Shown: piece by piece, positions 1 through 58,080 of the stretch
How positions within the stretch are numbered: position 1 is the first letter of the stretch
Layout: the number at the start of each line of letters is the position of its first letter
From: an uncultured Candidatus Saccharibacteria bacterium
GTDB lineage: Bacteria > Patescibacteriota > Saccharimonadia > Saccharimonadales > CAYLGV01
Assembly: GCA_964394925.1 (NCBI GenBank)
Contig: CAYMZG010000001.1
Coordinates: 261,656 to 319,735 of the forward strand
DNA: 58,080 nucleotides
Direction of reading: 5' to 3'
Made by a program: the position numbers and the translations under genes
Notes under the pieces: generated by a model
The model's input: only the letters and a program-made list of their open reading frames with translations
What the model was told of the DNA's origin: nothing
The model's database searches: none

Positions 1-1711
1 CCACATCAATTTTCAGGCCAGCCTTGGGTAAAGTGGGGTACTTGACTCTTAAAAGAGCCGCCGCCACAGCATTAACATGACCTCGGCTCAAATCGTCATA
101 CCAATCATGCGCATCGTCGTTTAACTGACGTGCTATAAGGTAGTGTTTCATGAACTTACGGAAAGCAATCATTAACGAATCATTCGCCGAGAGCCCACCA
201 GCATACAATGCTCCCAAGCCCGAAATGGCATGTCCTAGGGAACGATCGGCCAGTTGCCAATAATCGGTGTAGTCTGGTATCTGCTTGATGTGCAGAATGC
301 CTTCGCTTAACCGTCCACGACAGTTTGCCAGTTCCCAGGCATTGGCCGCATCTAAGCGTTCCATAATCTCCGAGGCCTCATCATGAAATGATCGAACGCT
401 CGGCAAGACCCGCACGAGCCGTTCGCTCAAGAAACGAAGACAAACATTGGCTGCCGGTAATAGTCGCGGGTCGCCTTCCCCATCTAAAAAATCGTCATAT
501 GTCGTGTAAGCCATCCAGCCCCAGACGTTAATGCATGATAACTGTTGTAATACTTCGGGCGACACCTTAGCTTGGAATGACTTTGCAACCAACATTGGCA
601 GCATAACTATTTGGGAATCGGTATCCTGCTTATTTATCTGCCCATAAATCGCTTGTAAGCCATCCTTAAGTTCGACTTGCCTTATTAAGGCGATGCGCTC
701 AAGAATGGCAGCCTGCACCTCTTGCTCGAATTGTTGTTTAGGACGCTTGGTTGTTCTTGCAGGTGTATTCTTTTGGAGCTTACTTTCATACAGCGCAAGT
801 GCCTCCATGCACAATGATGTTGATAACGCTCGTGATGCACCGTAGCGAGTTCTGCCATCGACCGACGGATCAGCGCAAAATGCCTCCGCTTCCCAGCCAC
901 CATCTGTTTGCTGTAAATTGATGAGGTACTCGACCGCTGGCTGCAATTGCCGATGATCGTAGCCCAGCCTCAGCAAGCTTGTTATAGCCAGGGCTGTGCG
1001 TTGAGGATGACGCCAAGCTGCGCCATGTTTGCGGGTTATCAGCTTTTCGATTAGATTCTGCTGATGATCACCCGTATACCAACCTGCAACGAAATTAATA
1101 ATTGGGTAGATGTTGGCATAATATGGTGAGCTCAGCTTATTAGCGGCAACTGCTTGTTCAATCAGGTCAGTGATTGATGACAGTTCCACCCCTTGCCGAG
1201 AGAGAAACCGGGCGATATTTGCGTTAACCACCAAATCGACGTCATTCCACGCAGGTTTTGATGATGTGGTAAGCCATGTTTTATACGGACCACCCTCGTG
1301 CTGCTCAGTACGTATGAGCAACATTGCAATACGTGCGAGTGTGCTCGGAGTGAATAGCTCAGGTTTTTCAGTATATAGGGCAGCAAGTGCACAAAATGTA
1401 TCATCCAAATCATCCGGATATGGCTTTGTTTGGTGCTCATTCGATGTCCTATCCCAGTAATTAAATGACCATTCTTCACCTTTTTGATCAATCAAGAAAT
1501 TGGTGATGCGCGCCTTTATATTCATCACCTCATCAGCCTGTACATGCTGCAATGCCAGCAACACCAAGCTTGGGAAAAACGTTGTTTGATATATTCGATC
1601 ACCTTCTTTTGCAAACTTTGTCAGTAGTGATACCGACTCAAAGCCCCCACTTTCGAGCTGTGTTTGTGCCAAGTACTGAGCAGCTTTCTTTAGGACTCGT
1701 GACGGTATCAT
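1..1711 (-). CDS. partial two-domain protein (C-terminus beyond window edge): N-terminal prenyltransferase/terpene-cyclase-like alpha-alpha toroid repeats fused to an isoprenoid-synthase-like domain with Asp-rich motifs
   Basis: Absent from the supplied ORF track because it runs off the window. Manual minus-strand translation from ATG at 1711 stays open for about 570 codons to position 1. Four spaced Q/E-x3-GG-aromatic type repeats (AQTQLESGGF, IDQKGEEWSF, RTEQHEGGPY, NLQQTDGGW), then YDDFLD and NDDAHDWYDD. The ATG overlaps the kinase stop (ATGA, 1708-1711). Confidence 0.6.
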   Translation of the reverse strand, partial: MIPSRVLKKAAQYLAQTQLESGGFESVSLLTKFAKEGDRIYQTTFFPSLVLLALQHVQADEVMNIKARITNFLIDQKGEEWSFNYWDRTSNEHQTKPYPDDLDDTFCALAALYTEKPELFTPSTLARIAMLLIRTEQHEGGPYKTWLTTSSKPAWNDVDLVVNANIARFLSRQGVELSSITDLIEQAVAANKLSSPYYANIYPIINFVAGWYTGDHQQNLIEKLITRKHGAAWRHPQRTALAITSLLRLGYDHRQLQPAVEYLINLQQTDGGWEAEAFCADPSVDGRTRYGASRALSTSLCMEALALYESKLQKNTPARTTKRPKQQFEQEVQAAILERIALIRQVELKDGLQAIYGQINKQDTDSQIVMLPMLVAKSFQAKVSPEVLQQLSCINVWGWMAYTTYDDFLDGEGDPRLLPAANVCLRFLSERLVRVLPSVRSFHDEASEIMERLDAANAWELANCRGRLSEGILHIKQIPDYTDYWQLADRSLGHAISGLGALYAGGLSANDSLMIAFRKFMKHYLIARQLNDDAHDWYDDLSRGHVNAVAAALLRVKYPTLPKAGLKIDV

Positions 1712-3084
1712 GACAATGGAATCCTTATGTTAAAACAGGTGCCCTTTCGCTTTGTGCTGCTCACCGTTATGGTGCCGCCAAACTCCTCTTCAATCGTGCG
1801 TTTAGTAATTGTGAGGCCGAGTCCGATCCCCCTGATTGACTGTTTTGTTGTGTAAAACGGATCGAAGATATGCACAATTTCAGCCTTTGGGATGCCGATA
1901 CCATGGTCAATGACGGTGATCTCAACTAAGTCACCAAGTCGCTCTACATTGATGAGAATTGGTTGGTTTGAGGCCACCAACAATGTCTCGTAGGAGTCGA
2001 TGGCATTTGCAAGCAAGTTTGCAATCACTTGATCGAATTTGACACCATCTCCATGTATCACTAGCGTCTTGTCCGCCTTCACCGATATAGTCACGTGCAT
2101 CGCATTAGCCTTGGGGTGCATCACGCCAACCACACGCTTGATCTCTTGGGCGACATTAAAATCACCCACTTCACTTTCTCGGCGCAGTTGGCGACGAGCA
2201 TTTTGCACATATTGATCCATGAAGCTGATACTCTCATGTAACTGATCATAGAGTGCCGAGGAGTGTTTATCTTTTATCAATTCAAGATTTAAAACAGCTG
2301 AGGTAAGGGGGTTGGCCAATTCGTGAAGCAATGTTGAGCTAATTCTACCGAACTCGGCAAAACGATTTAACTCCTCAAGCTTTTCAATTTGCGCTTGTTC
2401 TAGCTCTCTGGTGCGTTCACGTACTCGAACCTCGAGGCGATTACGCTCAACACGCAGGGCATGCTCGGAGCGACGGGCTCGTGCCAGCGACTGCTGAATT
2501 TGCTTACTTGATAATCGTGAAACCAGTACCACGATCGAAAAAGTAAAACCATATACGATCACATCGTTATAGCCACCAGTTGTATGCATCCATGCGGTAT
2601 CGAATTGGATATGCCCTACGGCACTCAGGTGTTCTATCACCAACAGACTTATTGTGGCAGCAGCAGCCATATAAAGCGCGCCCCGAGACTCCAGCAGTAC
2701 GCCCGCAACCACAATTATTAAACAGTAAGTCAGAACGCCTTGCGGCAATAATATGCCCCACCGGAAAATTGGATAGGTGCTAATACAAAAGAAGAAGATC
2801 AGATAAATAATGGCTGCTAAACGGTAATAGCCACGCTTTGAAGCAGCCAGTAGTGATATGAAAAAACAAACTATAAGTATCATCGCCCATAGGGGGATGG
2901 TTGCGTATCTCGTATTTGTTGTGAAGTTACTAATAATTTCCGACAATAACGCCAAGCCAGCCAGAATGATTGTGCCGGAGACAAGCACGTTGAAAATATA
3001 GGCGCGGCGGCGGTCGTCTTCACTACGGGCATTTGGTTCAATTAAGAGATTGCGGAATTTGGTGAGTAATTTTGGTAGTCTCAT
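1708..3084 (-). CDS. membrane sensor histidine kinase
   Basis: 458-aa ORF. About 6 hydrophobic helices in the first 200 aa, a coiled-coil linker, H-box LHELANPL, and C-terminal ATP-binding boxes (DHGIGIP, GIGLGL). Confidence 0.9.
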   Translation of the reverse strand: MRLPKLLTKFRNLLIEPNARSEDDRRRAYIFNVLVSGTIILAGLALLSEIISNFTTNTRYATIPLWAMILIVCFFISLLAASKRGYYRLAAIIYLIFFFCISTYPIFRWGILLPQGVLTYCLIIVVAGVLLESRGALYMAAAATISLLVIEHLSAVGHIQFDTAWMHTTGGYNDVIVYGFTFSIVVLVSRLSSKQIQQSLARARRSEHALRVERNRLEVRVRERTRELEQAQIEKLEELNRFAEFGRISSTLLHELANPLTSAVLNLELIKDKHSSALYDQLHESISFMDQYVQNARRQLRRESEVGDFNVAQEIKRVVGVMHPKANAMHVTISVKADKTLVIHGDGVKFDQVIANLLANAIDSYETLLVASNQPILINVERLGDLVEITVIDHGIGIPKAEIVHIFDPFYTTKQSIRGIGLGLTITKRTIEEEFGGTITVSSTKRKGTCFNIRIPLS

Positions 3085-3098
3085 GATGTTTTTCTTGG

Positions 3099-3120
3099 CC
3101 CGGGAGATCGCACTCCCGGG
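3099..3120 (-). promoter_or_regulatory. perfect 8-bp GC-rich hairpin between the small ORF and the kinase start
   Basis: CCCGGGAG-ATCGCA-CTCCCGGG (3099-3106 pairs with 3113-3120). It lies 12 nt after the small-ORF stop and 14 nt before the kinase ATG. No U-tract follows on the minus strand. Confidence 0.5.
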
Positions 3121-3132
3121 TAATTTAGGTTG

Positions 3133-3249
3133 TTACGCGACGGATTGCCAAGGTGCAAATTCGTCTACGGCAGCGGCAGCAATTTGCGTTGCAGCAGCTG
3201 GCTTACGTGCCGCTTTACTCAGCAAAACGCTTTTCAGCAATTCACTCAT
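3133..3249 (-). CDS. 38-aa small protein (MSELLKSVLLSKAARKPAAATQIAAAAVDEFAPWQSVA)
   Basis: Below the ORF-track size cutoff. ATG at 3249 is preceded by AGGAGGG with a 6-nt spacer. It fills the 192-nt gap between the regulator and kinase genes. Confidence 0.45.
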   Translation of the reverse strand: MSELLKSVLLSKAARKPAAATQIAAAAVDEFAPWQSVA

Positions 3250-3276
3250 AGAGTACCCTCCTTTCGTTTGTATTTG

Positions 3277-3954
3277 CTACGTACCTTCATACACATCCAG
3301 CTTGTAGCCCACGCCATGTACCGTTCGGATCACCTTGGTGCCGAAGGGTCGATCAATTTTATCCCGCAAGTGCTTAATGTGAACATCAACCACATTTGCC
3401 CATAAGTCTTCATTCATACCCCAGACGTGCTCAAGAATCATCGCCCGTGTGAGCGTCTGACCGGCATGTCGCATCATGTATTCAAACAGATCGAACTCCT
3501 TACGGCGCAAATCGATAATGACATCTTTGCGTCGAAGCGTCCGGGCGGCGGGGTCAAGGGATAAATCTCCCACTATTAACTCAGTAGCACCACTTCTATC
3601 AGATCGTCGCATTACTGCCCGCAGGCGTGCCGTCACTTCTTGCAAACTAAAGGGCTTAGTCATATAGTCATCGGCACCCATATCGAGTAAAGAAACTTTA
3701 TCGTCTAACAGGTCACGGCCGCTCAAGACAATAATTGGCATTGTTCGTTCGCGCCGACGCAGCTCACGACACACATCCTCGCCACTGATATCCGGTAGGT
3801 TCAGGTCAAGTAAGATCGCATCATAATCGATATGCTCAGCCTTGCGAACACCTTCGGTACCCGTATGCACAACATCAACGGCATACAACACCTTAAGGCC
3901 ACGTTGCAGGCTTTTGGCTACATGCTTGTTATCCTCGATGATGAGAATTCTCAT
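3277..3954 (-). CDS. OmpR/PhoB-family response regulator
   Basis: 225 aa. Receiver domain (MRILIIEDN, DLNLPD, MTKPF) plus a winged-helix C-terminus (IRTVHGVGYKL). Confidence 0.92.
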   Translation of the reverse strand: MRILIIEDNKHVAKSLQRGLKVLYAVDVVHTGTEGVRKAEHIDYDAILLDLNLPDISGEDVCRELRRRERTMPIIVLSGRDLLDDKVSLLDMGADDYMTKPFSLQEVTARLRAVMRRSDRSGATELIVGDLSLDPAARTLRRKDVIIDLRRKEFDLFEYMMRHAGQTLTRAMILEHVWGMNEDLWANVVDVHIKHLRDKIDRPFGTKVIRTVHGVGYKLDVYEGT

Positions 3955-3977
3955 GCCCCATACTATGGCAGTCAGTT

Positions 3978-3998
3978 ATTAAATTTTCATTAAATTTC
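3978..3998. promoter_or_regulatory. tandem direct repeat ATTAAATTT x2 at 11-bp periodicity; candidate response-regulator binding site
   Basis: Identical 9-mers at 3978-3986 and 3989-3997 in the divergent regulator/ATPase promoter region, just upstream of a CATAGT -10-like hexamer of the regulator gene. Confidence 0.35.
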
Positions 3999-4139
3999 AG
4001 AGCATTTTTGTCTAATATTCAGAATCTGCCTGTGATCTGTGTATAAGTATGTATTCGAAACGCAAAAATTACATCGAGGATGACATGGTGCACCCCCGTC
4101 GGGGCTGGTATACTATATGGGAAGAAATTGGGAGATAAT

Positions 4140-5984
4140 ATGCTGAAGAAAATCAGGCAATTTTTTAGAGATTATATTCAATTTGGGCTGGTACTTATAT
4201 CTGTTGCGGTGGCGCTTGGCCTGCAATTATCTGGTTATAAGACGGCAGCCAGTTGGGTGCTTGGGGTTAGTGCTATACTGAATGTTTTTCCACTGGTATG
4301 GGGCATGTACGAAGACTTTCGAAGCGGTAGTTGGGGCCTCGACGTTTTGGCCATTACTGCCATCGTAACCTCTGTGGCCCTGAAAGAATACTGGGCAGGT
4401 ATGATTGTGGTGCTCATGCTAACTGGTGGTGAAGCGCTCGAAGACTATGCAGAGCGTCGCGCTAAAAAGGAGCTCACGAGTTTACTTACCCGCAAGCCGA
4501 CCAAAGCTCATGTTATTCGGAAGGGTAAAACCATTGATGTTAAAGCATCAGAAATTAAGATTGGTGATGTCATTTCGGTACTCCCCGGTGAGGTTGTGCC
4601 AGTTGATGCCGTCATACAAGATGGCCAATCATCGTTTGATGAATCAAACTTAACTGGCGAAAGTTTGCCAGTACTAAAGAAAGCCGGTGACGTCCTATTG
4701 AGTGGATCAGTTAACAGCGAGGGTGCTATCACCGCTACAGCAAGTGCCACTGCTGAGAATAGCCAATACGAACAGATTATTAAACTTGTTAAATCGGCCG
4801 CTAGCTCACAGGCACCATTCGTACGCCTTGCTGACCGCTACGCCGTACCCTTCACTGTCTTTGCCTATCTATTGGCCGGCGGAGCCTGGTTTATGAGTGG
4901 CGATCCGATGCGATTCTTGCAAGTAATTATTGTGGCCACACCATGTCCGCTCCTCTTGGCTGCACCGATTGCCCTTATCTCGGGTATGAGTCGCTCGGCG
5001 CGGTACGGCATCATCGTAAAAACCGGCTCGTCATTGGAGCGACTTGCTGAAGTCAAAACAGTGGCGTTCGACAAAACTGGAACCTTAACCAAAGGTAAGC
5101 CTGTGGTTGATCAAGTAGTTACGTTTAACAACCAAAGTCAGCAAGAAGTCTTAACCCTCGCTGCGGCTATTGAGCAAAGCTCAAATCATATACTCGCAAA
5201 AGCTATTGTAACGGCGGCCGGGAGCAAGAATGCCAAGGTAACTGGAGCTAAACAGGTTAAGGAATCGGCTGGTCATGGTCTCGAAGGTCGAGTACAAGGC
5301 AAAACCGTACTCGTGGGACGTTTGTCATTTATCGAGGAATCGGGTGTTGAAATTCCAGCGAAAGCTACGAGCAAGAAAGTTGATCAGACAGCTACCTACG
5401 TTGCCGTCAATAATCAACTGGCAGGTATGATTACCTTCAAAGATGAAATACGCAGTGAATCGAAAGGCATGCTTAGGCGACTTAAGGAGCTTGGCATCAA
5501 ACACACCTTGATGGTAACTGGCGATAACCAGCACACCGCTAACCAAATAGCTAAGAAGCTTGGCATTGAGCAGATTGAAGCCGAGTGCTTGCCTGGTGAC
5601 AAAATTCGTGCCGTTGAAGCAGTTAAAGATCGACCCGTTGCCTTCGTGGGCGACGGCGTAAATGACGCGCCAGTTCTAACCGCTTCAGAAGTTGGCATTG
5701 CCCTTGGTGCCCGTGGCTCAACGGCAGCCAGCGAATCTGCCGACGTGGTAATCATGCTCGATGACGTCAGTCGGGTTGCTACTAGTATTGAGGTCGCCAA
5801 GCGTACCTTTTTCATTGCCAAACAGAGTATCTTGATTGGAATCTCGATTAGTCTTGGCCTCATGGTTGTATTCTCGACAGGCAAGTTTAAGCCGGTGACC
5901 GGCGCATTCCTGCAAGAAGTAGTTGATGTAATCGTAATTCTCAATGCCCTACGCGCTCATAGCGGTAAGCTTAAAGAGTTATAG
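4140..5984 (+). CDS. P1B-type heavy-metal translocating P-type ATPase
   Basis: FDKTGTLT phosphorylation motif, LTGESLPV, GDGVNDAP, and a membrane motif ATPCPLL. Start moved to the internal ATG at 4140 (MLKKIRQ), which is preceded by GGGAG. No N-terminal CxxC metal-binding domain. Confidence 0.9.
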   Translation: MLKKIRQFFRDYIQFGLVLISVAVALGLQLSGYKTAASWVLGVSAILNVFPLVWGMYEDFRSGSWGLDVLAITAIVTSVALKEYWAGMIVVLMLTGGEALEDYAERRAKKELTSLLTRKPTKAHVIRKGKTIDVKASEIKIGDVISVLPGEVVPVDAVIQDGQSSFDESNLTGESLPVLKKAGDVLLSGSVNSEGAITATASATAENSQYEQIIKLVKSAASSQAPFVRLADRYAVPFTVFAYLLAGGAWFMSGDPMRFLQVIIVATPCPLLLAAPIALISGMSRSARYGIIVKTGSSLERLAEVKTVAFDKTGTLTKGKPVVDQVVTFNNQSQQEVLTLAAAIEQSSNHILAKAIVTAAGSKNAKVTGAKQVKESAGHGLEGRVQGKTVLVGRLSFIEESGVEIPAKATSKKVDQTATYVAVNNQLAGMITFKDEIRSESKGMLRRLKELGIKHTLMVTGDNQHTANQIAKKLGIEQIEAECLPGDKIRAVEAVKDRPVAFVGDGVNDAPVLTASEVGIALGARGSTAASESADVVIMLDDVSRVATSIEVAKRTFFIAKQSILIGISISLGLMVVFSTGKFKPVTGAFLQEVVDVIVILNALRAHSGKLKEL

Positions 5985-5987
5985 CAG

Positions 5988-6617
5988 CTACCTACTCAAC
6001 ACCAGCACAACTAGAACAGGGATGACGAAGTTATCAGCACCGTAAATGCTAATGTTCTCACCGAGGGTTGCAAGTGGTGGTAGGAGCAATAGAACCAGCC
6101 ACCCAGCTTGGCCAAACGAAGTAACTTGCAGTAACAATGCCGTTATGGTGAATGAAATGATATAAAACGCCAGAGAGCCAACCAGTGATTTCTTTTGCCC
6201 AAACACCTTGTAAGACGTTTTTTTGCCCCACCGTTTGCCCGCCAAGGCAGCACCGGCATCAGCCAAGCCCAGATGCAGCATAGCAGCCAAGAATACCCAT
6301 TCATTCGGTTGCATAAGAGCAATTGTTACCACGCCAGCAACGGTAAAGATATCGCCCCAGGAGATGCGTCCTACTTCGTGTAGCCACGAGAATAATTTCA
6401 ACCGCCGAACGATAATCATGTCTACGAGTAGCAATATTTCAAACAAGATTATGAGGTGAAAACTCACAAAGAATGGCGCAGCGCCAATGATCAGCGCATG
6501 TACTGCATGAAAGGTTTTGCGGGAGTATTCATTGCTCATATGCAACCGCACACGCACAAATTCACTGATAGCTAAGCACAGCAAACCAGCCAGAATAATA
6601 AGAAAAAAGTTTAGCAT
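5988..6617 (-). CDS. CTP-transferase-fold membrane protein (CdsA / dolichol kinase / phytol kinase family)
   Basis: 209-aa polytopic protein. Motif LADAGAALAGKRWGKK...GQKKSLVGS resembles the cytidylyltransferase family signature. Confidence 0.5.
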   Translation of the reverse strand: MLNFFLIILAGLLCLAISEFVRVRLHMSNEYSRKTFHAVHALIIGAAPFFVSFHLIILFEILLLVDMIIVRRLKLFSWLHEVGRISWGDIFTVAGVVTIALMQPNEWVFLAAMLHLGLADAGAALAGKRWGKKTSYKVFGQKKSLVGSLAFYIISFTITALLLQVTSFGQAGWLVLLLLPPLATLGENISIYGADNFVIPVLVVLVLSR

Positions 6618-6635
6618 GTACCCATTATAACGGAA

Positions 6636-6712
6636 TGGTCGGGGTGATCCGATTTGAACGGACGACCTCAGCGTCCCGAACGCTGCGCGCTAGCCAACTG
6701 CGCCACACCCCG
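6636..6712 (-). tRNA. tRNA-Pro (anticodon CGG), CCA encoded
   Basis: The reverse complement folds as a cloverleaf: acceptor CGGGGTG/CACCCCG, anticodon stem CAGCG/CGCTG with loop TTCGGGA, T-loop TTCAAAT, 3' ACCA. Confidence 0.9.
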
Positions 6713-6771
6713 ATGAGACAACAAAAATAAACAAAGTTCGGCACTTTTATAGCAAAACCGTAGTGTGGGGC

Positions 6772-6909
6772 TTATTTGTGGTTTGTCTTTTTTGAGCTGT
6801 CAGTGGTAACGTTTTGTGATGCCAATTTCCGGAATGGGGTGGTTAAGGCGACGAGTATGGAAAGGATGATGACGATGCTTAGTAAGGCAGTTAGACCTAG
6901 ATTTAGCAT
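6772..6909 (-). CDS. 45-aa single-TM small protein (MLNLGLTALLSIVIILSILVALTTPF...)
   Basis: Below the track cutoff. GGAG lies 5 nt upstream of the ATG. One hydrophobic helix followed by a K-rich tail. Confidence 0.3.
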   Translation of the reverse strand: MLNLGLTALLSIVIILSILVALTTPFRKLASQNVTTDSSKKTNHK

Positions 6910-6968
6910 ATGGTCTCCGATTAAATTGTGCTTACTATTTTACACCCGCTGGTCAACTATTGCCAATG

Positions 6969-7502
6969 CTAAGAGACGCCTGGAAGTTGTTGTTGCGAGC
7001 TCCTTATCTCTACGGCACACTCCCCAACAGTTCCAGGCACTTGGTCAATACTCACGCCTGCTGAAAGACCACAGTCAACTCTTGGGCAATAGTTCCCTGC
7101 TGCCATGCTTGAGGAACGCCCCTCGCAAGTATCCATTATTGCGCGGTACAGTTCCTTGCCAGCCTCGACAGTACTTGTTTCACCAACTGCCTCAAAGGCC
7201 TCTTTCAAGCAATATGAAGCTGCTCTGCACTCACCGATTCTCTCTCGTTTTCCGCTTGCAGTATCCTCACGAACGACGACGTCGCAGCCGCCTATTGTGC
7301 ACTCGAGTGCCTGTTGCGTCTGGCGGTCGTAACGCCACTCGGCACCAAGCGATTCAAGCAAGCTATCACGTTTTGCCCTCAACTCATCATCATCTGTTTC
7401 AAAACCTAACACGCCAAGCAAACAGAAGCGGTTGTTTTCATCACGAGCTGGATGCTCACGATACGTGTATCTACGTATATTCTTGTTTTCTACCTCAGAC
7501 AT
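6969..7502 (-). CDS. Cys-rich hypothetical protein (177 aa, 10 Cys)
   Basis: Start taken at MSEVENKN (7502), preceded by GAGG. The overlapping plus-strand 242-aa ORF is R/L/S-rich and looks like a shadow ORF. Confidence 0.55.
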   Translation of the reverse strand: MSEVENKNIRRYTYREHPARDENNRFCLLGVLGFETDDDELRAKRDSLLESLGAEWRYDRQTQQALECTIGGCDVVVREDTASGKRERIGECRAASYCLKEAFEAVGETSTVEAGKELYRAIMDTCEGRSSSMAAGNYCPRVDCGLSAGVSIDQVPGTVGECAVEIRSSQQQLPGVS

Positions 7503-7625
7503 AGTAAAAACCTCAATTAGTACTACTATAATCTCATGATGTTGCCAGATAAACATGAGCGCGTATAAACAGCTACCCCATCGCCAGCCTTTGTACTTCT
7601 ATAAGTTCCAGGCAGGCTCTATTCA

Positions 7626-7666
7626 CCAACTAAAAAGCCCAAGCTCTGCTTGGACATTTTAGTTGG
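7626..7666 (-). terminator. intrinsic terminator after the 7812-9112 gene pair
   Basis: Nested hairpin: CCAACTAAAA...TTTTAGTTGG enclosing CCAAGC-loop-GCTTGG. On the minus strand the inner stem is followed by GCTTTTTAG. Confidence 0.55.
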
Positions 7667-7811
7667 TCGGGTCGAACATACCCTACACGAACTGTTAATT
7701 CATCTGTTGGAATACTCAGAAGAAGCAAAAAGCATATTAAACGACCTTAGGAATGCCTGTAATCCAAAAGGTAGAGCTGTCCAAATAGAAAACTTAGTGT
7801 ACTAGTAGGCA

Positions 7812-8270
7812 TTAACCGCCTAAGAATAGCCAGCCCTTATAAAGTTTTTTCTTCTTTTTCTTGCCTGTCTTAGGGTCAATTTCATATTCATCATCATCTT
7901 TATGATTGTGTGTCTTATCTGACCCATGACCGTGTCCATCATCGGCTTTGTGACTGTCCATGAAGCCAGAGAGCGTATCATTACCTTGCATGGACTGATT
8001 GAATGCGTGGTCGTGACTACACATCATTTCCATCTGTGCTGCCATCTGCCTAAAGTCGACAAAATCACGGTATACTTCGCTTGTACCCTCGCTGACAATA
8101 ACTTCCATACGACGTACTTTTTCTTCTAGAGCCAACTCGGTATCACTAGCTACTCCTTGGATAGCTTCTTGAAAGGCAGCATTTATATCAAAGTCCTCGC
8201 TCATGCCAAATGCCTCCAAACCAAAGTCTGGCATTTCTTCAAATCGTGGGGCTTGCTCTAGTGTGTTCAC
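7812..8270 (-). CDS. acidic His-rich hypothetical protein with C-terminal poly-Lys
   Basis: 152 aa. HKADDGHGHGSDKTHNHKDDD followed by KKKKKK. The GTG start overlaps the upstream stop (GTGA). Confidence 0.6.
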   Translation of the reverse strand: MNTLEQAPRFEEMPDFGLEAFGMSEDFDINAAFQEAIQGVASDTELALEEKVRRMEVIVSEGTSEVYRDFVDFRQMAAQMEMMCSHDHAFNQSMQGNDTLSGFMDSHKADDGHGHGSDKTHNHKDDDEYEIDPKTGKKKKKKLYKGWLFLGG

Positions 8271-9112
8271 GCAATCAACCTCTTTACGTTATCAATACCT
8301 TGTGGGCTACTGGTTCGTAATGCTTCATAGCCAAGACCTTGTATAACTACTAATGCCTTATCTCTCGTAGCCGTTTCGGGGTTACCTGTTTGCTCATCTC
8401 GCATACCTTCATGCCATAACAGCATTGCTTGCCCTGTCTCAATTTGTTGTTTGGTGATTGTGATAGTTGTTTGAGGTATATCTGAGCCAAACAATCGTTT
8501 TGAAACTTCAGCTGTTACCGAATTGCCAGCTTGTTCACGCCACTTATGATTAACGTGCTGACCAGACTGCCATACAGCTTGCACTTTCGCATCACTGCCA
8601 GCAGCAAGTAAGGTTGCGAAGTGTTCAGCTTCAACACCATCATTACTTTTTCGTCCGTGGTCGCCGATACCTCTAGTCTCAGACTGCCCTGCAGCAGACA
8701 GCACCATCGATGCACCGTAACGAACCTGCTGACGGTACGGTTGTCTCAATACGTGCAATCGCAAGTTATCGCTTTTAAGACCGTCTTCACTAACAACAGC
8801 AGGATAGAAGACAGATGTGCCACGTTCTACTAGTGCTGATGGCACAAGTACAAGATAGCCCGGCAATACAGTGGCGGCTTCTGCATAACTGTTGGCGTTA
8901 TGTTTACTTAATGGAACGTACAAGCCATCTAGATTTGGATGCGGTACTGAGCATAAAACAGCCTCAGCTCGTTCTCTTACAGTTGCAACCCGTTCTGCTA
9001 TCTGATGTCCTGCAAAATCGCCGTCAATGCTTGCTCCACGCTCTGCCCCTAAAAAGGCATTTGTGTTGGCAATAGCATCTTCAACTCTAGATTGGGTAAT
9101 AATTTCTGACAT
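8267..9112 (-). CDS. hypothetical protein (281 aa)
   Basis: Long clean ORF divergent from the Fur-family gene. I recognised no motif. Confidence 0.7.
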   Translation of the reverse strand: MSEIITQSRVEDAIANTNAFLGAERGASIDGDFAGHQIAERVATVRERAEAVLCSVPHPNLDGLYVPLSKHNANSYAEAATVLPGYLVLVPSALVERGTSVFYPAVVSEDGLKSDNLRLHVLRQPYRQQVRYGASMVLSAAGQSETRGIGDHGRKSNDGVEAEHFATLLAAGSDAKVQAVWQSGQHVNHKWREQAGNSVTAEVSKRLFGSDIPQTTITITKQQIETGQAMLLWHEGMRDEQTGNPETATRDKALVVIQGLGYEALRTSSPQGIDNVKRLIA

Positions 9113-9141
9113 ACTACCAGCTTAATGGAGGGTGATTGTTA

Positions 9142-9171
9142 TTGCAATTTTGTTGCATTAAGGCTTATAAT
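9142..9171 (+). promoter_or_regulatory. candidate promoter of the Fur-family gene with an overlapping inverted repeat (possible operator)
   Basis: TTGCAA (9142-9147), 18-nt spacer, TATAAT (9166-9171), then 6 nt to the ATG at 9178. Inverted repeat TGCAA-N5-TTGCA at 9143-9157 overlaps the -35. Confidence 0.4.
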
Positions 9172-9177
9172 TGAAAC

Positions 9178-9597
9178 ATGTCTACGGATGATATAAACAA
9201 TTTTAAGCAGATACTTACCAGCAACGGCTATCGTATGACAGATGCCCGTGAAGCTACTTTCAAGCTACTTATAAACCCCGAACCGCAATCAATAAGCCAG
9301 ATACTTGCCAAGGCAAATGGTAAGGTAGACCGTGTAAGCGTTTATCGCAATATAGAAGTATTTGAAAAGTTAGGAATTGCTAATCGTGTGTATGTTGGGT
9401 GGAAATACAAAATAGAGCTGTCAGATGACTTTATCACTCACCATCATCATCTGAGCTGTCTTAGCTGTGGCAAGATTATTGATATTGAAGATGAGAAACA
9501 CATTGATTATTTTATTCAAGAAGTAGCAAGTAAATTTGCCTTCAAGCCAAGACGACATCAATTTGAAGTAGACGGATATTGCAAAGATTGCCAGTGA
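9178..9597 (+). CDS. Fur-family metalloregulator (Fur/Zur/PerR type)
   Basis: 139 aa. Winged-helix N-terminus, HHHH-LSCLSCG and C-terminal CKDC metal-site motifs. Confidence 0.9.
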   Translation: MSTDDINNFKQILTSNGYRMTDAREATFKLLINPEPQSISQILAKANGKVDRVSVYRNIEVFEKLGIANRVYVGWKYKIELSDDFITHHHHLSCLSCGKIIDIEDEKHIDYFIQEVASKFAFKPRRHQFEVDGYCKDCQ

Positions 9598-9946
9598 CGC
9601 CAGTACGTCGCACAATCGACTTTCAAGTAGCTAATCCAAAAGAATATGAAACATATCATAAAGGTAGGCTGGATCATTTCAAACAACTTGTTAACTTAGC
9701 AGAAGAGAATATATACAAACATAAAGAAGCACTAGATGAACTTGATGCTCAATTACCATCTGAACAAGAATTTTACGAACTTACCAAATCTAAACTGTTA
9801 GACCTGCTTCATGACGATGACATACTGGTGCTTGACGCAATCTGCTCAGAATTCGTTACGAACCTACGTGCTGGAAATGACAATAACCCTGTTATAAAGT
9901 TAAATCCACCATACAATATGCTGGTGGATTTAACGAAAATATCTTC
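9579..9946 (+). pseudogene. start-less ORF fragment that runs into the tRNA-Pro(UGG) gene; possible gene remnant
   Basis: The ORF has no ATG until near its end. It overlaps the fur stop and reads through the 3' part of the tRNA. It appears more AT-rich than its neighbours. Confidence 0.3.
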
Positions 9947-10023
9947 TGGTCGGGGTGAAAGGACTCGAACCTTCGACCTTGCGGTCCCAAACCGCACGCG
10001 CTAGCCAACTGCGCCACACCCCG
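9947..10023 (-). tRNA. tRNA-Pro (anticodon UGG), CCA encoded
   Basis: Acceptor CGGGGTG/CACCCCG, anticodon stem TGCGG/CCGCA with loop TTTGGGA, T-loop TTCGAGT, 3' ACCA. Confidence 0.9.
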
Positions 10024-10095
10024 ACAACGAGTTAGCATTATAGCCTACAAGTAGGATCATTTCCAGTTCTATTTGTGGCTTTGAAAGTAATTTTA

Positions 10096-10104
10096 TGATA
10101 TAAT
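10096..10104 (+). promoter_or_regulatory. extended -10 promoter (TGaTATAAT) 6 nt upstream of the ATG at 10111
   Basis: The sequence reads TGATATAAT-AAACGT-ATG. The spacing implies a leaderless transcript. Confidence 0.45.
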
Positions 10105-10110
10105 AAACGT

Positions 10111-10269
10111 ATGCGTTATGCGTCAATCTTCCTGACAATCCTATTCATTTGGGTCGCCGTTGTACTTATGGCCGCGACACGCCACAACGCTCACGAAATC
10201 TTCGAACTGTATCTCGCCGTCATGGCTTGCACGATTGCTCTGTTCGTAATTGGCTTTAGGAGTAAATGA
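10111..10269 (+). CDS. 52-aa two-TM small protein
   Basis: MRYASIFLTILFIWVAVVLMAATRHNAHEIFELYLAVMACTIALFVIGFRSK. Its stop overlaps the ubiB-like ATG (ATGA). Confidence 0.5.
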   Translation: MRYASIFLTILFIWVAVVLMAATRHNAHEIFELYLAVMACTIALFVIGFRSK

Positions 10270-11819
10270 ACAACAAGAGTATTGCCGCCATTAAGCGCTA
10301 CCGGACGAAGCGTCTGGCTCGCTTAGTTACGCGCGCGTACTACCTGCACAAACGCAGTAAAAATGACCAAATGTACCATGAAATCTATGAAACCTTCATG
10401 GATCTTGGTGGCGTCTATGTAAAGTTTTTGCAGGGTGTGCTGCTGCGCACCGAAGCAATGCGCCGCTGGCACAATCCTGATCGATTGAAAATTTTTGAAG
10501 ACCTCGACAGCGAGCCTATCGATGTAGTATCCATATTGCAGCGTGAGTTATCGAGTGAAAAGTTGAATCAAATCAAGGGCATACAACCACAACCCTTCGC
10601 TGCAGGCAGTTTTGGCCAGGTGTATTACGGAGAACATGCCGATGGTACGCCAATTATCATTAAAGTGCTCCGGCCGATGGTTCGCGAACTACTCAAGTAC
10701 GATCTAAAGCTGCTCGGTATGTTTGCCAAACGCTTTTACTCCAGCCTGCTACCTAATATGGATGTCAATTTTAACGATGCTGTTAAGGACTTCTCGGCGG
10801 CAACACTGCGTGAAACCGACTATGTTACCGAAGCTGGCTTTGCTAATGAACTCTACGAATACTATAAGGGCCACCCGAAACTAGTCATACCAAAAACATA
10901 TCTTGACCTCTGCACCCCAAACATTATTGTGCAACAGTACGTGGGCGGTTTGTCAGCAGCTCAAATTATCAAACTGATGCACCAAGGTGTTGATCCAAAG
11001 CAGTATGTGCTTGAGCAAATTGGCTCTGACCTAGATGAACAGCTCGAGACCCTCGGCTTTGAGGAATTGCTAGGGATCTTTCATTTGTCACGCATTCAGG
11101 GTGATCCGCATCCTGGTAATATTCGCTTACTGCCAAATAACCAAGTTGGCATGATTGACTTCGGAATCGCCGCCATGACGCCCCAAAACAAAGCTGCTTT
11201 TTTTGGTCTTATAACTGAATGGAACGAACTGTATCGCGATAATAATCGAATTGGTAACTTGTTCGAACAGTTTATTCGGTTCTTTGTAAGCGACCTGTAT
11301 CGTGCACTTAAAAAGCTCAGCAGTATGCGGAGCACTTCAAACGAGGAAAGCGACTATACGCGTCATGTAGGCAAGATTGCCCAAGAGACGTTTAGCAAAG
11401 CCGTCGGCACCAAAGATGTCTTGCCTATGCTCCAAGATGTGCGAGCCCTGCAAATTATTAACCAAATGGTCAACAAAGATAATCGATTTGGTCTGGTAAT
11501 GAAGCTCGAGGCATCCGACATGTTGCGCGCCGCTCAAACCTACATGGCGCTTGTCGAAACCATGGGACGTTTGAATGTTGTTATGCCGCGAGTCTTCAGT
11601 CGAGTGGTTGATCAAGTAAATAAAGATTTTCCAGGTCTGGCTCACCAGAGCGATGCCACCATGAGTGTTGGTCAGGCACTTGAGATTGTAACCAATTGGC
11701 TGGAGCGCATCGCCGAACGCGATCCAGTTCTGTTTAAGCAATTGCTGGAACGCATCCGTCCCCGTACAATACAAGATATTGCACCACCTAAAGTGCCCAC
11801 AAAACCTGCGAGCACATAA
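10266..11819 (+). CDS. ABC1/UbiB-family atypical protein kinase
   Basis: 517 aa. ABC1 signature region (AAGSFGQVY, IIKVLRP, DPHPGNI, IDFG). Confidence 0.85.
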   Translation: MNNKSIAAIKRYRTKRLARLVTRAYYLHKRSKNDQMYHEIYETFMDLGGVYVKFLQGVLLRTEAMRRWHNPDRLKIFEDLDSEPIDVVSILQRELSSEKLNQIKGIQPQPFAAGSFGQVYYGEHADGTPIIIKVLRPMVRELLKYDLKLLGMFAKRFYSSLLPNMDVNFNDAVKDFSAATLRETDYVTEAGFANELYEYYKGHPKLVIPKTYLDLCTPNIIVQQYVGGLSAAQIIKLMHQGVDPKQYVLEQIGSDLDEQLETLGFEELLGIFHLSRIQGDPHPGNIRLLPNNQVGMIDFGIAAMTPQNKAAFFGLITEWNELYRDNNRIGNLFEQFIRFFVSDLYRALKKLSSMRSTSNEESDYTRHVGKIAQETFSKAVGTKDVLPMLQDVRALQIINQMVNKDNRFGLVMKLEASDMLRAAQTYMALVETMGRLNVVMPRVFSRVVDQVNKDFPGLAHQSDATMSVGQALEIVTNWLERIAERDPVLFKQLLERIRPRTIQDIAPPKVPTKPAST

Positions 11820-11834
11820 ACATGAGGAGCTAGC

Positions 11835-12023
11835 ATGCTAAAAGAATTCATACTATTTATCAAATATCCTTATACGGCCGCTATCATCGCCACCATTTGG
11901 CTCGGCAGCGCAGCGCTACTCGCCATGAACGATGGCTTATCTGTTGTTCGGGTTGTAATCATTAACATGCTCGCTAGCGTGTTCATCGCGAGTTTCGGTT
12001 TTACCGGCCAAAAAGAGCTGTAG
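11835..12023 (+). CDS. 62-aa two-TM small protein
   Basis: ORF-track entry. Two hydrophobic helices. Lies immediately downstream of the kinase. Confidence 0.5.
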   Translation: MLKEFILFIKYPYTAAIIATIWLGSAALLAMNDGLSVVRVVIINMLASVFIASFGFTGQKEL

Positions 12024-12028
12024 CAACC

Positions 12029-12829
12029 TTACTCAAGTATTTGTCGGATAGGCTCAATGGCGGCGGCCAAGCCAGTAGTTGTGTCAACCGTTATGAGTGT
12101 GCCATTAAATTGAAGTGTGCCCTGCTCTTCGAGCTCGTTGCGGCGCACTTTGCCATCACGCCAGCGCTGCACTATCACTTCAGTCTTAACACCAAGCGAA
12201 GAATGCAAGCTGCCACACATCCCCACATCACTCATGTGGGCTGTTCCATTTGGTAGCACCATCGCATCGGCGGTTGGCACGTGCCAATGATCACCTAACA
12301 CTGCCGTGACACGCCCATCGAGGTAGTGGCCAATCACCACTTTCTCACTACTGTAATCACCATGGAAATTTACCACCGTGGCGATCTTTGGCGTGTCTTT
12401 TGTTTCCTCAAGAATTGCATCAATCGTACTGAGTGGATTGTTCATTGGCTTTGTGGCATCCTTGCCAACAATGCTTCCAAGCAGACTAATCACAAGTACT
12501 TGGCCGTATTGGCTGGATAAGAACTTCCAGCCCCTGCCCGGAGTGCCTGTCGGATAGTTGGCTGGGCGAATCACCGGCTGCTGCGGATCGCCTAGATAGT
12601 CATTAAGCTCATCAAGGTGTAGTGTCCAGTTGCCTCCGGTGCAAAAGTCTATGCCCATGTCTCTGAGCCGCTTGAAGTCGGCCTTGGAAAGCCCCTTACC
12701 ATCTGTCACGTTTTCGGCTTGTGCAATTACCACATCTATCAGGCGTGACTTTTTCAGTTCGGGCAACACTTGTGAGACCGCGCGCATACCCAGCTCACCC
12801 ATAATGTCGCCGATGTAAAGAATGTTCAT
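12029..12829 (-). CDS. ymdB: YmdB-family metallophosphoesterase (2',3'-cyclic-nucleotide phosphodiesterase type)
   Basis: MNILYIGDIMGELG N-terminus, GGNWTLH and GDHWHVPT motifs. Start moved to the internal ATG at 12829, which has TACAAT 6 nt upstream. Confidence 0.85.
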   Translation of the reverse strand: MNILYIGDIMGELGMRAVSQVLPELKKSRLIDVVIAQAENVTDGKGLSKADFKRLRDMGIDFCTGGNWTLHLDELNDYLGDPQQPVIRPANYPTGTPGRGWKFLSSQYGQVLVISLLGSIVGKDATKPMNNPLSTIDAILEETKDTPKIATVVNFHGDYSSEKVVIGHYLDGRVTAVLGDHWHVPTADAMVLPNGTAHMSDVGMCGSLHSSLGVKTEVIVQRWRDGKVRRNELEEQGTLQFNGTLITVDTTTGLAAAIEPIRQILE

Positions 12830-12845
12830 GACACTATTGTAACGC

Positions 12846-13031
12846 CTAAAGACGCATAGTGCTGCCAGCGCCAAGAATGATGCCGAGTAACACAATGACA
12901 CCACCGGCTACCACGCTCGCAAAAATGAACACCAAAAGGCCAAGTATCGACAATACCAGGGCAACAAGCAGCGCTTGTTTTACAAAGGAAGATGGACTCG
13001 GGTCAACAATGACATCTTTATCATTTGACAT
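12846..13031 (-). CDS. 61-aa membrane protein
   Basis: AAGGAAA upstream of the ATG. Two hydrophobic segments. Sits between rny and ymdB. Confidence 0.5.
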   Translation of the reverse strand: MSNDKDVIVDPSPSSFVKQALLVALVLSILGLLVFIFASVVAGGVIVLLGIILGAGSTMRL

Positions 13032-13042
13032 ATGCTATTTCC

Positions 13043-14557
13043 TTACTTGGCGAACTCGATAGCCCGTGTTTCGCGGATAACGTTTACTTTAATGGTACCA
13101 GGGTATTGCATAGTGCTTTCGATCTTAGTGGCAATGTCACGTGCCAGTTTAATCGAACCGAGGTCATCGATAGACTGAGGGCGGACAAACACACGCACTT
13201 CACGACCAGCGCTAATGGCGTATGATTTCTCGATGCCTTCAAAGCTATTAGCCACGTTTTCGAGGTCTTTCATGCGTTCTGCAAAGTTCTCTGCTGAAAT
13301 GTTACGCGCACCGGGACGAGAGGCGCTAATGGCATCTACCACGCGAACAACCAAGGCTTCCACGCTGGTTGCCTCAACATCATCGTGATGTTGCTCGGCA
13401 GCCAGGGCAACTTCTTCAGGAGCGCCGTACTTACGGAGCATTTCACCACTAATGTGGTGGTGTTTACCCTCAACTTTGTGCGTCAGCGCCTTGCCAAGGT
13501 CATGCACCAGGGCAGCATACTTGGTTGTCTTAACATCGGCACCAACTTCTTCGGCAATGATACCCGCCATGTGCGCCATTTCGGTACTGTGCTTGAGCAC
13601 GTTCTGGCCGTAACTGGTACGGTATTTAAGTTCACCAAGCAAATGCAAGATCTCTTTAGGAATGCCGATGATGCCGACTTCACGAGCCGCATCTTCGCCG
13701 GCACGCATTACGTCTTTTTCGACTTGTTTTTGGGCCTTCTCAACGACTTCTTCGATACGACCCGGGTGAACACGACCATCTTTAAGAAGCATCTCGAGTG
13801 CGATGCGGGCTACTTCACGGCGAACTGGGTCAAAGCTACTCAGCACGATGTAACCTGGAGTGTCGTCAACCATAATGTCCACACCAGTGGCACGTTGCAA
13901 GGCTTGAATGTTTCGCCCCTCTTTACCAATAATACGGCCTTTCATTTCTTCGTCTTCCAGCTTCACCGAAGTAACGGTACGCTCGGCGGTCACTTCACTG
14001 GCCATGCGCTCCATCGCCTCAACAATGATCACACCCGCCTTTTCCTCCGCCTCATCAACTGCCTCATTTTGCAGTTTTGTAATAAGGCCAGTAAGATCGT
14101 TACGAATATCGCGCTCGGTCATTTGCATGAGCTTTTCGGTGGCATCAGCCTTGCTGAGCTTAGCAATCTTTTCAAGTTTTTCTTGCTGCTTAGTGCGAAT
14201 GTCACGAATTTCATTCTTGAGCGTCTCAACTTCGTCCTCACCCTTGCGCAGGTTCTCGGCGCGCTTATCAAGCTCATCGAGCTTCTTGTCGAGTGACTCC
14301 TCACGAGACAGTAAGCGCTTTTCAATATCTTTTAATTCTTTGCGGCGGTTTTGTTCGTCTTTGCGGGCCTCTTCGGTCGCTTTCAGGGCTTCTTCTCGGG
14401 CCTCTTCTACTAATTTATTGGCTTCCTTCTGGGCCTTGGCCAAATCCTTTTGAGCCTTCTCCTCGGCTGAGCCAATTTTTTTCTTACTAATAACTGTGTT
14501 GGCACCATAGCCAACACCAGCCCCAACAATTGCGAGCAGTAGCGCAACTAGAACCAT
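13043..14557 (-). CDS. rny: ribonuclease Y
   Basis: 504 aa. N-terminal TM, long K/E coiled coil, KH domain (GKEGRNIQAL), HD domain (LVHDLGK). Confidence 0.92.
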   Translation of the reverse strand: MVLVALLLAIVGAGVGYGANTVISKKKIGSAEEKAQKDLAKAQKEANKLVEEAREEALKATEEARKDEQNRRKELKDIEKRLLSREESLDKKLDELDKRAENLRKGEDEVETLKNEIRDIRTKQQEKLEKIAKLSKADATEKLMQMTERDIRNDLTGLITKLQNEAVDEAEEKAGVIIVEAMERMASEVTAERTVTSVKLEDEEMKGRIIGKEGRNIQALQRATGVDIMVDDTPGYIVLSSFDPVRREVARIALEMLLKDGRVHPGRIEEVVEKAQKQVEKDVMRAGEDAAREVGIIGIPKEILHLLGELKYRTSYGQNVLKHSTEMAHMAGIIAEEVGADVKTTKYAALVHDLGKALTHKVEGKHHHISGEMLRKYGAPEEVALAAEQHHDDVEATSVEALVVRVVDAISASRPGARNISAENFAERMKDLENVANSFEGIEKSYAISAGREVRVFVRPQSIDDLGSIKLARDIATKIESTMQYPGTIKVNVIRETRAIEFAK

Positions 14558-14734
14558 AGGGTGTTCCTTTCTAATGCAGATTTACGCATGCACCCGAGAC
14601 GATCACTATCACTTCATTAGTCCGGCGGCGATAATCTGAAATTTTTCAGTAATTGTAATAAATCAAAATGGATTCGCTCCCAAAACAGGTAATCCTACCT
14701 AAAACTATACCCTTCGGTAAGCCAACTGGCAATA

Positions 14735-15850
14735 TTAGTCTTGTACAGTATAGACAATTACACGCTTTTCATACTGATTCGTACGAACGTTAAAACGCCC
14801 ACTCGCAGTCATGAGATTTAGTCCCTGCTTTCCGGAGACGGCCGAATTCAGCACCTTGCGCATATCAAGGTTATCGAAATCTGCCTGCTCGGCACTCACA
14901 ACCGTGTAGGTAAGTAATTTGCCGTCGCCGCGCTCAATAGTCACCTTGTCACTTTTTTTAAGCGTACCAAGGCCATAAAAGACTCCTCGGTTAGATTGAC
15001 CAGCAACATGACCATCCAATAATATGGTACCGTTCTCACCTGGCAGGGAACTATTCTCATACCAACCAACGTCATAAATGTTTGTAGGCCCCTTAACACT
15101 GCCATTGCTGTCGGGCCCAACTCGACGAACTCTGGCATTTACGCCTATTCTATCAATCTTCAAATAGCGCGGCATATTGGCCGCAACGGTGTAACCCTTA
15201 ATATCGAGTGGTGGGTTATCTTCACTTGGCAAATCACTGCCAGACGTGCCATCGCTTGTACTCCCCGAACCCTTACTTGTCTGCTTGGCAAGCACTTGGG
15301 TTGGCCCAGAACTTCCGTTTATTTTTTTATAGACCACAAAGCCAGTTGTACTGGCCAATACCAATAAAAAGGCTGCTAAGCCTGCTGCAAGGTATGGTTT
15401 GAACGAGTGGTGTTTTTTAGGTCGATACTTCTTCGCAGATGCTTTTACAACTTGCCGACGAAGTACTCCCGAACGAGTTTGGCGCGGCAAGTGCGCCGAC
15501 CCACCAGTCGTACTTCGCTGCAGTGGAGTGGTGCGGATTTTTAAGACTGCGGGCTGTGCTTTGGCTTGATTGGTAGCGCTCGCAGATCGTAGTGGCGGAG
15601 CTGTTTGTTTATCTGCAATTTGATTGGACTGAACTTGGGCAGCAGCTGAGGTTGGTCGTTGACTAGTCGGTGTGGACGTTAGTGGTGACAGTGGCAACTG
15701 TTGCGTCGACTCTGTTTGGCTCGTGGTTGGCCGTATTGGGCGAATATCTTGATCGAGACCATTAGATACATGGGCGCGCCGAACTCGAGGGCTGCGCATG
15801 CGCCCCCGTACTGTTGGATGATCGAGATGAACGCGCGACTGTCGCTCCAT
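14735..15850 (-). CDS. sortase-fold protein lacking the catalytic cysteine (class E/F-like)
   Basis: Disordered N-terminus, one TM, then IDRIGVNARV..GWY..PGENGTILLDGHV..LNLMTASGRF..YEKRVIVY. AGGAG lies upstream of the ATG. The protein has no Cys anywhere. Confidence 0.65.
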   Translation of the reverse strand: MERQSRVHLDHPTVRGRMRSPRVRRAHVSNGLDQDIRPIRPTTSQTESTQQLPLSPLTSTPTSQRPTSAAAQVQSNQIADKQTAPPLRSASATNQAKAQPAVLKIRTTPLQRSTTGGSAHLPRQTRSGVLRRQVVKASAKKYRPKKHHSFKPYLAAGLAAFLLVLASTTGFVVYKKINGSSGPTQVLAKQTSKGSGSTSDGTSGSDLPSEDNPPLDIKGYTVAANMPRYLKIDRIGVNARVRRVGPDSNGSVKGPTNIYDVGWYENSSLPGENGTILLDGHVAGQSNRGVFYGLGTLKKSDKVTIERGDGKLLTYTVVSAEQADFDNLDMRKVLNSAVSGKQGLNLMTASGRFNVRTNQYEKRVIVYTVQD

Positions 15851-16089
15851 GACGCTCCTGTCGTGTCATTACTGGCGTGACGCTTTAACAAGCGTAACGT
15901 TCACTTCACCCTAATGAGTAAAGAAGATGTAGTATCCATGCGGTTTGTATCAGAAACCAGCTATGCCACTCTCTAGTCAAAACTGCACTTTATTGTAACT
16001 TTTTGTTGTTAATTAATACTACAGTTGTTACTATAGTTACCTCTTATGGTTTGTCAAGCACTTTCGCTTCTGGTGTAGTACAGATTACC

Positions 16090-16479
16090 TCACTTTTTCT
16101 GCTGTGTAATATGCACCGGGGCACCATATTCTGGCAGACCAATTTTATCTGTTTCACCATGCAACAGACGCGTTATGCCCTGTTGAATCCAATCTGATTG
16201 CGTCGCAACAAGCGGGATGCCTAGGCTGTACGCCAGGGCATTGGCCACGCTCAGCCCAATACGAAGGCCCGTGAAACTGCCTGGACCCTGATATACAACA
16301 ATACCATCCACATCTGCAAACGATAATGCTTGGTCTTTGAGCAAATCTTGAACGCGAGTATGAATTGTTTCCGCTAATTGTCGATGCGCCTCCCAGATCA
16401 CATAGGCGACTTGGTGGCTGTCGTTATAGATACCAAGCTCTGATTCTGGTTTATCGCTACGGATGGTCAGTATATTCAT
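16090..16479 (-). CDS. tsaB: tRNA t6A biosynthesis protein TsaB, short form (129 aa)
   Basis: VVYQGPGSFTGLRIGLSVANALAYSLGIPL signature. Only the N-terminal half of a typical TsaB is present. Confidence 0.8.
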   Translation of the reverse strand: MNILTIRSDKPESELGIYNDSHQVAYVIWEAHRQLAETIHTRVQDLLKDQALSFADVDGIVVYQGPGSFTGLRIGLSVANALAYSLGIPLVATQSDWIQQGITRLLHGETDKIGLPEYGAPVHITQQKK

Positions 16480-16934
16480 TGCAAGATATACTCCAGTGAC
16501 TCGGGAAATTTACACACCAGCGTGCGACCAGTGTCGGAAGTCTTGTCGATAGAGATGGTTAGTCGATGGGCTGGCAGCACGTTTTGCACGATATCGCCCC
16601 ATTCCACCACCACTATTCCATGTGGATCATCGGCCGCATCATGCAGCTCATGTGCCATCAAGCCAGCTTCTTGTAAGCGGTAGAAATCAAAGTGGTAGAG
16701 CGTCTTGCCGTTAGCTTGATACGTTTTCGAGATGGTGAACGTTGGACTGGCAACCACATCATGGCTGCCCAAGCCCTTGGCAATTCCCCTGGTTAGGGTG
16801 GTCTTACCACCACCAAGATCGCTCTGAAGCTCAATCACCTCACCGCCCCTCAGCCTGGCTCCCAATTGCTCGCCGAACGCCTCTGTTGCCTTTGAGTTTT
16901 CGCACTGAAAGCGCAATGTCTTGACGGTATTCAT
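16476..16934 (-). CDS. tsaE: tRNA t6A biosynthesis ATPase TsaE
   Basis: P-loop SDLGGGKTTLTRG and PTFTI motif. Start at 16934 (MNTVKT) or 16943. The stop overlaps the tsaB start. Confidence 0.85.
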   Translation of the reverse strand: MNTVKTLRFQCENSKATEAFGEQLGARLRGGEVIELQSDLGGGKTTLTRGIAKGLGSHDVVASPTFTISKTYQANGKTLYHFDFYRLQEAGLMAHELHDAADDPHGIVVVEWGDIVQNVLPAHRLTISIDKTSDTGRTLVCKFPESLEYILQ

Positions 16935-18234
16935 ATATCCCATATACTACCGTGCTCAGTCCAACACCAGCAAGCACAAGCGGATGAAGTTTGCTACCGA
17001 CAGACGCATTACCGGAACCATTCTTAGAAGTATTGGATGAATTGGATTTTTTTGTCGAAGCTGGCGTTTTTGCTTTCTTAGTCGACGCTTTAACCACCTT
17101 GGATGGCTTTGCGGCACTCTTGGCCACAGGTTTTGATGTCTTAGAGGTTTTGGGTGACTTCGAGACTGATGAAGCCTGCTTGCTGGCACCAACCGCCTCT
17201 GTTAGGGCGTTGATGCTGCCCGGTGTTGGCGTGGCCGTCCATTGCCAGCTATCGTCGATGAATGCCCATGCCTTTCCGGCATCCGCCGCATCATACACGT
17301 CAGTCTCTGAAACTACTGCACCACGGGCATCGAGAAGACGCGCCCGTCCGCCAGAATTTGATAACAAAAGGTGTGTTTCAAGAACCGTAAATGCCACATA
17401 TGAATCGGGCTCAAGTATATGTTCTGGGAACGTATATGAATAGGTAAAATTGTTGCCTGACTGTAGCTTGTAGTCTTTTAGGTTCACTGTGTGCGACGAA
17501 AGATTGTGAATCTCGATATACTCGTTCGATTCATCGTTCTGCGGGGCGGCTGGATTAGGTAGTAGTTCCGAGATTTCCAAAACGTCCGGCGAAGGCGTTG
17601 GGACGACCTGTTCCGCAGGCTCAAGTGTCGGTGTTGGCGTTACCCCGAGCGCACTGCCTATTGGGTTGGGCTCTGACAACTGCCATTGGGCGGGTGTCAT
17701 AACATACTCTCCCTGTGGCGAGTGAGCGCGCGCAATAACTTGGTTTTTAGCTGCGGTCGTACTCGGCATATACACGATACTCCCCGTTGCCTGCACGACC
17801 GCAGCGGTCCAATGGAGTTCATCAATAATTTGACCATTTTTATCGGTTAACTGGAGAGTCCCGCCCGCGTCTGCCAGGCTTGTGAATGGCGATTTCTGAG
17901 CTAGGCTCATCTTAGAGTCTTGTTCATTCTTGGCAAGCAAGTAGTAGTGCTTCGGCTCAAGCTGGCCTTGAGCAATTACAAAACGGGTAAACGATTGATC
18001 AGCCGCTGGCACCGACGTATTGGCATAACCGATCGAATAATCGTTTAACGATACCGGCACGTCTGCAGGGTTATATAGCTCGATATACTCATCAAAGCCA
18101 GTTGTGTCATTACGCACCTTGACCTCGCTGATTATAAGAGTTGGTGCGTCTGCCTGAAGATGACCGAGCATCATGCCAACCAACACAACCGCAAGCACAC
18201 AACACACATACCAAGAAAGTTTTACGATTTTCAT
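16840..18234 (-). CDS. membrane-anchored protein with two lamin-tail (LTD) domains and a K/S/T-rich stalk
   Basis: N-terminal signal/TM. LIISEVKV..DEYIELYNP and LEISELLPNP..NEYIEIHN LTD signatures. Low-complexity SKxxK region. C-terminal TM. Confidence 0.75.
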   Translation of the reverse strand: MKIVKLSWYVCCVLAVVLVGMMLGHLQADAPTLIISEVKVRNDTTGFDEYIELYNPADVPVSLNDYSIGYANTSVPAADQSFTRFVIAQGQLEPKHYYLLAKNEQDSKMSLAQKSPFTSLADAGGTLQLTDKNGQIIDELHWTAAVVQATGSIVYMPSTTAAKNQVIARAHSPQGEYVMTPAQWQLSEPNPIGSALGVTPTPTLEPAEQVVPTPSPDVLEISELLPNPAAPQNDESNEYIEIHNLSSHTVNLKDYKLQSGNNFTYSYTFPEHILEPDSYVAFTVLETHLLLSNSGGRARLLDARGAVVSETDVYDAADAGKAWAFIDDSWQWTATPTPGSINALTEAVGASKQASSVSKSPKTSKTSKPVAKSAAKPSKVVKASTKKAKTPASTKKSNSSNTSKNGSGNASVGSKLHPLVLAGVGLSTVVYGIYEYRQDIALSVRKLKGNRGVRRAIGSQAEGR

Positions 18235-18341
18235 ATTCTCAGTTTATACTAAGTTTAATCTAAGTAATATGGTTTTATGAACAACTTTTCGTAGTAAGGA
18301 TTACTGATTTGGTGGAAAGGTTGTTTATACTGTTAAGTGGT

Positions 18342-18869
18342 ATGTTAATTCTGAGCGCTAGTCTTCTCGGTCAATCTGTCATGTCGCTTCGTACGGGTAG
18401 CGAGGTGGCCATTACACGCGAATACATCATTAACCCAAATAACCTAAAAATTGAGGGGTTCTTCTGTGATGATCGTTTTGATAAATCACGACTCGTATTG
18501 CTTGGCCAGGATATACGTGATCACATCAAACAAGGCTTTGTGGTTGACGACCACGAGGTTCTGGTTGAGCCAGATGAGCTCGTCCGCCTTAAAGACATTT
18601 TGAAAATGAAGTTTAGTCTTATTGGCAAGCCGGTGGTTGGCGCCAATAAACAGCGGCTCGGCAAAGTAACCGACTTTGCAATCGACGGCGACTCGCTATA
18701 CATCCAAAAGTTGTATATCGGGCAAAACTTGTTAAAAAGTTTCAGTGGCGGCACGCTGAGTGTGGACCGCAGCCAGATTATTGAGATCACTGATCGTAAG
18801 ATTGTTGTTCAGAATCCGCTCAAGGGCGTACGTGCCACGTCACCCATCTCAATTACCCCCAGTGCCTAG
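18342..18869 (+). CDS. PRC-barrel domain protein
   Basis: Two PRC-like units (SASLLGQSVMSLRTGSEV...; LIGKPVVGANKQRLGKVTDFAID). Start chosen at ATG 18342 rather than the TTG at 18309. Confidence 0.5.
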   Translation: MLILSASLLGQSVMSLRTGSEVAITREYIINPNNLKIEGFFCDDRFDKSRLVLLGQDIRDHIKQGFVVDDHEVLVEPDELVRLKDILKMKFSLIGKPVVGANKQRLGKVTDFAIDGDSLYIQKLYIGQNLLKSFSGGTLSVDRSQIIEITDRKIVVQNPLKGVRATSPISITPSA

Positions 18870-19501
18870 TCAGCGGTATCTTTATGGTCATCATAGCCTT
18901 CATTAGCCAAATGAATTGCCGACTTTATATCACCGTAGTTATAACCTTGGCGTATCAGATATTGCATGAGCTTAGTACTATCTTGATATTTAGCTTGGTG
19001 ACGTTTGCGCTCAATAAGCTCAACGAGCAGGGCTGTCTCGTTAGTGTCGTCTTCAGCAAGGGTGGCCGTAATAATGTCATCACTCACCCGTTTTTGCCGT
19101 AGCTCCATCTGTAACCGTTTACGACTGACGGGCTTGAGGAGACGCCTATTCGCTACCCAGGCCGAGGCAAACTTAACATCATCGACATAACCATACTCAG
19201 AGAGCTGTGCAATCACTTGGTCAATTACTTCGGGGTCATATTCTTTGCGCCTCAGATAATCGCGCAGCTCCCACTCGCTTCGTTGACGGCGAGCTAACTG
19301 GCCCGAAGCTTGATAACGAGCCTTATCTAATACACTATCGTCTTTAAGTTTCTGTAGCTCACCCGCACTTAATTCTTTGCCTAAGTGCAAGCCAAGTTTC
19401 AGCACTTCACTCTCTGAAAACGCGCATACATATGAACCATCTATGTACACCGAGTAGCGATCACGGCGTTTAACTTGCTGCTTCAGCGCCGTGATCCTCA
19501 T
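18866..19501 (-). CDS. recX: recombination regulator RecX
   Basis: 211 aa. RYSVYIDG N-terminus and repeated three-helix units. Directly downstream of recA. Confidence 0.85.
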   Translation of the reverse strand: MRITALKQQVKRRDRYSVYIDGSYVCAFSESEVLKLGLHLGKELSAGELQKLKDDSVLDKARYQASGQLARRQRSEWELRDYLRRKEYDPEVIDQVIAQLSEYGYVDDVKFASAWVANRRLLKPVSRKRLQMELRQKRVSDDIITATLAEDDTNETALLVELIERKRHQAKYQDSTKLMQYLIRQGYNYGDIKSAIHLANEGYDDHKDTAD

Positions 19502-19517
19502 GCCTGGCCCCGGTTAC

Positions 19518-20552
19518 CTAGTCTTTGTTGACACTATCGGTAATCTGTTTGGCAATGGCGTCGAGAACCTTGGGATTTTCGTCGAGGTAGACTTTGGCAG
19601 CTTCACGTCCTTGCGCAATCTTTTCGCCGTTATAGCTATACCAAGCTCCTGACTTTTCGACGATGTCTCGGGCAGCTGCAATGTCAAGAATGTCACCACT
19701 TTTGCTAATTCCTTGGTTGTACATAATATCGAATTCAGCCTCTCGGAAAGGGGGTGCAATCTTGTTCTTGACCACCTTCACTCTTGTGCGGTTGCCAACC
19801 ACATTTTCACCCTGTTTTATTTGAGCAATACGACGAATATCCATGCGTACTGACGCATAAAACTTTAAGGCGTTACCGCCAGTAGTTGTTTCTGGGTTGC
19901 CAAACATCACGCCAATCTTCATGCGGATCTGGTTAATGAAAATAACCGTGGCCTTAGAGCGTGAAATAATGCCCGTTAGCTTGCGGAGCGCCTGGCTCAT
20001 TAAGCGGGCTTGCAAACCCATATGGCTATCACCCATGTCACCTTCTATTTCAGCACGAGGTACGAGCGCCGCCACCGAGTCAACAACAATCAAATCAACT
20101 GCGTTGCTACGCACCAGCGTCTCGACAATCTCAAGCGCCTGTTCGCCGTTATCCGGCTGTGACAGCAACAAATTATCGACATCGACACCGATGCGCTTGG
20201 CATAGGCGGGGTCCAGGGCATGCTCAGCGTCAATGAATGCTGCAGTGCCACCCTGTTTTTGAATTTCAGCAATGGCATGCAGAGTGAGTGTCGTTTTACC
20301 ACTTGATTCAGGACCATAAATCTCAATGACACGACCCTTTGGGATACCACCACCGAGCGCAAGGTCAAGCGAAATACTCCCCGTTGGAATGCACTCTACC
20401 TGAGTAGCGTGCGCCTCGCCGAGCTTCATAATGGAACCCTTGCCGAACTGTTTTTCAATTGTTTCTAGTGCAAGACCAAGCGCCTTGGAGCGACCACTCG
20501 CATCACTCGATGTTTCGCTCGAAGCCTTAGTCGTTGTTTTTTTGTCAGCCAT
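19518..20552 (-). CDS. recA: recombinase RecA
   Basis: [10 protein letters not shown] Walker [10 protein letters not shown] and IFINQIR motifs. GGAGGG lies upstream of the ATG. Confidence 0.97.
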
Positions 20553-20724
20553 ATACCCTCCTGGTTACGTTTTGTCTCTCAGTACTGGTGTTAGTATATC
20601 AGATTTCACCACGAAAAGAGAAGTGTTTCAAGAGTATACCTGAGATTTGTCTGAGAATCAAGTTCGAACCAATTGTTGTTTTCGTTTATGTTTTATACCA
20701 TCCCTGCTACAATCAAAAATAGTT

Positions 20725-21303
20725 ATGAAACCTCAGAAGAGTGGGCAAAAAGGTTTTACCTTAATCGAGATTATGGTTGTGATCTCAATTTTGGGGATTC
20801 TAGTTATTTTGGTATATAGCCTGATCGTGCCAAAGTGGCGCGCACGAACATATTACACTCGTAGTCTGGCCGAGATGAACAGTATGGGAAATGCACTTAA
20901 TTTATACGTTGCCAAATACAACGATTATCCGCCCGACGTTTCTCGAGACATTCCCGCGGGTATCAAGGAGTTCTTGCAAACACAACAAGGTAATAACAAC
21001 TGGCCAGAAGCGCCATTCCCAGGTAGTGTGTACGACTGGGATAATTGGCCACCGGACAGCAATGGGCCGAACCAAACTTACCAAATTAGCATCCGTTTTT
21101 GTGACCCAGGACAGGATGCAGTATGCAAGGCCAACGCTCAAAAATATCTTGCCGGTTATGTCCCCCAGAGTACGCTAAACAATTGGGACAGCTATAGTTC
21201 CATGTATTACTGCGTTAAGGGCTCCTGTCGATCACACCAAACAAAGCCAATGGATCACCCTGGCTTCTGTGTCAATTGCGGCACAAAAGGCCAAGTCTTT
21301 TAA
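20725..21303 (+). CDS. type IV pilin (candidate major pilin)
   Basis: Class III signal MKPQKSGQKG/FTLIEIMVV. Start moved from the ORF-track 20647. TGcTACAAT lies 11 nt upstream. Six Cys in the C-terminal half. Confidence 0.8.
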   Translation: MKPQKSGQKGFTLIEIMVVISILGILVILVYSLIVPKWRARTYYTRSLAEMNSMGNALNLYVAKYNDYPPDVSRDIPAGIKEFLQTQQGNNNWPEAPFPGSVYDWDNWPPDSNGPNQTYQISIRFCDPGQDAVCKANAQKYLAGYVPQSTLNNWDSYSSMYYCVKGSCRSHQTKPMDHPGFCVNCGTKGQVF

Positions 21304-21350
21304 ACTGTTCTATTCTGCTTATGCTTTTTCTTATATAATTAGCTGCAACA

Positions 21351-23165
21351 ATGCGTATATCTGATGCTCTAGTCGAAAAGTTATTGGTTGATGCTGGTAA
21401 GTTGTCCAACGAGCAGCTTACTGACCTCAAAGAGCGGGAAAAGGCCGAGAAGAAACCGCTCCAAGACCTGGTGATTCAGGGTAATATCACCAATGAGAAG
21501 GATCTCACCAAACTGTATTCCGATGAGATTGATATCCCCTTTATTGAGCTCAACCCGAAAGAGATCAAGCGTGAGGTACTCCGCCTCGTCCCCGAGCGGA
21601 TTGCCCGCCAATATAGCGTGGTGCTGTATGGCGTTGAAGAAGATGGTACAAAATTGTTGGCCATGGCCGACCCTGATGATATTCAGGCCATAAACTTCCT
21701 GCAGAAACAGCTCGGGAGCAACCTGAAGGTGTCGGTAGCTACGAATAGCAACATCCAGGCCGCCCTTGATCAGTACCGAGGCAATATCGGCAATGAGCTC
21801 ACTAAGGTCATCTCACCAGATGGTACTGAAGAAGACGAGGAAGAGGATGACATTGATGAGTCAGACCTAGCTGAAGACTCGCCCATTGCCCAGACGGTTA
21901 ACCTGATTATTGAGTATGCGATCCGCTCGGGTGCGAGTGATATTCACATCGAGCCACGGGACGGTTATGTGAGTGTGCGTTACCGCGTTGATGGCATGCT
22001 GCGTGAGGCTAACAAACTGCCACATAAGGTGCATGGCGCACTCGTGTCGCGTATTAAGATTCTCAGTAATCTCAAGATTGATGAGCGCCGTGCTCCACAA
22101 GACGGTCGCTTTAAGATACAGCTTGGGGGCGAAACTTATGCTCTCCGTGTTTCAACCCTGCCAATCACCGAAGGTGAAAAAGTGGTAATGCGTATTTTGA
22201 ATGAAACCTCTAAGGCTGCTACGCTTGAGGAATTGGGCTACTGGGGAGTTAGCCTCGACAGTATCAATAAAGCAATTGCTCAGCCACACGGCATGATCCT
22301 CGTGACAGGCCCAACGGGTTCGGGTAAATCAACCAGTCTGTTTAGTATTTTAAGCCTACTTAACAAGCCCACTATAAATATCTCGACTGTTGAAGACCCC
22401 GTTGAATACAAGATCCCCGGTGCCAATCAGGTACAGCTCAATCCAAAAGCAGGTATGACCTTTGCCTCTGGCCTGCGCGCCCTCATGCGACAAGATCCTA
22501 ACGTCATCATGGTTGGCGAGGTTCGTGATGGCGAAACGGCTGACATTGCCGTGCAAGCCGCCCTCACCGGTCACCTTGTGTTTGCAACCCTACACACCAA
22601 CAACGCCGCCACCTGTCTACCCCGCTTACTCGATATGGGTATTGAGCCATTCCTGATAGCCAGTACTATTCGCGCCGTTGTAGGTCAGCGCCTTGTGCGC
22701 CGCCTATGTGTAGATTGCCGGGAAGAATTCACACCAGATGCCGCCACCCTCAAACAGGTGGCCGAAATCTTTGGTACCGCCAATGCGGCCGTAATGAAGC
22801 ATATCCACCAGCTTGAAGAACAAGCCCTCGAGGGCGGCATTGGTAAAAGCAACAGTGGTAAGAGCCAACTTGATACCTCGAAATTATCCACCACCGACTC
22901 AAAGATCAGTCGCATGTTCAAGGCCCACGATGATGGCTGTGACACCTGTGGCCACAGTGGCTATAAGGGTCGAATGGGTATCTATGAGGTTTTGAGCAAC
23001 TCAGTTGAGGTTCAGAAGATGATTGTTGCCAACGGTACCAGCGACGAAATACAGGAACAATGTATCAAGGACGGCATGGTCACTATGCAGCTGGATGGCT
23101 TCATTAAGGCACTGCGTGGCCAAACAACCATTGAAGAAATTTTGCGAGTAACCACCGAGAAATAA
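21351..23165 (+). CDS. pilB: type IV pilus assembly ATPase PilB/GspE family
   Basis: 604 aa. Walker A GPTGSGKST, Asp and His boxes, tetracysteine motif (CxxC...CxxC). Confidence 0.93.
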   Translation: MRISDALVEKLLVDAGKLSNEQLTDLKEREKAEKKPLQDLVIQGNITNEKDLTKLYSDEIDIPFIELNPKEIKREVLRLVPERIARQYSVVLYGVEEDGTKLLAMADPDDIQAINFLQKQLGSNLKVSVATNSNIQAALDQYRGNIGNELTKVISPDGTEEDEEEDDIDESDLAEDSPIAQTVNLIIEYAIRSGASDIHIEPRDGYVSVRYRVDGMLREANKLPHKVHGALVSRIKILSNLKIDERRAPQDGRFKIQLGGETYALRVSTLPITEGEKVVMRILNETSKAATLEELGYWGVSLDSINKAIAQPHGMILVTGPTGSGKSTSLFSILSLLNKPTINISTVEDPVEYKIPGANQVQLNPKAGMTFASGLRALMRQDPNVIMVGEVRDGETADIAVQAALTGHLVFATLHTNNAATCLPRLLDMGIEPFLIASTIRAVVGQRLVRRLCVDCREEFTPDAATLKQVAEIFGTANAAVMKHIHQLEEQALEGGIGKSNSGKSQLDTSKLSTTDSKISRMFKAHDDGCDTCGHSGYKGRMGIYEVLSNSVEVQKMIVANGTSDEIQEQCIKDGMVTMQLDGFIKALRGQTTIEEILRVTTEK

Positions 23166-23167
23166 AT

Positions 23168-24382
23168 ATGAAGTTTAGCTACACCGCCACTAATAAAGAA
23201 GGTCACACCGTACAGGGAACCGTTGAAGCCGTAGATCGTAATGGAGTATTAACGGCTCTGCACAAACAGGGCCTTCGACCTGTTGTAGTTAAACTAGATA
23301 GTGCTAAGAGTAGCGGTCGCGGTCGGCATAAACGAGTGAAATCTAAAGAGATAGTTATTTTCACCCGTCAGCTCTCCACAATGATCTCGGCAGGCGTGCC
23401 ACTTACCCGAGCACTTTCTACTATGCAAACGCAGACAGAGAGTGCCTATTTTAAACAGGTGGTTGGCAATATTACCAAAGATATTGAAGGCGGTATGCCC
23501 CTCGCTGACGCGTTTGCCAAATATCCCAATGTATTCTCTGAGGTCTACATTAATATGATTCGTGCCGGTGAAGCTGGTGGTATTCTCGATGACATTCTCA
23601 AACGACTTGCCAGTCAAGTAGAGCAAGATGCCAGTATGCGCAAAAAGATAAAAAGCGCCATGATGTACCCGATCGTAATCTTGAGCATAACGGTGATTGC
23701 CTTTTTTGGCATTATGATTTTTGTGATTCCCAAGATTGCCAAAATATTGCAAGACCTCGGTGGTCCAAATGCTAAGTTGCCGGTGTACACACAGGCCATG
23801 CTGAACATTAGTGCCTTTATTCAGCACAATATCATCCCGATAGTTATCCTAAGTGTTGGCGGAAGCTACGTACTGCGACGCTACATCAAGACACCGAAGG
23901 GTAAATACAAATTCCATTCCCTCCTGCTACGCACACCCGTTCTAAAAGGTATCATCATCAAGATCGCCATTGCCCGTTTCTCACGCACTTTTGCTTCGCT
24001 TATGTCAGCGGGTGTCAGTGTGCTTGATTCACTCGAAGTAACCGGTGGCGCTATTGGTAATAAAGTAATCGAGGAAGAGCTCAAAGACGCCGCCAAAGAA
24101 GTAAGAAACGGTAAATCATTGAGTGAACCACTATCTAACAGCAAACACTTCCCTCCAATTGTTGGTCAAATGCTCGCTATTGGGGAAGAAACTGGCCAAA
24201 TTGATACGATTCTCGTGAAGGTAGCTGACTTTTATGAAGAAGAGGTGGAAACCATGATTGATGGCCTGAGCTCGCTGATTGAACCACTTATGATCGTCGT
24301 TCTTGGCGCGCTAGTTGGTGTGATTGCAGCGAGCGTTATGGGTCCAATTGCCTCTCTCAGCAAAAACATTGGTAACAACTAG
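23168..24382 (+). CDS. pilC: type IV pilus platform protein PilC/GspF family
   Basis: 404 aa. Duplicated GspF domains and three TM segments. Confidence 0.92.
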   Translation: MKFSYTATNKEGHTVQGTVEAVDRNGVLTALHKQGLRPVVVKLDSAKSSGRGRHKRVKSKEIVIFTRQLSTMISAGVPLTRALSTMQTQTESAYFKQVVGNITKDIEGGMPLADAFAKYPNVFSEVYINMIRAGEAGGILDDILKRLASQVEQDASMRKKIKSAMMYPIVILSITVIAFFGIMIFVIPKIAKILQDLGGPNAKLPVYTQAMLNISAFIQHNIIPIVILSVGGSYVLRRYIKTPKGKYKFHSLLLRTPVLKGIIIKIAIARFSRTFASLMSAGVSVLDSLEVTGGAIGNKVIEEELKDAAKEVRNGKSLSEPLSNSKHFPPIVGQMLAIGEETGQIDTILVKVADFYEEEVETMIDGLSSLIEPLMIVVLGALVGVIAASVMGPIASLSKNIGNN

Positions 24383-24431
24383 TAGTCTCTCTAGTATAAT
24401 AAGTATAAGCGTAAGAAGTTAGCGCTAATGT

Positions 24432-24878
24432 ATGCGTAAAATCCAGAGGGTGGAATTGAAACTCAAAGCATTAAACCAGGCCGGTTTCTCTCTTGTGGAA
24501 CTGCTTATCACCATGATTGTGATTGGTGTACTGTTTGGTGCCTTCCTCGTAACCTTTACGTCGATTCAAAACATTAATAAAAAGGCACTCGATATCAATA
24601 CTGCCAGCACCATTGCCTACGCCAAGGTGCAGGAATATGAGAATAAGAACTTTAGCGCATTGCCAAATACTACGCCAACAAACTCACTGGTACAGGTGGA
24701 AGATTTTAGTAGTAGCCTGCCGAATAGCCTTGAATCACCTCGCGTTGCCACCGTATCTGTCAACACTGTCTCTTCCAGCCTAAAGCAGGTTGTGGTAAAT
24801 ATCCAGTTCGGTAGTGGCCCCTCTCAGCGTACCATTCAATATGCCGACTTTATTCAGAAGAATGGATTGGGGCGATGA
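24432..24878 (+). CDS. prepilin-type N-terminal cleavage/methylation protein (minor pilin)
   Basis: NQAG/FSLVELLITMIVIGVL. Confidence 0.7.
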   Translation: MRKIQRVELKLKALNQAGFSLVELLITMIVIGVLFGAFLVTFTSIQNINKKALDINTASTIAYAKVQEYENKNFSALPNTTPTNSLVQVEDFSSSLPNSLESPRVATVSVNTVSSSLKQVVVNIQFGSGPSQRTIQYADFIQKNGLGR

Positions 24879-25597
24879 TGCGACACAGTAAAGAACAAGG
24901 CTTTACTCTATTAGAGATTTTAATCATGTCGCCAATTGTGATGCTGACCATTGTGATTATCATTAGTTACCTGTTTAGCCAGTATGGTCAGTTGATCCAG
25001 CAAGGCTCACAGCTCAACTTGAATGTTGAGGCTCAAAACATCACGTTTAGCATGCAAGACGATCTGTTCTTTGCCAACTCCTACGCCAGCGCTATAAATA
25101 CTAATTTGGTCGACAGTAACCAGCCAACTGGTGGCTGGAAAGCTGCCACAACCCCACAGACTCTCATTGTGTCCGTACCTGCTGAGACGGCCAACCGCCG
25201 CTCGGCCTCCAGGCAACCCGTATACATTAATACCGTCGGCTGCGATCCAGCTGTTCTGACCGATAATTCACCCCTTTACAACAATGTCATTTACTTCGTA
25301 AGTGGCACCAACCTATACAAGCGCTACCTTACGGCACCTTCCACCATGAACACTTGTGGTACAAGCTTCCAAAAGCAAACCTGTCCGAACGGTAAAGTTA
25401 CTTCAAGCTGTCCTGCTGATCGTTTGCTAACTGATAAACTTTCGAGCTTTACGGTCACCTATTACGATACGAGCAATACCGTTACAACCACCCCCGACTT
25501 GGCTGAAAAGGTAAAAATCGACATACAGCTGAAAGACAAAGCTTTTGCCGAAGACATTACCAGCTCGAGCAGCATAACGTTAAGGAAGATTAACTAA
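24875..25597 (+). CDS. pilin-like protein (PilW-like minor pilin)
   Basis: KEQG/FTLLEILIM. ATGA overlap with the preceding gene. Confidence 0.65.
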   Translation: MMRHSKEQGFTLLEILIMSPIVMLTIVIIISYLFSQYGQLIQQGSQLNLNVEAQNITFSMQDDLFFANSYASAINTNLVDSNQPTGGWKAATTPQTLIVSVPAETANRRSASRQPVYINTVGCDPAVLTDNSPLYNNVIYFVSGTNLYKRYLTAPSTMNTCGTSFQKQTCPNGKVTSSCPADRLLTDKLSSFTVTYYDTSNTVTTTPDLAEKVKIDIQLKDKAFAEDITSSSSITLRKIN

Positions 25598-27504
25598 TGG
25601 GTCGGCTGGCACGATTTACTCGTATTCGAAAAGATGAGCGAGGCTTCTTCATGCCAACTGTTATTATTCTGATGGGACTGATGGCAATCATTGCCTACTC
25701 TGCCCTTATGCAGGCGAACAATAGCCTTAACCTCGCTTATAAACAAACTTACGTGACCATGGCGCGTGTTGCTTCTAAGGCAGCCATTGACTACGCTCAA
25801 GAGCAATTCGATAAATCTACCTGCGGTGGCTACACCGGCACAACCGAAACCGACCTCGTAAGTAATAGCCGTTATCGTGTCACTTTTAAGGTTGAGGTTA
25901 TCAGTACCTCCACCGACGGCTATGAGAAGTCAATTAAGGGCACCGGTAGCGTATACCTGCCGAAGTTGTCGAGCACCGCTCAGTATGTATTTGATATACG
26001 CTCAGAAATTGTAAGAACCTATGCTACCTGCAAAACACCAGATAACTTTGCGCCGCTGGTGTGGCTTGATGCCAGCAACATTGCCTCATTGAAGAAGACG
26101 GGAACTTCAACAACTACTGCCAGCCCCACTACCTCCTATGGTGTCGCCGGTGATACAACCCGAGACACGCTAGAAGAGCGTGCTGATAACGGCACACAAA
26201 CCGCGGCCGCCTGGCAGAGTAATGACTTTGAAATGAGTACCTGTGATAGTACTGAGTTCTCGGCATCTGTTTGTAGTAGCAACACTACCAAATATGTGAA
26301 TATTGGCATGGTCTACAGTAATGTAACCGTGCCGCGCGGCTCCACCATTACCTCGGCATCAATTACACTCAACTGTACAACGCCCTCGGGTACCAGTGGC
26401 GCTTTGAATAATCGCATTTATGGAATCTATAAAGCAGCGAATAATGTACATCCCGATCTGTTCACGCAAGCCGGCACAAATCAATTGAAGACACCACTGG
26501 CCACAGCTGGCTTGCACACCACCGCCTTTACTAATGTCACCTCTAATAACTGCCCACCTGGTAATAACACGGTGTTTGACGTTACGAGTGTCGTCCAAGA
26601 AATCATTAATAACTCAAACTGGGATCCAGCAACAGGCGGCGGACGAATGGGCTTTGCTATCCAGCGTACCTCTGGAGCGGGTAGTCGTCATTTCCTAAAG
26701 AACAGTAATCAGCTGAGCATTTCCTACTCAGCTACCACCGTGGCGCAGGCCAATAACAATGACAGTCTCGGCGAGTGGGACGACATTTCTGGCAATAATA
26801 ACCATGCTAAATATGCCTATGGTACAGCCCCTGTTCGTGTGGACAACCAGATTAATGGTAAAACCATTGTTCGTTTTAATAATGGTACATTGGCCAGTAC
26901 CCTGGTAAATGCCCTAACCGCCAAGCGAGAATTAACTGTTTTTGCGGTGGTTAAATCGAACTTCACCACTTCTGCCAGTGACGGACGCATTGTTACCGGC
27001 ATGAGTACCACGGGCACTAATGACACTACGGCTGGCAATTCAATAATTCCATTGCTTCGCTACGCTACGAATAGTGGCTTTTCTAACTTGTATTACACTA
27101 ATGCGGCTGCCTATCGTACAGATTACACCTGTGGCGCAGCATGTGCGAGCACGCCATATCTATTCACCTCATTATTCGATGTGAACAGTACCACCAACAA
27201 AGTTGACAGTACCCTCAAAGGTGCGGGTGCGCCAGTAGCCACTAAAACAAACCTCAGCCCCACGGGCTCGCCTTACACCTACTCACTCGACCAGTTCTAC
27301 TACGGCGGTCGTCGTAATGGGAGTATTGCAGGCGGCACAGGAACTGATTACTTTAATGGTGACTTTGCCGAGATCGTCATTTATGATCACGCCTTGCAAT
27401 GTCGTGAAATTGAGCAACTTGAAGATTACTTTAGGAGCAAGTGGAACCTGTCAGCTACGCAGTACACCAGTACCTGTCCAGCTGATGCCATTCCAACACT
27501 ATAG
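25597..27504 (+). CDS. large pilin-like protein: PilX-type N-terminal helix plus C-terminal LamG/concanavalin-like domain (candidate tip adhesin)
   Basis: DERG/FFMPTVIILMGLMAII. C-terminal region ends in FNGDFAEIVIYDHAL...LEDYF, typical of LamG-type lectin folds. TAATG overlap with the upstream gene. Confidence 0.6.
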   Translation: MGRLARFTRIRKDERGFFMPTVIILMGLMAIIAYSALMQANNSLNLAYKQTYVTMARVASKAAIDYAQEQFDKSTCGGYTGTTETDLVSNSRYRVTFKVEVISTSTDGYEKSIKGTGSVYLPKLSSTAQYVFDIRSEIVRTYATCKTPDNFAPLVWLDASNIASLKKTGTSTTTASPTTSYGVAGDTTRDTLEERADNGTQTAAAWQSNDFEMSTCDSTEFSASVCSSNTTKYVNIGMVYSNVTVPRGSTITSASITLNCTTPSGTSGALNNRIYGIYKAANNVHPDLFTQAGTNQLKTPLATAGLHTTAFTNVTSNNCPPGNNTVFDVTSVVQEIINNSNWDPATGGGRMGFAIQRTSGAGSRHFLKNSNQLSISYSATTVAQANNNDSLGEWDDISGNNNHAKYAYGTAPVRVDNQINGKTIVRFNNGTLASTLVNALTAKRELTVFAVVKSNFTTSASDGRIVTGMSTTGTNDTTAGNSIIPLLRYATNSGFSNLYYTNAAAYRTDYTCGAACASTPYLFTSLFDVNSTTNKVDSTLKGAGAPVATKTNLSPTGSPYTYSLDQFYYGGRRNGSIAGGTGTDYFNGDFAEIVIYDHALQCREIEQLEDYFRSKWNLSATQYTSTCPADAIPTL

Positions 27505-27571
27505 TCACGATGAAATACACCCGAGAAATGCTATACTATAACAAAGCCGCTTACGCTTTTGATGGGCAAGC

Positions 27572-28639
27572 ATGAGTAATAACAAAACCTACTTCTACCG
27601 AGACAAACCCGTGTTTGGGCTTGATATTGGCTTTTCGAGTATCAAAGTAATGCAACTAACACCGCACGGTAACAAACACCGCGTGACTGGCTATGGTGTT
27701 GCGGGCTTTGATTCGAAGGCCATTGAGAACGGAATCGTGAAAGATCCTGAAATCATTGCTAAGGCAGCCTATGAGTTATTCGACAAACATTTAATTGGCG
27801 ATATTACGACGCGGCGAGTGGTAGTTGCCGTACCGGCGGCTCGGACCTTTACACGCTCCCTCACCTTGCCGAAACTCTCCCAGAAAGACCTTGAAGAAGC
27901 CGTACGGCTTGAGACAGAGCAGTATGTGCCCGTTCCAATTGATGAACTGTATGTAGACTTCGATGTCACAAAGACCACTGACAAAGAGCAGGACCTGCTT
28001 GCCGTGGCTGGGCCACGCAAGATAGTTGACTCATATTTGCAACTGACTGATCTATTAGGCTTAGAGACGATTGCAGTTGAAACGACCATTGGTGCTGCCA
28101 GTCGGCTATTTATGCAGGCTGAGCGCAGTGATGTGCCAACCGTACTCATTGACTTAGGCTCACTGTCGTCTGACATCACAATTTACGACAAGGGCCTCAT
28201 CGTTACCGGCACGGTACCAGGTGGGGGCGACAGCTTTACTCATGCCATTGCTAACAAATTACACGTCACGAGACCTGAGGCGCATATCATCAAGACAAAA
28301 TACGGGCTTGGCTTGAGCAAAAAGCAGAAGGAAATCAATGATTCACTGGCACCTATTCTTGATCAAATGATCCGCGAGATACGTCGTATGATCCGCTACT
28401 ACGAGGAGCGTAGCGGTTCTGAGAGTAAGATCGGCCAGGTTGTTACCATGGGCGGCGGCGCCAACATGCCTGGTCTCTCCGAGCACATGACCAATCTGTT
28501 ACGACTCCCCGTCCGCATGTGTGACCCATGGCAACACATGGACTTTGAGGGACTTGAACCACCGAACACGGTTGAAAAGTCGATGTACGTAACCGTTGCG
28601 GGCTTGGCACTAACCTTGCCAAAGGAGATCTTTGCATGA
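27572..28639 (+). CDS. pilM: type IV pilus assembly protein PilM (actin-like ATPase)
   Basis: FGLDIGFSSIKVMQL and MGGGANMPGL motifs. Confidence 0.85.
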   Translation: MSNNKTYFYRDKPVFGLDIGFSSIKVMQLTPHGNKHRVTGYGVAGFDSKAIENGIVKDPEIIAKAAYELFDKHLIGDITTRRVVVAVPAARTFTRSLTLPKLSQKDLEEAVRLETEQYVPVPIDELYVDFDVTKTTDKEQDLLAVAGPRKIVDSYLQLTDLLGLETIAVETTIGAASRLFMQAERSDVPTVLIDLGSLSSDITIYDKGLIVTGTVPGGGDSFTHAIANKLHVTRPEAHIIKTKYGLGLSKKQKEINDSLAPILDQMIREIRRMIRYYEERSGSESKIGQVVTMGGGANMPGLSEHMTNLLRLPVRMCDPWQHMDFEGLEPPNTVEKSMYVTVAGLALTLPKEIFA

Positions 28640-29289
28640 TCAATCTTTTGCCACCCGACGTCAAAGAAAACATGATGTACGCACGTCGTAACACACGTTT
28701 GCGCCACTGGATTGTGGCAGTCTTCTTTGGCTTGGCTGGTATTTTCATGATTGTTGGAGCAGGACAGCTCTACTTACAACAGTCGATTCATGCCTATAAT
28801 CAACAGGTCGCGACTGGCGAGGCCGAGCTAAAAGCACAGAAGCTTGATGAAACACAGGCTAAAGTACAGCAGCTCAGTGGTGATTTAAAACTGGTTGTGT
28901 CAGTACTACAAAAAGAGATTCTATTCTCTAAGTTGCTATCTAAGATTGGCGCCGCACTGCCGCCTGGTTCTGTCTTGACAAATTTAAGCATTAACAAAGT
29001 ACAGGGCGGTATTGACTTGCAAGCCGCCACCACCGATAGCCAAACTGCCACACAGCTACAGCTTAATCTCCAAGACCCTAAGAACCAGATCTTTGACAAA
29101 GCCGACCTTATCAGCATCCAGTGCGCATCGAATGCCAAAGCAACGAGTGGGGACCCGCTCAAGTCTCAGTACCCGTGCACGGCACAACTGCGCGCATTAT
29201 TTGCCAAGAATAACTCTTTCACCTTCATTAGCGGCACACCAGCTGGAAGTGCAAGCGGCTCAACTAGCACAGGAGGAGCCAAGCCATGA
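28636..29289 (+). CDS. pilN: PilN-like pilus assembly protein
   Basis: MINLLPPD N-terminus, single TM, coiled coil. ATGA overlap. Confidence 0.75.
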   Translation: MINLLPPDVKENMMYARRNTRLRHWIVAVFFGLAGIFMIVGAGQLYLQQSIHAYNQQVATGEAELKAQKLDETQAKVQQLSGDLKLVVSVLQKEILFSKLLSKIGAALPPGSVLTNLSINKVQGGIDLQAATTDSQTATQLQLNLQDPKNQIFDKADLISIQCASNAKATSGDPLKSQYPCTAQLRALFAKNNSFTFISGTPAGSASGSTSTGGAKP

Positions 29290-29933
29290 ATAGTAAAAAA
29301 ATGTACTATATTCTGCTTGGCGGCTTCTGCCTGAGTATTGGGCTAGTGATTGCAGGGATTGTACTCGGTGATATGTACCTACACAAACAAAGTGCCAAAC
29401 TTGTCGATCTAAAACTACAGAACAAGGTCATTGAAGAGCAGCAGTCATCCTTGAGCCAGGCCAAGAAGGATGTCGACAAATATGCCGAACTCGACAAGAT
29501 CGCGAAGCAGATTATTCCGCAGGATAAAGACCAGGCTAAGGCAACTCTGGAGATTCTCAACATTGCCAAGGCGTCTGGGATAAAATTAGCCAGTATTTCC
29601 TACCCAGCTTCAACACTAGGACAAGCACCCGTGAAAACACAGGCTACTACAGATGATAAATCCAGTGGTTCGGGAGCCACGCCGGCACCAGCTTCGCCAT
29701 CTATTACCCAGGTTAAGCCTGTCGATGGCCTGCAGAACGTCTACCAATACGATATTACGGTCGTGTCCGACACCGATGCCCCCGTGAGCTACGCGCGTCT
29801 TATGAGCTTTCTCCAGAAACTCGAACAAAACCGCCGTACTGCTCAAGTTACGCAGATATCTATCCAGCCTGATTCACAAAACCGGAATGCCCTGAACTTT
29901 ACACTAACCTTAACGCTATACATAAAGCCATGA
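29286..29933 (+). CDS. PilO-like pilus assembly protein
   Basis: Single TM plus coiled coil plus ferredoxin-like C-terminus pattern. ATGA overlap. Confidence 0.5.
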   Translation: MNSKKMYYILLGGFCLSIGLVIAGIVLGDMYLHKQSAKLVDLKLQNKVIEEQQSSLSQAKKDVDKYAELDKIAKQIIPQDKDQAKATLEILNIAKASGIKLASISYPASTLGQAPVKTQATTDDKSSGSGATPAPASPSITQVKPVDGLQNVYQYDITVVSDTDAPVSYARLMSFLQKLEQNRRTAQVTQISIQPDSQNRNALNFTLTLTLYIKP

Positions 29934-30232
29934 AGCTAGACTTTAAGAAACTCCCAGAGAAACTATCACCTGTCGTTGCTTTTTTGAAACGTTATGCAGT
30001 GTTTATTTCAATAATTGTGGTCCTTGGAATCGCCGCCTTCTTCGTGATCCGTATTAATCAATACAGCCGGATCGAGCCAAGCGACCAGGCCGTTGAGGAT
30101 AAACTGCAAACCGTGCAACGACCAAAAGTAGATCAATCTGTCTTAAATAAGATACAGCAGTTACAAGATCAGAACGTACAGGTTCAGACTCTGTTTGATC
30201 AGGCGCGCAACAACCCCTTCAACGAACAGTAG
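29930..30232 (+). CDS. 100-aa single-TM protein, last gene of the pilus operon
   Basis: ATGA overlap with the upstream gene. One TM and a Q-rich tail. Confidence 0.45.
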   Translation: MKLDFKKLPEKLSPVVAFLKRYAVFISIIVVLGIAAFFVIRINQYSRIEPSDQAVEDKLQTVQRPKVDQSVLNKIQQLQDQNVQVQTLFDQARNNPFNEQ

Positions 30233-30251
30233 TAACAATCAATTTCTGTGC

Positions 30252-30905
30252 TTACGCTTGGCTGCGAGGCAGGTTTAGCAGGTCATTAGCCCGCTTGGCT
30301 GTTTCTGGCTCACTCTCAATAAAGCGCTCACGAGCCTGCAGGATAATTTGGGCGTATTTATTGGGCTGTGGGCAATACTGAAAATGGAAATTAGATCGTT
30401 CACCCGCCGTTTCGACTTTGAGTGTTCCAAAGCCAAAAGCAGTGGCTAGAATGCCGCTTTGCTCGGCAGATATGTCTTCGATGTTGGCCATCGACAATTC
30501 TGAGGTCTGACGCCTAAATAGCCCAAACTGTTGCACCTGTTGAATACTATCATCTGTTACTGTCCATTGATTCTTGAGATAAACAGAGGTTGCAACGAGC
30601 AAAAGAAACGCTGTTAGAAGAACTGCAACGATACCAATAATTGATATCCAGTGCTGCACTTGTTGCTGCAAGTCACCAGTGAGGACCGACGGCACAATAA
30701 ACCAGATCAAACCAAAAGCCACAGCAAGCCCCACAAACGCTTGCAAGTACAGGGCGACAAGACCAAACGGGTGACGCTTGATAACAATAAGTTTTGTTTC
30801 GCCTCCTGGAATGCCTGGAGCAATGAGCTCTTCATTCGTACGTGTTGGGGGAACTGCATCGATGCCCACCTCAGATGGTGAACGTTGTTCAGGATTCATG
30901 ATCAC
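30252..30905 (-). CDS. membrane-flanked bacterial PH domain protein (YdbS/YdbT-like)
   Basis: KRHPFGLV followed by two TMs, then a GFGTLKVETAG-type PH-like C-terminus. Confidence 0.55.
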   Translation of the reverse strand: MIMNPEQRSPSEVGIDAVPPTRTNEELIAPGIPGGETKLIVIKRHPFGLVALYLQAFVGLAVAFGLIWFIVPSVLTGDLQQQVQHWISIIGIVAVLLTAFLLLVATSVYLKNQWTVTDDSIQQVQQFGLFRRQTSELSMANIEDISAEQSGILATAFGFGTLKVETAGERSNFHFQYCPQPNKYAQIILQARERFIESEPETAKRANDLLNLPRSQA

Positions 30906-30907
30906 AA

Positions 30908-31948
30908 TTATAGCAGTTTTGACTGCTCCGTGGTGTCATCTGTGGGTTTTGCTTTTTTGCCAAGGTGTTTGTAGGCCTTGTGGGTCACCTTACGACCACG
31001 CGGTGTTCGCTCAAGCAGCCCAATTTGCATAAGATATGGTTCGTAATGATCCTCGACCGTGGAACGTTCATCGGCCAGGAGGGCAGCTAGTGTTTCTACA
31101 CCTACTGGACCGCCGTGGTAGTTGTCGATAATTGCTTCCAGCAAACGCCTGTCAGATGTGTCGAGCCCAAGTTCATCAATATCGAGCAACACCAAAGCTT
31201 CCCTGGCCTGTACTTCGTCGATAATGCCATCGCCATTCACGTCGGCATAATCACGAACACGCTTGAGGAGGCGATTGGCAATACGCGGCGTTAAGCGCGA
31301 ACGCTTGGCAATTAATGCTGCTGCCGGTGGCTTGATTTGACTATCTAATATGTTGGCCGAACGAGTAATGATTGCCTGCATTTCTTCGGGTGAATAAAAC
31401 TCAAGTCGGTACACATGGCCAAAACGGTCTCGTAGTGGTGCCGCCAGGGCGCCTGTTCTGGTGGTGGCACCAATCAGGGTAAATTTGGGTATGTCGAGTC
31501 GTAGCGAACGGGCACTCGGGCCTTTGCCAAGCATGATGTCGATAGCGTAATCTTCCATGGCGCTATACAGCACTTCCTCAACCTGGCGACTCAGACGGTG
31601 GATCTCATCGATAAATAGAATGTCACCTTCCTGCAGATTGGTGAGCATGCTGGCCAGATCGGCGGCACGGTCTATGGCTGGACCACTGGTTACCCGAATA
31701 TTGGCGCCCATCTCCCTGGCAATCACGTTTGCGAGCGTGGTCTTGCCGAGCCCTGGCGGACCAAAGAGCAAAATATGATCGAGCGGTTCACTACGTTTTT
31801 TGGCCGCTTGAATGCTCAGTGCTAGGTTTTGCTTGACCCGTTCTTGGCCAATGTAACTATTAAAGTCAGACGGCCTGAGAGTAACTTCAAGCTCAATCTC
31901 AACCGGATCTTCGGCTGGCACATCACTTTGCACAATACGCTCAATCAC
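30908..31948 (-). CDS. ruvB: Holliday junction helicase RuvB
   Basis: [11 protein letters not shown] and FIDEIHRL motifs. 4-nt overlap with ruvA. Confidence 0.95.
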
Positions 31949-32526
31949 AAACTGCTCCCTTTAAGGGCTTGCTTAACACGCTCCTCAACGGGCAAATCTT
32001 TTGGCACGCTGCCAAGTGCCATAGCGGCGTCTTCGGCACTATAGCCTAGAGCCATAAGCGCTTGTGTGGCTTCATCTTGTAAATTAGCGCCCGGTCGACT
32101 AATGAGCATATCAGCCGCATCACTTGGCAGTCCAACCTTGTCTTTAAGGTCAACCACCACTCGCTCGGCCACTCGCTTGCCAACACCTTGGGCTGACTGT
32201 AAGAACTTAACGTCACCACCGGCGATGGCGCCAGTTACCTGGCTGGCCGAGCCAATGCTCAGAATGTTCAGCGCCATTTTGGGGCCTACCCCGTTCACAC
32301 CAAGTAGTTGTTCAAACAGTGCCTTGGTTTGCAGATTGGTAAAGCCAAATAGATCGTGGGCGTTCTCGCGTATGTGCTCATAGATATACAGTTTAACGGG
32401 GTCACCTTGCAATAAGCGATTAAAGTCCTCGGCGGGCACCAGCACACCATAGCCAACCCCTTTAACATCAACGATAAGTAGTTCAGACAGTTTTTCGGCA
32501 ACTGTGCCAGATAGTGTTGCAATCAT
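31945..32526 (-). CDS. ruvA: Holliday junction DNA-binding protein RuvA
   Basis: [10 protein letters not shown]-terminus and HhH motifs ([18 protein letters not shown]). Confidence 0.9.
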
Positions 32527-32580
32527 CCCTTTCAGTATACTACTTATGCTGCACGAGTGGTGTTGTGGTTAATAGGTCAG

Positions 32581-33051
32581 TTACATGGTCTGCATGTGGC
32601 AAAGAGCTGCGGCAATAGCATCAGCACAATCATCTGGCTTGGGCACTTCACTCAAGCCCAGTTGCAAGCGCACCATTTCTTGAACTTGTTTTTTATCAGC
32701 CTTTCCATAGCCCGTAACCGCTTGCTTGATCTGTAGTGGGGTATACTCGGCAAGCTCAAGGTTGTGTTGTTTGCCCAGCAATAACACCACACCACGGGCT
32801 TGGCTCACCGACATGGCCGTCGTTACGTTCTGAGCAAAGAATAACTTTTCGACCGACATGTAGTGGGGCTTTAACTCACGAATAAGCTCATCTAGTTCTT
32901 TGTAAATTGTGAATAAGCGGTCACTGTCGGCCTGTTTTACAGGGGTACGTATAACGCCAGCATCGATTAACTTGGGCTGCTTGCGCTCATTTAATTCAAT
33001 AACGCCAAAACCTAGAATTCCAGTGCCTGGATCAATGCCGAGTATGCGCAT
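32581..33051 (-). CDS. ruvC: Holliday junction resolvase RuvC
   Basis: MRILGIDPG and the DAIAAALCH C-terminal motif. Confidence 0.92.
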   Translation of the reverse strand: MRILGIDPGTGILGFGVIELNERKQPKLIDAGVIRTPVKQADSDRLFTIYKELDELIRELKPHYMSVEKLFFAQNVTTAMSVSQARGVVLLLGKQHNLELAEYTPLQIKQAVTGYGKADKKQVQEMVRLQLGLSEVPKPDDCADAIAAALCHMQTM

Positions 33052-33075
33052 GTTTGCTCGCTTCGGCTGCTTAGC

Positions 33076-33804
33076 TTAAGCCCCGAGGAGTTCCTCTGGA
33101 ATATCGAAGTTAACATGTGTTGCAGTGACATCATCAATATCATCGAGGGCATCCATGAGGCGCATAATTTTGCCTGCCGTACTGGCATCTTCAACCCGAA
33201 TGGTATTGTTCGGCACGTAGGTTAATTCAGCTTCGATAACTTCGACACCGCCAGCAAGGAGTGCCTCACGAACTTTGTTAAGTTCCTTGGGATCGGTGTA
33301 AATTAAAGATTCTTCACCTTCATCTTGCACGTCTTCGGCGCCTGCGTCGAGGGCTGCAAGCAGCAGGTCATCACCACCACCCTTCACACGAATGCTACCT
33401 TTGCGGTCAAACTGGAAAGCAACGGCGCCTTTTTCGGCAATATTGCCGCCATGCTTGCTAAAAGCCAGTCGCACCTCAGGATACGTGCGGTTAATATTAT
33501 CAGTGGCACACTCAACTAATATGGCCACGCCGCCCGGACCATAGCCCTCGTACAGTACTTCTAGTAGCTGTGCAGCACTTTTATCGGCCACACGCTGGAT
33601 GGCTCGCTCGATGTTGGCCATTGGCATGTTGGCGGCCTTCCCTTTTTCAATGGCTAACGCCAGTGCCGAATTCGAGGCCGGATCGGTGCCACCTCGTGCA
33701 GCGATGGCAATCTGATTACCGATTCGCGTAAAAACAGCGCCACGCTTGGTGTCGGTGACGGCTTTTTGTCGTTTAATGGTTGACCATTTACTATGTCCGC
33801 TCAA
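33076..33804 (-). CDS. yebC: YebC/PmpR-family transcriptional regulator
   Basis: MSGHSKWSTIKRQK N-terminus. The ATG overlaps the comEC stop. Confidence 0.92.
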   Translation of the reverse strand: MSGHSKWSTIKRQKAVTDTKRGAVFTRIGNQIAIAARGGTDPASNSALALAIEKGKAANMPMANIERAIQRVADKSAAQLLEVLYEGYGPGGVAILVECATDNINRTYPEVRLAFSKHGGNIAEKGAVAFQFDRKGSIRVKGGGDDLLLAALDAGAEDVQDEGEESLIYTDPKELNKVREALLAGGVEVIEAELTYVPNNTIRVEDASTAGKIMRLMDALDDIDDVTATHVNFDIPEELLGA

Positions 33805-35258
33805 GGTAAGGTACTCCGTTTTATCTCTGTTATGATACCAGTTTTTGGCTGTTTTCTCCAGAGAATTATCATCAAGACACTAATTGTAGCGTATAGCACC
33901 ATCATGCCTATGACGCCGAGCTGTCGCTGTACCAATATATGTGGAACACGCGACATATACGTTACGATGTCTAGCATATACGTGAGTAGTGCCTTGGCTG
34001 GCCATGCTATCCAGCCTGCCAAACTTGGCGCTACCATGCCAGCCAACCCCGCAAACAACGTGAGTAGCATAGCCAGCGGCACAAATGGCACCACTAGTAT
34101 ATTTGCTGGCAACGCAATAATTGAAACCTGTTTAAAAATGAACAAAATAAACGGCATGGTCATGATCATGGCGCAAACACTTTCACTAAGCAGTGCCTTA
34201 ATGGCGTTTGGACTGTTTGTGTGGAAAACGCGCTGGTTTACTAACGGGCCAAGGACCATTACCCCAAAAAAGGCCAGGAACGACAAATACCAGCCAATGT
34301 CGCTCCACAAATAAAACGGATTCCAGCCTGCGGTAACTGCTGCCGTTAGACTAATGAGCAGAAGTGGTTTAAATTGGCGTCCGTAATACCATGCACATAG
34401 GCTCAAAAGACTAACCAATGCAGCCCGCACAATCGATGCACTAAAGCCTGTCACGCTCACAAATAACAGAATAAGCACAACTGAGCACACCATAATCTGG
34501 TATTTCGAGCCTTTCTTGAGCACTTTTCGGCTCGTGTCGGCAATAATGGTAAGATTGTAACCCGATACAGCAATAATATGAGTCAGGCCGACGGCCGACA
34601 GCATGAGCGCAAAGTCTTGCGGTAAGGTAGACTTCTGACCGATCAACAAACCCATTGCAAACGATGCATGCGGTTCGGGCAGGGCAGATTGCATGCCCGC
34701 AGCAAAGCGCCGTCTCATGGCATCAAGTGCTGAACTGCTTCTGCCCACAACTCGTAGATCGGCAAAATCCATGCGTAACTGTTTACTGCCTTTGGCTAAC
34801 TTTACCCGGCCTTCGGCTTCGACCAGGTCACCCTTATACACAGCAACCTCTCCAAAACCCGCGATTTGTAAACTGCCGGGCAACCGAGCTTGGTACGGAT
34901 ATTGTAGGTCTAAGTGATCAGCGTCAAACACAAGTTGTGTGTGATCGCCGTAAACGCCGTCACTCGAAACCTGCACGACAGCCGTGATGGTTCTTCCATT
35001 TAGGTCGGAAAGTGGCTTTGTGGCTAGCAGGAACTGTGTGCCGCGCCAGTACCCAGTAAATAGCCCGACACATACAACCGCAACAACGGCCGCATTCTTG
35101 GCTCGCATCAGCAATGCCAACACACCACCAGTGACTAACACCGCCCAAGACGACATAAAAGCAGCTAACGACAAACGTGCTGCCGCCAAACCGACTAGAA
35201 AGCATACAAATAACAGCGTAAGTAACGAAGTCCGAGCTAATGCAATATTTCTCAGCAT
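33801..35258 (-). CDS. comEC: DNA internalization channel ComEC/Rec2, short form
   Basis: 485-aa polytopic protein with an N-terminal DUF4131-like region and the competence domain. I found no C-terminal metallo-beta-lactamase-like part. Confidence 0.85.
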   Translation of the reverse strand: MLRNIALARTSLLTLLFVCFLVGLAAARLSLAAFMSSWAVLVTGGVLALLMRAKNAAVVAVVCVGLFTGYWRGTQFLLATKPLSDLNGRTITAVVQVSSDGVYGDHTQLVFDADHLDLQYPYQARLPGSLQIAGFGEVAVYKGDLVEAEGRVKLAKGSKQLRMDFADLRVVGRSSSALDAMRRRFAAGMQSALPEPHASFAMGLLIGQKSTLPQDFALMLSAVGLTHIIAVSGYNLTIIADTSRKVLKKGSKYQIMVCSVVLILLFVSVTGFSASIVRAALVSLLSLCAWYYGRQFKPLLLISLTAAVTAGWNPFYLWSDIGWYLSFLAFFGVMVLGPLVNQRVFHTNSPNAIKALLSESVCAMIMTMPFILFIFKQVSIIALPANILVVPFVPLAMLLTLFAGLAGMVAPSLAGWIAWPAKALLTYMLDIVTYMSRVPHILVQRQLGVIGMMVLYATISVLMIILWRKQPKTGIITEIKRSTLP

Positions 35259-35300
35259 TATCTCAGTTTAGCGTAATAACTTGTTATTTTCTGCTGTAAT

Positions 35301-35747
35301 TTAGACGTTTTTAGCAAAACGACTGACGGCTCTGTGCACTTGGTAGCGCTTTAGGTCCGAAACTGGTCGCTGCTTTACAAAGAGAGCCTGCACCTTGGCT
35401 AGGCTATAGCCTTGCAGAAGCAAAACTGCTGACGCCATGGCGACACTACGATGACGCCCTTTGTGACAAAACACATACACCTTACCGCCACGCTCGATTT
35501 CTTGTTTGGCAAGCAACGCCGTGGCAAGTAGCCGTTTTTGTCCCACAAAGCCCAGCGGCAAGTCAAAACATGGCACCCAAATATCTTGCATTATGTTCTG
35601 GCGAACGAATATCGGCGATGGCCACTCAGCGCGCATATTGATTAATAGCGTAATACCGACGTCTGCCAGCGTCTGATAATCACGCCGGCGAGGCGTACGG
35701 CCAACATACAGTTGATCAGTAATGCGTGACATGTCGAGCGATTTCAT
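35301..35747 (-). CDS. dual-specificity / tyrosine phosphatase-like protein
   Basis: CX5R active site VFCHKGRHRS. 148 aa. Confidence 0.7.
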   Translation of the reverse strand: MKSLDMSRITDQLYVGRTPRRRDYQTLADVGITLLINMRAEWPSPIFVRQNIMQDIWVPCFDLPLGFVGQKRLLATALLAKQEIERGGKVYVFCHKGRHRSVAMASAVLLLQGYSLAKVQALFVKQRPVSDLKRYQVHRAVSRFAKNV

Positions 35748-35825
35748 AACTCATCAACTATAGCAAATAACAGTAGTTTATGCGCTTCGGGGCTGCTATA
35801 CTGAGAATCAAATAAGGAGATTACT

Positions 35826-36218
35826 ATGGCAAAGCAACCACCAAAGCAGCCAACCGACTCAAAATTAATGTTTATTAAAACAGCTCGGGTGCTGTCATAC
35901 ATCGTGTATTCGTTTATGATTGTCGCTGTTGTGTTCTTGTCAATCGGCTTCGTCTTGCTGTTATTTGGCGCTAATCCAAATGTTGGCTTTACTAAGTTTA
36001 TCTACAAGGTTGCTGCTGAATTCTTGCAACCATTCCGTGGTATTTTCCCAAGCCACCAGGTTGGTGAAACGGGTTACTTTAGCACCTCTGCCCTGTTTGC
36101 GATCATTATTTACATGGTGGCAGCCCTCGGCATCAACTCGCTCATCAGCTATATCACCGCTAAGATGGTGAAGCACGAAAACGAGCTCGAGCAGTATCAG
36201 GGTCAAATCGAAGCGTAG
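35826..36218 (+). CDS. YggT-family-like membrane protein
   Basis: AAGGAG RBS. Two or three TMs with an LQPFRGIFP motif. Confidence 0.5.
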   Translation: MAKQPPKQPTDSKLMFIKTARVLSYIVYSFMIVAVVFLSIGFVLLLFGANPNVGFTKFIYKVAAEFLQPFRGIFPSHQVGETGYFSTSALFAIIIYMVAALGINSLISYITAKMVKHENELEQYQGQIEA

Positions 36219-36221
36219 AAT

Positions 36222-36974
36222 CTAGCAACTCAGATAATCGTAGTAACTCGTGGAGTTACAATTGCTGGTATTCCCCATGCAGTCTTCGTAACGTTTCGGG
36301 TACTTGTGGTACTGTGCACATGCTTGTTGGTTGGCAGTCCCTGTGCTGTTATTGGAACTGTTGCTTGTATTTGGTGACGATTCCCGAGCAGTTGGATCAG
36401 TATAGGTCGAGCTACTCGTTGGGGGTGTATCATTCAGGGTGTTTGATGGCGTTGGCGCTGTTTGTTGGTTAACGTCTGGAACACTTTGCGTGTTTGAGCT
36501 ATTCGTTCCTGAACCGCTCACTGCGCTGGCAGCCCCTTCAGGAATGGGATTTTGCATGGCAGCGCCAAGCAAACAACCAATCAAGACCGCAAATGTCGCC
36601 GCCCATGCCCACTTGCTGACAGGCGATGCCTTCTTCTTTGGTGGTGTCCAGGTTCTTGAACGTGATGACTGTGGCCGCGGACGAGCTGAAGTGGTGGCGT
36701 GCTGTCGAGTGTGTGGTGTATACACATATTCGTGGTTATTATCGTAATGTTTTCGTGCCGTACTACGAGGAATGTCGACTGTCTTATCGTAGCGAAGGCG
36801 CGCTTGGGGGTCAGATAATACCCGGTAAGCCTCATTGAGCGCAGCCATCTTTTTGGCATCTCCGTTCAGATCGGGGTGGTACTTTTTAGCAAGCAATTTG
36901 TAGCTAGCTTTAATCTGGGCGTTGCTAGCGCTCGCCGAGACACCCAGCACTCGGTAGTAATCTACACCATGCAT
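36222..36974 (-). CDS. J-domain membrane protein with S/T/N-rich tail
   Basis: DYYRVLGV...YHPD J-domain, one TM (WAWAATFAVLIGCLLGAAM), low-complexity tail ending with 4 Cys. Confidence 0.8.
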   Translation of the reverse strand: MHGVDYYRVLGVSASASNAQIKASYKLLAKKYHPDLNGDAKKMAALNEAYRVLSDPQARLRYDKTVDIPRSTARKHYDNNHEYVYTPHTRQHATTSARPRPQSSRSRTWTPPKKKASPVSKWAWAATFAVLIGCLLGAAMQNPIPEGAASAVSGSGTNSSNTQSVPDVNQQTAPTPSNTLNDTPPTSSSTYTDPTARESSPNTSNSSNNSTGTANQQACAQYHKYPKRYEDCMGNTSNCNSTSYYDYLSC

Positions 36975-37026
36975 TTCACTATTTTACCATTATTGGCCTG
37001 AGGAAGGGCTTTGAGGTAATTCAGAA

Positions 37027-37704
37027 CTAGCGAACGAGCTTATCGCGAGCTAATTTTGCTAAAGCCGGCGTGTGGTTGCCCATCGGCAAAAGAATAGTGG
37101 TAACCAGCATTTGTGCCAAGCCTCGTCCAGCATCTGGGCCGATCATAACTGTGCGCCGGTCGTCATAAGGAGGTTCTGGCACTTGTAGTGCTGTCCTTAG
37201 TCCTTCGGCCAAGAGTTTCAAAGCCAGCTGTCGATCACCCGCTAATGCTGCTATCAACGATCCGTGCCTGGCATTCGCATAACGGCAAGACAAATCTGGG
37301 TGCTCTTTCAAGATATCATAGGCTTCTCTGAATCGTGGTGTTGCTTCGGCAAGTAACATGGCTTCCTGTGATTCCACAGCAAAAATATTTACCGTCTTAA
37401 CAGCTGCAATTCTGCCCATGTTTGAGAGAATTAGGCCTGCTCTGTCCTCAAGTCCTAGGCGTTCTGCAATTTTTGCAGCGGACTCAAGCTTGTCCGCCGC
37501 TTCATCATACCGCCCCATACTCCATAAAGCCTGTGCGGCCGGCTCAATAGCGTCTAGGCTCCTGGCGCGATCATCATGTCCCAGCGCAAGCTGTGCGGCA
37601 GTCTCAAATACATCAAGCGCCGTTGCGTAATTATCTTGTTGCTCGGCCATCATGCCTTTTGCACACAATACGTCAAACTCTTCTAAAAACTCACCCGTAA
37701 GCAT
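37027..37704 (-). CDS. TPR-like helical repeat protein
   Basis: 225 aa of A/L-rich helix pairs. TGtTATTGT lies 6 nt upstream of the ATG. Confidence 0.45.
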   Translation of the reverse strand: MLTGEFLEEFDVLCAKGMMAEQQDNYATALDVFETAAQLALGHDDRARSLDAIEPAAQALWSMGRYDEAADKLESAAKIAERLGLEDRAGLILSNMGRIAAVKTVNIFAVESQEAMLLAEATPRFREAYDILKEHPDLSCRYANARHGSLIAALAGDRQLALKLLAEGLRTALQVPEPPYDDRRTVMIGPDAGRGLAQMLVTTILLPMGNHTPALAKLARDKLVR

Positions 37705-37894
37705 TTTGCTACAATAACATTTTTAACTACATATAACAAATTTGGGATTCGCTTTTTATTGAGGGGCGTGCGGTAACTGGGTTGGAACGTCTATTTTTGT
37801 GACCGTAGCCTGGAGGGGCACATAACCACAATGCTACGTGGGGCGATCGGCCTTTTCACCGAAGTCTCTGATTACGAAACAAACGAGTAGCGGG

Positions 37895-37947
37895 GTCCCT
37901 CCATGAAAAAAGCCGACACATTGGTCGGCCTATTTTCATGGAGGGAC
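37895..37947 (+). promoter_or_regulatory. nested perfect hairpin (15 bp + 6 bp) whose 3' arm sequesters a GGAGGG Shine-Dalgarno; also terminator-like
   Basis: GTCCCTCCATGAAAA (37895-37909) pairs with TTTTCATGGAGGGAC (37933-37947). Inner stem GCCGAC (37912-37917) pairs with GTCGGC (37924-37929). The inner stem is followed by CTATTTTC on the plus strand and by TTTTTT on the minus strand. Confidence 0.6.
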
Positions 37948-37949
37948 GT

Positions 37950-37970
37950 ATGTATTGCTGTTGCAACTGA
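37950..37970 (+). CDS. 6-codon mini-ORF M-Y-C-C-C-N-stop (candidate leader peptide)
   Basis: ATG TAT TGC TGT TGC AAC TGA, 4 nt after GGAGGG (37940-37945). An in-frame ATG at 37938 would give MEGRMYCCCN. Confidence 0.3.
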   Translation: MYCCCN

Positions 37971-38000
37971 AATAAAGCAAACATTAGCACTCATAATTAC

Positions 38001-38009
38001 TGTTATAGT
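38001..38009 (+). promoter_or_regulatory. extended -10-like element TGtTATAGT, 7 nt upstream of the EamA-type gene ATG
   Basis: Sequence TGTTATAGT-TTAACTA-ATG. There is no SD before the ATG at 38017. Confidence 0.4.
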
Positions 38010-38016
38010 TTAACTA

Positions 38017-38886
38017 ATGACTTGGCAACTATTAATAACTGGATACCTTATTCTGGGCACTGCAGCCTATCTATTGCGACGAAAATTGGCTACGACCCTA
38101 AAGCAGCATAACAGGTTGATAAATGGTTTCTTTTTTATTGTTGTTCTCTATCCGCTAGGTCTAATAGTTGCATCTTTCAGTAACCCCAATCTATCAATAG
38201 GATGGCAAAATCTGCTAATTTTGCTTATTGGAAGTGGTGTCTTTCCTCTTATAAACCTACTGGCTTTTCGAGCTAGCAAGGATGTTGACGCAGGACTTTA
38301 TACGATACTGAATAATTTAACCCCAATTATCACAATCTTTGCTGCATCAATACTATTAAACGAAACATTAAACAGCCAGCAGCAACTAGGGGCAATAATT
38401 ATCATAACTTCAACTTTCCTTGCAACATTACCAAGGCTAAGACATCGTTCAACAAGTAGTTCTAGTGGTCTAGTTTTTGCATTGGCGAGCGTTTCTTTGT
38501 TGGGCTTAGCAATTGTGTTTGAACGGTGGATGCTTACTCGTATAGATTTTGGTGCATATCTTGTTTTTGGATGGGGTGCTCAGACTCTGTGGATGACTAT
38601 TACTGCTTGGCCAGAAAGACACAGTATTAAAATATTGAAAGACAGGTCAAATTTTTGGCCAATTTTGGGTTACGGTATTACTAATGCTTTTAAAGGCTTG
38701 TGTTTTGTAGGAGCACTCAAATTGAGTGGTAATGCTTCATTGATAGGTGCATCTGCAAGTTTTATGGCAGTATTGGTAGTATTATCTGCTTACTTCGTTT
38801 TGAAAGAAAAAGAGTGGCTTTGGTTTAAGATTGGTGCGGCTGTACTCGGAACAGTTGGATTAATCATTCTAAACTTAGCAAAATAA
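38017..38886 (+). CDS. DMT-superfamily transporter, EamA-type (10 TM)
   Basis: 289 aa. Two EamA-like five-helix halves. Confidence 0.85.
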   Translation: MTWQLLITGYLILGTAAYLLRRKLATTLKQHNRLINGFFFIVVLYPLGLIVASFSNPNLSIGWQNLLILLIGSGVFPLINLLAFRASKDVDAGLYTILNNLTPIITIFAASILLNETLNSQQQLGAIIIITSTFLATLPRLRHRSTSSSSGLVFALASVSLLGLAIVFERWMLTRIDFGAYLVFGWGAQTLWMTITAWPERHSIKILKDRSNFWPILGYGITNAFKGLCFVGALKLSGNASLIGASASFMAVLVVLSAYFVLKEKEWLWFKIGAAVLGTVGLIILNLAK

Positions 38887-38910
38887 AACAGAGGCTATTA
38901 CCTCTGTTTT
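38885..38910. terminator. bidirectional intrinsic terminator
   Basis: AAAA-CAGAGG-CTATTA-CCTCTG-TTTT, directly after the transporter stop and downstream of the minus-strand tRNA-Lys. Confidence 0.7.
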
Positions 38911-38924
38911 AAGCATAAGCGATA

Positions 38925-39000
38925 TGGAGGGCCCAGCGGGGCTCGAACCCGCGACACGCGGCTTAAAAGGCCGCTGCTCTACCAACTGAGCTATAGGCCC
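38925..39000 (-). tRNA. tRNA-Lys (anticodon UUU), CCA encoded
   Basis: GGGCCTATAGCTCAGTTGG 5' end, anticodon stem GCGGC/GCCGC with loop CTTTTAA, T-loop TTCGAGC. Confidence 0.92.
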
Positions 39001-39104
39001 GGCATTTGATTGTTAATTCGCGTAAGCTGCCGGGAAATTAACTCCTTACATTATCCGTATTTTGTGCAAAAAGTCAATCTGCGGAGCGCTGAACAATACA
39101 TTGC

Positions 39105-39602
39105 CTAGTGATGTTTTTTGCCATGCTTGCCGTGTTCGTCATGGTGGCGTGGTCGCATGATCCACATTACCAATACGTGCAAGCCAGCTACTCCGGCGAT
39201 CACCACATCATGTGCTTGCTTAAGAATGCTACCGAATTGGGTACTGTAGATGGCGTGTTGTGTGCCTGGTGGCAGCAGTGGTACAACGAATTCGGCGAGC
39301 ATCAGGGCGTTGGCAATTAGCAAAATAAGCTGGAAAGGGAGCGCAGCGGGCGACAACGTTTTGCGCATAAGAAACAGCGTAATAACAAGTGGCAGCAGAA
39401 GCAGTGCAAGCTTAATAAACGTGTCTGAGCTGCCTCCGTGTACTATTGAACCAAACGTGAGAGCAGCTGTATCGCCGAGCATGGTAACCAAGAAGTAGCC
39501 CGTGACAATGCTCACAAAGATATACAGCGGCTTTACGCGCAGTACAATAAAAAGTAGCAGCGGCAAGCCAGCAATAAGGCCAAGCAAGACTAGTGGTGGC
39601 AT
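39105..39602 (-). CDS. polytopic membrane protein with His/Lys-rich C-terminal tail
   Basis: 165 aa. 4-5 TMs. Tail RHHDEHGKHGKKHH. TACTAT lies 6 nt upstream of the ATG. Confidence 0.6.
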   Translation of the reverse strand: MPPLVLLGLIAGLPLLLFIVLRVKPLYIFVSIVTGYFLVTMLGDTAALTFGSIVHGGSSDTFIKLALLLLPLVITLFLMRKTLSPAALPFQLILLIANALMLAEFVVPLLPPGTQHAIYSTQFGSILKQAHDVVIAGVAGLHVLVMWIMRPRHHDEHGKHGKKHH

Positions 39603-39651
39603 GTCACCATAGTACCGATAGTGGTGGCAAAATGCTACTGCTTACCACTAA

Positions 39652-40203
39652 CTAGGGCGTCGTAAAGCGATCGCCGAGCTGTAAGCCCAGCTGTTTGACT
39701 GTACCAGCTGGCACCTCTAAAACGTAGCTCGCTGGCGTTTGTGGGCAAAAACTACTGGGGTAGGTTGATTTGCTGGCATTTTCTTGCACATGCACCAGAT
39801 TCTGGTTTTCGTCAAACCAGAGCATATCGATGTCGAAATTCATGTCTTTCATCCAGAAACAATCGTAGCCTGGGCCTGCAAACACAAACAGCATGCCGCT
39901 ATTTGGCGCCAAGCCATCACGGCCAGATAAGCCACGTTCTCGGCTCACTTCGGTACTGGCAATCTCAACATTGAAGGGTGTGCTGCCCCGTTGACTCAGA
40001 AGGATTATTTGCTCAGTTTTGCCATCGCGTCGGAAGATTTGCTTATCACGCTCTGATGCAGCTGACGTGCCCTTAGTTTGAGTAACTGGCTCGGCTTTGT
40101 GAGGATAACGCAGCACCACGAAAGCTAATGCGGCCGTTAATAACATAACTACTAGACCAAGCACGGGGAGTACCCATGCCTTTGATGTAGCTTTTTCTGT
40201 CAT
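39652..40203 (-). CDS. DUF192 (COG1430) family protein with N-terminal anchor
   Basis: GLSGRDGL..GMLFVF...MKDMNFDIDMLWFDE...YVLEVPAG signature. Confidence 0.75.
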   Translation of the reverse strand: MTEKATSKAWVLPVLGLVVMLLTAALAFVVLRYPHKAEPVTQTKGTSAASERDKQIFRRDGKTEQIILLSQRGSTPFNVEIASTEVSRERGLSGRDGLAPNSGMLFVFAGPGYDCFWMKDMNFDIDMLWFDENQNLVHVQENASKSTYPSSFCPQTPASYVLEVPAGTVKQLGLQLGDRFTTP

Positions 40204-40208
40204 GTGTG

Positions 40209-41114
40209 TTAGGCGCCAATGCGGTCGCGCTTGCCACGCTTGCTTTTGGCGTTTTGCTCAATGTATTCAATGATCTTGCCGGCTACGTTGCGACCAGTTA
40301 CCTTTTCGATGGCAAAGCCAGGACTGGCATTTACCTCAAGAACGAGCGGTCCACGATCAGAACGCATCATATCTACACCGCAGATTGGCAGACCCATAGC
40401 CTTGGCAGCGCGTTGGGCAGTTTTCTTCTCTTCATCGGTTAGCTTAACGGCTCTACCTTCACCGCCCTGGTGAATGTTTGAACGAAAGTCATCGTCGAGA
40501 CTTTGGCGCTGCATACTCGCGACTACCTTGCCGTTAACTACAAAGGCACGAATGTCGGTTCCAGCCGATTCCTTAATAAACTCTTGTACTAAGAAGTTAA
40601 CGCCTTCCACGTAGAAGGCCTGCATTACCGCCTCGGCAGCTTTTTTGGTTTCGGCTAACACCACGCCACGACCGTGAGTACCACGCGCAACCTTAATGAT
40701 CACTGGCGTACCGCCGCACTGACCAATAACGTCTTGTGGGTCAGCCGTTTCACGAGCAAATACCGTTTTTGGAATACCTACGCCAGCCTTAGCCATGAGT
40801 TGAACACTGCGCAGTTTATCGCGTGAGCGCACCAAGGCAATCGAGCTAGTGGTAGTAAAGACATTCTGCATTTCAAACTGGCGTACGATAGAAGAGCCGT
40901 ATTTAGTCAGGCTCGAAGCAATGCGGGGAATAATTACATCGATGTTTTTAATCTCTTCACCCTCGTAACGAACCACGGGGTTGTTTTGCTCAAGCGTCAC
41001 ATAACACTGCGCATAGTTAACAATTCTCACGTTGTGACCACGTAAGCGAGCTTCTTCTTTCAGCCGTTTGGTCGAGTAATTACCGGGGCCCTTCGACAAA
41101 ATTACGATATTCAT
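40209..41114 (-). CDS. rimK: RimK-family alpha-L-glutamate ligase (ATP-grasp)
   Basis: MNIVILS...STKRL N-terminus, VIIKVARGTHGRGV, QEFI..GTDIRAFVV, NIHQGG, VLEVNASPG. Confidence 0.9.
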   Translation of the reverse strand: MNIVILSKGPGNYSTKRLKEEARLRGHNVRIVNYAQCYVTLEQNNPVVRYEGEEIKNIDVIIPRIASSLTKYGSSIVRQFEMQNVFTTTSSIALVRSRDKLRSVQLMAKAGVGIPKTVFARETADPQDVIGQCGGTPVIIKVARGTHGRGVVLAETKKAAEAVMQAFYVEGVNFLVQEFIKESAGTDIRAFVVNGKVVASMQRQSLDDDFRSNIHQGGEGRAVKLTDEEKKTAQRAAKAMGLPICGVDMMRSDRGPLVLEVNASPGFAIEKVTGRNVAGKIIEYIEQNAKSKRGKRDRIGA

Positions 41115-41557
41115 AGAAGGCCTCCTTTGCTGCTGGTCTCTTCATCTTCTATCGGGCTACCCTTAGCAACGTCAACCAAGAAACGATTCTTGAGCAAACG
41201 ACGACCAAGTAGAATTGGATAAATCTTTTCGGAACGACTTGCCAACGTAAAGTTTGAACGCACAACTTTCTTAGCAATCTTCACCTTCAGGTAGATGCTG
41301 TAACGCTCTTCTTTGTGACCAAACGAGTTCTCGATCTCAATCTTGGCAAATTCATCGGTCGAAAGCTCTTCACCGTTGTACCATTCCATGTTTGGTGCGA
41401 ACAACTTAAAGTAAAGTACACCGTCTTTCTCGTACACATCACTCGAGGCAATTGATGAACGAAAGGCACCGGTATCAATTTTGGCGGGCACATCAAAAAT
41501 GCCACAATCCGGAAAATCCACCCGCTCAACACGGCCAATAATTACTTGATGAGACAT
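41111..41557 (-). CDS. RimB-type ATP-dependent zinc protease / retropepsin-like (DUF785)
   Basis: IGRVERVDFP...AKIDTGAFRSS...ILLGRRLL..FLVDV. Start taken at the internal ATG at 41557, 1 nt after the upstream stop. ATGA overlap with rimK. Confidence 0.85.
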   Translation of the reverse strand: MSHQVIIGRVERVDFPDCGIFDVPAKIDTGAFRSSIASSDVYEKDGVLYFKLFAPNMEWYNGEELSTDEFAKIEIENSFGHKEERYSIYLKVKIAKKVVRSNFTLASRSEKIYPILLGRRLLKNRFLVDVAKGSPIEDEETSSKGGLL

Positions 41558-41558
41558 G

Positions 41559-42497
41559 CTATTCCTCTTCCTTTTCTTCAAGCAGTTGCTCAAGGTATTG
41601 AGAAAACTCAACGACTTTTTTGTCGACATCAAAACCGGTTGCCAAAGCTGGGGTTGAGTTGACTTCCAGTACGTAGTGCTTGCCATTTTCACTATTCACA
41701 ATCACGTCCACACCAGATATTTCACGATTTAATGTCTTGGCAGCCAGTTGGGCATGCTGACGTATATCGTCTGATAGATCAGCAAACTTCAAATGCGTAC
41801 CTGCCCCGCCCTTAGATGTGTTATTCAGATGGCTTGAGCCGTCGCCCTTCCGCAAGAATACCATTGGCTCACGGTCTAAGCCTACAAATAAAATACGGTA
41901 GTCACCTTCGTTTGGAATAAAGTTCTGGTAAATAAAATGCTTGTCAGGATCACTCAGCAGCACGTTGTCGAGTTCTGCTTCGTTGTGTACCAAATAGTTA
42001 CTGTCGCCGCGTGAACCATCGTTTGCTTTGACAATCATTGGATACTCAATATAGCGGTACAAGAATTGCTTAACATCATTGGTTGCCGGGTAGCCATACA
42101 CTGTGTCGGGTACGGGGATGCCAGCGAATGCCATGCTGAACATCTGACTCAACTTGTTAAAGTGCAGATGATTATTTACCTCTGTGTTGGCAAAAGAAAC
42201 ACCATGATGATCCAGGTAGTTGGCAATTATTGAGGCATCTTCTAGTTCATATTGCCAGTTTTTAAAGTGTACAAAATCATACTCTTCGAGCTTGCGATCA
42301 TTTTTGGCATCAAGTATAACTGGCACGTTCTTACGAATGGCGTAGTGCATGTCACTGTAAGTGGCATAAGAAATACTAAAGTTACTAAGGCGTTTTTCAA
42401 CTGCCTCGGCAAAAGCTTTAACGTACTGTTCACGGTCTTTCCATGAGGCAGTTTTGCCCGAGTCAGAGGTCAGAATTAGAATGTGGTGTGTGTTCAT
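41559..42497 (-). CDS. ATP-grasp ligase, RimK-related
   Basis: MIVKANDGSRGD, QNFIPNEGDYRILFVG, NNTSKGG, VLEVNSTPA. The C-terminus ends EEKEEE. Confidence 0.75.
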   Translation of the reverse strand: MNTHHILILTSDSGKTASWKDREQYVKAFAEAVEKRLSNFSISYATYSDMHYAIRKNVPVILDAKNDRKLEEYDFVHFKNWQYELEDASIIANYLDHHGVSFANTEVNNHLHFNKLSQMFSMAFAGIPVPDTVYGYPATNDVKQFLYRYIEYPMIVKANDGSRGDSNYLVHNEAELDNVLLSDPDKHFIYQNFIPNEGDYRILFVGLDREPMVFLRKGDGSSHLNNTSKGGAGTHLKFADLSDDIRQHAQLAAKTLNREISGVDVIVNSENGKHYVLEVNSTPALATGFDVDKKVVEFSQYLEQLLEEKEEE

Positions 42498-42508
42498 AAT
42501 GTTTCCTT

Positions 42509-43519
42509 TTAGGCCTTACTTGATAGACTGATGAGCTGTTGGGCCAGAAGTTGCCGAGTGTAGTAACCAGTCGCCATTCGTGCACTTGCGCTAAGTGGAT
42601 CTTCGTTGAAGTATCCCTTCTTAACACCTGGCATAGCTGGCTCTTTGGTATTAAAGTCCATAACTTTAAATGTACCGTCGCTCCAAAACATGTCGATGGC
42701 GCCATGTAGATATGGTACGCCCGTGTAATGCGCAACAGCATCTGCTGCTCGTTTTGATACATCATAGGCTTCTTGCGGCACCGTATCTGGGTCAATAATA
42801 ACAAAATAATCATCCATAAGCATTTCGGGGTACTTACTCACTCTCAGAATCGGCACTTGTTTGAGGCTAGAGTCGTCAGTTCGATACGTATACATCCGTA
42901 TTTCCTTTGGTAGCTCCTCCTGGTTCGCCAGGTACTCATAGTATTCGCCGACCCCGTGAACCCCCGTTGGTATACGGCTAGTATCTACGTAGGGCTGAAC
43001 GATCATGCTATCAGCATATGATTTGGCAGCGTCAATTGGTGAGCTAACCACCTCAACACCCTTCGACTGTAGGCCAGAGATAGGCTTAACAATGAAAGCA
43101 TCGCCGTCCATATTCAATAAAAAGCCGCGCAAATCAGTATTTGCCGGTAGAACCTGTGTTGGCAACGTATCCTCGCCCAGAATTTCGGCTACTTTTGCCT
43201 TATTGCCGGTGGCAGCTCGCACCTCTGGCTCGTTGAGCATTGGTACATTCTGAGATGGAAATGTACCAGTAAAATCACGGATTACGTCGACCGATGTCTC
43301 TGAATCTGAAACGCTAAACGTCATATCAGTTTCGTCGGCGGCGAGACGCAATTGTTGGAATGGCGCACCCTCTGTATTTGAATCGTAACCTACGATTGCA
43401 AGCTTGGCGTTCAGATGATGCAGCGTCTCTAAAAGCACGCTAAATTTAGACACCACAGACTCAGCCCGCCCAACGGGATCACGAACACCAAGACCAATAG
43501 TAGTTTCTGGCAATAACAT
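42509..43519 (-). CDS. divergent ATP-grasp-like protein
   Basis: FIVKPISGLQSKGVEVV, MIVQPYVD, EIRMYTY, GAIDMF..FKVMDFNTKEPAMP follow the ATP-grasp motif order. Confidence 0.55.
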   Translation of the reverse strand: MLLPETTIGLGVRDPVGRAESVVSKFSVLLETLHHLNAKLAIVGYDSNTEGAPFQQLRLAADETDMTFSVSDSETSVDVIRDFTGTFPSQNVPMLNEPEVRAATGNKAKVAEILGEDTLPTQVLPANTDLRGFLLNMDGDAFIVKPISGLQSKGVEVVSSPIDAAKSYADSMIVQPYVDTSRIPTGVHGVGEYYEYLANQEELPKEIRMYTYRTDDSSLKQVPILRVSKYPEMLMDDYFVIIDPDTVPQEAYDVSKRAADAVAHYTGVPYLHGAIDMFWSDGTFKVMDFNTKEPAMPGVKKGYFNEDPLSASARMATGYYTRQLLAQQLISLSSKA

Positions 43520-43526
43520 TTGCTAT

Positions 43527-43535
43527 ATTATAGCA
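43527..43535 (-). promoter_or_regulatory. consensus extended -10 promoter (TGcTATAAT) 7 nt upstream of the first ATP-grasp ATG
   Basis: The minus strand reads TGCTATAAT-ATAGCAA-ATG. No SD is present. Confidence 0.5.
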
Positions 43536-43565
43536 TAATTACTAAATCTACGCCAGTAAAATATC

Positions 43566-43682
43566 CTAGTGTGGGTGGGCGTTCTTCACCCGTAGAAATA
43601 CAAAAATGAGCCCAGCAACAAGCAAAAACAAGAAGAAGAGCATCATGGGGATAAAACCGTCTTGTTTGAGACGTTTTTTCAT
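43566..43682 (-). CDS. 38-aa single-TM small protein
   Basis: MKKRLKQDGFIPMMLFFLFLLVAGLIFVFLRVKNAHPH. Internal start of the 83-aa track ORF, which otherwise overlaps dnaJ. Confidence 0.35.
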   Translation of the reverse strand: MKKRLKQDGFIPMMLFFLFLLVAGLIFVFLRVKNAHPH

Positions 43683-43728
43683 ATTGTCTTCATTATTGCC
43701 TAAACGTAAGGGGAAACGCAAGCGCAGG

Positions 43729-44841
43729 TTATTTCCAAAAGCCTTTTTTGCCCTCATTGTTTTTGAACTGTTCCAATAAAGCTTGCTGCTCTTTGGACAG
43801 TTTGGTCGGCGTATCAACTACAAGGGTCACAATATGTGCACCGCGGCCATTTCCACGGAGATGTGTTACCCCGTGGCCAGATAGCTTAAAGTCGGTGCCG
43901 CTCTGGGTGCCGGCGGGAACTTTCATGCGTATTGGACCATCTACGGTGGCCACGTCTAGTTCGGTACCGAGCGCCGCACTAACCATATCAATGTGTTCTT
44001 CGCTGAGAATAAGATCTCCCTCGCGAGTGAATTGTTTGTGCGGTTTAACCCGTACATTCACATATAAGTCACCCTTGGGGCCGTTGGCAATTGCTTCACC
44101 GTGCTCACGCAGACGAATCGTGGCACCATCATCAATGCCAGCTGGGATTTTTAAGCCAATGGTTTGCTTGCTGGCTTTGGTGCCTTTGCCATGGCAAACG
44201 GTGCATTCTTTCTCGGGAATCTTGCCCTTACCCTTACATTTCGGACAGGTTGAGGCCTGTTGAATGTCACCAAAAATAGTGCGCATAACTTGTACCACCT
44301 GCCCCGAGCCATTGCATTGGTCACAAGTCTTTAAATCATGGCCCGGTTCGGCAGTTGTGCCCTTACAGTGCTCACAGGTATCTTCAAGGTTGAGATTAAG
44401 GTCAACTTGCGTGCCAAAGACCGCGTCTTCAAAAGTAATCTCTACAGATGCTTCAACGTCACGCCCTCGGGCTTCACGCTGCCCTCGCTGACGGCCGCCA
44501 CCACCAAAGAAGCTGCCAAAGATATCGCCTAGGCCAAGGTCACCAAAGTCAAAGTTGATATTTTGGCCGTTGAACCCGCCGAAGCCCTCAAACGGATTAC
44601 CGCCTGCGCCACCTCCGGAAGAGCCTCCAACGCCCGCATGACCAAACTGGTCATAGCGTTGTCGTTTGCTGGCGTCTTTTAAAACCTCATAAGCTTCGTT
44701 AACCTCCTTGAACTTCGCTTCGTCACCACCCTCTTTGTCGGGATGGTACTGCACGGCTAATCGACGAAAGGCTTTTTTTATTTCGTCGGGGCTGGCGTCT
44801 TTTTTAACGCCAAGCACTTCGTAGTAATCACGTTTGTTCAT
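43729..44841 (-). CDS. dnaJ: chaperone DnaJ
   Basis: [13 protein letters not shown]-domain, G/F region, four CxxCxGxG repeats. Start at MNKRDYY (44841). Confidence 0.95.
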
Positions 44842-45100
44842 GCAGCATCCTGTCTTCACAAATACCAATAGCAACACCAATTTCACCTTCGCTTAATGCA
44901 TAAACGTGGGCGAGTTTTTGCATGGAGAGCAGATAAACGGCAGTGTCGCCGATATACTCTGTCTCGCCTAACAATGTAAAGCGAGCCAATCTTTCTGTGC
45001 GGAAATCCCTTGCCGCAAGCTCAATAGGATCAAGCTCTGCAAATTCTTTTTGAGCCTGAACTATCTGCTTAAAGCGCACATTAGTTTCCCGCCGATTCAT
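44828..45100 (-). CDS. hypothetical 90-aa protein inserted between dnaK and dnaJ
   Basis: AAAGG lies 6 nt upstream of the ATG. It starts 26 nt after the dnaK stop and overlaps the dnaJ start by 14 nt. Confidence 0.45.
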
Positions 45101-45126
45101 GATGAACCTTTCTGTATGGGTTCGGA

Positions 45127-47046
45127 TTATTTCTTGTCTTCGTCGACAACTTCGCCTTCGACGGTGTCGTCTTTGCTCTTGTCGTCGGCTTTCTCGGCAT
45201 CTTCCGGTTTATCTGCATTCGCCTCAGAGGCGTCAGCCGATTCATACATCTTAGCACCGATTGGCATCAAAACATCGTTCAAAGCCTTGCTTGCTGCCTC
45301 GATGGTTTCTTGGTCAGCCTTCTCGTCTTGTACTACCTTCTTGGCAGCTTCAACGCCTTCGTCGAGTTTCTTCACGTCATCTTCGCTGAGTTTGTCTTTG
45401 TGATCAGACTTCATCTTCTCGGCCTGGTAAACAGCACTATCAAGTTGGTTACGAGCATCGATTGTGGCACGCTTCTTCTTGTCTTCATCGGCATTAGCTT
45501 CAGCTTCTTTAGCCATCTTTTCAACTTCGGTCTTGTCGAGGTTACCAGAGCCGCTAATGGTAATACTCTGCTCTTTGCCGGTTCCCTTGTCTTTGGCAGT
45601 AACGTTCAAGATGCCGTTGGCATCGATGTTAAAGGTAACTTCAATTTGCGGAATACCGCGTGGCGCTGGTGGGATACCATCAAGTACAAAGCGTCCAAGT
45701 GACTTGTTATCGGCAACCATTTCACGCTCACCTTGAACCACGTGAATCTCTACTTGTGGTTGGTTGTCGGCGGCAGTTGAGAAGGTTTCAGACTTGCTGG
45801 TTGGAATAGTAGTGTTACGGTCAATCAATTTGGTTGCTACGCCACCAAGAGTTTCGATGCCCAGGCTCAAAGGTGTTACGTCAAGTAGCAGCACGTCTTT
45901 TACGTCACCCTGGAGTACACCACCCTGAATAGCTGCGCCTACAGCCACCACTTCATCGGGGTTAACACCCTTCATAGGGTCTTTACCAAAGATCTTCTTC
46001 ACCTTTTCTTGTACGGCTGGCATACGGGTCATGCCACCAACCAACACCACGGCGTCAATGTCGCTTGCCTTCAGGCCAGCGTCTTTTAACGCTTTTTCGC
46101 ATGGTGCAGCCGTATTGTCGATGAGGTCACCAACCAAGCTTTCGAGCTTAGCACGCGTGAGTTTGTGCTCGAAGTGCTTAGGGCCATCGGCATCAGCTGT
46201 TAAGAATGGCAGATTTACATCTACTTCGTTAGTGGTAGAAAGCTCAATCTTGGCTTTTTCAGCTTCATCACGCAGGCGTTGCATCGCCGCTTTGTCAGCA
46301 GTGATGTCAATACCGTTTTCTTTCTTGAATTCATCGGCAAAGTAGTTAACCAGTACACGGTCGAAGTCGGCACCACCAAGGTGGGTGTCACCATTGGTAG
46401 ATTTTACTTCAAAAACGCCGTCACCCAGTTCGAGGATAGAAACGTCGAACGTACCACCGCCGAGGTCGTACACGGCAATCTTTTCGTCTTTCTTGTCACC
46501 CTTATCCAAACCGTAAGCCAAAGCGGCGGCAGTTGGTTCGTTAATAATACGCTTTACTTCAAGACCGGCAATCTTACCGGCGTCTTTGGTTGCCTGGCGC
46601 TGTGAGTCATCAAAGTATGCCGGAACCGTAATAACCGCTTCGGTTACCTTGTCGCCTAGGAAGCTTTCGGCATCAGCCTTGAGCTTGCCAAGCACCATGG
46701 CGCTAATTTCTTCTGGGCTATACTCTTTGTCGCCCATCTTTACCTTTACACCTTCGCCAGACTTGACGATTTCGTAGCCCATGAGCTTGAGATCACGTTG
46801 AACTTCTTTGTCTTCCCAACGGCGGCCAATCAGGCGCTTTACTTCATAAATGGTATTAGCCGAGTTAGTCACCTGCTGGCGACGAGCTACCTGGCCAACC
46901 AAACGCTCACCGTTCTTGTTGACGGCTACGACGGATGGCGTAGTGCGCTGACCTTCACTATTAGCAATAATCTCCGGCTTACCAGCCTGCATAACGGCCA
47001 TAGCCGAGTTTGTTGTTCCTAAGTCGATTCCGATAATTTTTCCCAT
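45127..47046 (-). CDS. dnaK: chaperone DnaK (Hsp70)
   Basis: [17 protein letters not shown] and the EEVD-like acidic tail. AAGGAGA RBS. Confidence 0.98.
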
Positions 47047-47049
47047 AAT

Positions 47050-47307
47050 TTATTCTCCTTCCTTTATGTGATTGATTATTATGCCCGCGATATAACGTCT
47101 TTCTTCAATAGTTAACGGCGTTCCGTCTGGCAGGCAGTGATGGGCGAATACTTCTGCGCCATATTTTAGGGGGTTCTCCTCATTGCTGACACTTGGCTCC
47201 CAGTGAGAATAATGGTTATATGGCGTACCGCACTCAAGGCTTGCCTCGATAGAGCGCAGTACTACACCGCGAGTTCCAGGAGTGTAGCCATTCCTTGTTG
47301 TGGGCAT
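47050..47307 (-). CDS. hypothetical 85-aa protein inserted between grpE and dnaK
   Basis: The ATG overlaps the grpE stop (TGATG). It ends 3 nt before the dnaK ATG, and its last codons carry the dnaK SD. Confidence 0.45.
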   Translation of the reverse strand: MPTTRNGYTPGTRGVVLRSIEASLECGTPYNHYSHWEPSVSNEENPLKYGAEVFAHHCLPDGTPLTIEERRYIAGIIINHIKEGE

Positions 47308-47894
47308 CACTGATTCTCCATCTTAACTTTAACCATGGCATGCCGAATCACCTGGTCACCAAGGCGGTAGCCCGGTTGAAGTTCCTCGCAAACAACTTCA
47401 ACCGTGCCGTCACCCTCTTCCATAGAGACCGCTTCATGTAACTGTGGGTCAAATACTTCACCCACCGTTTTGATGCGCTCCACGCCCATGTCGGCAAGCG
47501 TCTTTTCAAACTGCTTAACGATGCCATTCACGCCCTTTACGTAGTCATTACCTTCAAGCTCGGCCGGCACATGCTTAAGGGCTCTCTCGAAGTTATCGAT
47601 AACCGGCAATAGATCTTGCACTACGTCTGCCTTTACGGCCGTACGTAGATTGGCAATCTGTTCATCGTGCTGGCGACGTACGTTACTGACATCGGCACGC
47701 TCGCGCTGCAACGCCTGAGTAAGTTCGCCAATTTGCTGTTCCAGGCCCGTAATGTGCTCAATAATCTGAGCTTCATCAATCTGCAGTGGTAGATCTGCTT
47801 GCTGCGCCTGACTAGCCTGCGCTTGGTCATTCACATTCGTTTGATCGTCTGGCTGATCTTGATGAGCTTTGCCTTTTTGGTCAGCTTTTGGCAT
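47307..47894 (-). CDS. grpE: nucleotide exchange factor GrpE
   Basis: Q-rich N-terminus, coiled coil, C-terminal GYRLGDQVIRHAMV motif. GGAGAAGG RBS. Confidence 0.92.
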   Translation of the reverse strand: MPKADQKGKAHQDQPDDQTNVNDQAQASQAQQADLPLQIDEAQIIEHITGLEQQIGELTQALQRERADVSNVRRQHDEQIANLRTAVKADVVQDLLPVIDNFERALKHVPAELEGNDYVKGVNGIVKQFEKTLADMGVERIKTVGEVFDPQLHEAVSMEEGDGTVEVVCEELQPGYRLGDQVIRHAMVKVKMENQ

Positions 47895-47969
47895 ACCTTC
47901 TCCTGTTACTGTTGCTCGCCAGCTTGCACACGCCTAGTGTGACTGCCAACTCTAGACATAATAAAGCAA

Positions 47970-47996
47970 TTAGCACTCACATGTCAAGAGTGCTAA
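47970..47996. promoter_or_regulatory. CIRCE operator (perfect): TTAGCACTC-N9-GAGTGCTAA
   Basis: Exact match to the HrcA operator consensus. On the minus strand TTGACA lies in the spacer and TATTAT 18 nt downstream, so the operator overlaps a grpE promoter. Confidence 0.9.
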
Positions 47997-48021
47997 TAAT
48001 CTGTTATTTCGTAGATATCTG

Positions 48022-48735
48022 CTAGTAAAGAGCGTCTTCAAGGGTCCGACCGGCATGTTCTACCAGCATCATCACGTCGCGGTAGCTCTGCCTGGTTGGC
48101 CCAAGCACACCAATATAGCTTTGATCACTATATGGGCTGCGGAAACGGCTAATAATAAGGCTGCAGCCAGCACTGCGTCCTATTGGGTTCTCTTGGCCAA
48201 TATATACGCTCAGCGGTTCGTTTGGGGCAGCTTCCTTGAGCCATGGCTCAAGATTGTCGAGCAGGCGTGCCACCTGCTGAACCTGATCTTGATCGCCATG
48301 CATAAACTCCGGCTGGCCGAATAAGTTGCTTAGCCCAGCCATGTAGAGCTGGTTACCAATGGTGGCAATGCCCAGGTTATGTGTCAGTTCCACGAGTGTA
48401 TCAACAGCGTTACGGATGGTGCGCTCTGGCAAACCACCACTTTCGACGCGAGCCGTTAAGGCGCGTTCGCCACGGCGTTCAGCTGGTGTTTCGTGACCGC
48501 TCGAACTGGCCATGTGGTTCACGTAATAACGGTAGCCTTTATCGGTCGGCACACGCCCGGCACTGGTGTGCGGCTGATAGATCAGCCCTTGGCGTTCCAG
48601 TTCTACCATTTCGGCCCGAATTGTTGCCGACGAAACGCCGAAAACTTTTGCAAGTAGTGATGAGCCGACTGGGCTCGCTACCTCGGCATATTGTTCAACT
48701 ACAGCGGCTAAGATTTTGGCTTGGCGATCGGTCAT
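48022..48735 (-). CDS. hrcA: heat-inducible repressor HrcA, short form (237 aa)
   Basis: Winged-helix N-terminus (MTDRQAKILAAVVEQY..PVGS) and GRVPTDKGYRYYV. First gene of the chaperone operon. Confidence 0.88.
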   Translation of the reverse strand: MTDRQAKILAAVVEQYAEVASPVGSSLLAKVFGVSSATIRAEMVELERQGLIYQPHTSAGRVPTDKGYRYYVNHMASSSGHETPAERRGERALTARVESGGLPERTIRNAVDTLVELTHNLGIATIGNQLYMAGLSNLFGQPEFMHGDQDQVQQVARLLDNLEPWLKEAAPNEPLSVYIGQENPIGRSAGCSLIISRFRSPYSDQSYIGVLGPTRQSYRDVMMLVEHAGRTLEDALY

Positions 48736-48768
48736 AACATGTCCTTTTATTCCGCTAGTGTACTCTAG

Positions 48769-48795
48769 CTAGCACTCTGTAGTCAAGAGTGCTAG
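48769..48795. promoter_or_regulatory. second CIRCE operator (cTAGCACTC-N9-GAGTGCTAg)
   Basis: Inverted repeat with the outermost base pair changed. TTGACT lies in the spacer on the minus strand. It sits upstream of hrcA. Confidence 0.75.
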
Positions 48796-48866
48796 AGGTT
48801 ATGTCGAGGGTAGCGGTATATGTTACAGTTGTGAGAGAAACTCATTAATACGCGGAGGGATAGATC

Positions 48867-49328
48867 ATGCCACATATTCATGAAAAGATTGATTTCACGA
48901 CTACGGCGATTATTGTGTGCGATGGTCGTGTTTTATTGGTGAACCATCCGCGCTATCAAAAATGGATACCCCCTGGTGGTCACATTGAACTCGACGAACA
49001 GCCTGAAGAGGCTGTTATTCGTGAGATAGCTGAGGAGACTGGCCTCGATGTTGAGCTCATGCCAGATAAGCCACGCGCACCTATCCATGAAGATGGTGTT
49101 AATTTTTTACTTGCACCGAACTACATTGATATTCATGACGCGAATCCACCGCATCGCCATATTGGGCTGGTTTATTTTGCACGTGCTAAAAGCGATGCGT
49201 TTAAACTTTCCGACGAACATGATGACATGCGCTGGTTTACCCCTAAGGAGATGGATAATCCTACCTATAATATTGGCGCGAGTGTGAAGTTTTATGCCAC
49301 CGAGGCAATCAAGAAGGCTGAGCAATGA
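48867..49328 (+). CDS. NUDIX hydrolase
   Basis: Nudix box GGHIELDEQPEEAVIREIAEETGL. GGAGGG RBS. Confidence 0.85.
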   Translation: MPHIHEKIDFTTTAIIVCDGRVLLVNHPRYQKWIPPGGHIELDEQPEEAVIREIAEETGLDVELMPDKPRAPIHEDGVNFLLAPNYIDIHDANPPHRHIGLVYFARAKSDAFKLSDEHDDMRWFTPKEMDNPTYNIGASVKFYATEAIKKAEQ

Positions 49329-49783
49329 AACCAGCACCAGATTTTTCACTACCCGACCAAACCGGCACCACACGATCGCTGCAAGATTATCGCGGGCAAT
49401 GGGTGGTTTTATACTTCTACCCCAAAGACGAAACGCCCGGCTGCACAGTCGAAGCATGCAATTTTAGGGATGCTCGCGAAGCCATTGCCGATTTAGGCAA
49501 GGCCACGGTGATTGGCGTGAGTAAAGACAGTGTTAAGGCACACCAGAAGTTCGCCGAGCGCCACAAACTCAACTTTACGTTACTGAGCGATGAAAACCAC
49601 GAAGCCATCGAAGCTTACGGCGCCTGGCAAGAGAAAAGTATGTTCGGCAAAAAATATATGGGTATACAGCGTAGCACCGTAATTATTGATCCTGCTGGCA
49701 ACATCGCTAAAGAGTATCCCAAGGTAAATCCTGCCAAGCATGCTGCTGAAATAATTAAAGATCTGCAGACGCTTCAAAAATAA
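49325..49783 (+). CDS. bcp: thiol peroxidase Bcp (peroxiredoxin)
   Basis: FYPKDETPGCTVEAC active site. ATGA overlap with the NUDIX gene. Confidence 0.88.
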   Translation: MKPAPDFSLPDQTGTTRSLQDYRGQWVVLYFYPKDETPGCTVEACNFRDAREAIADLGKATVIGVSKDSVKAHQKFAERHKLNFTLLSDENHEAIEAYGAWQEKSMFGKKYMGIQRSTVIIDPAGNIAKEYPKVNPAKHAAEIIKDLQTLQK

Positions 49784-49911
49784 GCATAAAAAGATTGTGC
49801 TTAGCGCACGAGCAGTGTACTATTACGGTAAAACAAACACGCGTGAAATGGACCCGTGGGATACTCGTGATTTCATGGGTCCTTTTTATTCGTTGCTATT
49901 CTTGGCTGTCG

Positions 49912-51693
49912 CTAATCTCGTTTGAGCATAACGGTAAAGGCCTCGGCCGGGATGTCGACCTTACCGAAGCGCTTCATACGCTTCTTTCCCTTAGCCTGCT
50001 TAGCAAGCACCTTCTTCTTTCGAGATACATCACCACCATACAAACCAGTGGTCACGTCCTTGCGATAAGCACTAATGTCCTCGCGGGCAATGAACTTGCC
50101 GCCAATTGCCGCCTGGAGCGCCACCTGAAAGTTTTGGCGCGGAATAACTTCTTTGAGCTTGCCAACTGTTTCACGCCCCAAGCCCTGCGCTTCGCTACGG
50201 TGCACCATAATACTCAGCGCATCCACCCGCTCACCAGCTACATAAAAATCAAGTTTTACCAGATCTTCAGCGCGGTAGTTATCGAGTTCGTAGTTGAATG
50301 AGCCGTAGCCACTCGTTACACTCTTTAATTGATCATAAAAGTCAGTTAACAGATTAGCTAGTGGCGCTTCAAAACTCACCAACGCAAGTTGCGCATCTAC
50401 GTAACTCAGATTTTTATGTACACCACGCTTGCTGGCAACCAGTTGAATAACCGAACCGACGTAATCTTTGGGTACGACTACTTCACCCTTGATCCATGGT
50501 TCACGAATTTCTTTAATTTTGGCTGGATCAGGCAGGTCGGCGGCCGATTTTATGTCCACCTCTTCGCCGCTTAAAAGGGTGATTTCGTAGTCAGTTGACG
50601 GGTTCGTGACCACTAATTCTAGATCATATTCTCGCTCAAGGCGCTCGCGGACGATATCCATGTGTAGCAGGCCAAGGAAACCAATACGCACACCAAATCC
50701 GAGCACGGGTGAGTTTTCGGGAGTGAATTGCAGGGCAGAATCGCTCAGTGACAGCTTTTCGATGGCATCTTTGAGTTCTTGATAGTGCTCATTTGACTCT
50801 GGGAAGAAGCCCGCATACACGAAAGGCTTCACGTCTTGGTAGCCCGGCAGTGCCTCGCTCGTTGGATTCTTGGTCAGCGTAACAGTGTCGCCTACCTTGG
50901 CCTCGCGGGTACTGCGTAGGTTGGTAACCACGTAACCAATCTCGCCTGCCTGCAAGTCGCTTGATGGTGACATGCCGGGTGTAAGTGAGCCAACTTCGAG
51001 TGCTAAACCATCGGCATTGGTAGCCAGCATTTTGATCTGGTCATTTTTGCCAATTTTGCCGTCGATCAAACGGAGGTACAGAATCACACCCCGATAGTCA
51101 TCGTAGTAGCTGTCAAAAATAAGAGCGCGTGTTTGCGCACCGCTATCACCTTTTGGTGGCGGTACATCATGCACGACACGCTCTAGGACCGCTTCAACAC
51201 CCATGCCTGTTTTAGCAGAGATGTGCAAAATATCCTCGGCCTTACAGCCGAGCAAACTAATGACTTCAGCGCTTACCCGCTCTACATCAGCAGCCGGCAG
51301 ATCGATCTTATTAAGTACAGGAATAATAGTCAGGTCGGCTGCCATTGCGAGATACACATTAGCCAGCGTTTGCGCCTGAATACCCTGACTAGCATCCACT
51401 ACCAGGATTGCTCCCTCACAAGCCTCAAGGCTGCGCGAGACTTCATAGCTAAAGTCGACGTGCCCTGGGGTGTCAATGAGGTTGAGCTCATAGTCTTGAT
51501 ATTTCATACGAACTGGGGCCAACTTAATGGTAATACCCTTCTCACGCTCGAGGTCCATTTTGTCGAGCAGCTGTGCTTTCATATCACGCTTATCAACGGT
51601 TCCGGTCAGCTCTAATAGGCGATCAGCCAGCGTAGACTTACCGTGGTCGATGTGTGCAATGATGCAAAAGTTTCGTATATAGTCAGGATTCAC
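49912..51693 (-). CDS. lepA: translation elongation factor 4 (LepA)
   Basis: IRNFCIIAHIDHGKSTL, DTPGHVDF, NKID. GTG start. Confidence 0.97.
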   Translation of the reverse strand: MNPDYIRNFCIIAHIDHGKSTLADRLLELTGTVDKRDMKAQLLDKMDLEREKGITIKLAPVRMKYQDYELNLIDTPGHVDFSYEVSRSLEACEGAILVVDASQGIQAQTLANVYLAMAADLTIIPVLNKIDLPAADVERVSAEVISLLGCKAEDILHISAKTGMGVEAVLERVVHDVPPPKGDSGAQTRALIFDSYYDDYRGVILYLRLIDGKIGKNDQIKMLATNADGLALEVGSLTPGMSPSSDLQAGEIGYVVTNLRSTREAKVGDTVTLTKNPTSEALPGYQDVKPFVYAGFFPESNEHYQELKDAIEKLSLSDSALQFTPENSPVLGFGVRIGFLGLLHMDIVRERLEREYDLELVVTNPSTDYEITLLSGEEVDIKSAADLPDPAKIKEIREPWIKGEVVVPKDYVGSVIQLVASKRGVHKNLSYVDAQLALVSFEAPLANLLTDFYDQLKSVTSGYGSFNYELDNYRAEDLVKLDFYVAGERVDALSIMVHRSEAQGLGRETVGKLKEVIPRQNFQVALQAAIGGKFIAREDISAYRKDVTTGLYGGDVSRKKKVLAKQAKGKKRMKRFGKVDIPAEAFTVMLKRD

Positions 51694-51702
51694 GTCTGAG
51701 GG

Positions 51703-51711
51703 ATTATAACA
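51703..51711 (-). promoter_or_regulatory. extended -10 promoter TGtTATAAT, 9 nt upstream of the lepA GTG
   Basis: The minus strand reads TGTTATAAT-CCCTCAGAC-GTG. No SD is present. Confidence 0.4.
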
Positions 51712-51728
51712 GAGGTGGCACCTCTAGC

Positions 51729-51828
51729 CTAGTGCGAGTCACTCCGGGAGAGTACGGAAAACGCCAAATGCACACTCTTGTTTTCCTCGCGGCCTATAGC
51801 CGAGCACCTCCGAATCGACTCGCACTAG
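51729..51828 (+). repeat. structured about 100-nt element, copy B (sense on plus strand)
   Basis: 12-bp closing stem CTAGTGCGAGTC/GACTCGCACTAG. Inner stem GGAAAAC/GTTTTCC. Shares the core GTACGGAAAaCGCCAAA ... TTTCCT ... GcCTATAGC with copy A. Confidence 0.6.
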
Positions 51829-51832
51829 CCAA

Positions 51833-51935
51833 CAATCAACCTACCGTTGTAGGGGGTTTGCTATAGCCAATCAGGAAAGCCAAGAACGAATGTTCCTTTG
51901 GCGGCTTTCCGTACCCTACAGCGATAGGTTGATTG
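51833..51935 (-). repeat. structured about 100-nt element, copy A (sense on minus strand)
   Basis: 11-bp closing stem CAATCAACCTA/TAGGTTGATTG. Second stem TGTAGGG/CCCTACA. Inner stem GGAAAGCC/GGCTTTCC. Core GTACGGAAAgCCGCCAAA ... TTTCCT ... GgCTATAGC. Confidence 0.6.
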
Positions 51936-51940
51936 CTAAC

Positions 51941-53560
51941 TTAGGAGAGAGCGCGGATAGGCTTGAGGATGAGTTCTTTGGCTTTTCGAATGACAGGGCG
52001 AGCTTCGTCTAGGTCAAACAAGAGCGATACGCCAACGTGTACCGCAAACGTGACGCCAATAATACACGCCAGTTTAATGCCAAGCTGGATAACACCGATG
52101 TCGTTGCGATAAAGAGGGAAGATCTTGATCATAATGAAAGCAGTTACTACCGTAAAGCCAGTCACCGACAGAATACGCATAACACCACCCCAGAATTCTC
52201 GATTAAGTAACTTATGATCACGAATGAGCATGATGCTTACCAAGATAAGTACTTCAGCAAAAGCCACTAATGACTGGGCAATTGCCAAGCCAGCCAGGCC
52301 GTAGGTGTCGGGACGAGCCAAGGTAAACGCCAGCACTATGTTGAGCGCAATGGCGAATAACGATACATACAGTGGGGTTTTGGTGTCTTTTTGAGCATAA
52401 AAGTAACGTGATACGATGCTATAACAGATACGGAAGAAGATGGCGCCACTCAGAAAACCAAAAATCAGGGCCACGGGTGGCGCAGCTTGTCCGTATAGAA
52501 TACGAGCGAAATAGCCGCGGCAAAAGTAGCACACCACAACCGTTGGAAGCGCTAGCCAAATCATAATGCGCCAGACATGCAGAAAATCTCGGCGGAATAG
52601 ATCGGGGCGGTTTTGTGAAAGTCGCTCAGAAAGTCGAGGAAACACGGCAGTCGAGATAGACGTACCAATGAGCATGATTGGCACGTTGTGAAGCGTCATA
52701 GCAAAGTTGTAGTAACTAACTGAGCCAGGCCCCAAATGTCCCGCACGGTTGGTTTCAACAACGCTGTTTAGCTGATCAATACCCTGGTCAATAGAACGCG
52801 GTGGCAGCTGCTTGAGACTGCCCTGGAAATCTGCATTGCGCCAATGAATCCGTGGCCGCCAATGAAAGCCCAACCCAACCAGACCGAAGCAGGCAATGGA
52901 GAGTTGCACAATAGCACCAACAAGTGCACCAATACCTAGCCCAATAATGCCGAGGTGTCCTGGCCCGCCGCTATGCCCGGGAGCAATACTAAAGATAATG
53001 GCGCTCACTGCAATACACGCGTTGTAGCAGAGTGGCGCAATCGCAAAGAAGAAGAAGCGGCCGAACGTCTGCTGCACACTCATAAGGATGCCGGAAATCG
53101 TAAATAGCAACGGGTTGAGCGCGAGAAGTCTCATGATGGTGACCGCCTGGTGTAAGCTCTCTCCCGTAAGGCTCGGATTAACCACATGCTTAATCAGCGG
53201 CTCGGCAAATACAAATATAATCACCGATACACAGGCCATGATAATGGCCAACAAGTTAAGCAGGCTCATTACAAGCATCCATACGCCCTTTTTGTCACCT
53301 CGATGCAAATGGTCAGTTAAAAAGGGAATGAAAGCTACGCCAAGGGCACCTGCCGCAATGGTGTAAAAGAAGAAGTCAGGAATCTGAAACGCCGCAAAAA
53401 AGGCGTCACTGCTAGCAGGATCAACGACCGTAAAGTTGGTGCTAATCAGGCGATTTCGGAAGAAACCAAGAATCTGTCCTGCCATAGCAACACTCACCAG
53501 CAGAAAGGCGGCACCGCCCAACGACACGCGTTTATTCGCACGATTCAGAATACGTTTCAC
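51941..53560 (-). CDS. murJ: lipid II flippase MurJ (MviN family)
   Basis: 539-aa protein with about 14 TMs. The N-terminus (GGAAFLLVSVAMAGQILGFFRNRL) is typical of MurJ. GTG start with TATACT 8 nt upstream. Confidence 0.88.
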   Translation of the reverse strand: MKRILNRANKRVSLGGAAFLLVSVAMAGQILGFFRNRLISTNFTVVDPASSDAFFAAFQIPDFFFYTIAAGALGVAFIPFLTDHLHRGDKKGVWMLVMSLLNLLAIIMACVSVIIFVFAEPLIKHVVNPSLTGESLHQAVTIMRLLALNPLLFTISGILMSVQQTFGRFFFFAIAPLCYNACIAVSAIIFSIAPGHSGGPGHLGIIGLGIGALVGAIVQLSIACFGLVGLGFHWRPRIHWRNADFQGSLKQLPPRSIDQGIDQLNSVVETNRAGHLGPGSVSYYNFAMTLHNVPIMLIGTSISTAVFPRLSERLSQNRPDLFRRDFLHVWRIMIWLALPTVVVCYFCRGYFARILYGQAAPPVALIFGFLSGAIFFRICYSIVSRYFYAQKDTKTPLYVSLFAIALNIVLAFTLARPDTYGLAGLAIAQSLVAFAEVLILVSIMLIRDHKLLNREFWGGVMRILSVTGFTVVTAFIMIKIFPLYRNDIGVIQLGIKLACIIGVTFAVHVGVSLLFDLDEARPVIRKAKELILKPIRALS

Positions 53561-53606
53561 TGCTAAATAGTATAGAGGTAGCTGGGCTGTAAGCCTAGGC
53601 TAAAAT

Positions 53607-55514
53607 CTAGTAAAGTGCTGCGTCCTTAGGCATCTTGGAGCCCTTGAAGATATCAAGCACTTCTTCGGCTTCAACAGTCTCTTTCTGCAGCAGCGCTTCT
53701 TTTAATTTTTCAAGCTTATCTCGGTTGACCTTGATGACCGCACGAGCACGATTAGCGGCTTCAGTAATGAGGCTCTCGACTTCGTCGTCAATAATCTTGG
53801 CCGTTTCATCGGAATACTGTCGTTCGTGCACCATTCTTTCAAGCATCATGCCCTCTTCGACGTGGAAGACTTGGTCACGTAGCTGCTTGCCCATTCCCTG
53901 GTTTACAACCATCTCTCGGGCAAGTTCTGCTGCCTTTTGTAAGTCATTGCCGGCCCCGGTTGTTACGCGGTCAGGGCCATACATAACTTCTTCGGCGATA
54001 CGCCCACCAAGCATGCGAGCCAGAATGTCTTTGTACTCCAAAACGCTGTGGTAGCTCTTATCTTCCGGTGGAATGAACCAGGTAACACCGCCAGTACCAC
54101 CGCGCGGGATAATGGTAACTTTGTGCACCATATCGCTATCGGGCAATACATGGCCAACAATAGCGTGACCAGCTTCGTGATAAGCAGTGAGCTCCTTCTC
54201 TTTTTCGTTCATGATCTTGCTCTTGCGCTCGGGACCAATCGCAACTTTTTCGAAGGCGGCCGTTACATCGGCCTGCGTAATCGTCTTGCGGTCATGGCGC
54301 GCAGCAATAATGGCCGATTCATTGGCAATGTTTGCCAGGTCAGCGCCAGATGAGCCAGCACTTTTGGCTGCAAGTGCATCAAGGTCAACGCCGCTATCAA
54401 TTGGCTTCTTGGCAAAATGAACTTTAAGGATTGCTTCGCGGTCTTTGCGGTCAGGCAAACCAATGTTAACGCGTCGGTCGAAGCGGCCTGGTCGTAGCAA
54501 GGCAGGATCAAGGACATCAACACGGTTAGTAGCTGCTAGCACAATCACATTCGCCCCCTGTTCGAAGCCATCCATCTCAGTCAATATTTGATTCAGGGTC
54601 TGCTCGCGCTCATCATGACCACCACCCATACCGCTGCCACGACGGCGTCCGACAGCGTCGATTTCATCAACAAAGATAATACATGGAGCGTTCTTTTTAG
54701 CTTTAGCAAACAGGTCACGCACGCGACTGGCGCCAACACCAACAAACATTTCTACAAACTCAGAACCTGAGATGCTAAAGAATGGTACGCCCGCTTCACC
54801 TGCTACGGCACGAGCCAGCATTGTTTTACCGGTACCTGGAGGGCCAACCAGCATAACACCTTTTGGAATCTTCGCTCCAACCGACTCAAACTTCTTCGGG
54901 TACTTCAAAAATTCCACAATTTCTTCGAGATCTTGCTTAGCTTCCTCGGAACCAGCCACACTCTTGAACGTGACCTTGTCCTTTTCATTGCCATACAGGC
55001 GCGCTCGGCTCTTACCAAAGCTCATGGCTTGGTTGCCTTGGCCCTGTGCACTACGGAGCATAAAGAACAGTACAGCACTGATGATAATCACCGGTAGAAT
55101 TGACAAGCCAACCTGACCCCACATTGAGCCACTGTCACTGACTTTTTCGTTTACAACTTCTACATCATGCGTTGTAAGACCTTGCTCATAGATGCTTGAG
55201 CCAGACTCTTTGCGTGAAACACCAGCTGGTGTTTTGTCGTCTTTATTCGTGTAAACGGTTAATTCGTCGCCCTTGACCACGATCTTGCGATATTTACAGT
55301 CGTCTTTGTTGCCCTTGTATTGGCTATCGCAGGCATTGGCGCCATTGATTACACCATTGAAAGGAATCTGCTTAAGACTGCTCTGCTGGCCCCGTACACC
55401 TGCCAACACAATCAGACCAAATAACGCTAAAAGTGCCAAGAAGCCAACATTCTTTAAGCCTTTACGGCCCTTACTCTTCTTGCCCCCACTAGGTTTAAAC
55501 GGTTTTTTCTCCAT
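53607..55514 (-). CDS. ftsH: ATP-dependent zinc metalloprotease FtsH
   Basis: [11 protein letters not shown] region, HEAGHA zinc site. Confidence 0.97.
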
Positions 55515-55550
55515 AAGTAAACCTATTATACATAATTTTGTAAGTGTGTT

Positions 55551-56438
55551 CTAGCGCTCGACATAATGGAGTGCTAGGCGTTGTTTGCCAACCTGTAGAT
55601 TGTGGTGTTTATCAACATGGAACGTAGCGCCTGGTTGGGCAGTTTTCATAGCAACCAGTAGGCGTTCAATGGTCCGTTTTTGGATGTTTTTAACCTGGTG
55701 CCGTCGAAACCATGCATGCACTACTTCCTTGGCAACATCATGCGGCAAATGAATAAACCATTGCCGATCAAGTTCATCACGCTTAGGTTGCACATGCAGC
55801 ATATTGATAAGCCGCGCATCAAGCTCATCGTTAATGTCAGACAACTGGTCGATCAAAATAAGCAATTGCGCACGCTGGCCATCAGTAAGCCGTGGAATGA
55901 CGTTGTGCCTTAAATGGTTTCGCAAGTAGCGCGTGTCACTGTTTGTGACGTCTTCGTTCCAAGGGATCGCATGATTCTCGGCGTATTCTCGAATTTGTTG
56001 CTTAGAGAATGGTAGCAACGGTCGAATGATACCGTCGGTGCTACGTAGTGATGTTAGCCCACGCCTACCCGTTCCACGCATCATGTTTATCATCGCTGTT
56101 TCGAGCACATCGTCTTGGTGATGGGCGGTAGCGATTGCTTTTGTATTTGTAACCGCGGCAACTTTTCTTAAAAATGCGTAGCGTGCCTCCCGAGCTGTCG
56201 CCTCGCTTGTCCGAGGGCCCAAATGGGCCTCATCATATACAAAGGGCAGCTGGTAGCGACTGGCGTATTGGCCAACAAGCTGACGATCGCGAGCCGATTC
56301 TGAACGGATGCCATGGTCCAAATGCGCAACAACGAGCTGCACGCCTGGCCTCTGTCGCATGAGATCAAGCAGCACCATGGAATCAACGCCACCACTCACC
56401 CCCAATACATATCGACCCGCACCCACCGAAATTCTCAT
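55551..56438 (-). CDS. tilS: tRNA(Ile)-lysidine synthase TilS (short form)
   Basis: PP-loop GVSGGVDS and HLDHGIR. 295 aa. Confidence 0.88.
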   Translation of the reverse strand: MRISVGAGRYVLGVSGGVDSMVLLDLMRQRPGVQLVVAHLDHGIRSESARDRQLVGQYASRYQLPFVYDEAHLGPRTSEATAREARYAFLRKVAAVTNTKAIATAHHQDDVLETAMINMMRGTGRRGLTSLRSTDGIIRPLLPFSKQQIREYAENHAIPWNEDVTNSDTRYLRNHLRHNVIPRLTDGQRAQLLILIDQLSDINDELDARLINMLHVQPKRDELDRQWFIHLPHDVAKEVVHAWFRRHQVKNIQKRTIERLLVAMKTAQPGATFHVDKHHNLQVGKQRLALHYVER

Positions 56439-56527
56439 ACAGGTTAGTATACAGAAAAGTGCGCCCGTAAGGCTGGAAAATGACCTCTAGAGTAGGTATA
56501 CTTGCTTGTGAAAACTAAAAAATAAAC

Positions 56528-57289
56528 ATGCAGCATTTCTTTATCTTATTCATACCGGGCGTTCTAGGTGGCATGATTAATGCCATTGCTGGGGGCGGCG
56601 GTATTGTTATGTATCCGGCTTTACTTGCCTCTGGCCTGAGCCCAATTATGGCCAATGCAACAACCAGCCTTGTTTTTTTACCAGGAAGCGCTACTTCAGC
56701 ACTTGGCTACAAAAAAGAACTTCAAAAAATACCTCGCCATTACTACTGGCTACTTGTGCCCTGCTTTTTCGGATCTGTAATTGGTAGCTATGTGTTAGTG
56801 CACACCAACCCGACCACCTTTGAGCGACTAGCCCCATGGCTCGTGCTGTCCGCAGTAATACTACTCGCATTGCAATCTCGCATTCACCGCTGGCTGACCA
56901 AGCAATCAAAAAAACGTAAGATCCATTGGCATACCCTACCCTTGCTATGTCTAGCAGCCTTCCCCTTAGCAATCTACGCCGGTTTCTTTGGCGTCGGCTT
57001 CGGACTTATGATGTTGGCCCTGCTTGGCTTTACAGCCTTGAAGTCAGTCTACCAAATGAACGGACTAAAAAATGTATGTGGAATTGTCATTGCCAGCGTA
57101 TCGGTGTTATACCTCTCAAAAACCGGCTTTATCCATTGGCATTCCGGGCTTATTATGGCAGCCGGCACTGCGGTTGGTGGCTATGCAGGCTCGTTACTGT
57201 CAAAGAAAGTTACAGCACATGTTGTGCACGACCTAACTGTCGTAATCGGTCTAGTCATATCCGTTATTCTTATCGCTAAACAATACTAG
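56528..57289 (+). CDS. TSUP (TauE/SafE) family anion permease
   Basis: 253 aa, 7-8 TMs with Gly-rich GGGGIVMYP-type motifs in both halves. Confidence 0.75.
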   Translation: MQHFFILFIPGVLGGMINAIAGGGGIVMYPALLASGLSPIMANATTSLVFLPGSATSALGYKKELQKIPRHYYWLLVPCFFGSVIGSYVLVHTNPTTFERLAPWLVLSAVILLALQSRIHRWLTKQSKKRKIHWHTLPLLCLAAFPLAIYAGFFGVGFGLMMLALLGFTALKSVYQMNGLKNVCGIVIASVSVLYLSKTGFIHWHSGLIMAAGTAVGGYAGSLLSKKVTAHVVHDLTVVIGLVISVILIAKQY

Positions 57290-57930
57290 GCCTTCTTGCT
57301 AGCCTTGCTGCTCTCTTTGATGATTGCCCCAGCTGAAAGTAATGTAGCGTTGGGAAGTAGCACTAGTTTTCCATCCGTAAGTATCTTGGTGTGCGTGAGG
57401 CCAATATCTTTAATCTTACCTTCATACGTTCCACCCAGAGCACCTGCCGTTATCGATAGTTCATCGCCAACCTGAAACGGTCGTGAAATTATCAACACCA
57501 CACTCGCGAAGAAATTTGCCAACGACTGCTGTGCAGCAACGCTTAAGATAACACCGAGGGCTGCCCCACCAAGCAGGAGTTTGTCGATCGGGATACCCAT
57601 GAGTGTCATCGTACCCAAAATAATGATGATAAAACCAAACAGATGCAGGAAGAAGCGAACCGCTGCCGTACGACCAGTGTTTAAATAGGGCTGCAGTACT
57701 TTTGTGGTTGCCGTTGAAACAACGCGCAAAAACAGTGTTGAACCAAGAATAAACAAGAGGATACCAATGGCTGCCAGGATTCTTTGACTAACATCCCCAG
57801 CTCGCAGATTGCCGTGTGTATTGCAGAGGTACACACCAAACCCAGCCAGTATGGCGGTTGGGATCATGCCGCGGCTGGCCTGTTGCCAGATTTTTTTAGA
57901 TAGATCTTTTGTGTGTGTTTCCATAAGCAC
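57286..57930 (-). CDS. small-conductance mechanosensitive channel (MscS family), short
   Basis: Three TMs followed by RPFQVGDELSI...LLPNATL, the MscS beta-domain signature. Confidence 0.75.
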   Translation of the reverse strand: MLMETHTKDLSKKIWQQASRGMIPTAILAGFGVYLCNTHGNLRAGDVSQRILAAIGILLFILGSTLFLRVVSTATTKVLQPYLNTGRTAAVRFFLHLFGFIIIILGTMTLMGIPIDKLLLGGAALGVILSVAAQQSLANFFASVVLIISRPFQVGDELSITAGALGGTYEGKIKDIGLTHTKILTDGKLVLLPNATLLSAGAIIKESSKASKKA

Positions 57931-58026
57931 TATTGTACCGCCAGGTTACGGCAATACCAATGCCCCTTACGGTTGATAATGCTAGTTTGTAATCATCAGG
58001 GGCTTTTATCTAATTCAAGTACAAAT

Positions 58027-58080
58027 TGGTAGCGGGGGCGAGATTTGAACTCGCGACCTCAGGCTTATGAGTCCTGCGCT
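58027..58080 (-). tRNA. tRNA with CAU anticodon (elongator Met or Ile2), 5' part beyond the window
   Basis: The reverse complement gives loop CTCATAA, T-arm GCGAG-TTCAAAT-CTCGC and 3' CCCCGCT-A-CCA. An A1-U72 pair is implied, so it is not an initiator. Confidence 0.8.

Follow-up and report, generated by a model that had tools for sequence, protein, structure and literature searches.

Organisation of the locus

The window (the whole stretch of DNA analysed, 58,080 nucleotides from an uncultured Candidatus Saccharibacteria bacterium) begins with four adjacent genes on the reverse strand (Table 1). In the direction of transcription these encode a response regulator, a short peptide, a histidine kinase and, last, an enzyme whose gene continues past the edge of the window. 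Translation of the reverse strand of 1..1711 gave 570 stop-free codons starting with an ATG at 1711-1709, and the reading frame described in the original prediction as missed by the ORF list and running out of the window is real; it is absent from that list because it runs off the window edge. The C-terminus beyond the window, flagged earlier as the part to be recovered, was taken from the protein-database sequence, completing a protein of 644 aa (P0001). An exact look-up of the window's kinase and of P0001, aimed at the remaining contig, matched no record. An AF2 model of the full-length enzyme was obtained with a pLDDT of 94.8 and a pTM of 0.84.

The stop codon of the kinase gene overlaps the start codon of the enzyme gene (ATGA). 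The kinase has 5-6 hydrophobic segments and lacks a large external domain. The peptide ORF is preceded by an AGGAGGG ribosome-binding site 7 nt upstream of its start. The hairpin at 3098..3121 was considered as an intrinsic terminator and rejected, as the T-run is absent.

Table 1. Positions of the enzyme gene, its domains and motifs and the preceding genes, in window coordinates
Feature	Position	Strand	Basis or remark
Two-domain beta/alpha enzyme gene	1..1711	(-)	Codons 1-570 of 644 within the window; last 74 codons outside
Beta domain, monodomain class II (protonation-type) terpene cyclase barrel	776..1711	(-)	Residues 1-312; family profile and Foldseek
DDLDDT, class II DxDD motif	1397..1414	(-)	Residues 100-105; D101 and D103 invariant in 78 sequences
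Y197-Y198	1118..1123	(-)	Y198 invariant; aligns with AsDMS Y427
Alpha domain, all-helical trans-isoprenyl diphosphate synthase fold (by fold comparison)	1..748	(-)	Residues ~322-570 of 322-644 in the window
DDFLD, first Asp-rich motif (FARM-like)	482..496	(-)	Residues 406-410; C-terminal end of helix 385-409 (DSSP)
QLNDDAHDWYDD, second Asp-rich motif, Gln-preceded (SARM-like)	92..127	(-)	Residues 529-540; C-terminal end of helix 512-542 (DSSP)
Sensor histidine kinase	1708..3084	(-)	Pfam HATPase_c, weak HisKA (PF00512), weak 6TM_PilS; hydropathy scan
GC-rich hairpin between peptide and kinase genes	3098..3121	(-)	
38-aa ORF MSELLKSVLLSKAARKPAAATQIAAAAVDEFAPWQSVA, presumed precursor peptide	3133..3249	(-)	Invariant Trp codon 3148-3150
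OmpR-family response regulator, first cassette gene	3277..3954	(-)	Pfam Response_reg and Trans_reg_C; synteny

The N-terminal domain is a class II cyclase barrel

The beta domain was identified by profile as well as by fold. A family profile searched against the PDB matched the drimenol synthase AsDMS (9mhs) over residues 13-309 at E 7e-16, and further matches were obtained to SHC (E 4e-6) and AstC (E 2.5e-4). Similarly, Foldseek returned AsDMS (8e-11), the 345-aa myxobacterial cyclases 8pak (1e-9, TMt 0.64) and 8paj, and MstE (6sbb, 1e-7). The scores against curated models fell below their cut-offs (Pfam SQHop_cyclase_C, 17.7 against 26.1 bits; TIGR01787, 22.5 against 322.7) because the domain, though homologous, is too diverged. 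Four Q/E-x3-GG-aromatic repeats had been proposed for this region. Three motifs fit the strict pattern [QE]-x3-GG-(x)-aromatic, namely QLESGGF (residue 18), EQHEGGPY (136) and QQTDGGW (267), but the fourth repeat, QKGEEW (residue 76), is degenerate; shuffling of residues 1-320 gave a mean of 0.01 strict motifs, and none of 2000 shuffles reached three or more. PYPDDLDDT (residues 97-105), which had been overlooked, is the most diagnostic of the motifs.

Residues 1-312 match AsDMS (a HAD phosphatase joined to a TC-beta domain; PDB 9M7D-F, 9MHS) and MstE (6SBB) best, in sequence as in structure; both resemble the beta domain in having a single alpha/alpha barrel, without a gamma domain, that keeps the catalytic Tyr and the two catalytic Asp residues. 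D101 and D103 align with D331 and D333 of AsDMS, whose corresponding motif reads PDDLDTT. AsDMS mutants at D331, D333 and Y427 are inactive, Y427 being the hydrogen-bond partner of the catalytic Asp (PMC12365925). Given the invariant DxDD, the barrel is predicted to be a catalytic domain, and not a vestigial one as in plant alpha-beta enzymes. The proteins differ in what accompanies the barrel: the partner domain of AsDMS is a phosphatase, while that of the present enzyme has a prenyltransferase fold, and MstE, which carries DxD, stands alone and acts on a prenylated benzoate.

The barrel also bears on the substrate. AsDMS binds FPP via arginines, and R378 and R380 are critical for diphosphate binding (PMC12365925). 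In the present enzyme these positions are held by the invariant W155 and the conserved D157, and across residues 1-312 of the family alignment neither Arg nor Lys reaches 90% conservation at any position, a combination in keeping with a cyclase substrate that lacks a diphosphate head. However, the acidic residues E136, D157 and D159 of the barrel are conserved and could bind a diphosphate via Mg2+, as in SsDMS, so that a prenyl diphosphate is possible as cyclase substrate. Such Mg2+-diphosphate binding would suit the view taken in the original prediction, in which the enzyme is a bifunctional synthase of a free terpene: the barrel would make a bicyclic diphosphate from FPP or GGPP, and the alpha domain would ionise it (class I) and so yield a sesqui- or diterpene in free form, which might be a membrane lipid or a volatile, with the two-component system merely regulating the operon. 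The substitution of both AsDMS arginines and the lack of a conserved basic residue in the barrel count against it.

The C-terminal domain has a trans-isoprenyl-diphosphate-synthase fold

The isolated alpha domain was modelled with a pLDDT of 92.9. Its best 50 Foldseek matches all have the trans-IPPS fold (TM 0.58-0.67) and include FPPS, GGPPS, HexPPS and the indole prenyltransferase Ord1, chains of which occupy ranks 6, 8, 12, 15 and 22; 3aqb_B was matched at E 3.5e-5 and TM 0.66. Terpene cyclases are absent from these 50 matches, which again speaks against the synthesis of a free terpene. Sequence searches returned nothing significant for this domain, either in a profile search of the isolated domain against the PDB or in Pfam and NCBIfam searches of the whole protein, where PF00348 in particular did not match the window protein. 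When 25 isolated alpha domains were searched against Pfam, Terpene_syn_C_2 appeared weakly in five (best E 0.008) and Terpene_synth_C in one (E 0.16), all under the cut-off, and polyprenyl_synt (PF00348) in one (E 0.06). Some family members are annotated with Pfam PF28380. The weak Terpene_syn_C_2 matches are in keeping with a free-terpene synthase, as are the beta-then-alpha order and the presence of both an intact DxDD and a DDxxD. The assignment of the alpha domain comes from fold comparison of the model and not from sequence; together with the profile and Foldseek matches of the barrel, it bears out the predicted fusion of a cyclase-like barrel with an isoprenoid-synthase-like domain.

Both Asp-rich motifs named in the original prediction are present, 126 residues apart, although the coordinates needed correction: YDDFLD lies at 482-499 (previously 483-500) and NDDAHDWYDD at 92-121 (previously 85-115). 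Their class I isoprenoid-synthase-like layout agrees with the model, in which each motif sits at the C-terminal end of a long helix. Their location in the predicted pocket is suggested by this secondary-structure position and not by an inspected superposition. Two Asp residues of the FARM-like motif, D406 and D410, are invariant, and the third, D407, is kept in 90% or more of the sequences; within the SARM-like motif, which follows the pattern QLxDDxxD, Q529, L530, D532, D536 and D540 are invariant. The spacing of D532, D536 and D540, which could be counted in favour of a free-terpene synthase as NSE/DTE-like, mimics DTE, but it sits inside the SARM-like QLxDDxxD. We also take the second motif to resemble the squalene/phytoene synthase motif AxQLxNxxRDxxED; that identity was dropped, since no such enzyme occurs among the best 50 fold matches of the alpha domain and PF00494 was unmatched.

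The nearest folds are those of chain-elongating hexaprenyl, farnesyl and geranylgeranyl diphosphate synthases, and a FARM and a full SARM with a preceding Gln are both in place. These features would agree with an enzyme of the PvCPS kind: the alpha domain would extend DMAPP or FPP by adding IPP, and the prenyl diphosphate so formed would be cyclised in the barrel. Conversely, the basic elements GKxxR, RRG (after the FARM) and KT, which serve IPP and diphosphate binding and are invariant in the polyprenyl synthases encoded near the enzyme in other genomes, have no conserved counterpart in the alpha domain, and the family alignment contains no invariant Lys in this domain; both observations argue against chain elongation. 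In addition to the missing PF00348 match, hhalign gave a probability of 2.7% for the alpha domain against 16 neighbouring polyprenyl synthases, and the activity would be redundant where a canonical polyprenyl synthase is encoded next door, as is often the case. We regard elongation by this domain as quite improbable.

The motif FQxxDDxxD is also present in canonical elongating synthases, and the Gln and second motif by themselves thus do not discriminate Trp prenyltransferases. A role of the Gln and the first Asp of the second motif in Trp prenyltransferases has nevertheless been described (PMC13290415), and the spacing of Q529/D532/D533/D536 equals that of Q212/N215/D216/D219 in StheQ (preprint 10.64898/2026.08.29.745113). 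A structural parallel with a known indole acceptor is Ord1 (PDB 9V4G-J), an all-alpha member of the IPPS superfamily that farnesylates the indole of free tryptophan. It aligns with the alpha domain at TM 0.63-0.66 and likewise has a FARM and, shortly before its second motif, a Gln. Ord1 differs from the enzyme in acting on free Trp, in having only one domain and in lacking a peptide partner, and the two share only 15-17% identity.

A precursor-like peptide in a conserved four-gene cassette

The same gene order, namely OmpR-type regulator, ORF of 35-40 aa, histidine kinase with 5-6 TM segments and enzyme, recurs in about 85 loci of Patescibacteria. The module occurs in Saccharibacteria, Microgenomates, Parcubacteria and Doudnabacteria, and complete genomes such as CP025011.1 are among its carriers. 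In 77 of 83 loci the enzyme gene is directly preceded, on the same strand, by the kinase gene; the regulator is present in 68 of 85. At least 1,490 clusters (50% identity) were found at E below 1e-30. The original remark that the genome looks reduced was correct, the relatives being Saccharibacteria/Patescibacteria.

The short ORF is a genuine coding gene. Its codon-position differences follow the order 3>1>2, and an SD-like site precedes it in 53 of 70 cases. Searched across the full window, a peptide HMM had one match; 72 of 84 loci likewise had exactly one match each, always before the kinase gene; two weaker matches occur at the same position, and most of the remaining misses are loci without upstream DNA. 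Independent peptides in the database were matched down to E 2.5e-11 and, in a reciprocal test, independently retrieved peptides led back to regulator-peptide-kinase-enzyme cassettes (enzymes of 654/661 aa). The peptides have a median length of 37 aa and gave no Pfam or NCBIfam match, the ComX Pfam family included. Conservation is confined to the leader and the Trp: M1, L9, R15 and W34 are invariant, and the Trp sits 0-8 residues from the C-terminus.

That the enzyme gene is so regularly accompanied by a Trp-containing mini-ORF and by two-component genes suggests that the enzyme modifies a peptide and does not make a free terpene. In about a quarter of the loci (23 of 85) a polyprenyl synthase gene neighbours that of the enzyme, and an IPP isomerase scoring over the NCBIfam cut-off is found in some; this proximity is compatible with a free-terpene synthase, which however leaves unexplained the 35-40-aa ORF with its invariant C-terminal Trp that is co-conserved in nearly all loci, and we consider that function unlikely. 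A tblastn search with the neighbouring polyprenyl synthases and IPP isomerases gave no match in the window, in agreement with the earlier statement that no isoprenoid pathway gene is visible there, but the region downstream of the enzyme gene, which holds the synthase gene in other genomes, falls outside the window. A sesquarterpene route like that of Bacillus YtpB/SqhC (class I, then class II on a hydrocarbon) was also rejected: the YtpB family and structures were unmatched, and the peptide is left unexplained.

The enzyme gene is very closely linked to that of the kinase, often by an ATGA overlap, and might alternatively encode a non-catalytic or sensing accessory of the kinase, which would bind a polyprenyl lipid (e.g. 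undecaprenyl diphosphate or a host lipid) and report to the kinase, the mini-ORF then being a small membrane peptide that modulates the kinase, like MgrB or SafA. The middle part of the Microgenomates and Parcubacteria peptides is hydrophobic enough to form a membrane helix, in line with this idea. However, the hydrophobic stretch is not conserved, the GRAVY of the mid-region ranging from -1.1 to +2.5 and exceeding 1.5 in only 9 of 69 peptides, and on this ground the idea that the peptide acts as a membrane helix or as a signal peptide was rejected. Moreover, a hydropathy scan found no membrane segment in the enzyme, and the catalytic-type acidic residues of both domains are invariant though the family sequences are only 33-63% identical. 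An accessory role is in our view highly improbable.

Comparison with known systems

The enzyme most closely recalls two RiPP maturases in which a prenyltransferase is fused to a terpene cyclase, ChrPC and NctPC (Hubrich et al., Chem 2024, summarised in PMC13290415). According to the summary there, ChrPC, like the enzyme, combines a trans-IDS-like prenyltransferase domain and an MstE-like monodomain class II cyclase in one polypeptide; it acts on a Trp in a ribosomally made peptide and closes the prenyl chain into rings once this has been transferred, which matches the chemistry inferred for the enzyme. By that description, and not by sequence, the enzyme is of the ChrPC type, as both domains are fused and a gene for a Trp-containing precursor is adjacent. 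The domain order probably differs, the name ChrPC suggesting that P precedes C, and the cyclase being N-terminal in the enzyme. The known examples are reportedly natural-product clusters with proteusin, Nif11-like or lasso-peptide precursors. The cassette differs from these clusters in its 35-40-aa peptide, its dedicated two-component system and its distribution across Patescibacteria.

The arrangement is also reminiscent of ComQXPA of Bacillus, which prenylates a Trp of the ComX pheromone (PMC4008528). In both systems four adjacent genes on the same strand encode an IPPS-fold DDxxD enzyme, a short pre-peptide, a polytopic kinase and a regulator, neighbouring genes overlap, and a Trp is the only conserved feature near the C-terminus of the pre-peptide. 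A published census of ComQXPA required a ComX that is 52-73 aa long and has its Trp among the final 5-10 residues, a ComP with HisKA_3 (PF07730) and 8-10 TM segments, and a ComA with GerE (PF00196) (PMC4008528). Of these features the Trp position is shared, whereas the peptides here are shorter, the kinase is HisKA-type with 5-6 TM segments and the regulator is OmpR-type with Trans_reg_C; since kinase and regulator belong to other subfamilies than ComP and ComA, the cassette is an analogue and not an orthologue of ComQXPA. The gene order is A-X-P-Q instead of Q-X-P-A. The enzyme moreover carries an extra class II cyclase domain, does not match PF00348, and has a full DDxxD SARM in place of the pseudo-SARM (NDxxx) of ComQ and StheQ. 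Trp prenylation outside Bacillus has a precedent in StheQ/StheX of Sphaerobacter (preprint 10.64898/2026.08.29.745113). The hosts of ComQXPA and StheQ are Firmicutes or Chloroflexi, while the cassette is found in Patescibacteria.

In plant alpha-beta(-gamma) terpene synthases, as in the enzyme, the barrel is N-terminal to the alpha domain, and to this extent the original comparison with a plant-type terpene synthase stands. The class I inference attached to it is not supported, in view of the prenyltransferase-fold alpha domain, the active-type barrel and the peptide/two-component cassette; the alpha domains of the plant enzymes are of terpene-cyclase type, and the beta domain of plant alpha-beta enzymes is inactive, unlike the barrel predicted to be active here. 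Fungal PvCPS shares the fusion of a prenyltransferase-type alpha domain to a class II cyclase but has a beta-gamma pair and releases free copalyl diphosphate. Neither the plant-type synthases nor PvCPS are tied to a peptide or a two-component system. The literature collection searched contained nothing on terpene cyclases or ComX-like systems in Patescibacteria, Saccharibacteria or CPR, and a survey of type II cyclases mentions none of the three.

Proposed function

In combination, we favour with moderate confidence a function in which the alpha domain prenylates the peptide Trp, the beta domain cyclises the attached chain and the kinase senses the product. The enzyme would be a cytoplasmic bifunctional peptide maturase, encoded by the last gene of a regulator-peptide-kinase-enzyme operon. 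Its C-terminal alpha domain would bind a prenyl diphosphate through Mg2+ on DDFLD, the donor probably being a C15-C20 compound from the polyprenyl synthase whose gene adjoins in some genomes, and would move the chain onto the 38-aa peptide, the acceptor being the indole of its invariant Trp close to the C-terminus; Q529 and D532 would position this indole. Models for this step are provided by ComQ, StheQ, PalQ and the P domain of ChrPC.

In the order of reactions that we infer, cyclisation would come second: D103 of the beta domain, helped by D101 and Y198, would protonate the terminal double bond of the attached chain, which would then close into a polycyclic terpenoid, as with the MstE-like C domains of ChrPC and NctPC. 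The lipidated peptide would be released and presumably exported, with or without removal of its conserved N-terminal leader; the cassette contains neither a conserved protease nor a conserved exporter. This product would be the ligand of the polytopic histidine kinase, which would signal to the OmpR-type regulator. It is quite possible, and here proposed tentatively, that Patescibacteria thereby possess a phylum-wide, self-contained pheromone system, in which a peptide bearing a polycyclic terpenoid on its C-terminal Trp is made by the fusion enzyme and read by a dedicated intramembrane-sensing kinase.

Patescibacteria (Candidate Phyla Radiation) make up a large share of bacterial diversity, are mostly uncultured, have tiny genomes and an epibiotic lifestyle, and are thought to be poor in biosynthesis and signalling. 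If the proposal is correct, Trp-prenylated pheromones would reach beyond Firmicutes and Chloroflexi, prenyltransferase-cyclase peptide maturases would enter a signalling context, and a beta-alpha combination with both domains apparently active would join the terpene synthase architectures. The enzyme and the 38-aa peptide are small enough for direct heterologous work. The radiation would then have a native cell-cell or symbiont-host channel, with a new chemical class of bacterial pheromone, and the radiation-wide four-gene module would offer a testable handle on how Patescibacteria sense one another or their hosts.

The enzyme's reading frame and its cyclase-like domain

The original prediction of an open reading frame exceeding 570 codons and leaving the window was borne out: the minus strand of positions 1-1711 carries 570 uninterrupted codons from an ATG at 1711, and the gene was omitted by the ORF lister because its frame runs past the window edge. 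The 3' end of the gene and the DNA downstream lie outside the window; the complete enzyme, available as an identical protein in the protein database (P0001), comprises 644 aa. Q/E-x3-GG-aromatic repeats were found as predicted, albeit as three strict motifs (residues 18, 136 and 267; chance expectation 0.01 per shuffle) rather than four. Both YDDFLD and NDDAHDWYDD are present, each a few bases from where it had been placed, at 482-499 and 92-121, respectively, and separated by 126 residues. The key motif of the N-terminal domain, PYPDDLDDT (residues 97-105), had gone unmentioned.

In the beta domain (residues 1-312), single-sequence searches matched squalene-hopene cyclase models below threshold only. 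A profile built from 78 homologues of the enzyme (A1) matched the class II cyclase domain of the drimenol synthase AsDMS over residues 13-309 (E 7e-16), and also AstC and squalene-hopene cyclase. In the profile alignment PdDLDdT of the family falls on PDDLDTT of AsDMS, and SpYY on RYY, so that D101, D103 and Y198 correspond to AsDMS D331, D333 and Y427. Each of the AsDMS substitutions D331A, D331N, D333N and Y427F abolishes activity (PMC12365925). The AlphaFold model of the enzyme is confident (pLDDT 94.8, pTM 0.84), and its best PDB matches are AsDMS (E 8e-11), myxobacterial cyclases of 345 aa (8pak and 8paj) and MstE, a cyclase with a single domain, along with squalene-hopene cyclase and a drimenyl diphosphate synthase of two domains. 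In combination, the structural and profile matches and the aligned catalytic residues identify the beta domain as a predicted monodomain (beta-only) class II cyclase with an intact catalytic apparatus. Fold, motif and activating Tyr place it among the class II cyclases, as a diverged representative that scores below the curated cut-offs.

In AsDMS, R378 binds diphosphate and its mutation causes a 96% loss of activity (PMC12365925). The diphosphate-binding R378 and R380 align with the invariant W155 and the conserved D157 of the family, and no Arg or Lys is conserved at ≥90% within residues 1-312 of A1. A barrel that has no basic residues for holding a diphosphate is in keeping with a substrate whose head group is a peptide instead.

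The alpha domain

No sequence method placed the alpha domain (residues ~322-644) in a family. When it was modelled separately (pLDDT 92.9), all of the best 50 PDB matches had the trans-isoprenyl diphosphate synthase fold (TM about 0.6-0.7), among them hexaprenyl-, farnesyl-, geranylgeranyl-, solanesyl- and octaprenyl-diphosphate synthases and several chains of Ord1. Ord1 is described as an indole prenyltransferase that belongs to the IPPS superfamily and consists entirely of alpha helices; enzymes of the ComQ family are compared with it structurally, as their reference (preprint 10.64898/2026.08.29.745113; PMC13290415). The alpha domain is assigned to this superfamily by its predicted fold only. 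In the model of the whole enzyme, helix 385-409 terminates in DDFLD and helix 512-542 in QLNDDAHDWYDD, where the first and second Asp-rich motifs (FARM and SARM) would be expected. The residues of Q-x-x-D-D-x-x-D are spaced as Q212/N215/D216/D219 are in StheQ, which together with StheX forms a newly characterised ComQ-family pair from Chloroflexi (preprint 10.64898/2026.08.29.745113).

Genuine polyprenyl synthases from neighbouring genes (A3) have an invariant GKxxR, an Arg five residues past the FARM, and KT. All three are absent from the alpha-domain set (A2), which has no invariant Lys; to judge from these conservation lists, this would be evidence against chain elongation. An alpha domain that elongates chains and feeds the cyclase, as in PvCPS, is a most improbable arrangement: the domain lacks the motifs of an IPP site, and a distinct polyprenyl synthase lies next door (PF00348, E 1.5e-55; in 23 loci). 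Some loci also encode a type 1 IPP isomerase (224 bits, cut-off 127).

Family and cassette

With E ≤ 0.001, the A1 profile retrieved 3,796 cluster representatives, of which at least 1,490 had E ≤ 1e-30; all of the top 150 matches (570-700 aa) were covered from end to end. The relatives are all named 'hypothetical protein' in their sources and come from Saccharimonadales or Patescibacteria. A scan of one genome per species found relatives in 211 species, spanning Saccharibacteria, Davies-, Levy-, Shapiro-, Roizman-, Moran-, Colwell- and Doudnabacteria. Several cassette loci (L018, L020, L022, L026, L039, L076 and others) bear Gammaproteobacteria, Vitreimonas, Methylomirabilota, Verrucomicrobiia or Dormiibacterota titles, probably reflecting mislabelled or contaminated bins and not true occurrence beyond the radiation. 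Six members (P0012, P0028, P0038, P0039, P0042 and P0113) carry PF28380.1 in precomputed Pfam annotation. Invariant residues in A1 include D101, D103, Y198, D406, D410, Q529, L530, D532, D536 and D540. A lipid-sensing, non-catalytic accessory role can be given hardly any credence, as the catalytic residues are invariant.

ORFs were clustered across 84 related loci and the window. A histidine kinase is encoded in 83 of the 85. Of the 83 loci having an upstream ORF, 77 have the kinase gene directly upstream of the enzyme gene and in the same orientation; the two genes often overlap by 4 nt (in the window, ATGA at 1708-1711). An OmpR-type regulator is found in 68 loci, mostly just ahead of the kinase. 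The kinase has 5-6 hydrophobic segments and lacks a large external domain, and the enzyme has no such membrane-type segments. No exporter or leader protease was identified with the cassette. One locus (L087:5700-11997) holds a fragmented cassette, with an 88-aa regulator fragment, the peptide, a 215-aa kinase fragment and a 272-aa ORF, beside a second regulator-kinase-405-aa set in opposite orientation, for which no peptide was called; the arrangement may reflect a duplicate in decay or an assembly rich in indels.

Features of the window outside the enzyme gene
Feature	Position	Strand	Remark
GC-rich hairpin CCCGGGAG-loop-CTCCCGGG	3098-3121		11 nt past peptide stop, 14 nt before kinase start
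Short peptide ORF	3133-3249	minus	between regulator and kinase
Polytopic membrane protein, 209 aa	5988-6617	minus	CTP_transf_1 weak, sub-threshold, E 0.0012
ABC1/UbiB-type atypical kinase	10266-11819	plus	E 4.7e-33
Sortase gene and adjoining protein with two lamin-tail domains	14735-18234	minus	
RecA	19518-20552		
Type IV pilus genes (PilB-like ATPase, PilC, PilM) and ComEC	21351-29933 and 33801-35258		

Elsewhere in the window, the pilus genes, ComEC and RecA are DNA-uptake/pilus equipment typical of Saccharibacteria, and the lamin-tail protein is probably a sortase-anchored surface protein. From its sequence, the polytopic membrane protein may be a polyprenol/dolichol-kinase-like enzyme, in which case a gene for isoprenoid lipids would lie 2 kb away from the cassette. 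The ABC1/UbiB family is tied elsewhere to quinone and isoprenoid lipid metabolism; quinone synthesis would be unexpected in this lineage.

The Trp-bearing peptide

Gene callers place an ORF of 35-42 aa between regulator and kinase. An HMM of these peptides, run on all stop-to-stop segments, matched exactly once within the 58-kb window and once each in 72 of the 84 loci, always ahead of the kinase gene. Two more loci have weaker members in the same position, and the other misses, bar one, are loci without upstream DNA. The peptides follow the pattern M-x-x-L-x-K-K-x-L-T-D-K-x-A-R, a variable middle, P-W and then 0-8 residues, with M1, L9, R15 and W34 invariant. That the ORF is coding is supported by the order of differences by codon position (3 > 1 > 2; 18,007, 11,993 and 8,206) and by a Shine-Dalgarno-like site ahead of 53 of 70 genes (AGGAGGG in the window, 7 nt upstream). 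Stop codons in the 70 loci are TAA (39), TAG (30) and TGA (1).

No Pfam or NCBIfam family matches the peptide. Its profile found 66 members in a database of 5.8 billion proteins, with a best E of 2.5e-11; they are 34-42 aa long, apart from one of 67 aa, and none is named for a function. Two, looked up independently, led to cassettes of regulator, peptide, kinase and a 654- or 661-aa protein, with a polyprenyl synthase after one of them; the cassette around a third is a fragmented copy. The middle is signal-peptide-like and hydrophobic in Microgenomates/Parcubacteria and polar or Ala-rich in Saccharibacteria, a hint that export or anchoring may take different routes.

Most related loci carry a strong stem-loop after the peptide gene (median dG -18.9 for 70 nt; z < -2 in 42 of 71), and the window hairpin has no T-run. 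The element may serve to stabilise or attenuate the transcript, as is seen after many precursor-peptide genes.

Proposed function

A class II/class I synthase releasing a free terpene would be chemically plausible, but is unlikely in our estimate, as it leaves the peptide and the prenyltransferase-type fold out of account. In the ComQXPA system of Bacillus, a short pre-peptide receives a prenyl group on a Trp close to its C-terminus from an enzyme of IPPS fold, and the product is sensed by a polytopic kinase with its regulator (PMC4008528). ChrPC and NctPC are fused prenyltransferase-cyclase maturases that attach a C10-C20 chain to a peptide Trp, which an MstE-like domain then cyclises (PMC13290415). 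Combining the ComQXPA logic of the cassette with this precedent for the cyclase domain, we propose that the alpha domain would prenylate the peptide Trp and the beta domain would cyclise the attached chain, whereupon the peptide would be released and sensed by the kinase. On fold, conservation and synteny, the enzyme is thus probably a peptide maturase; that its product is the kinase ligand is proposed with less confidence.

In the literature searched, nothing tied Patescibacteria to terpene cyclases, to peptides resembling ComX or to a cassette of this make-up; the ChrPC genome-mining work, outside this search, might touch the enzyme family. In its predicted architecture, the enzyme corresponds to a fused maturase of the ChrPC type. 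The cassette would work like ComQXPA without being orthologous to it, the two differing in kinase subfamily, regulator subfamily, gene order and peptide length.
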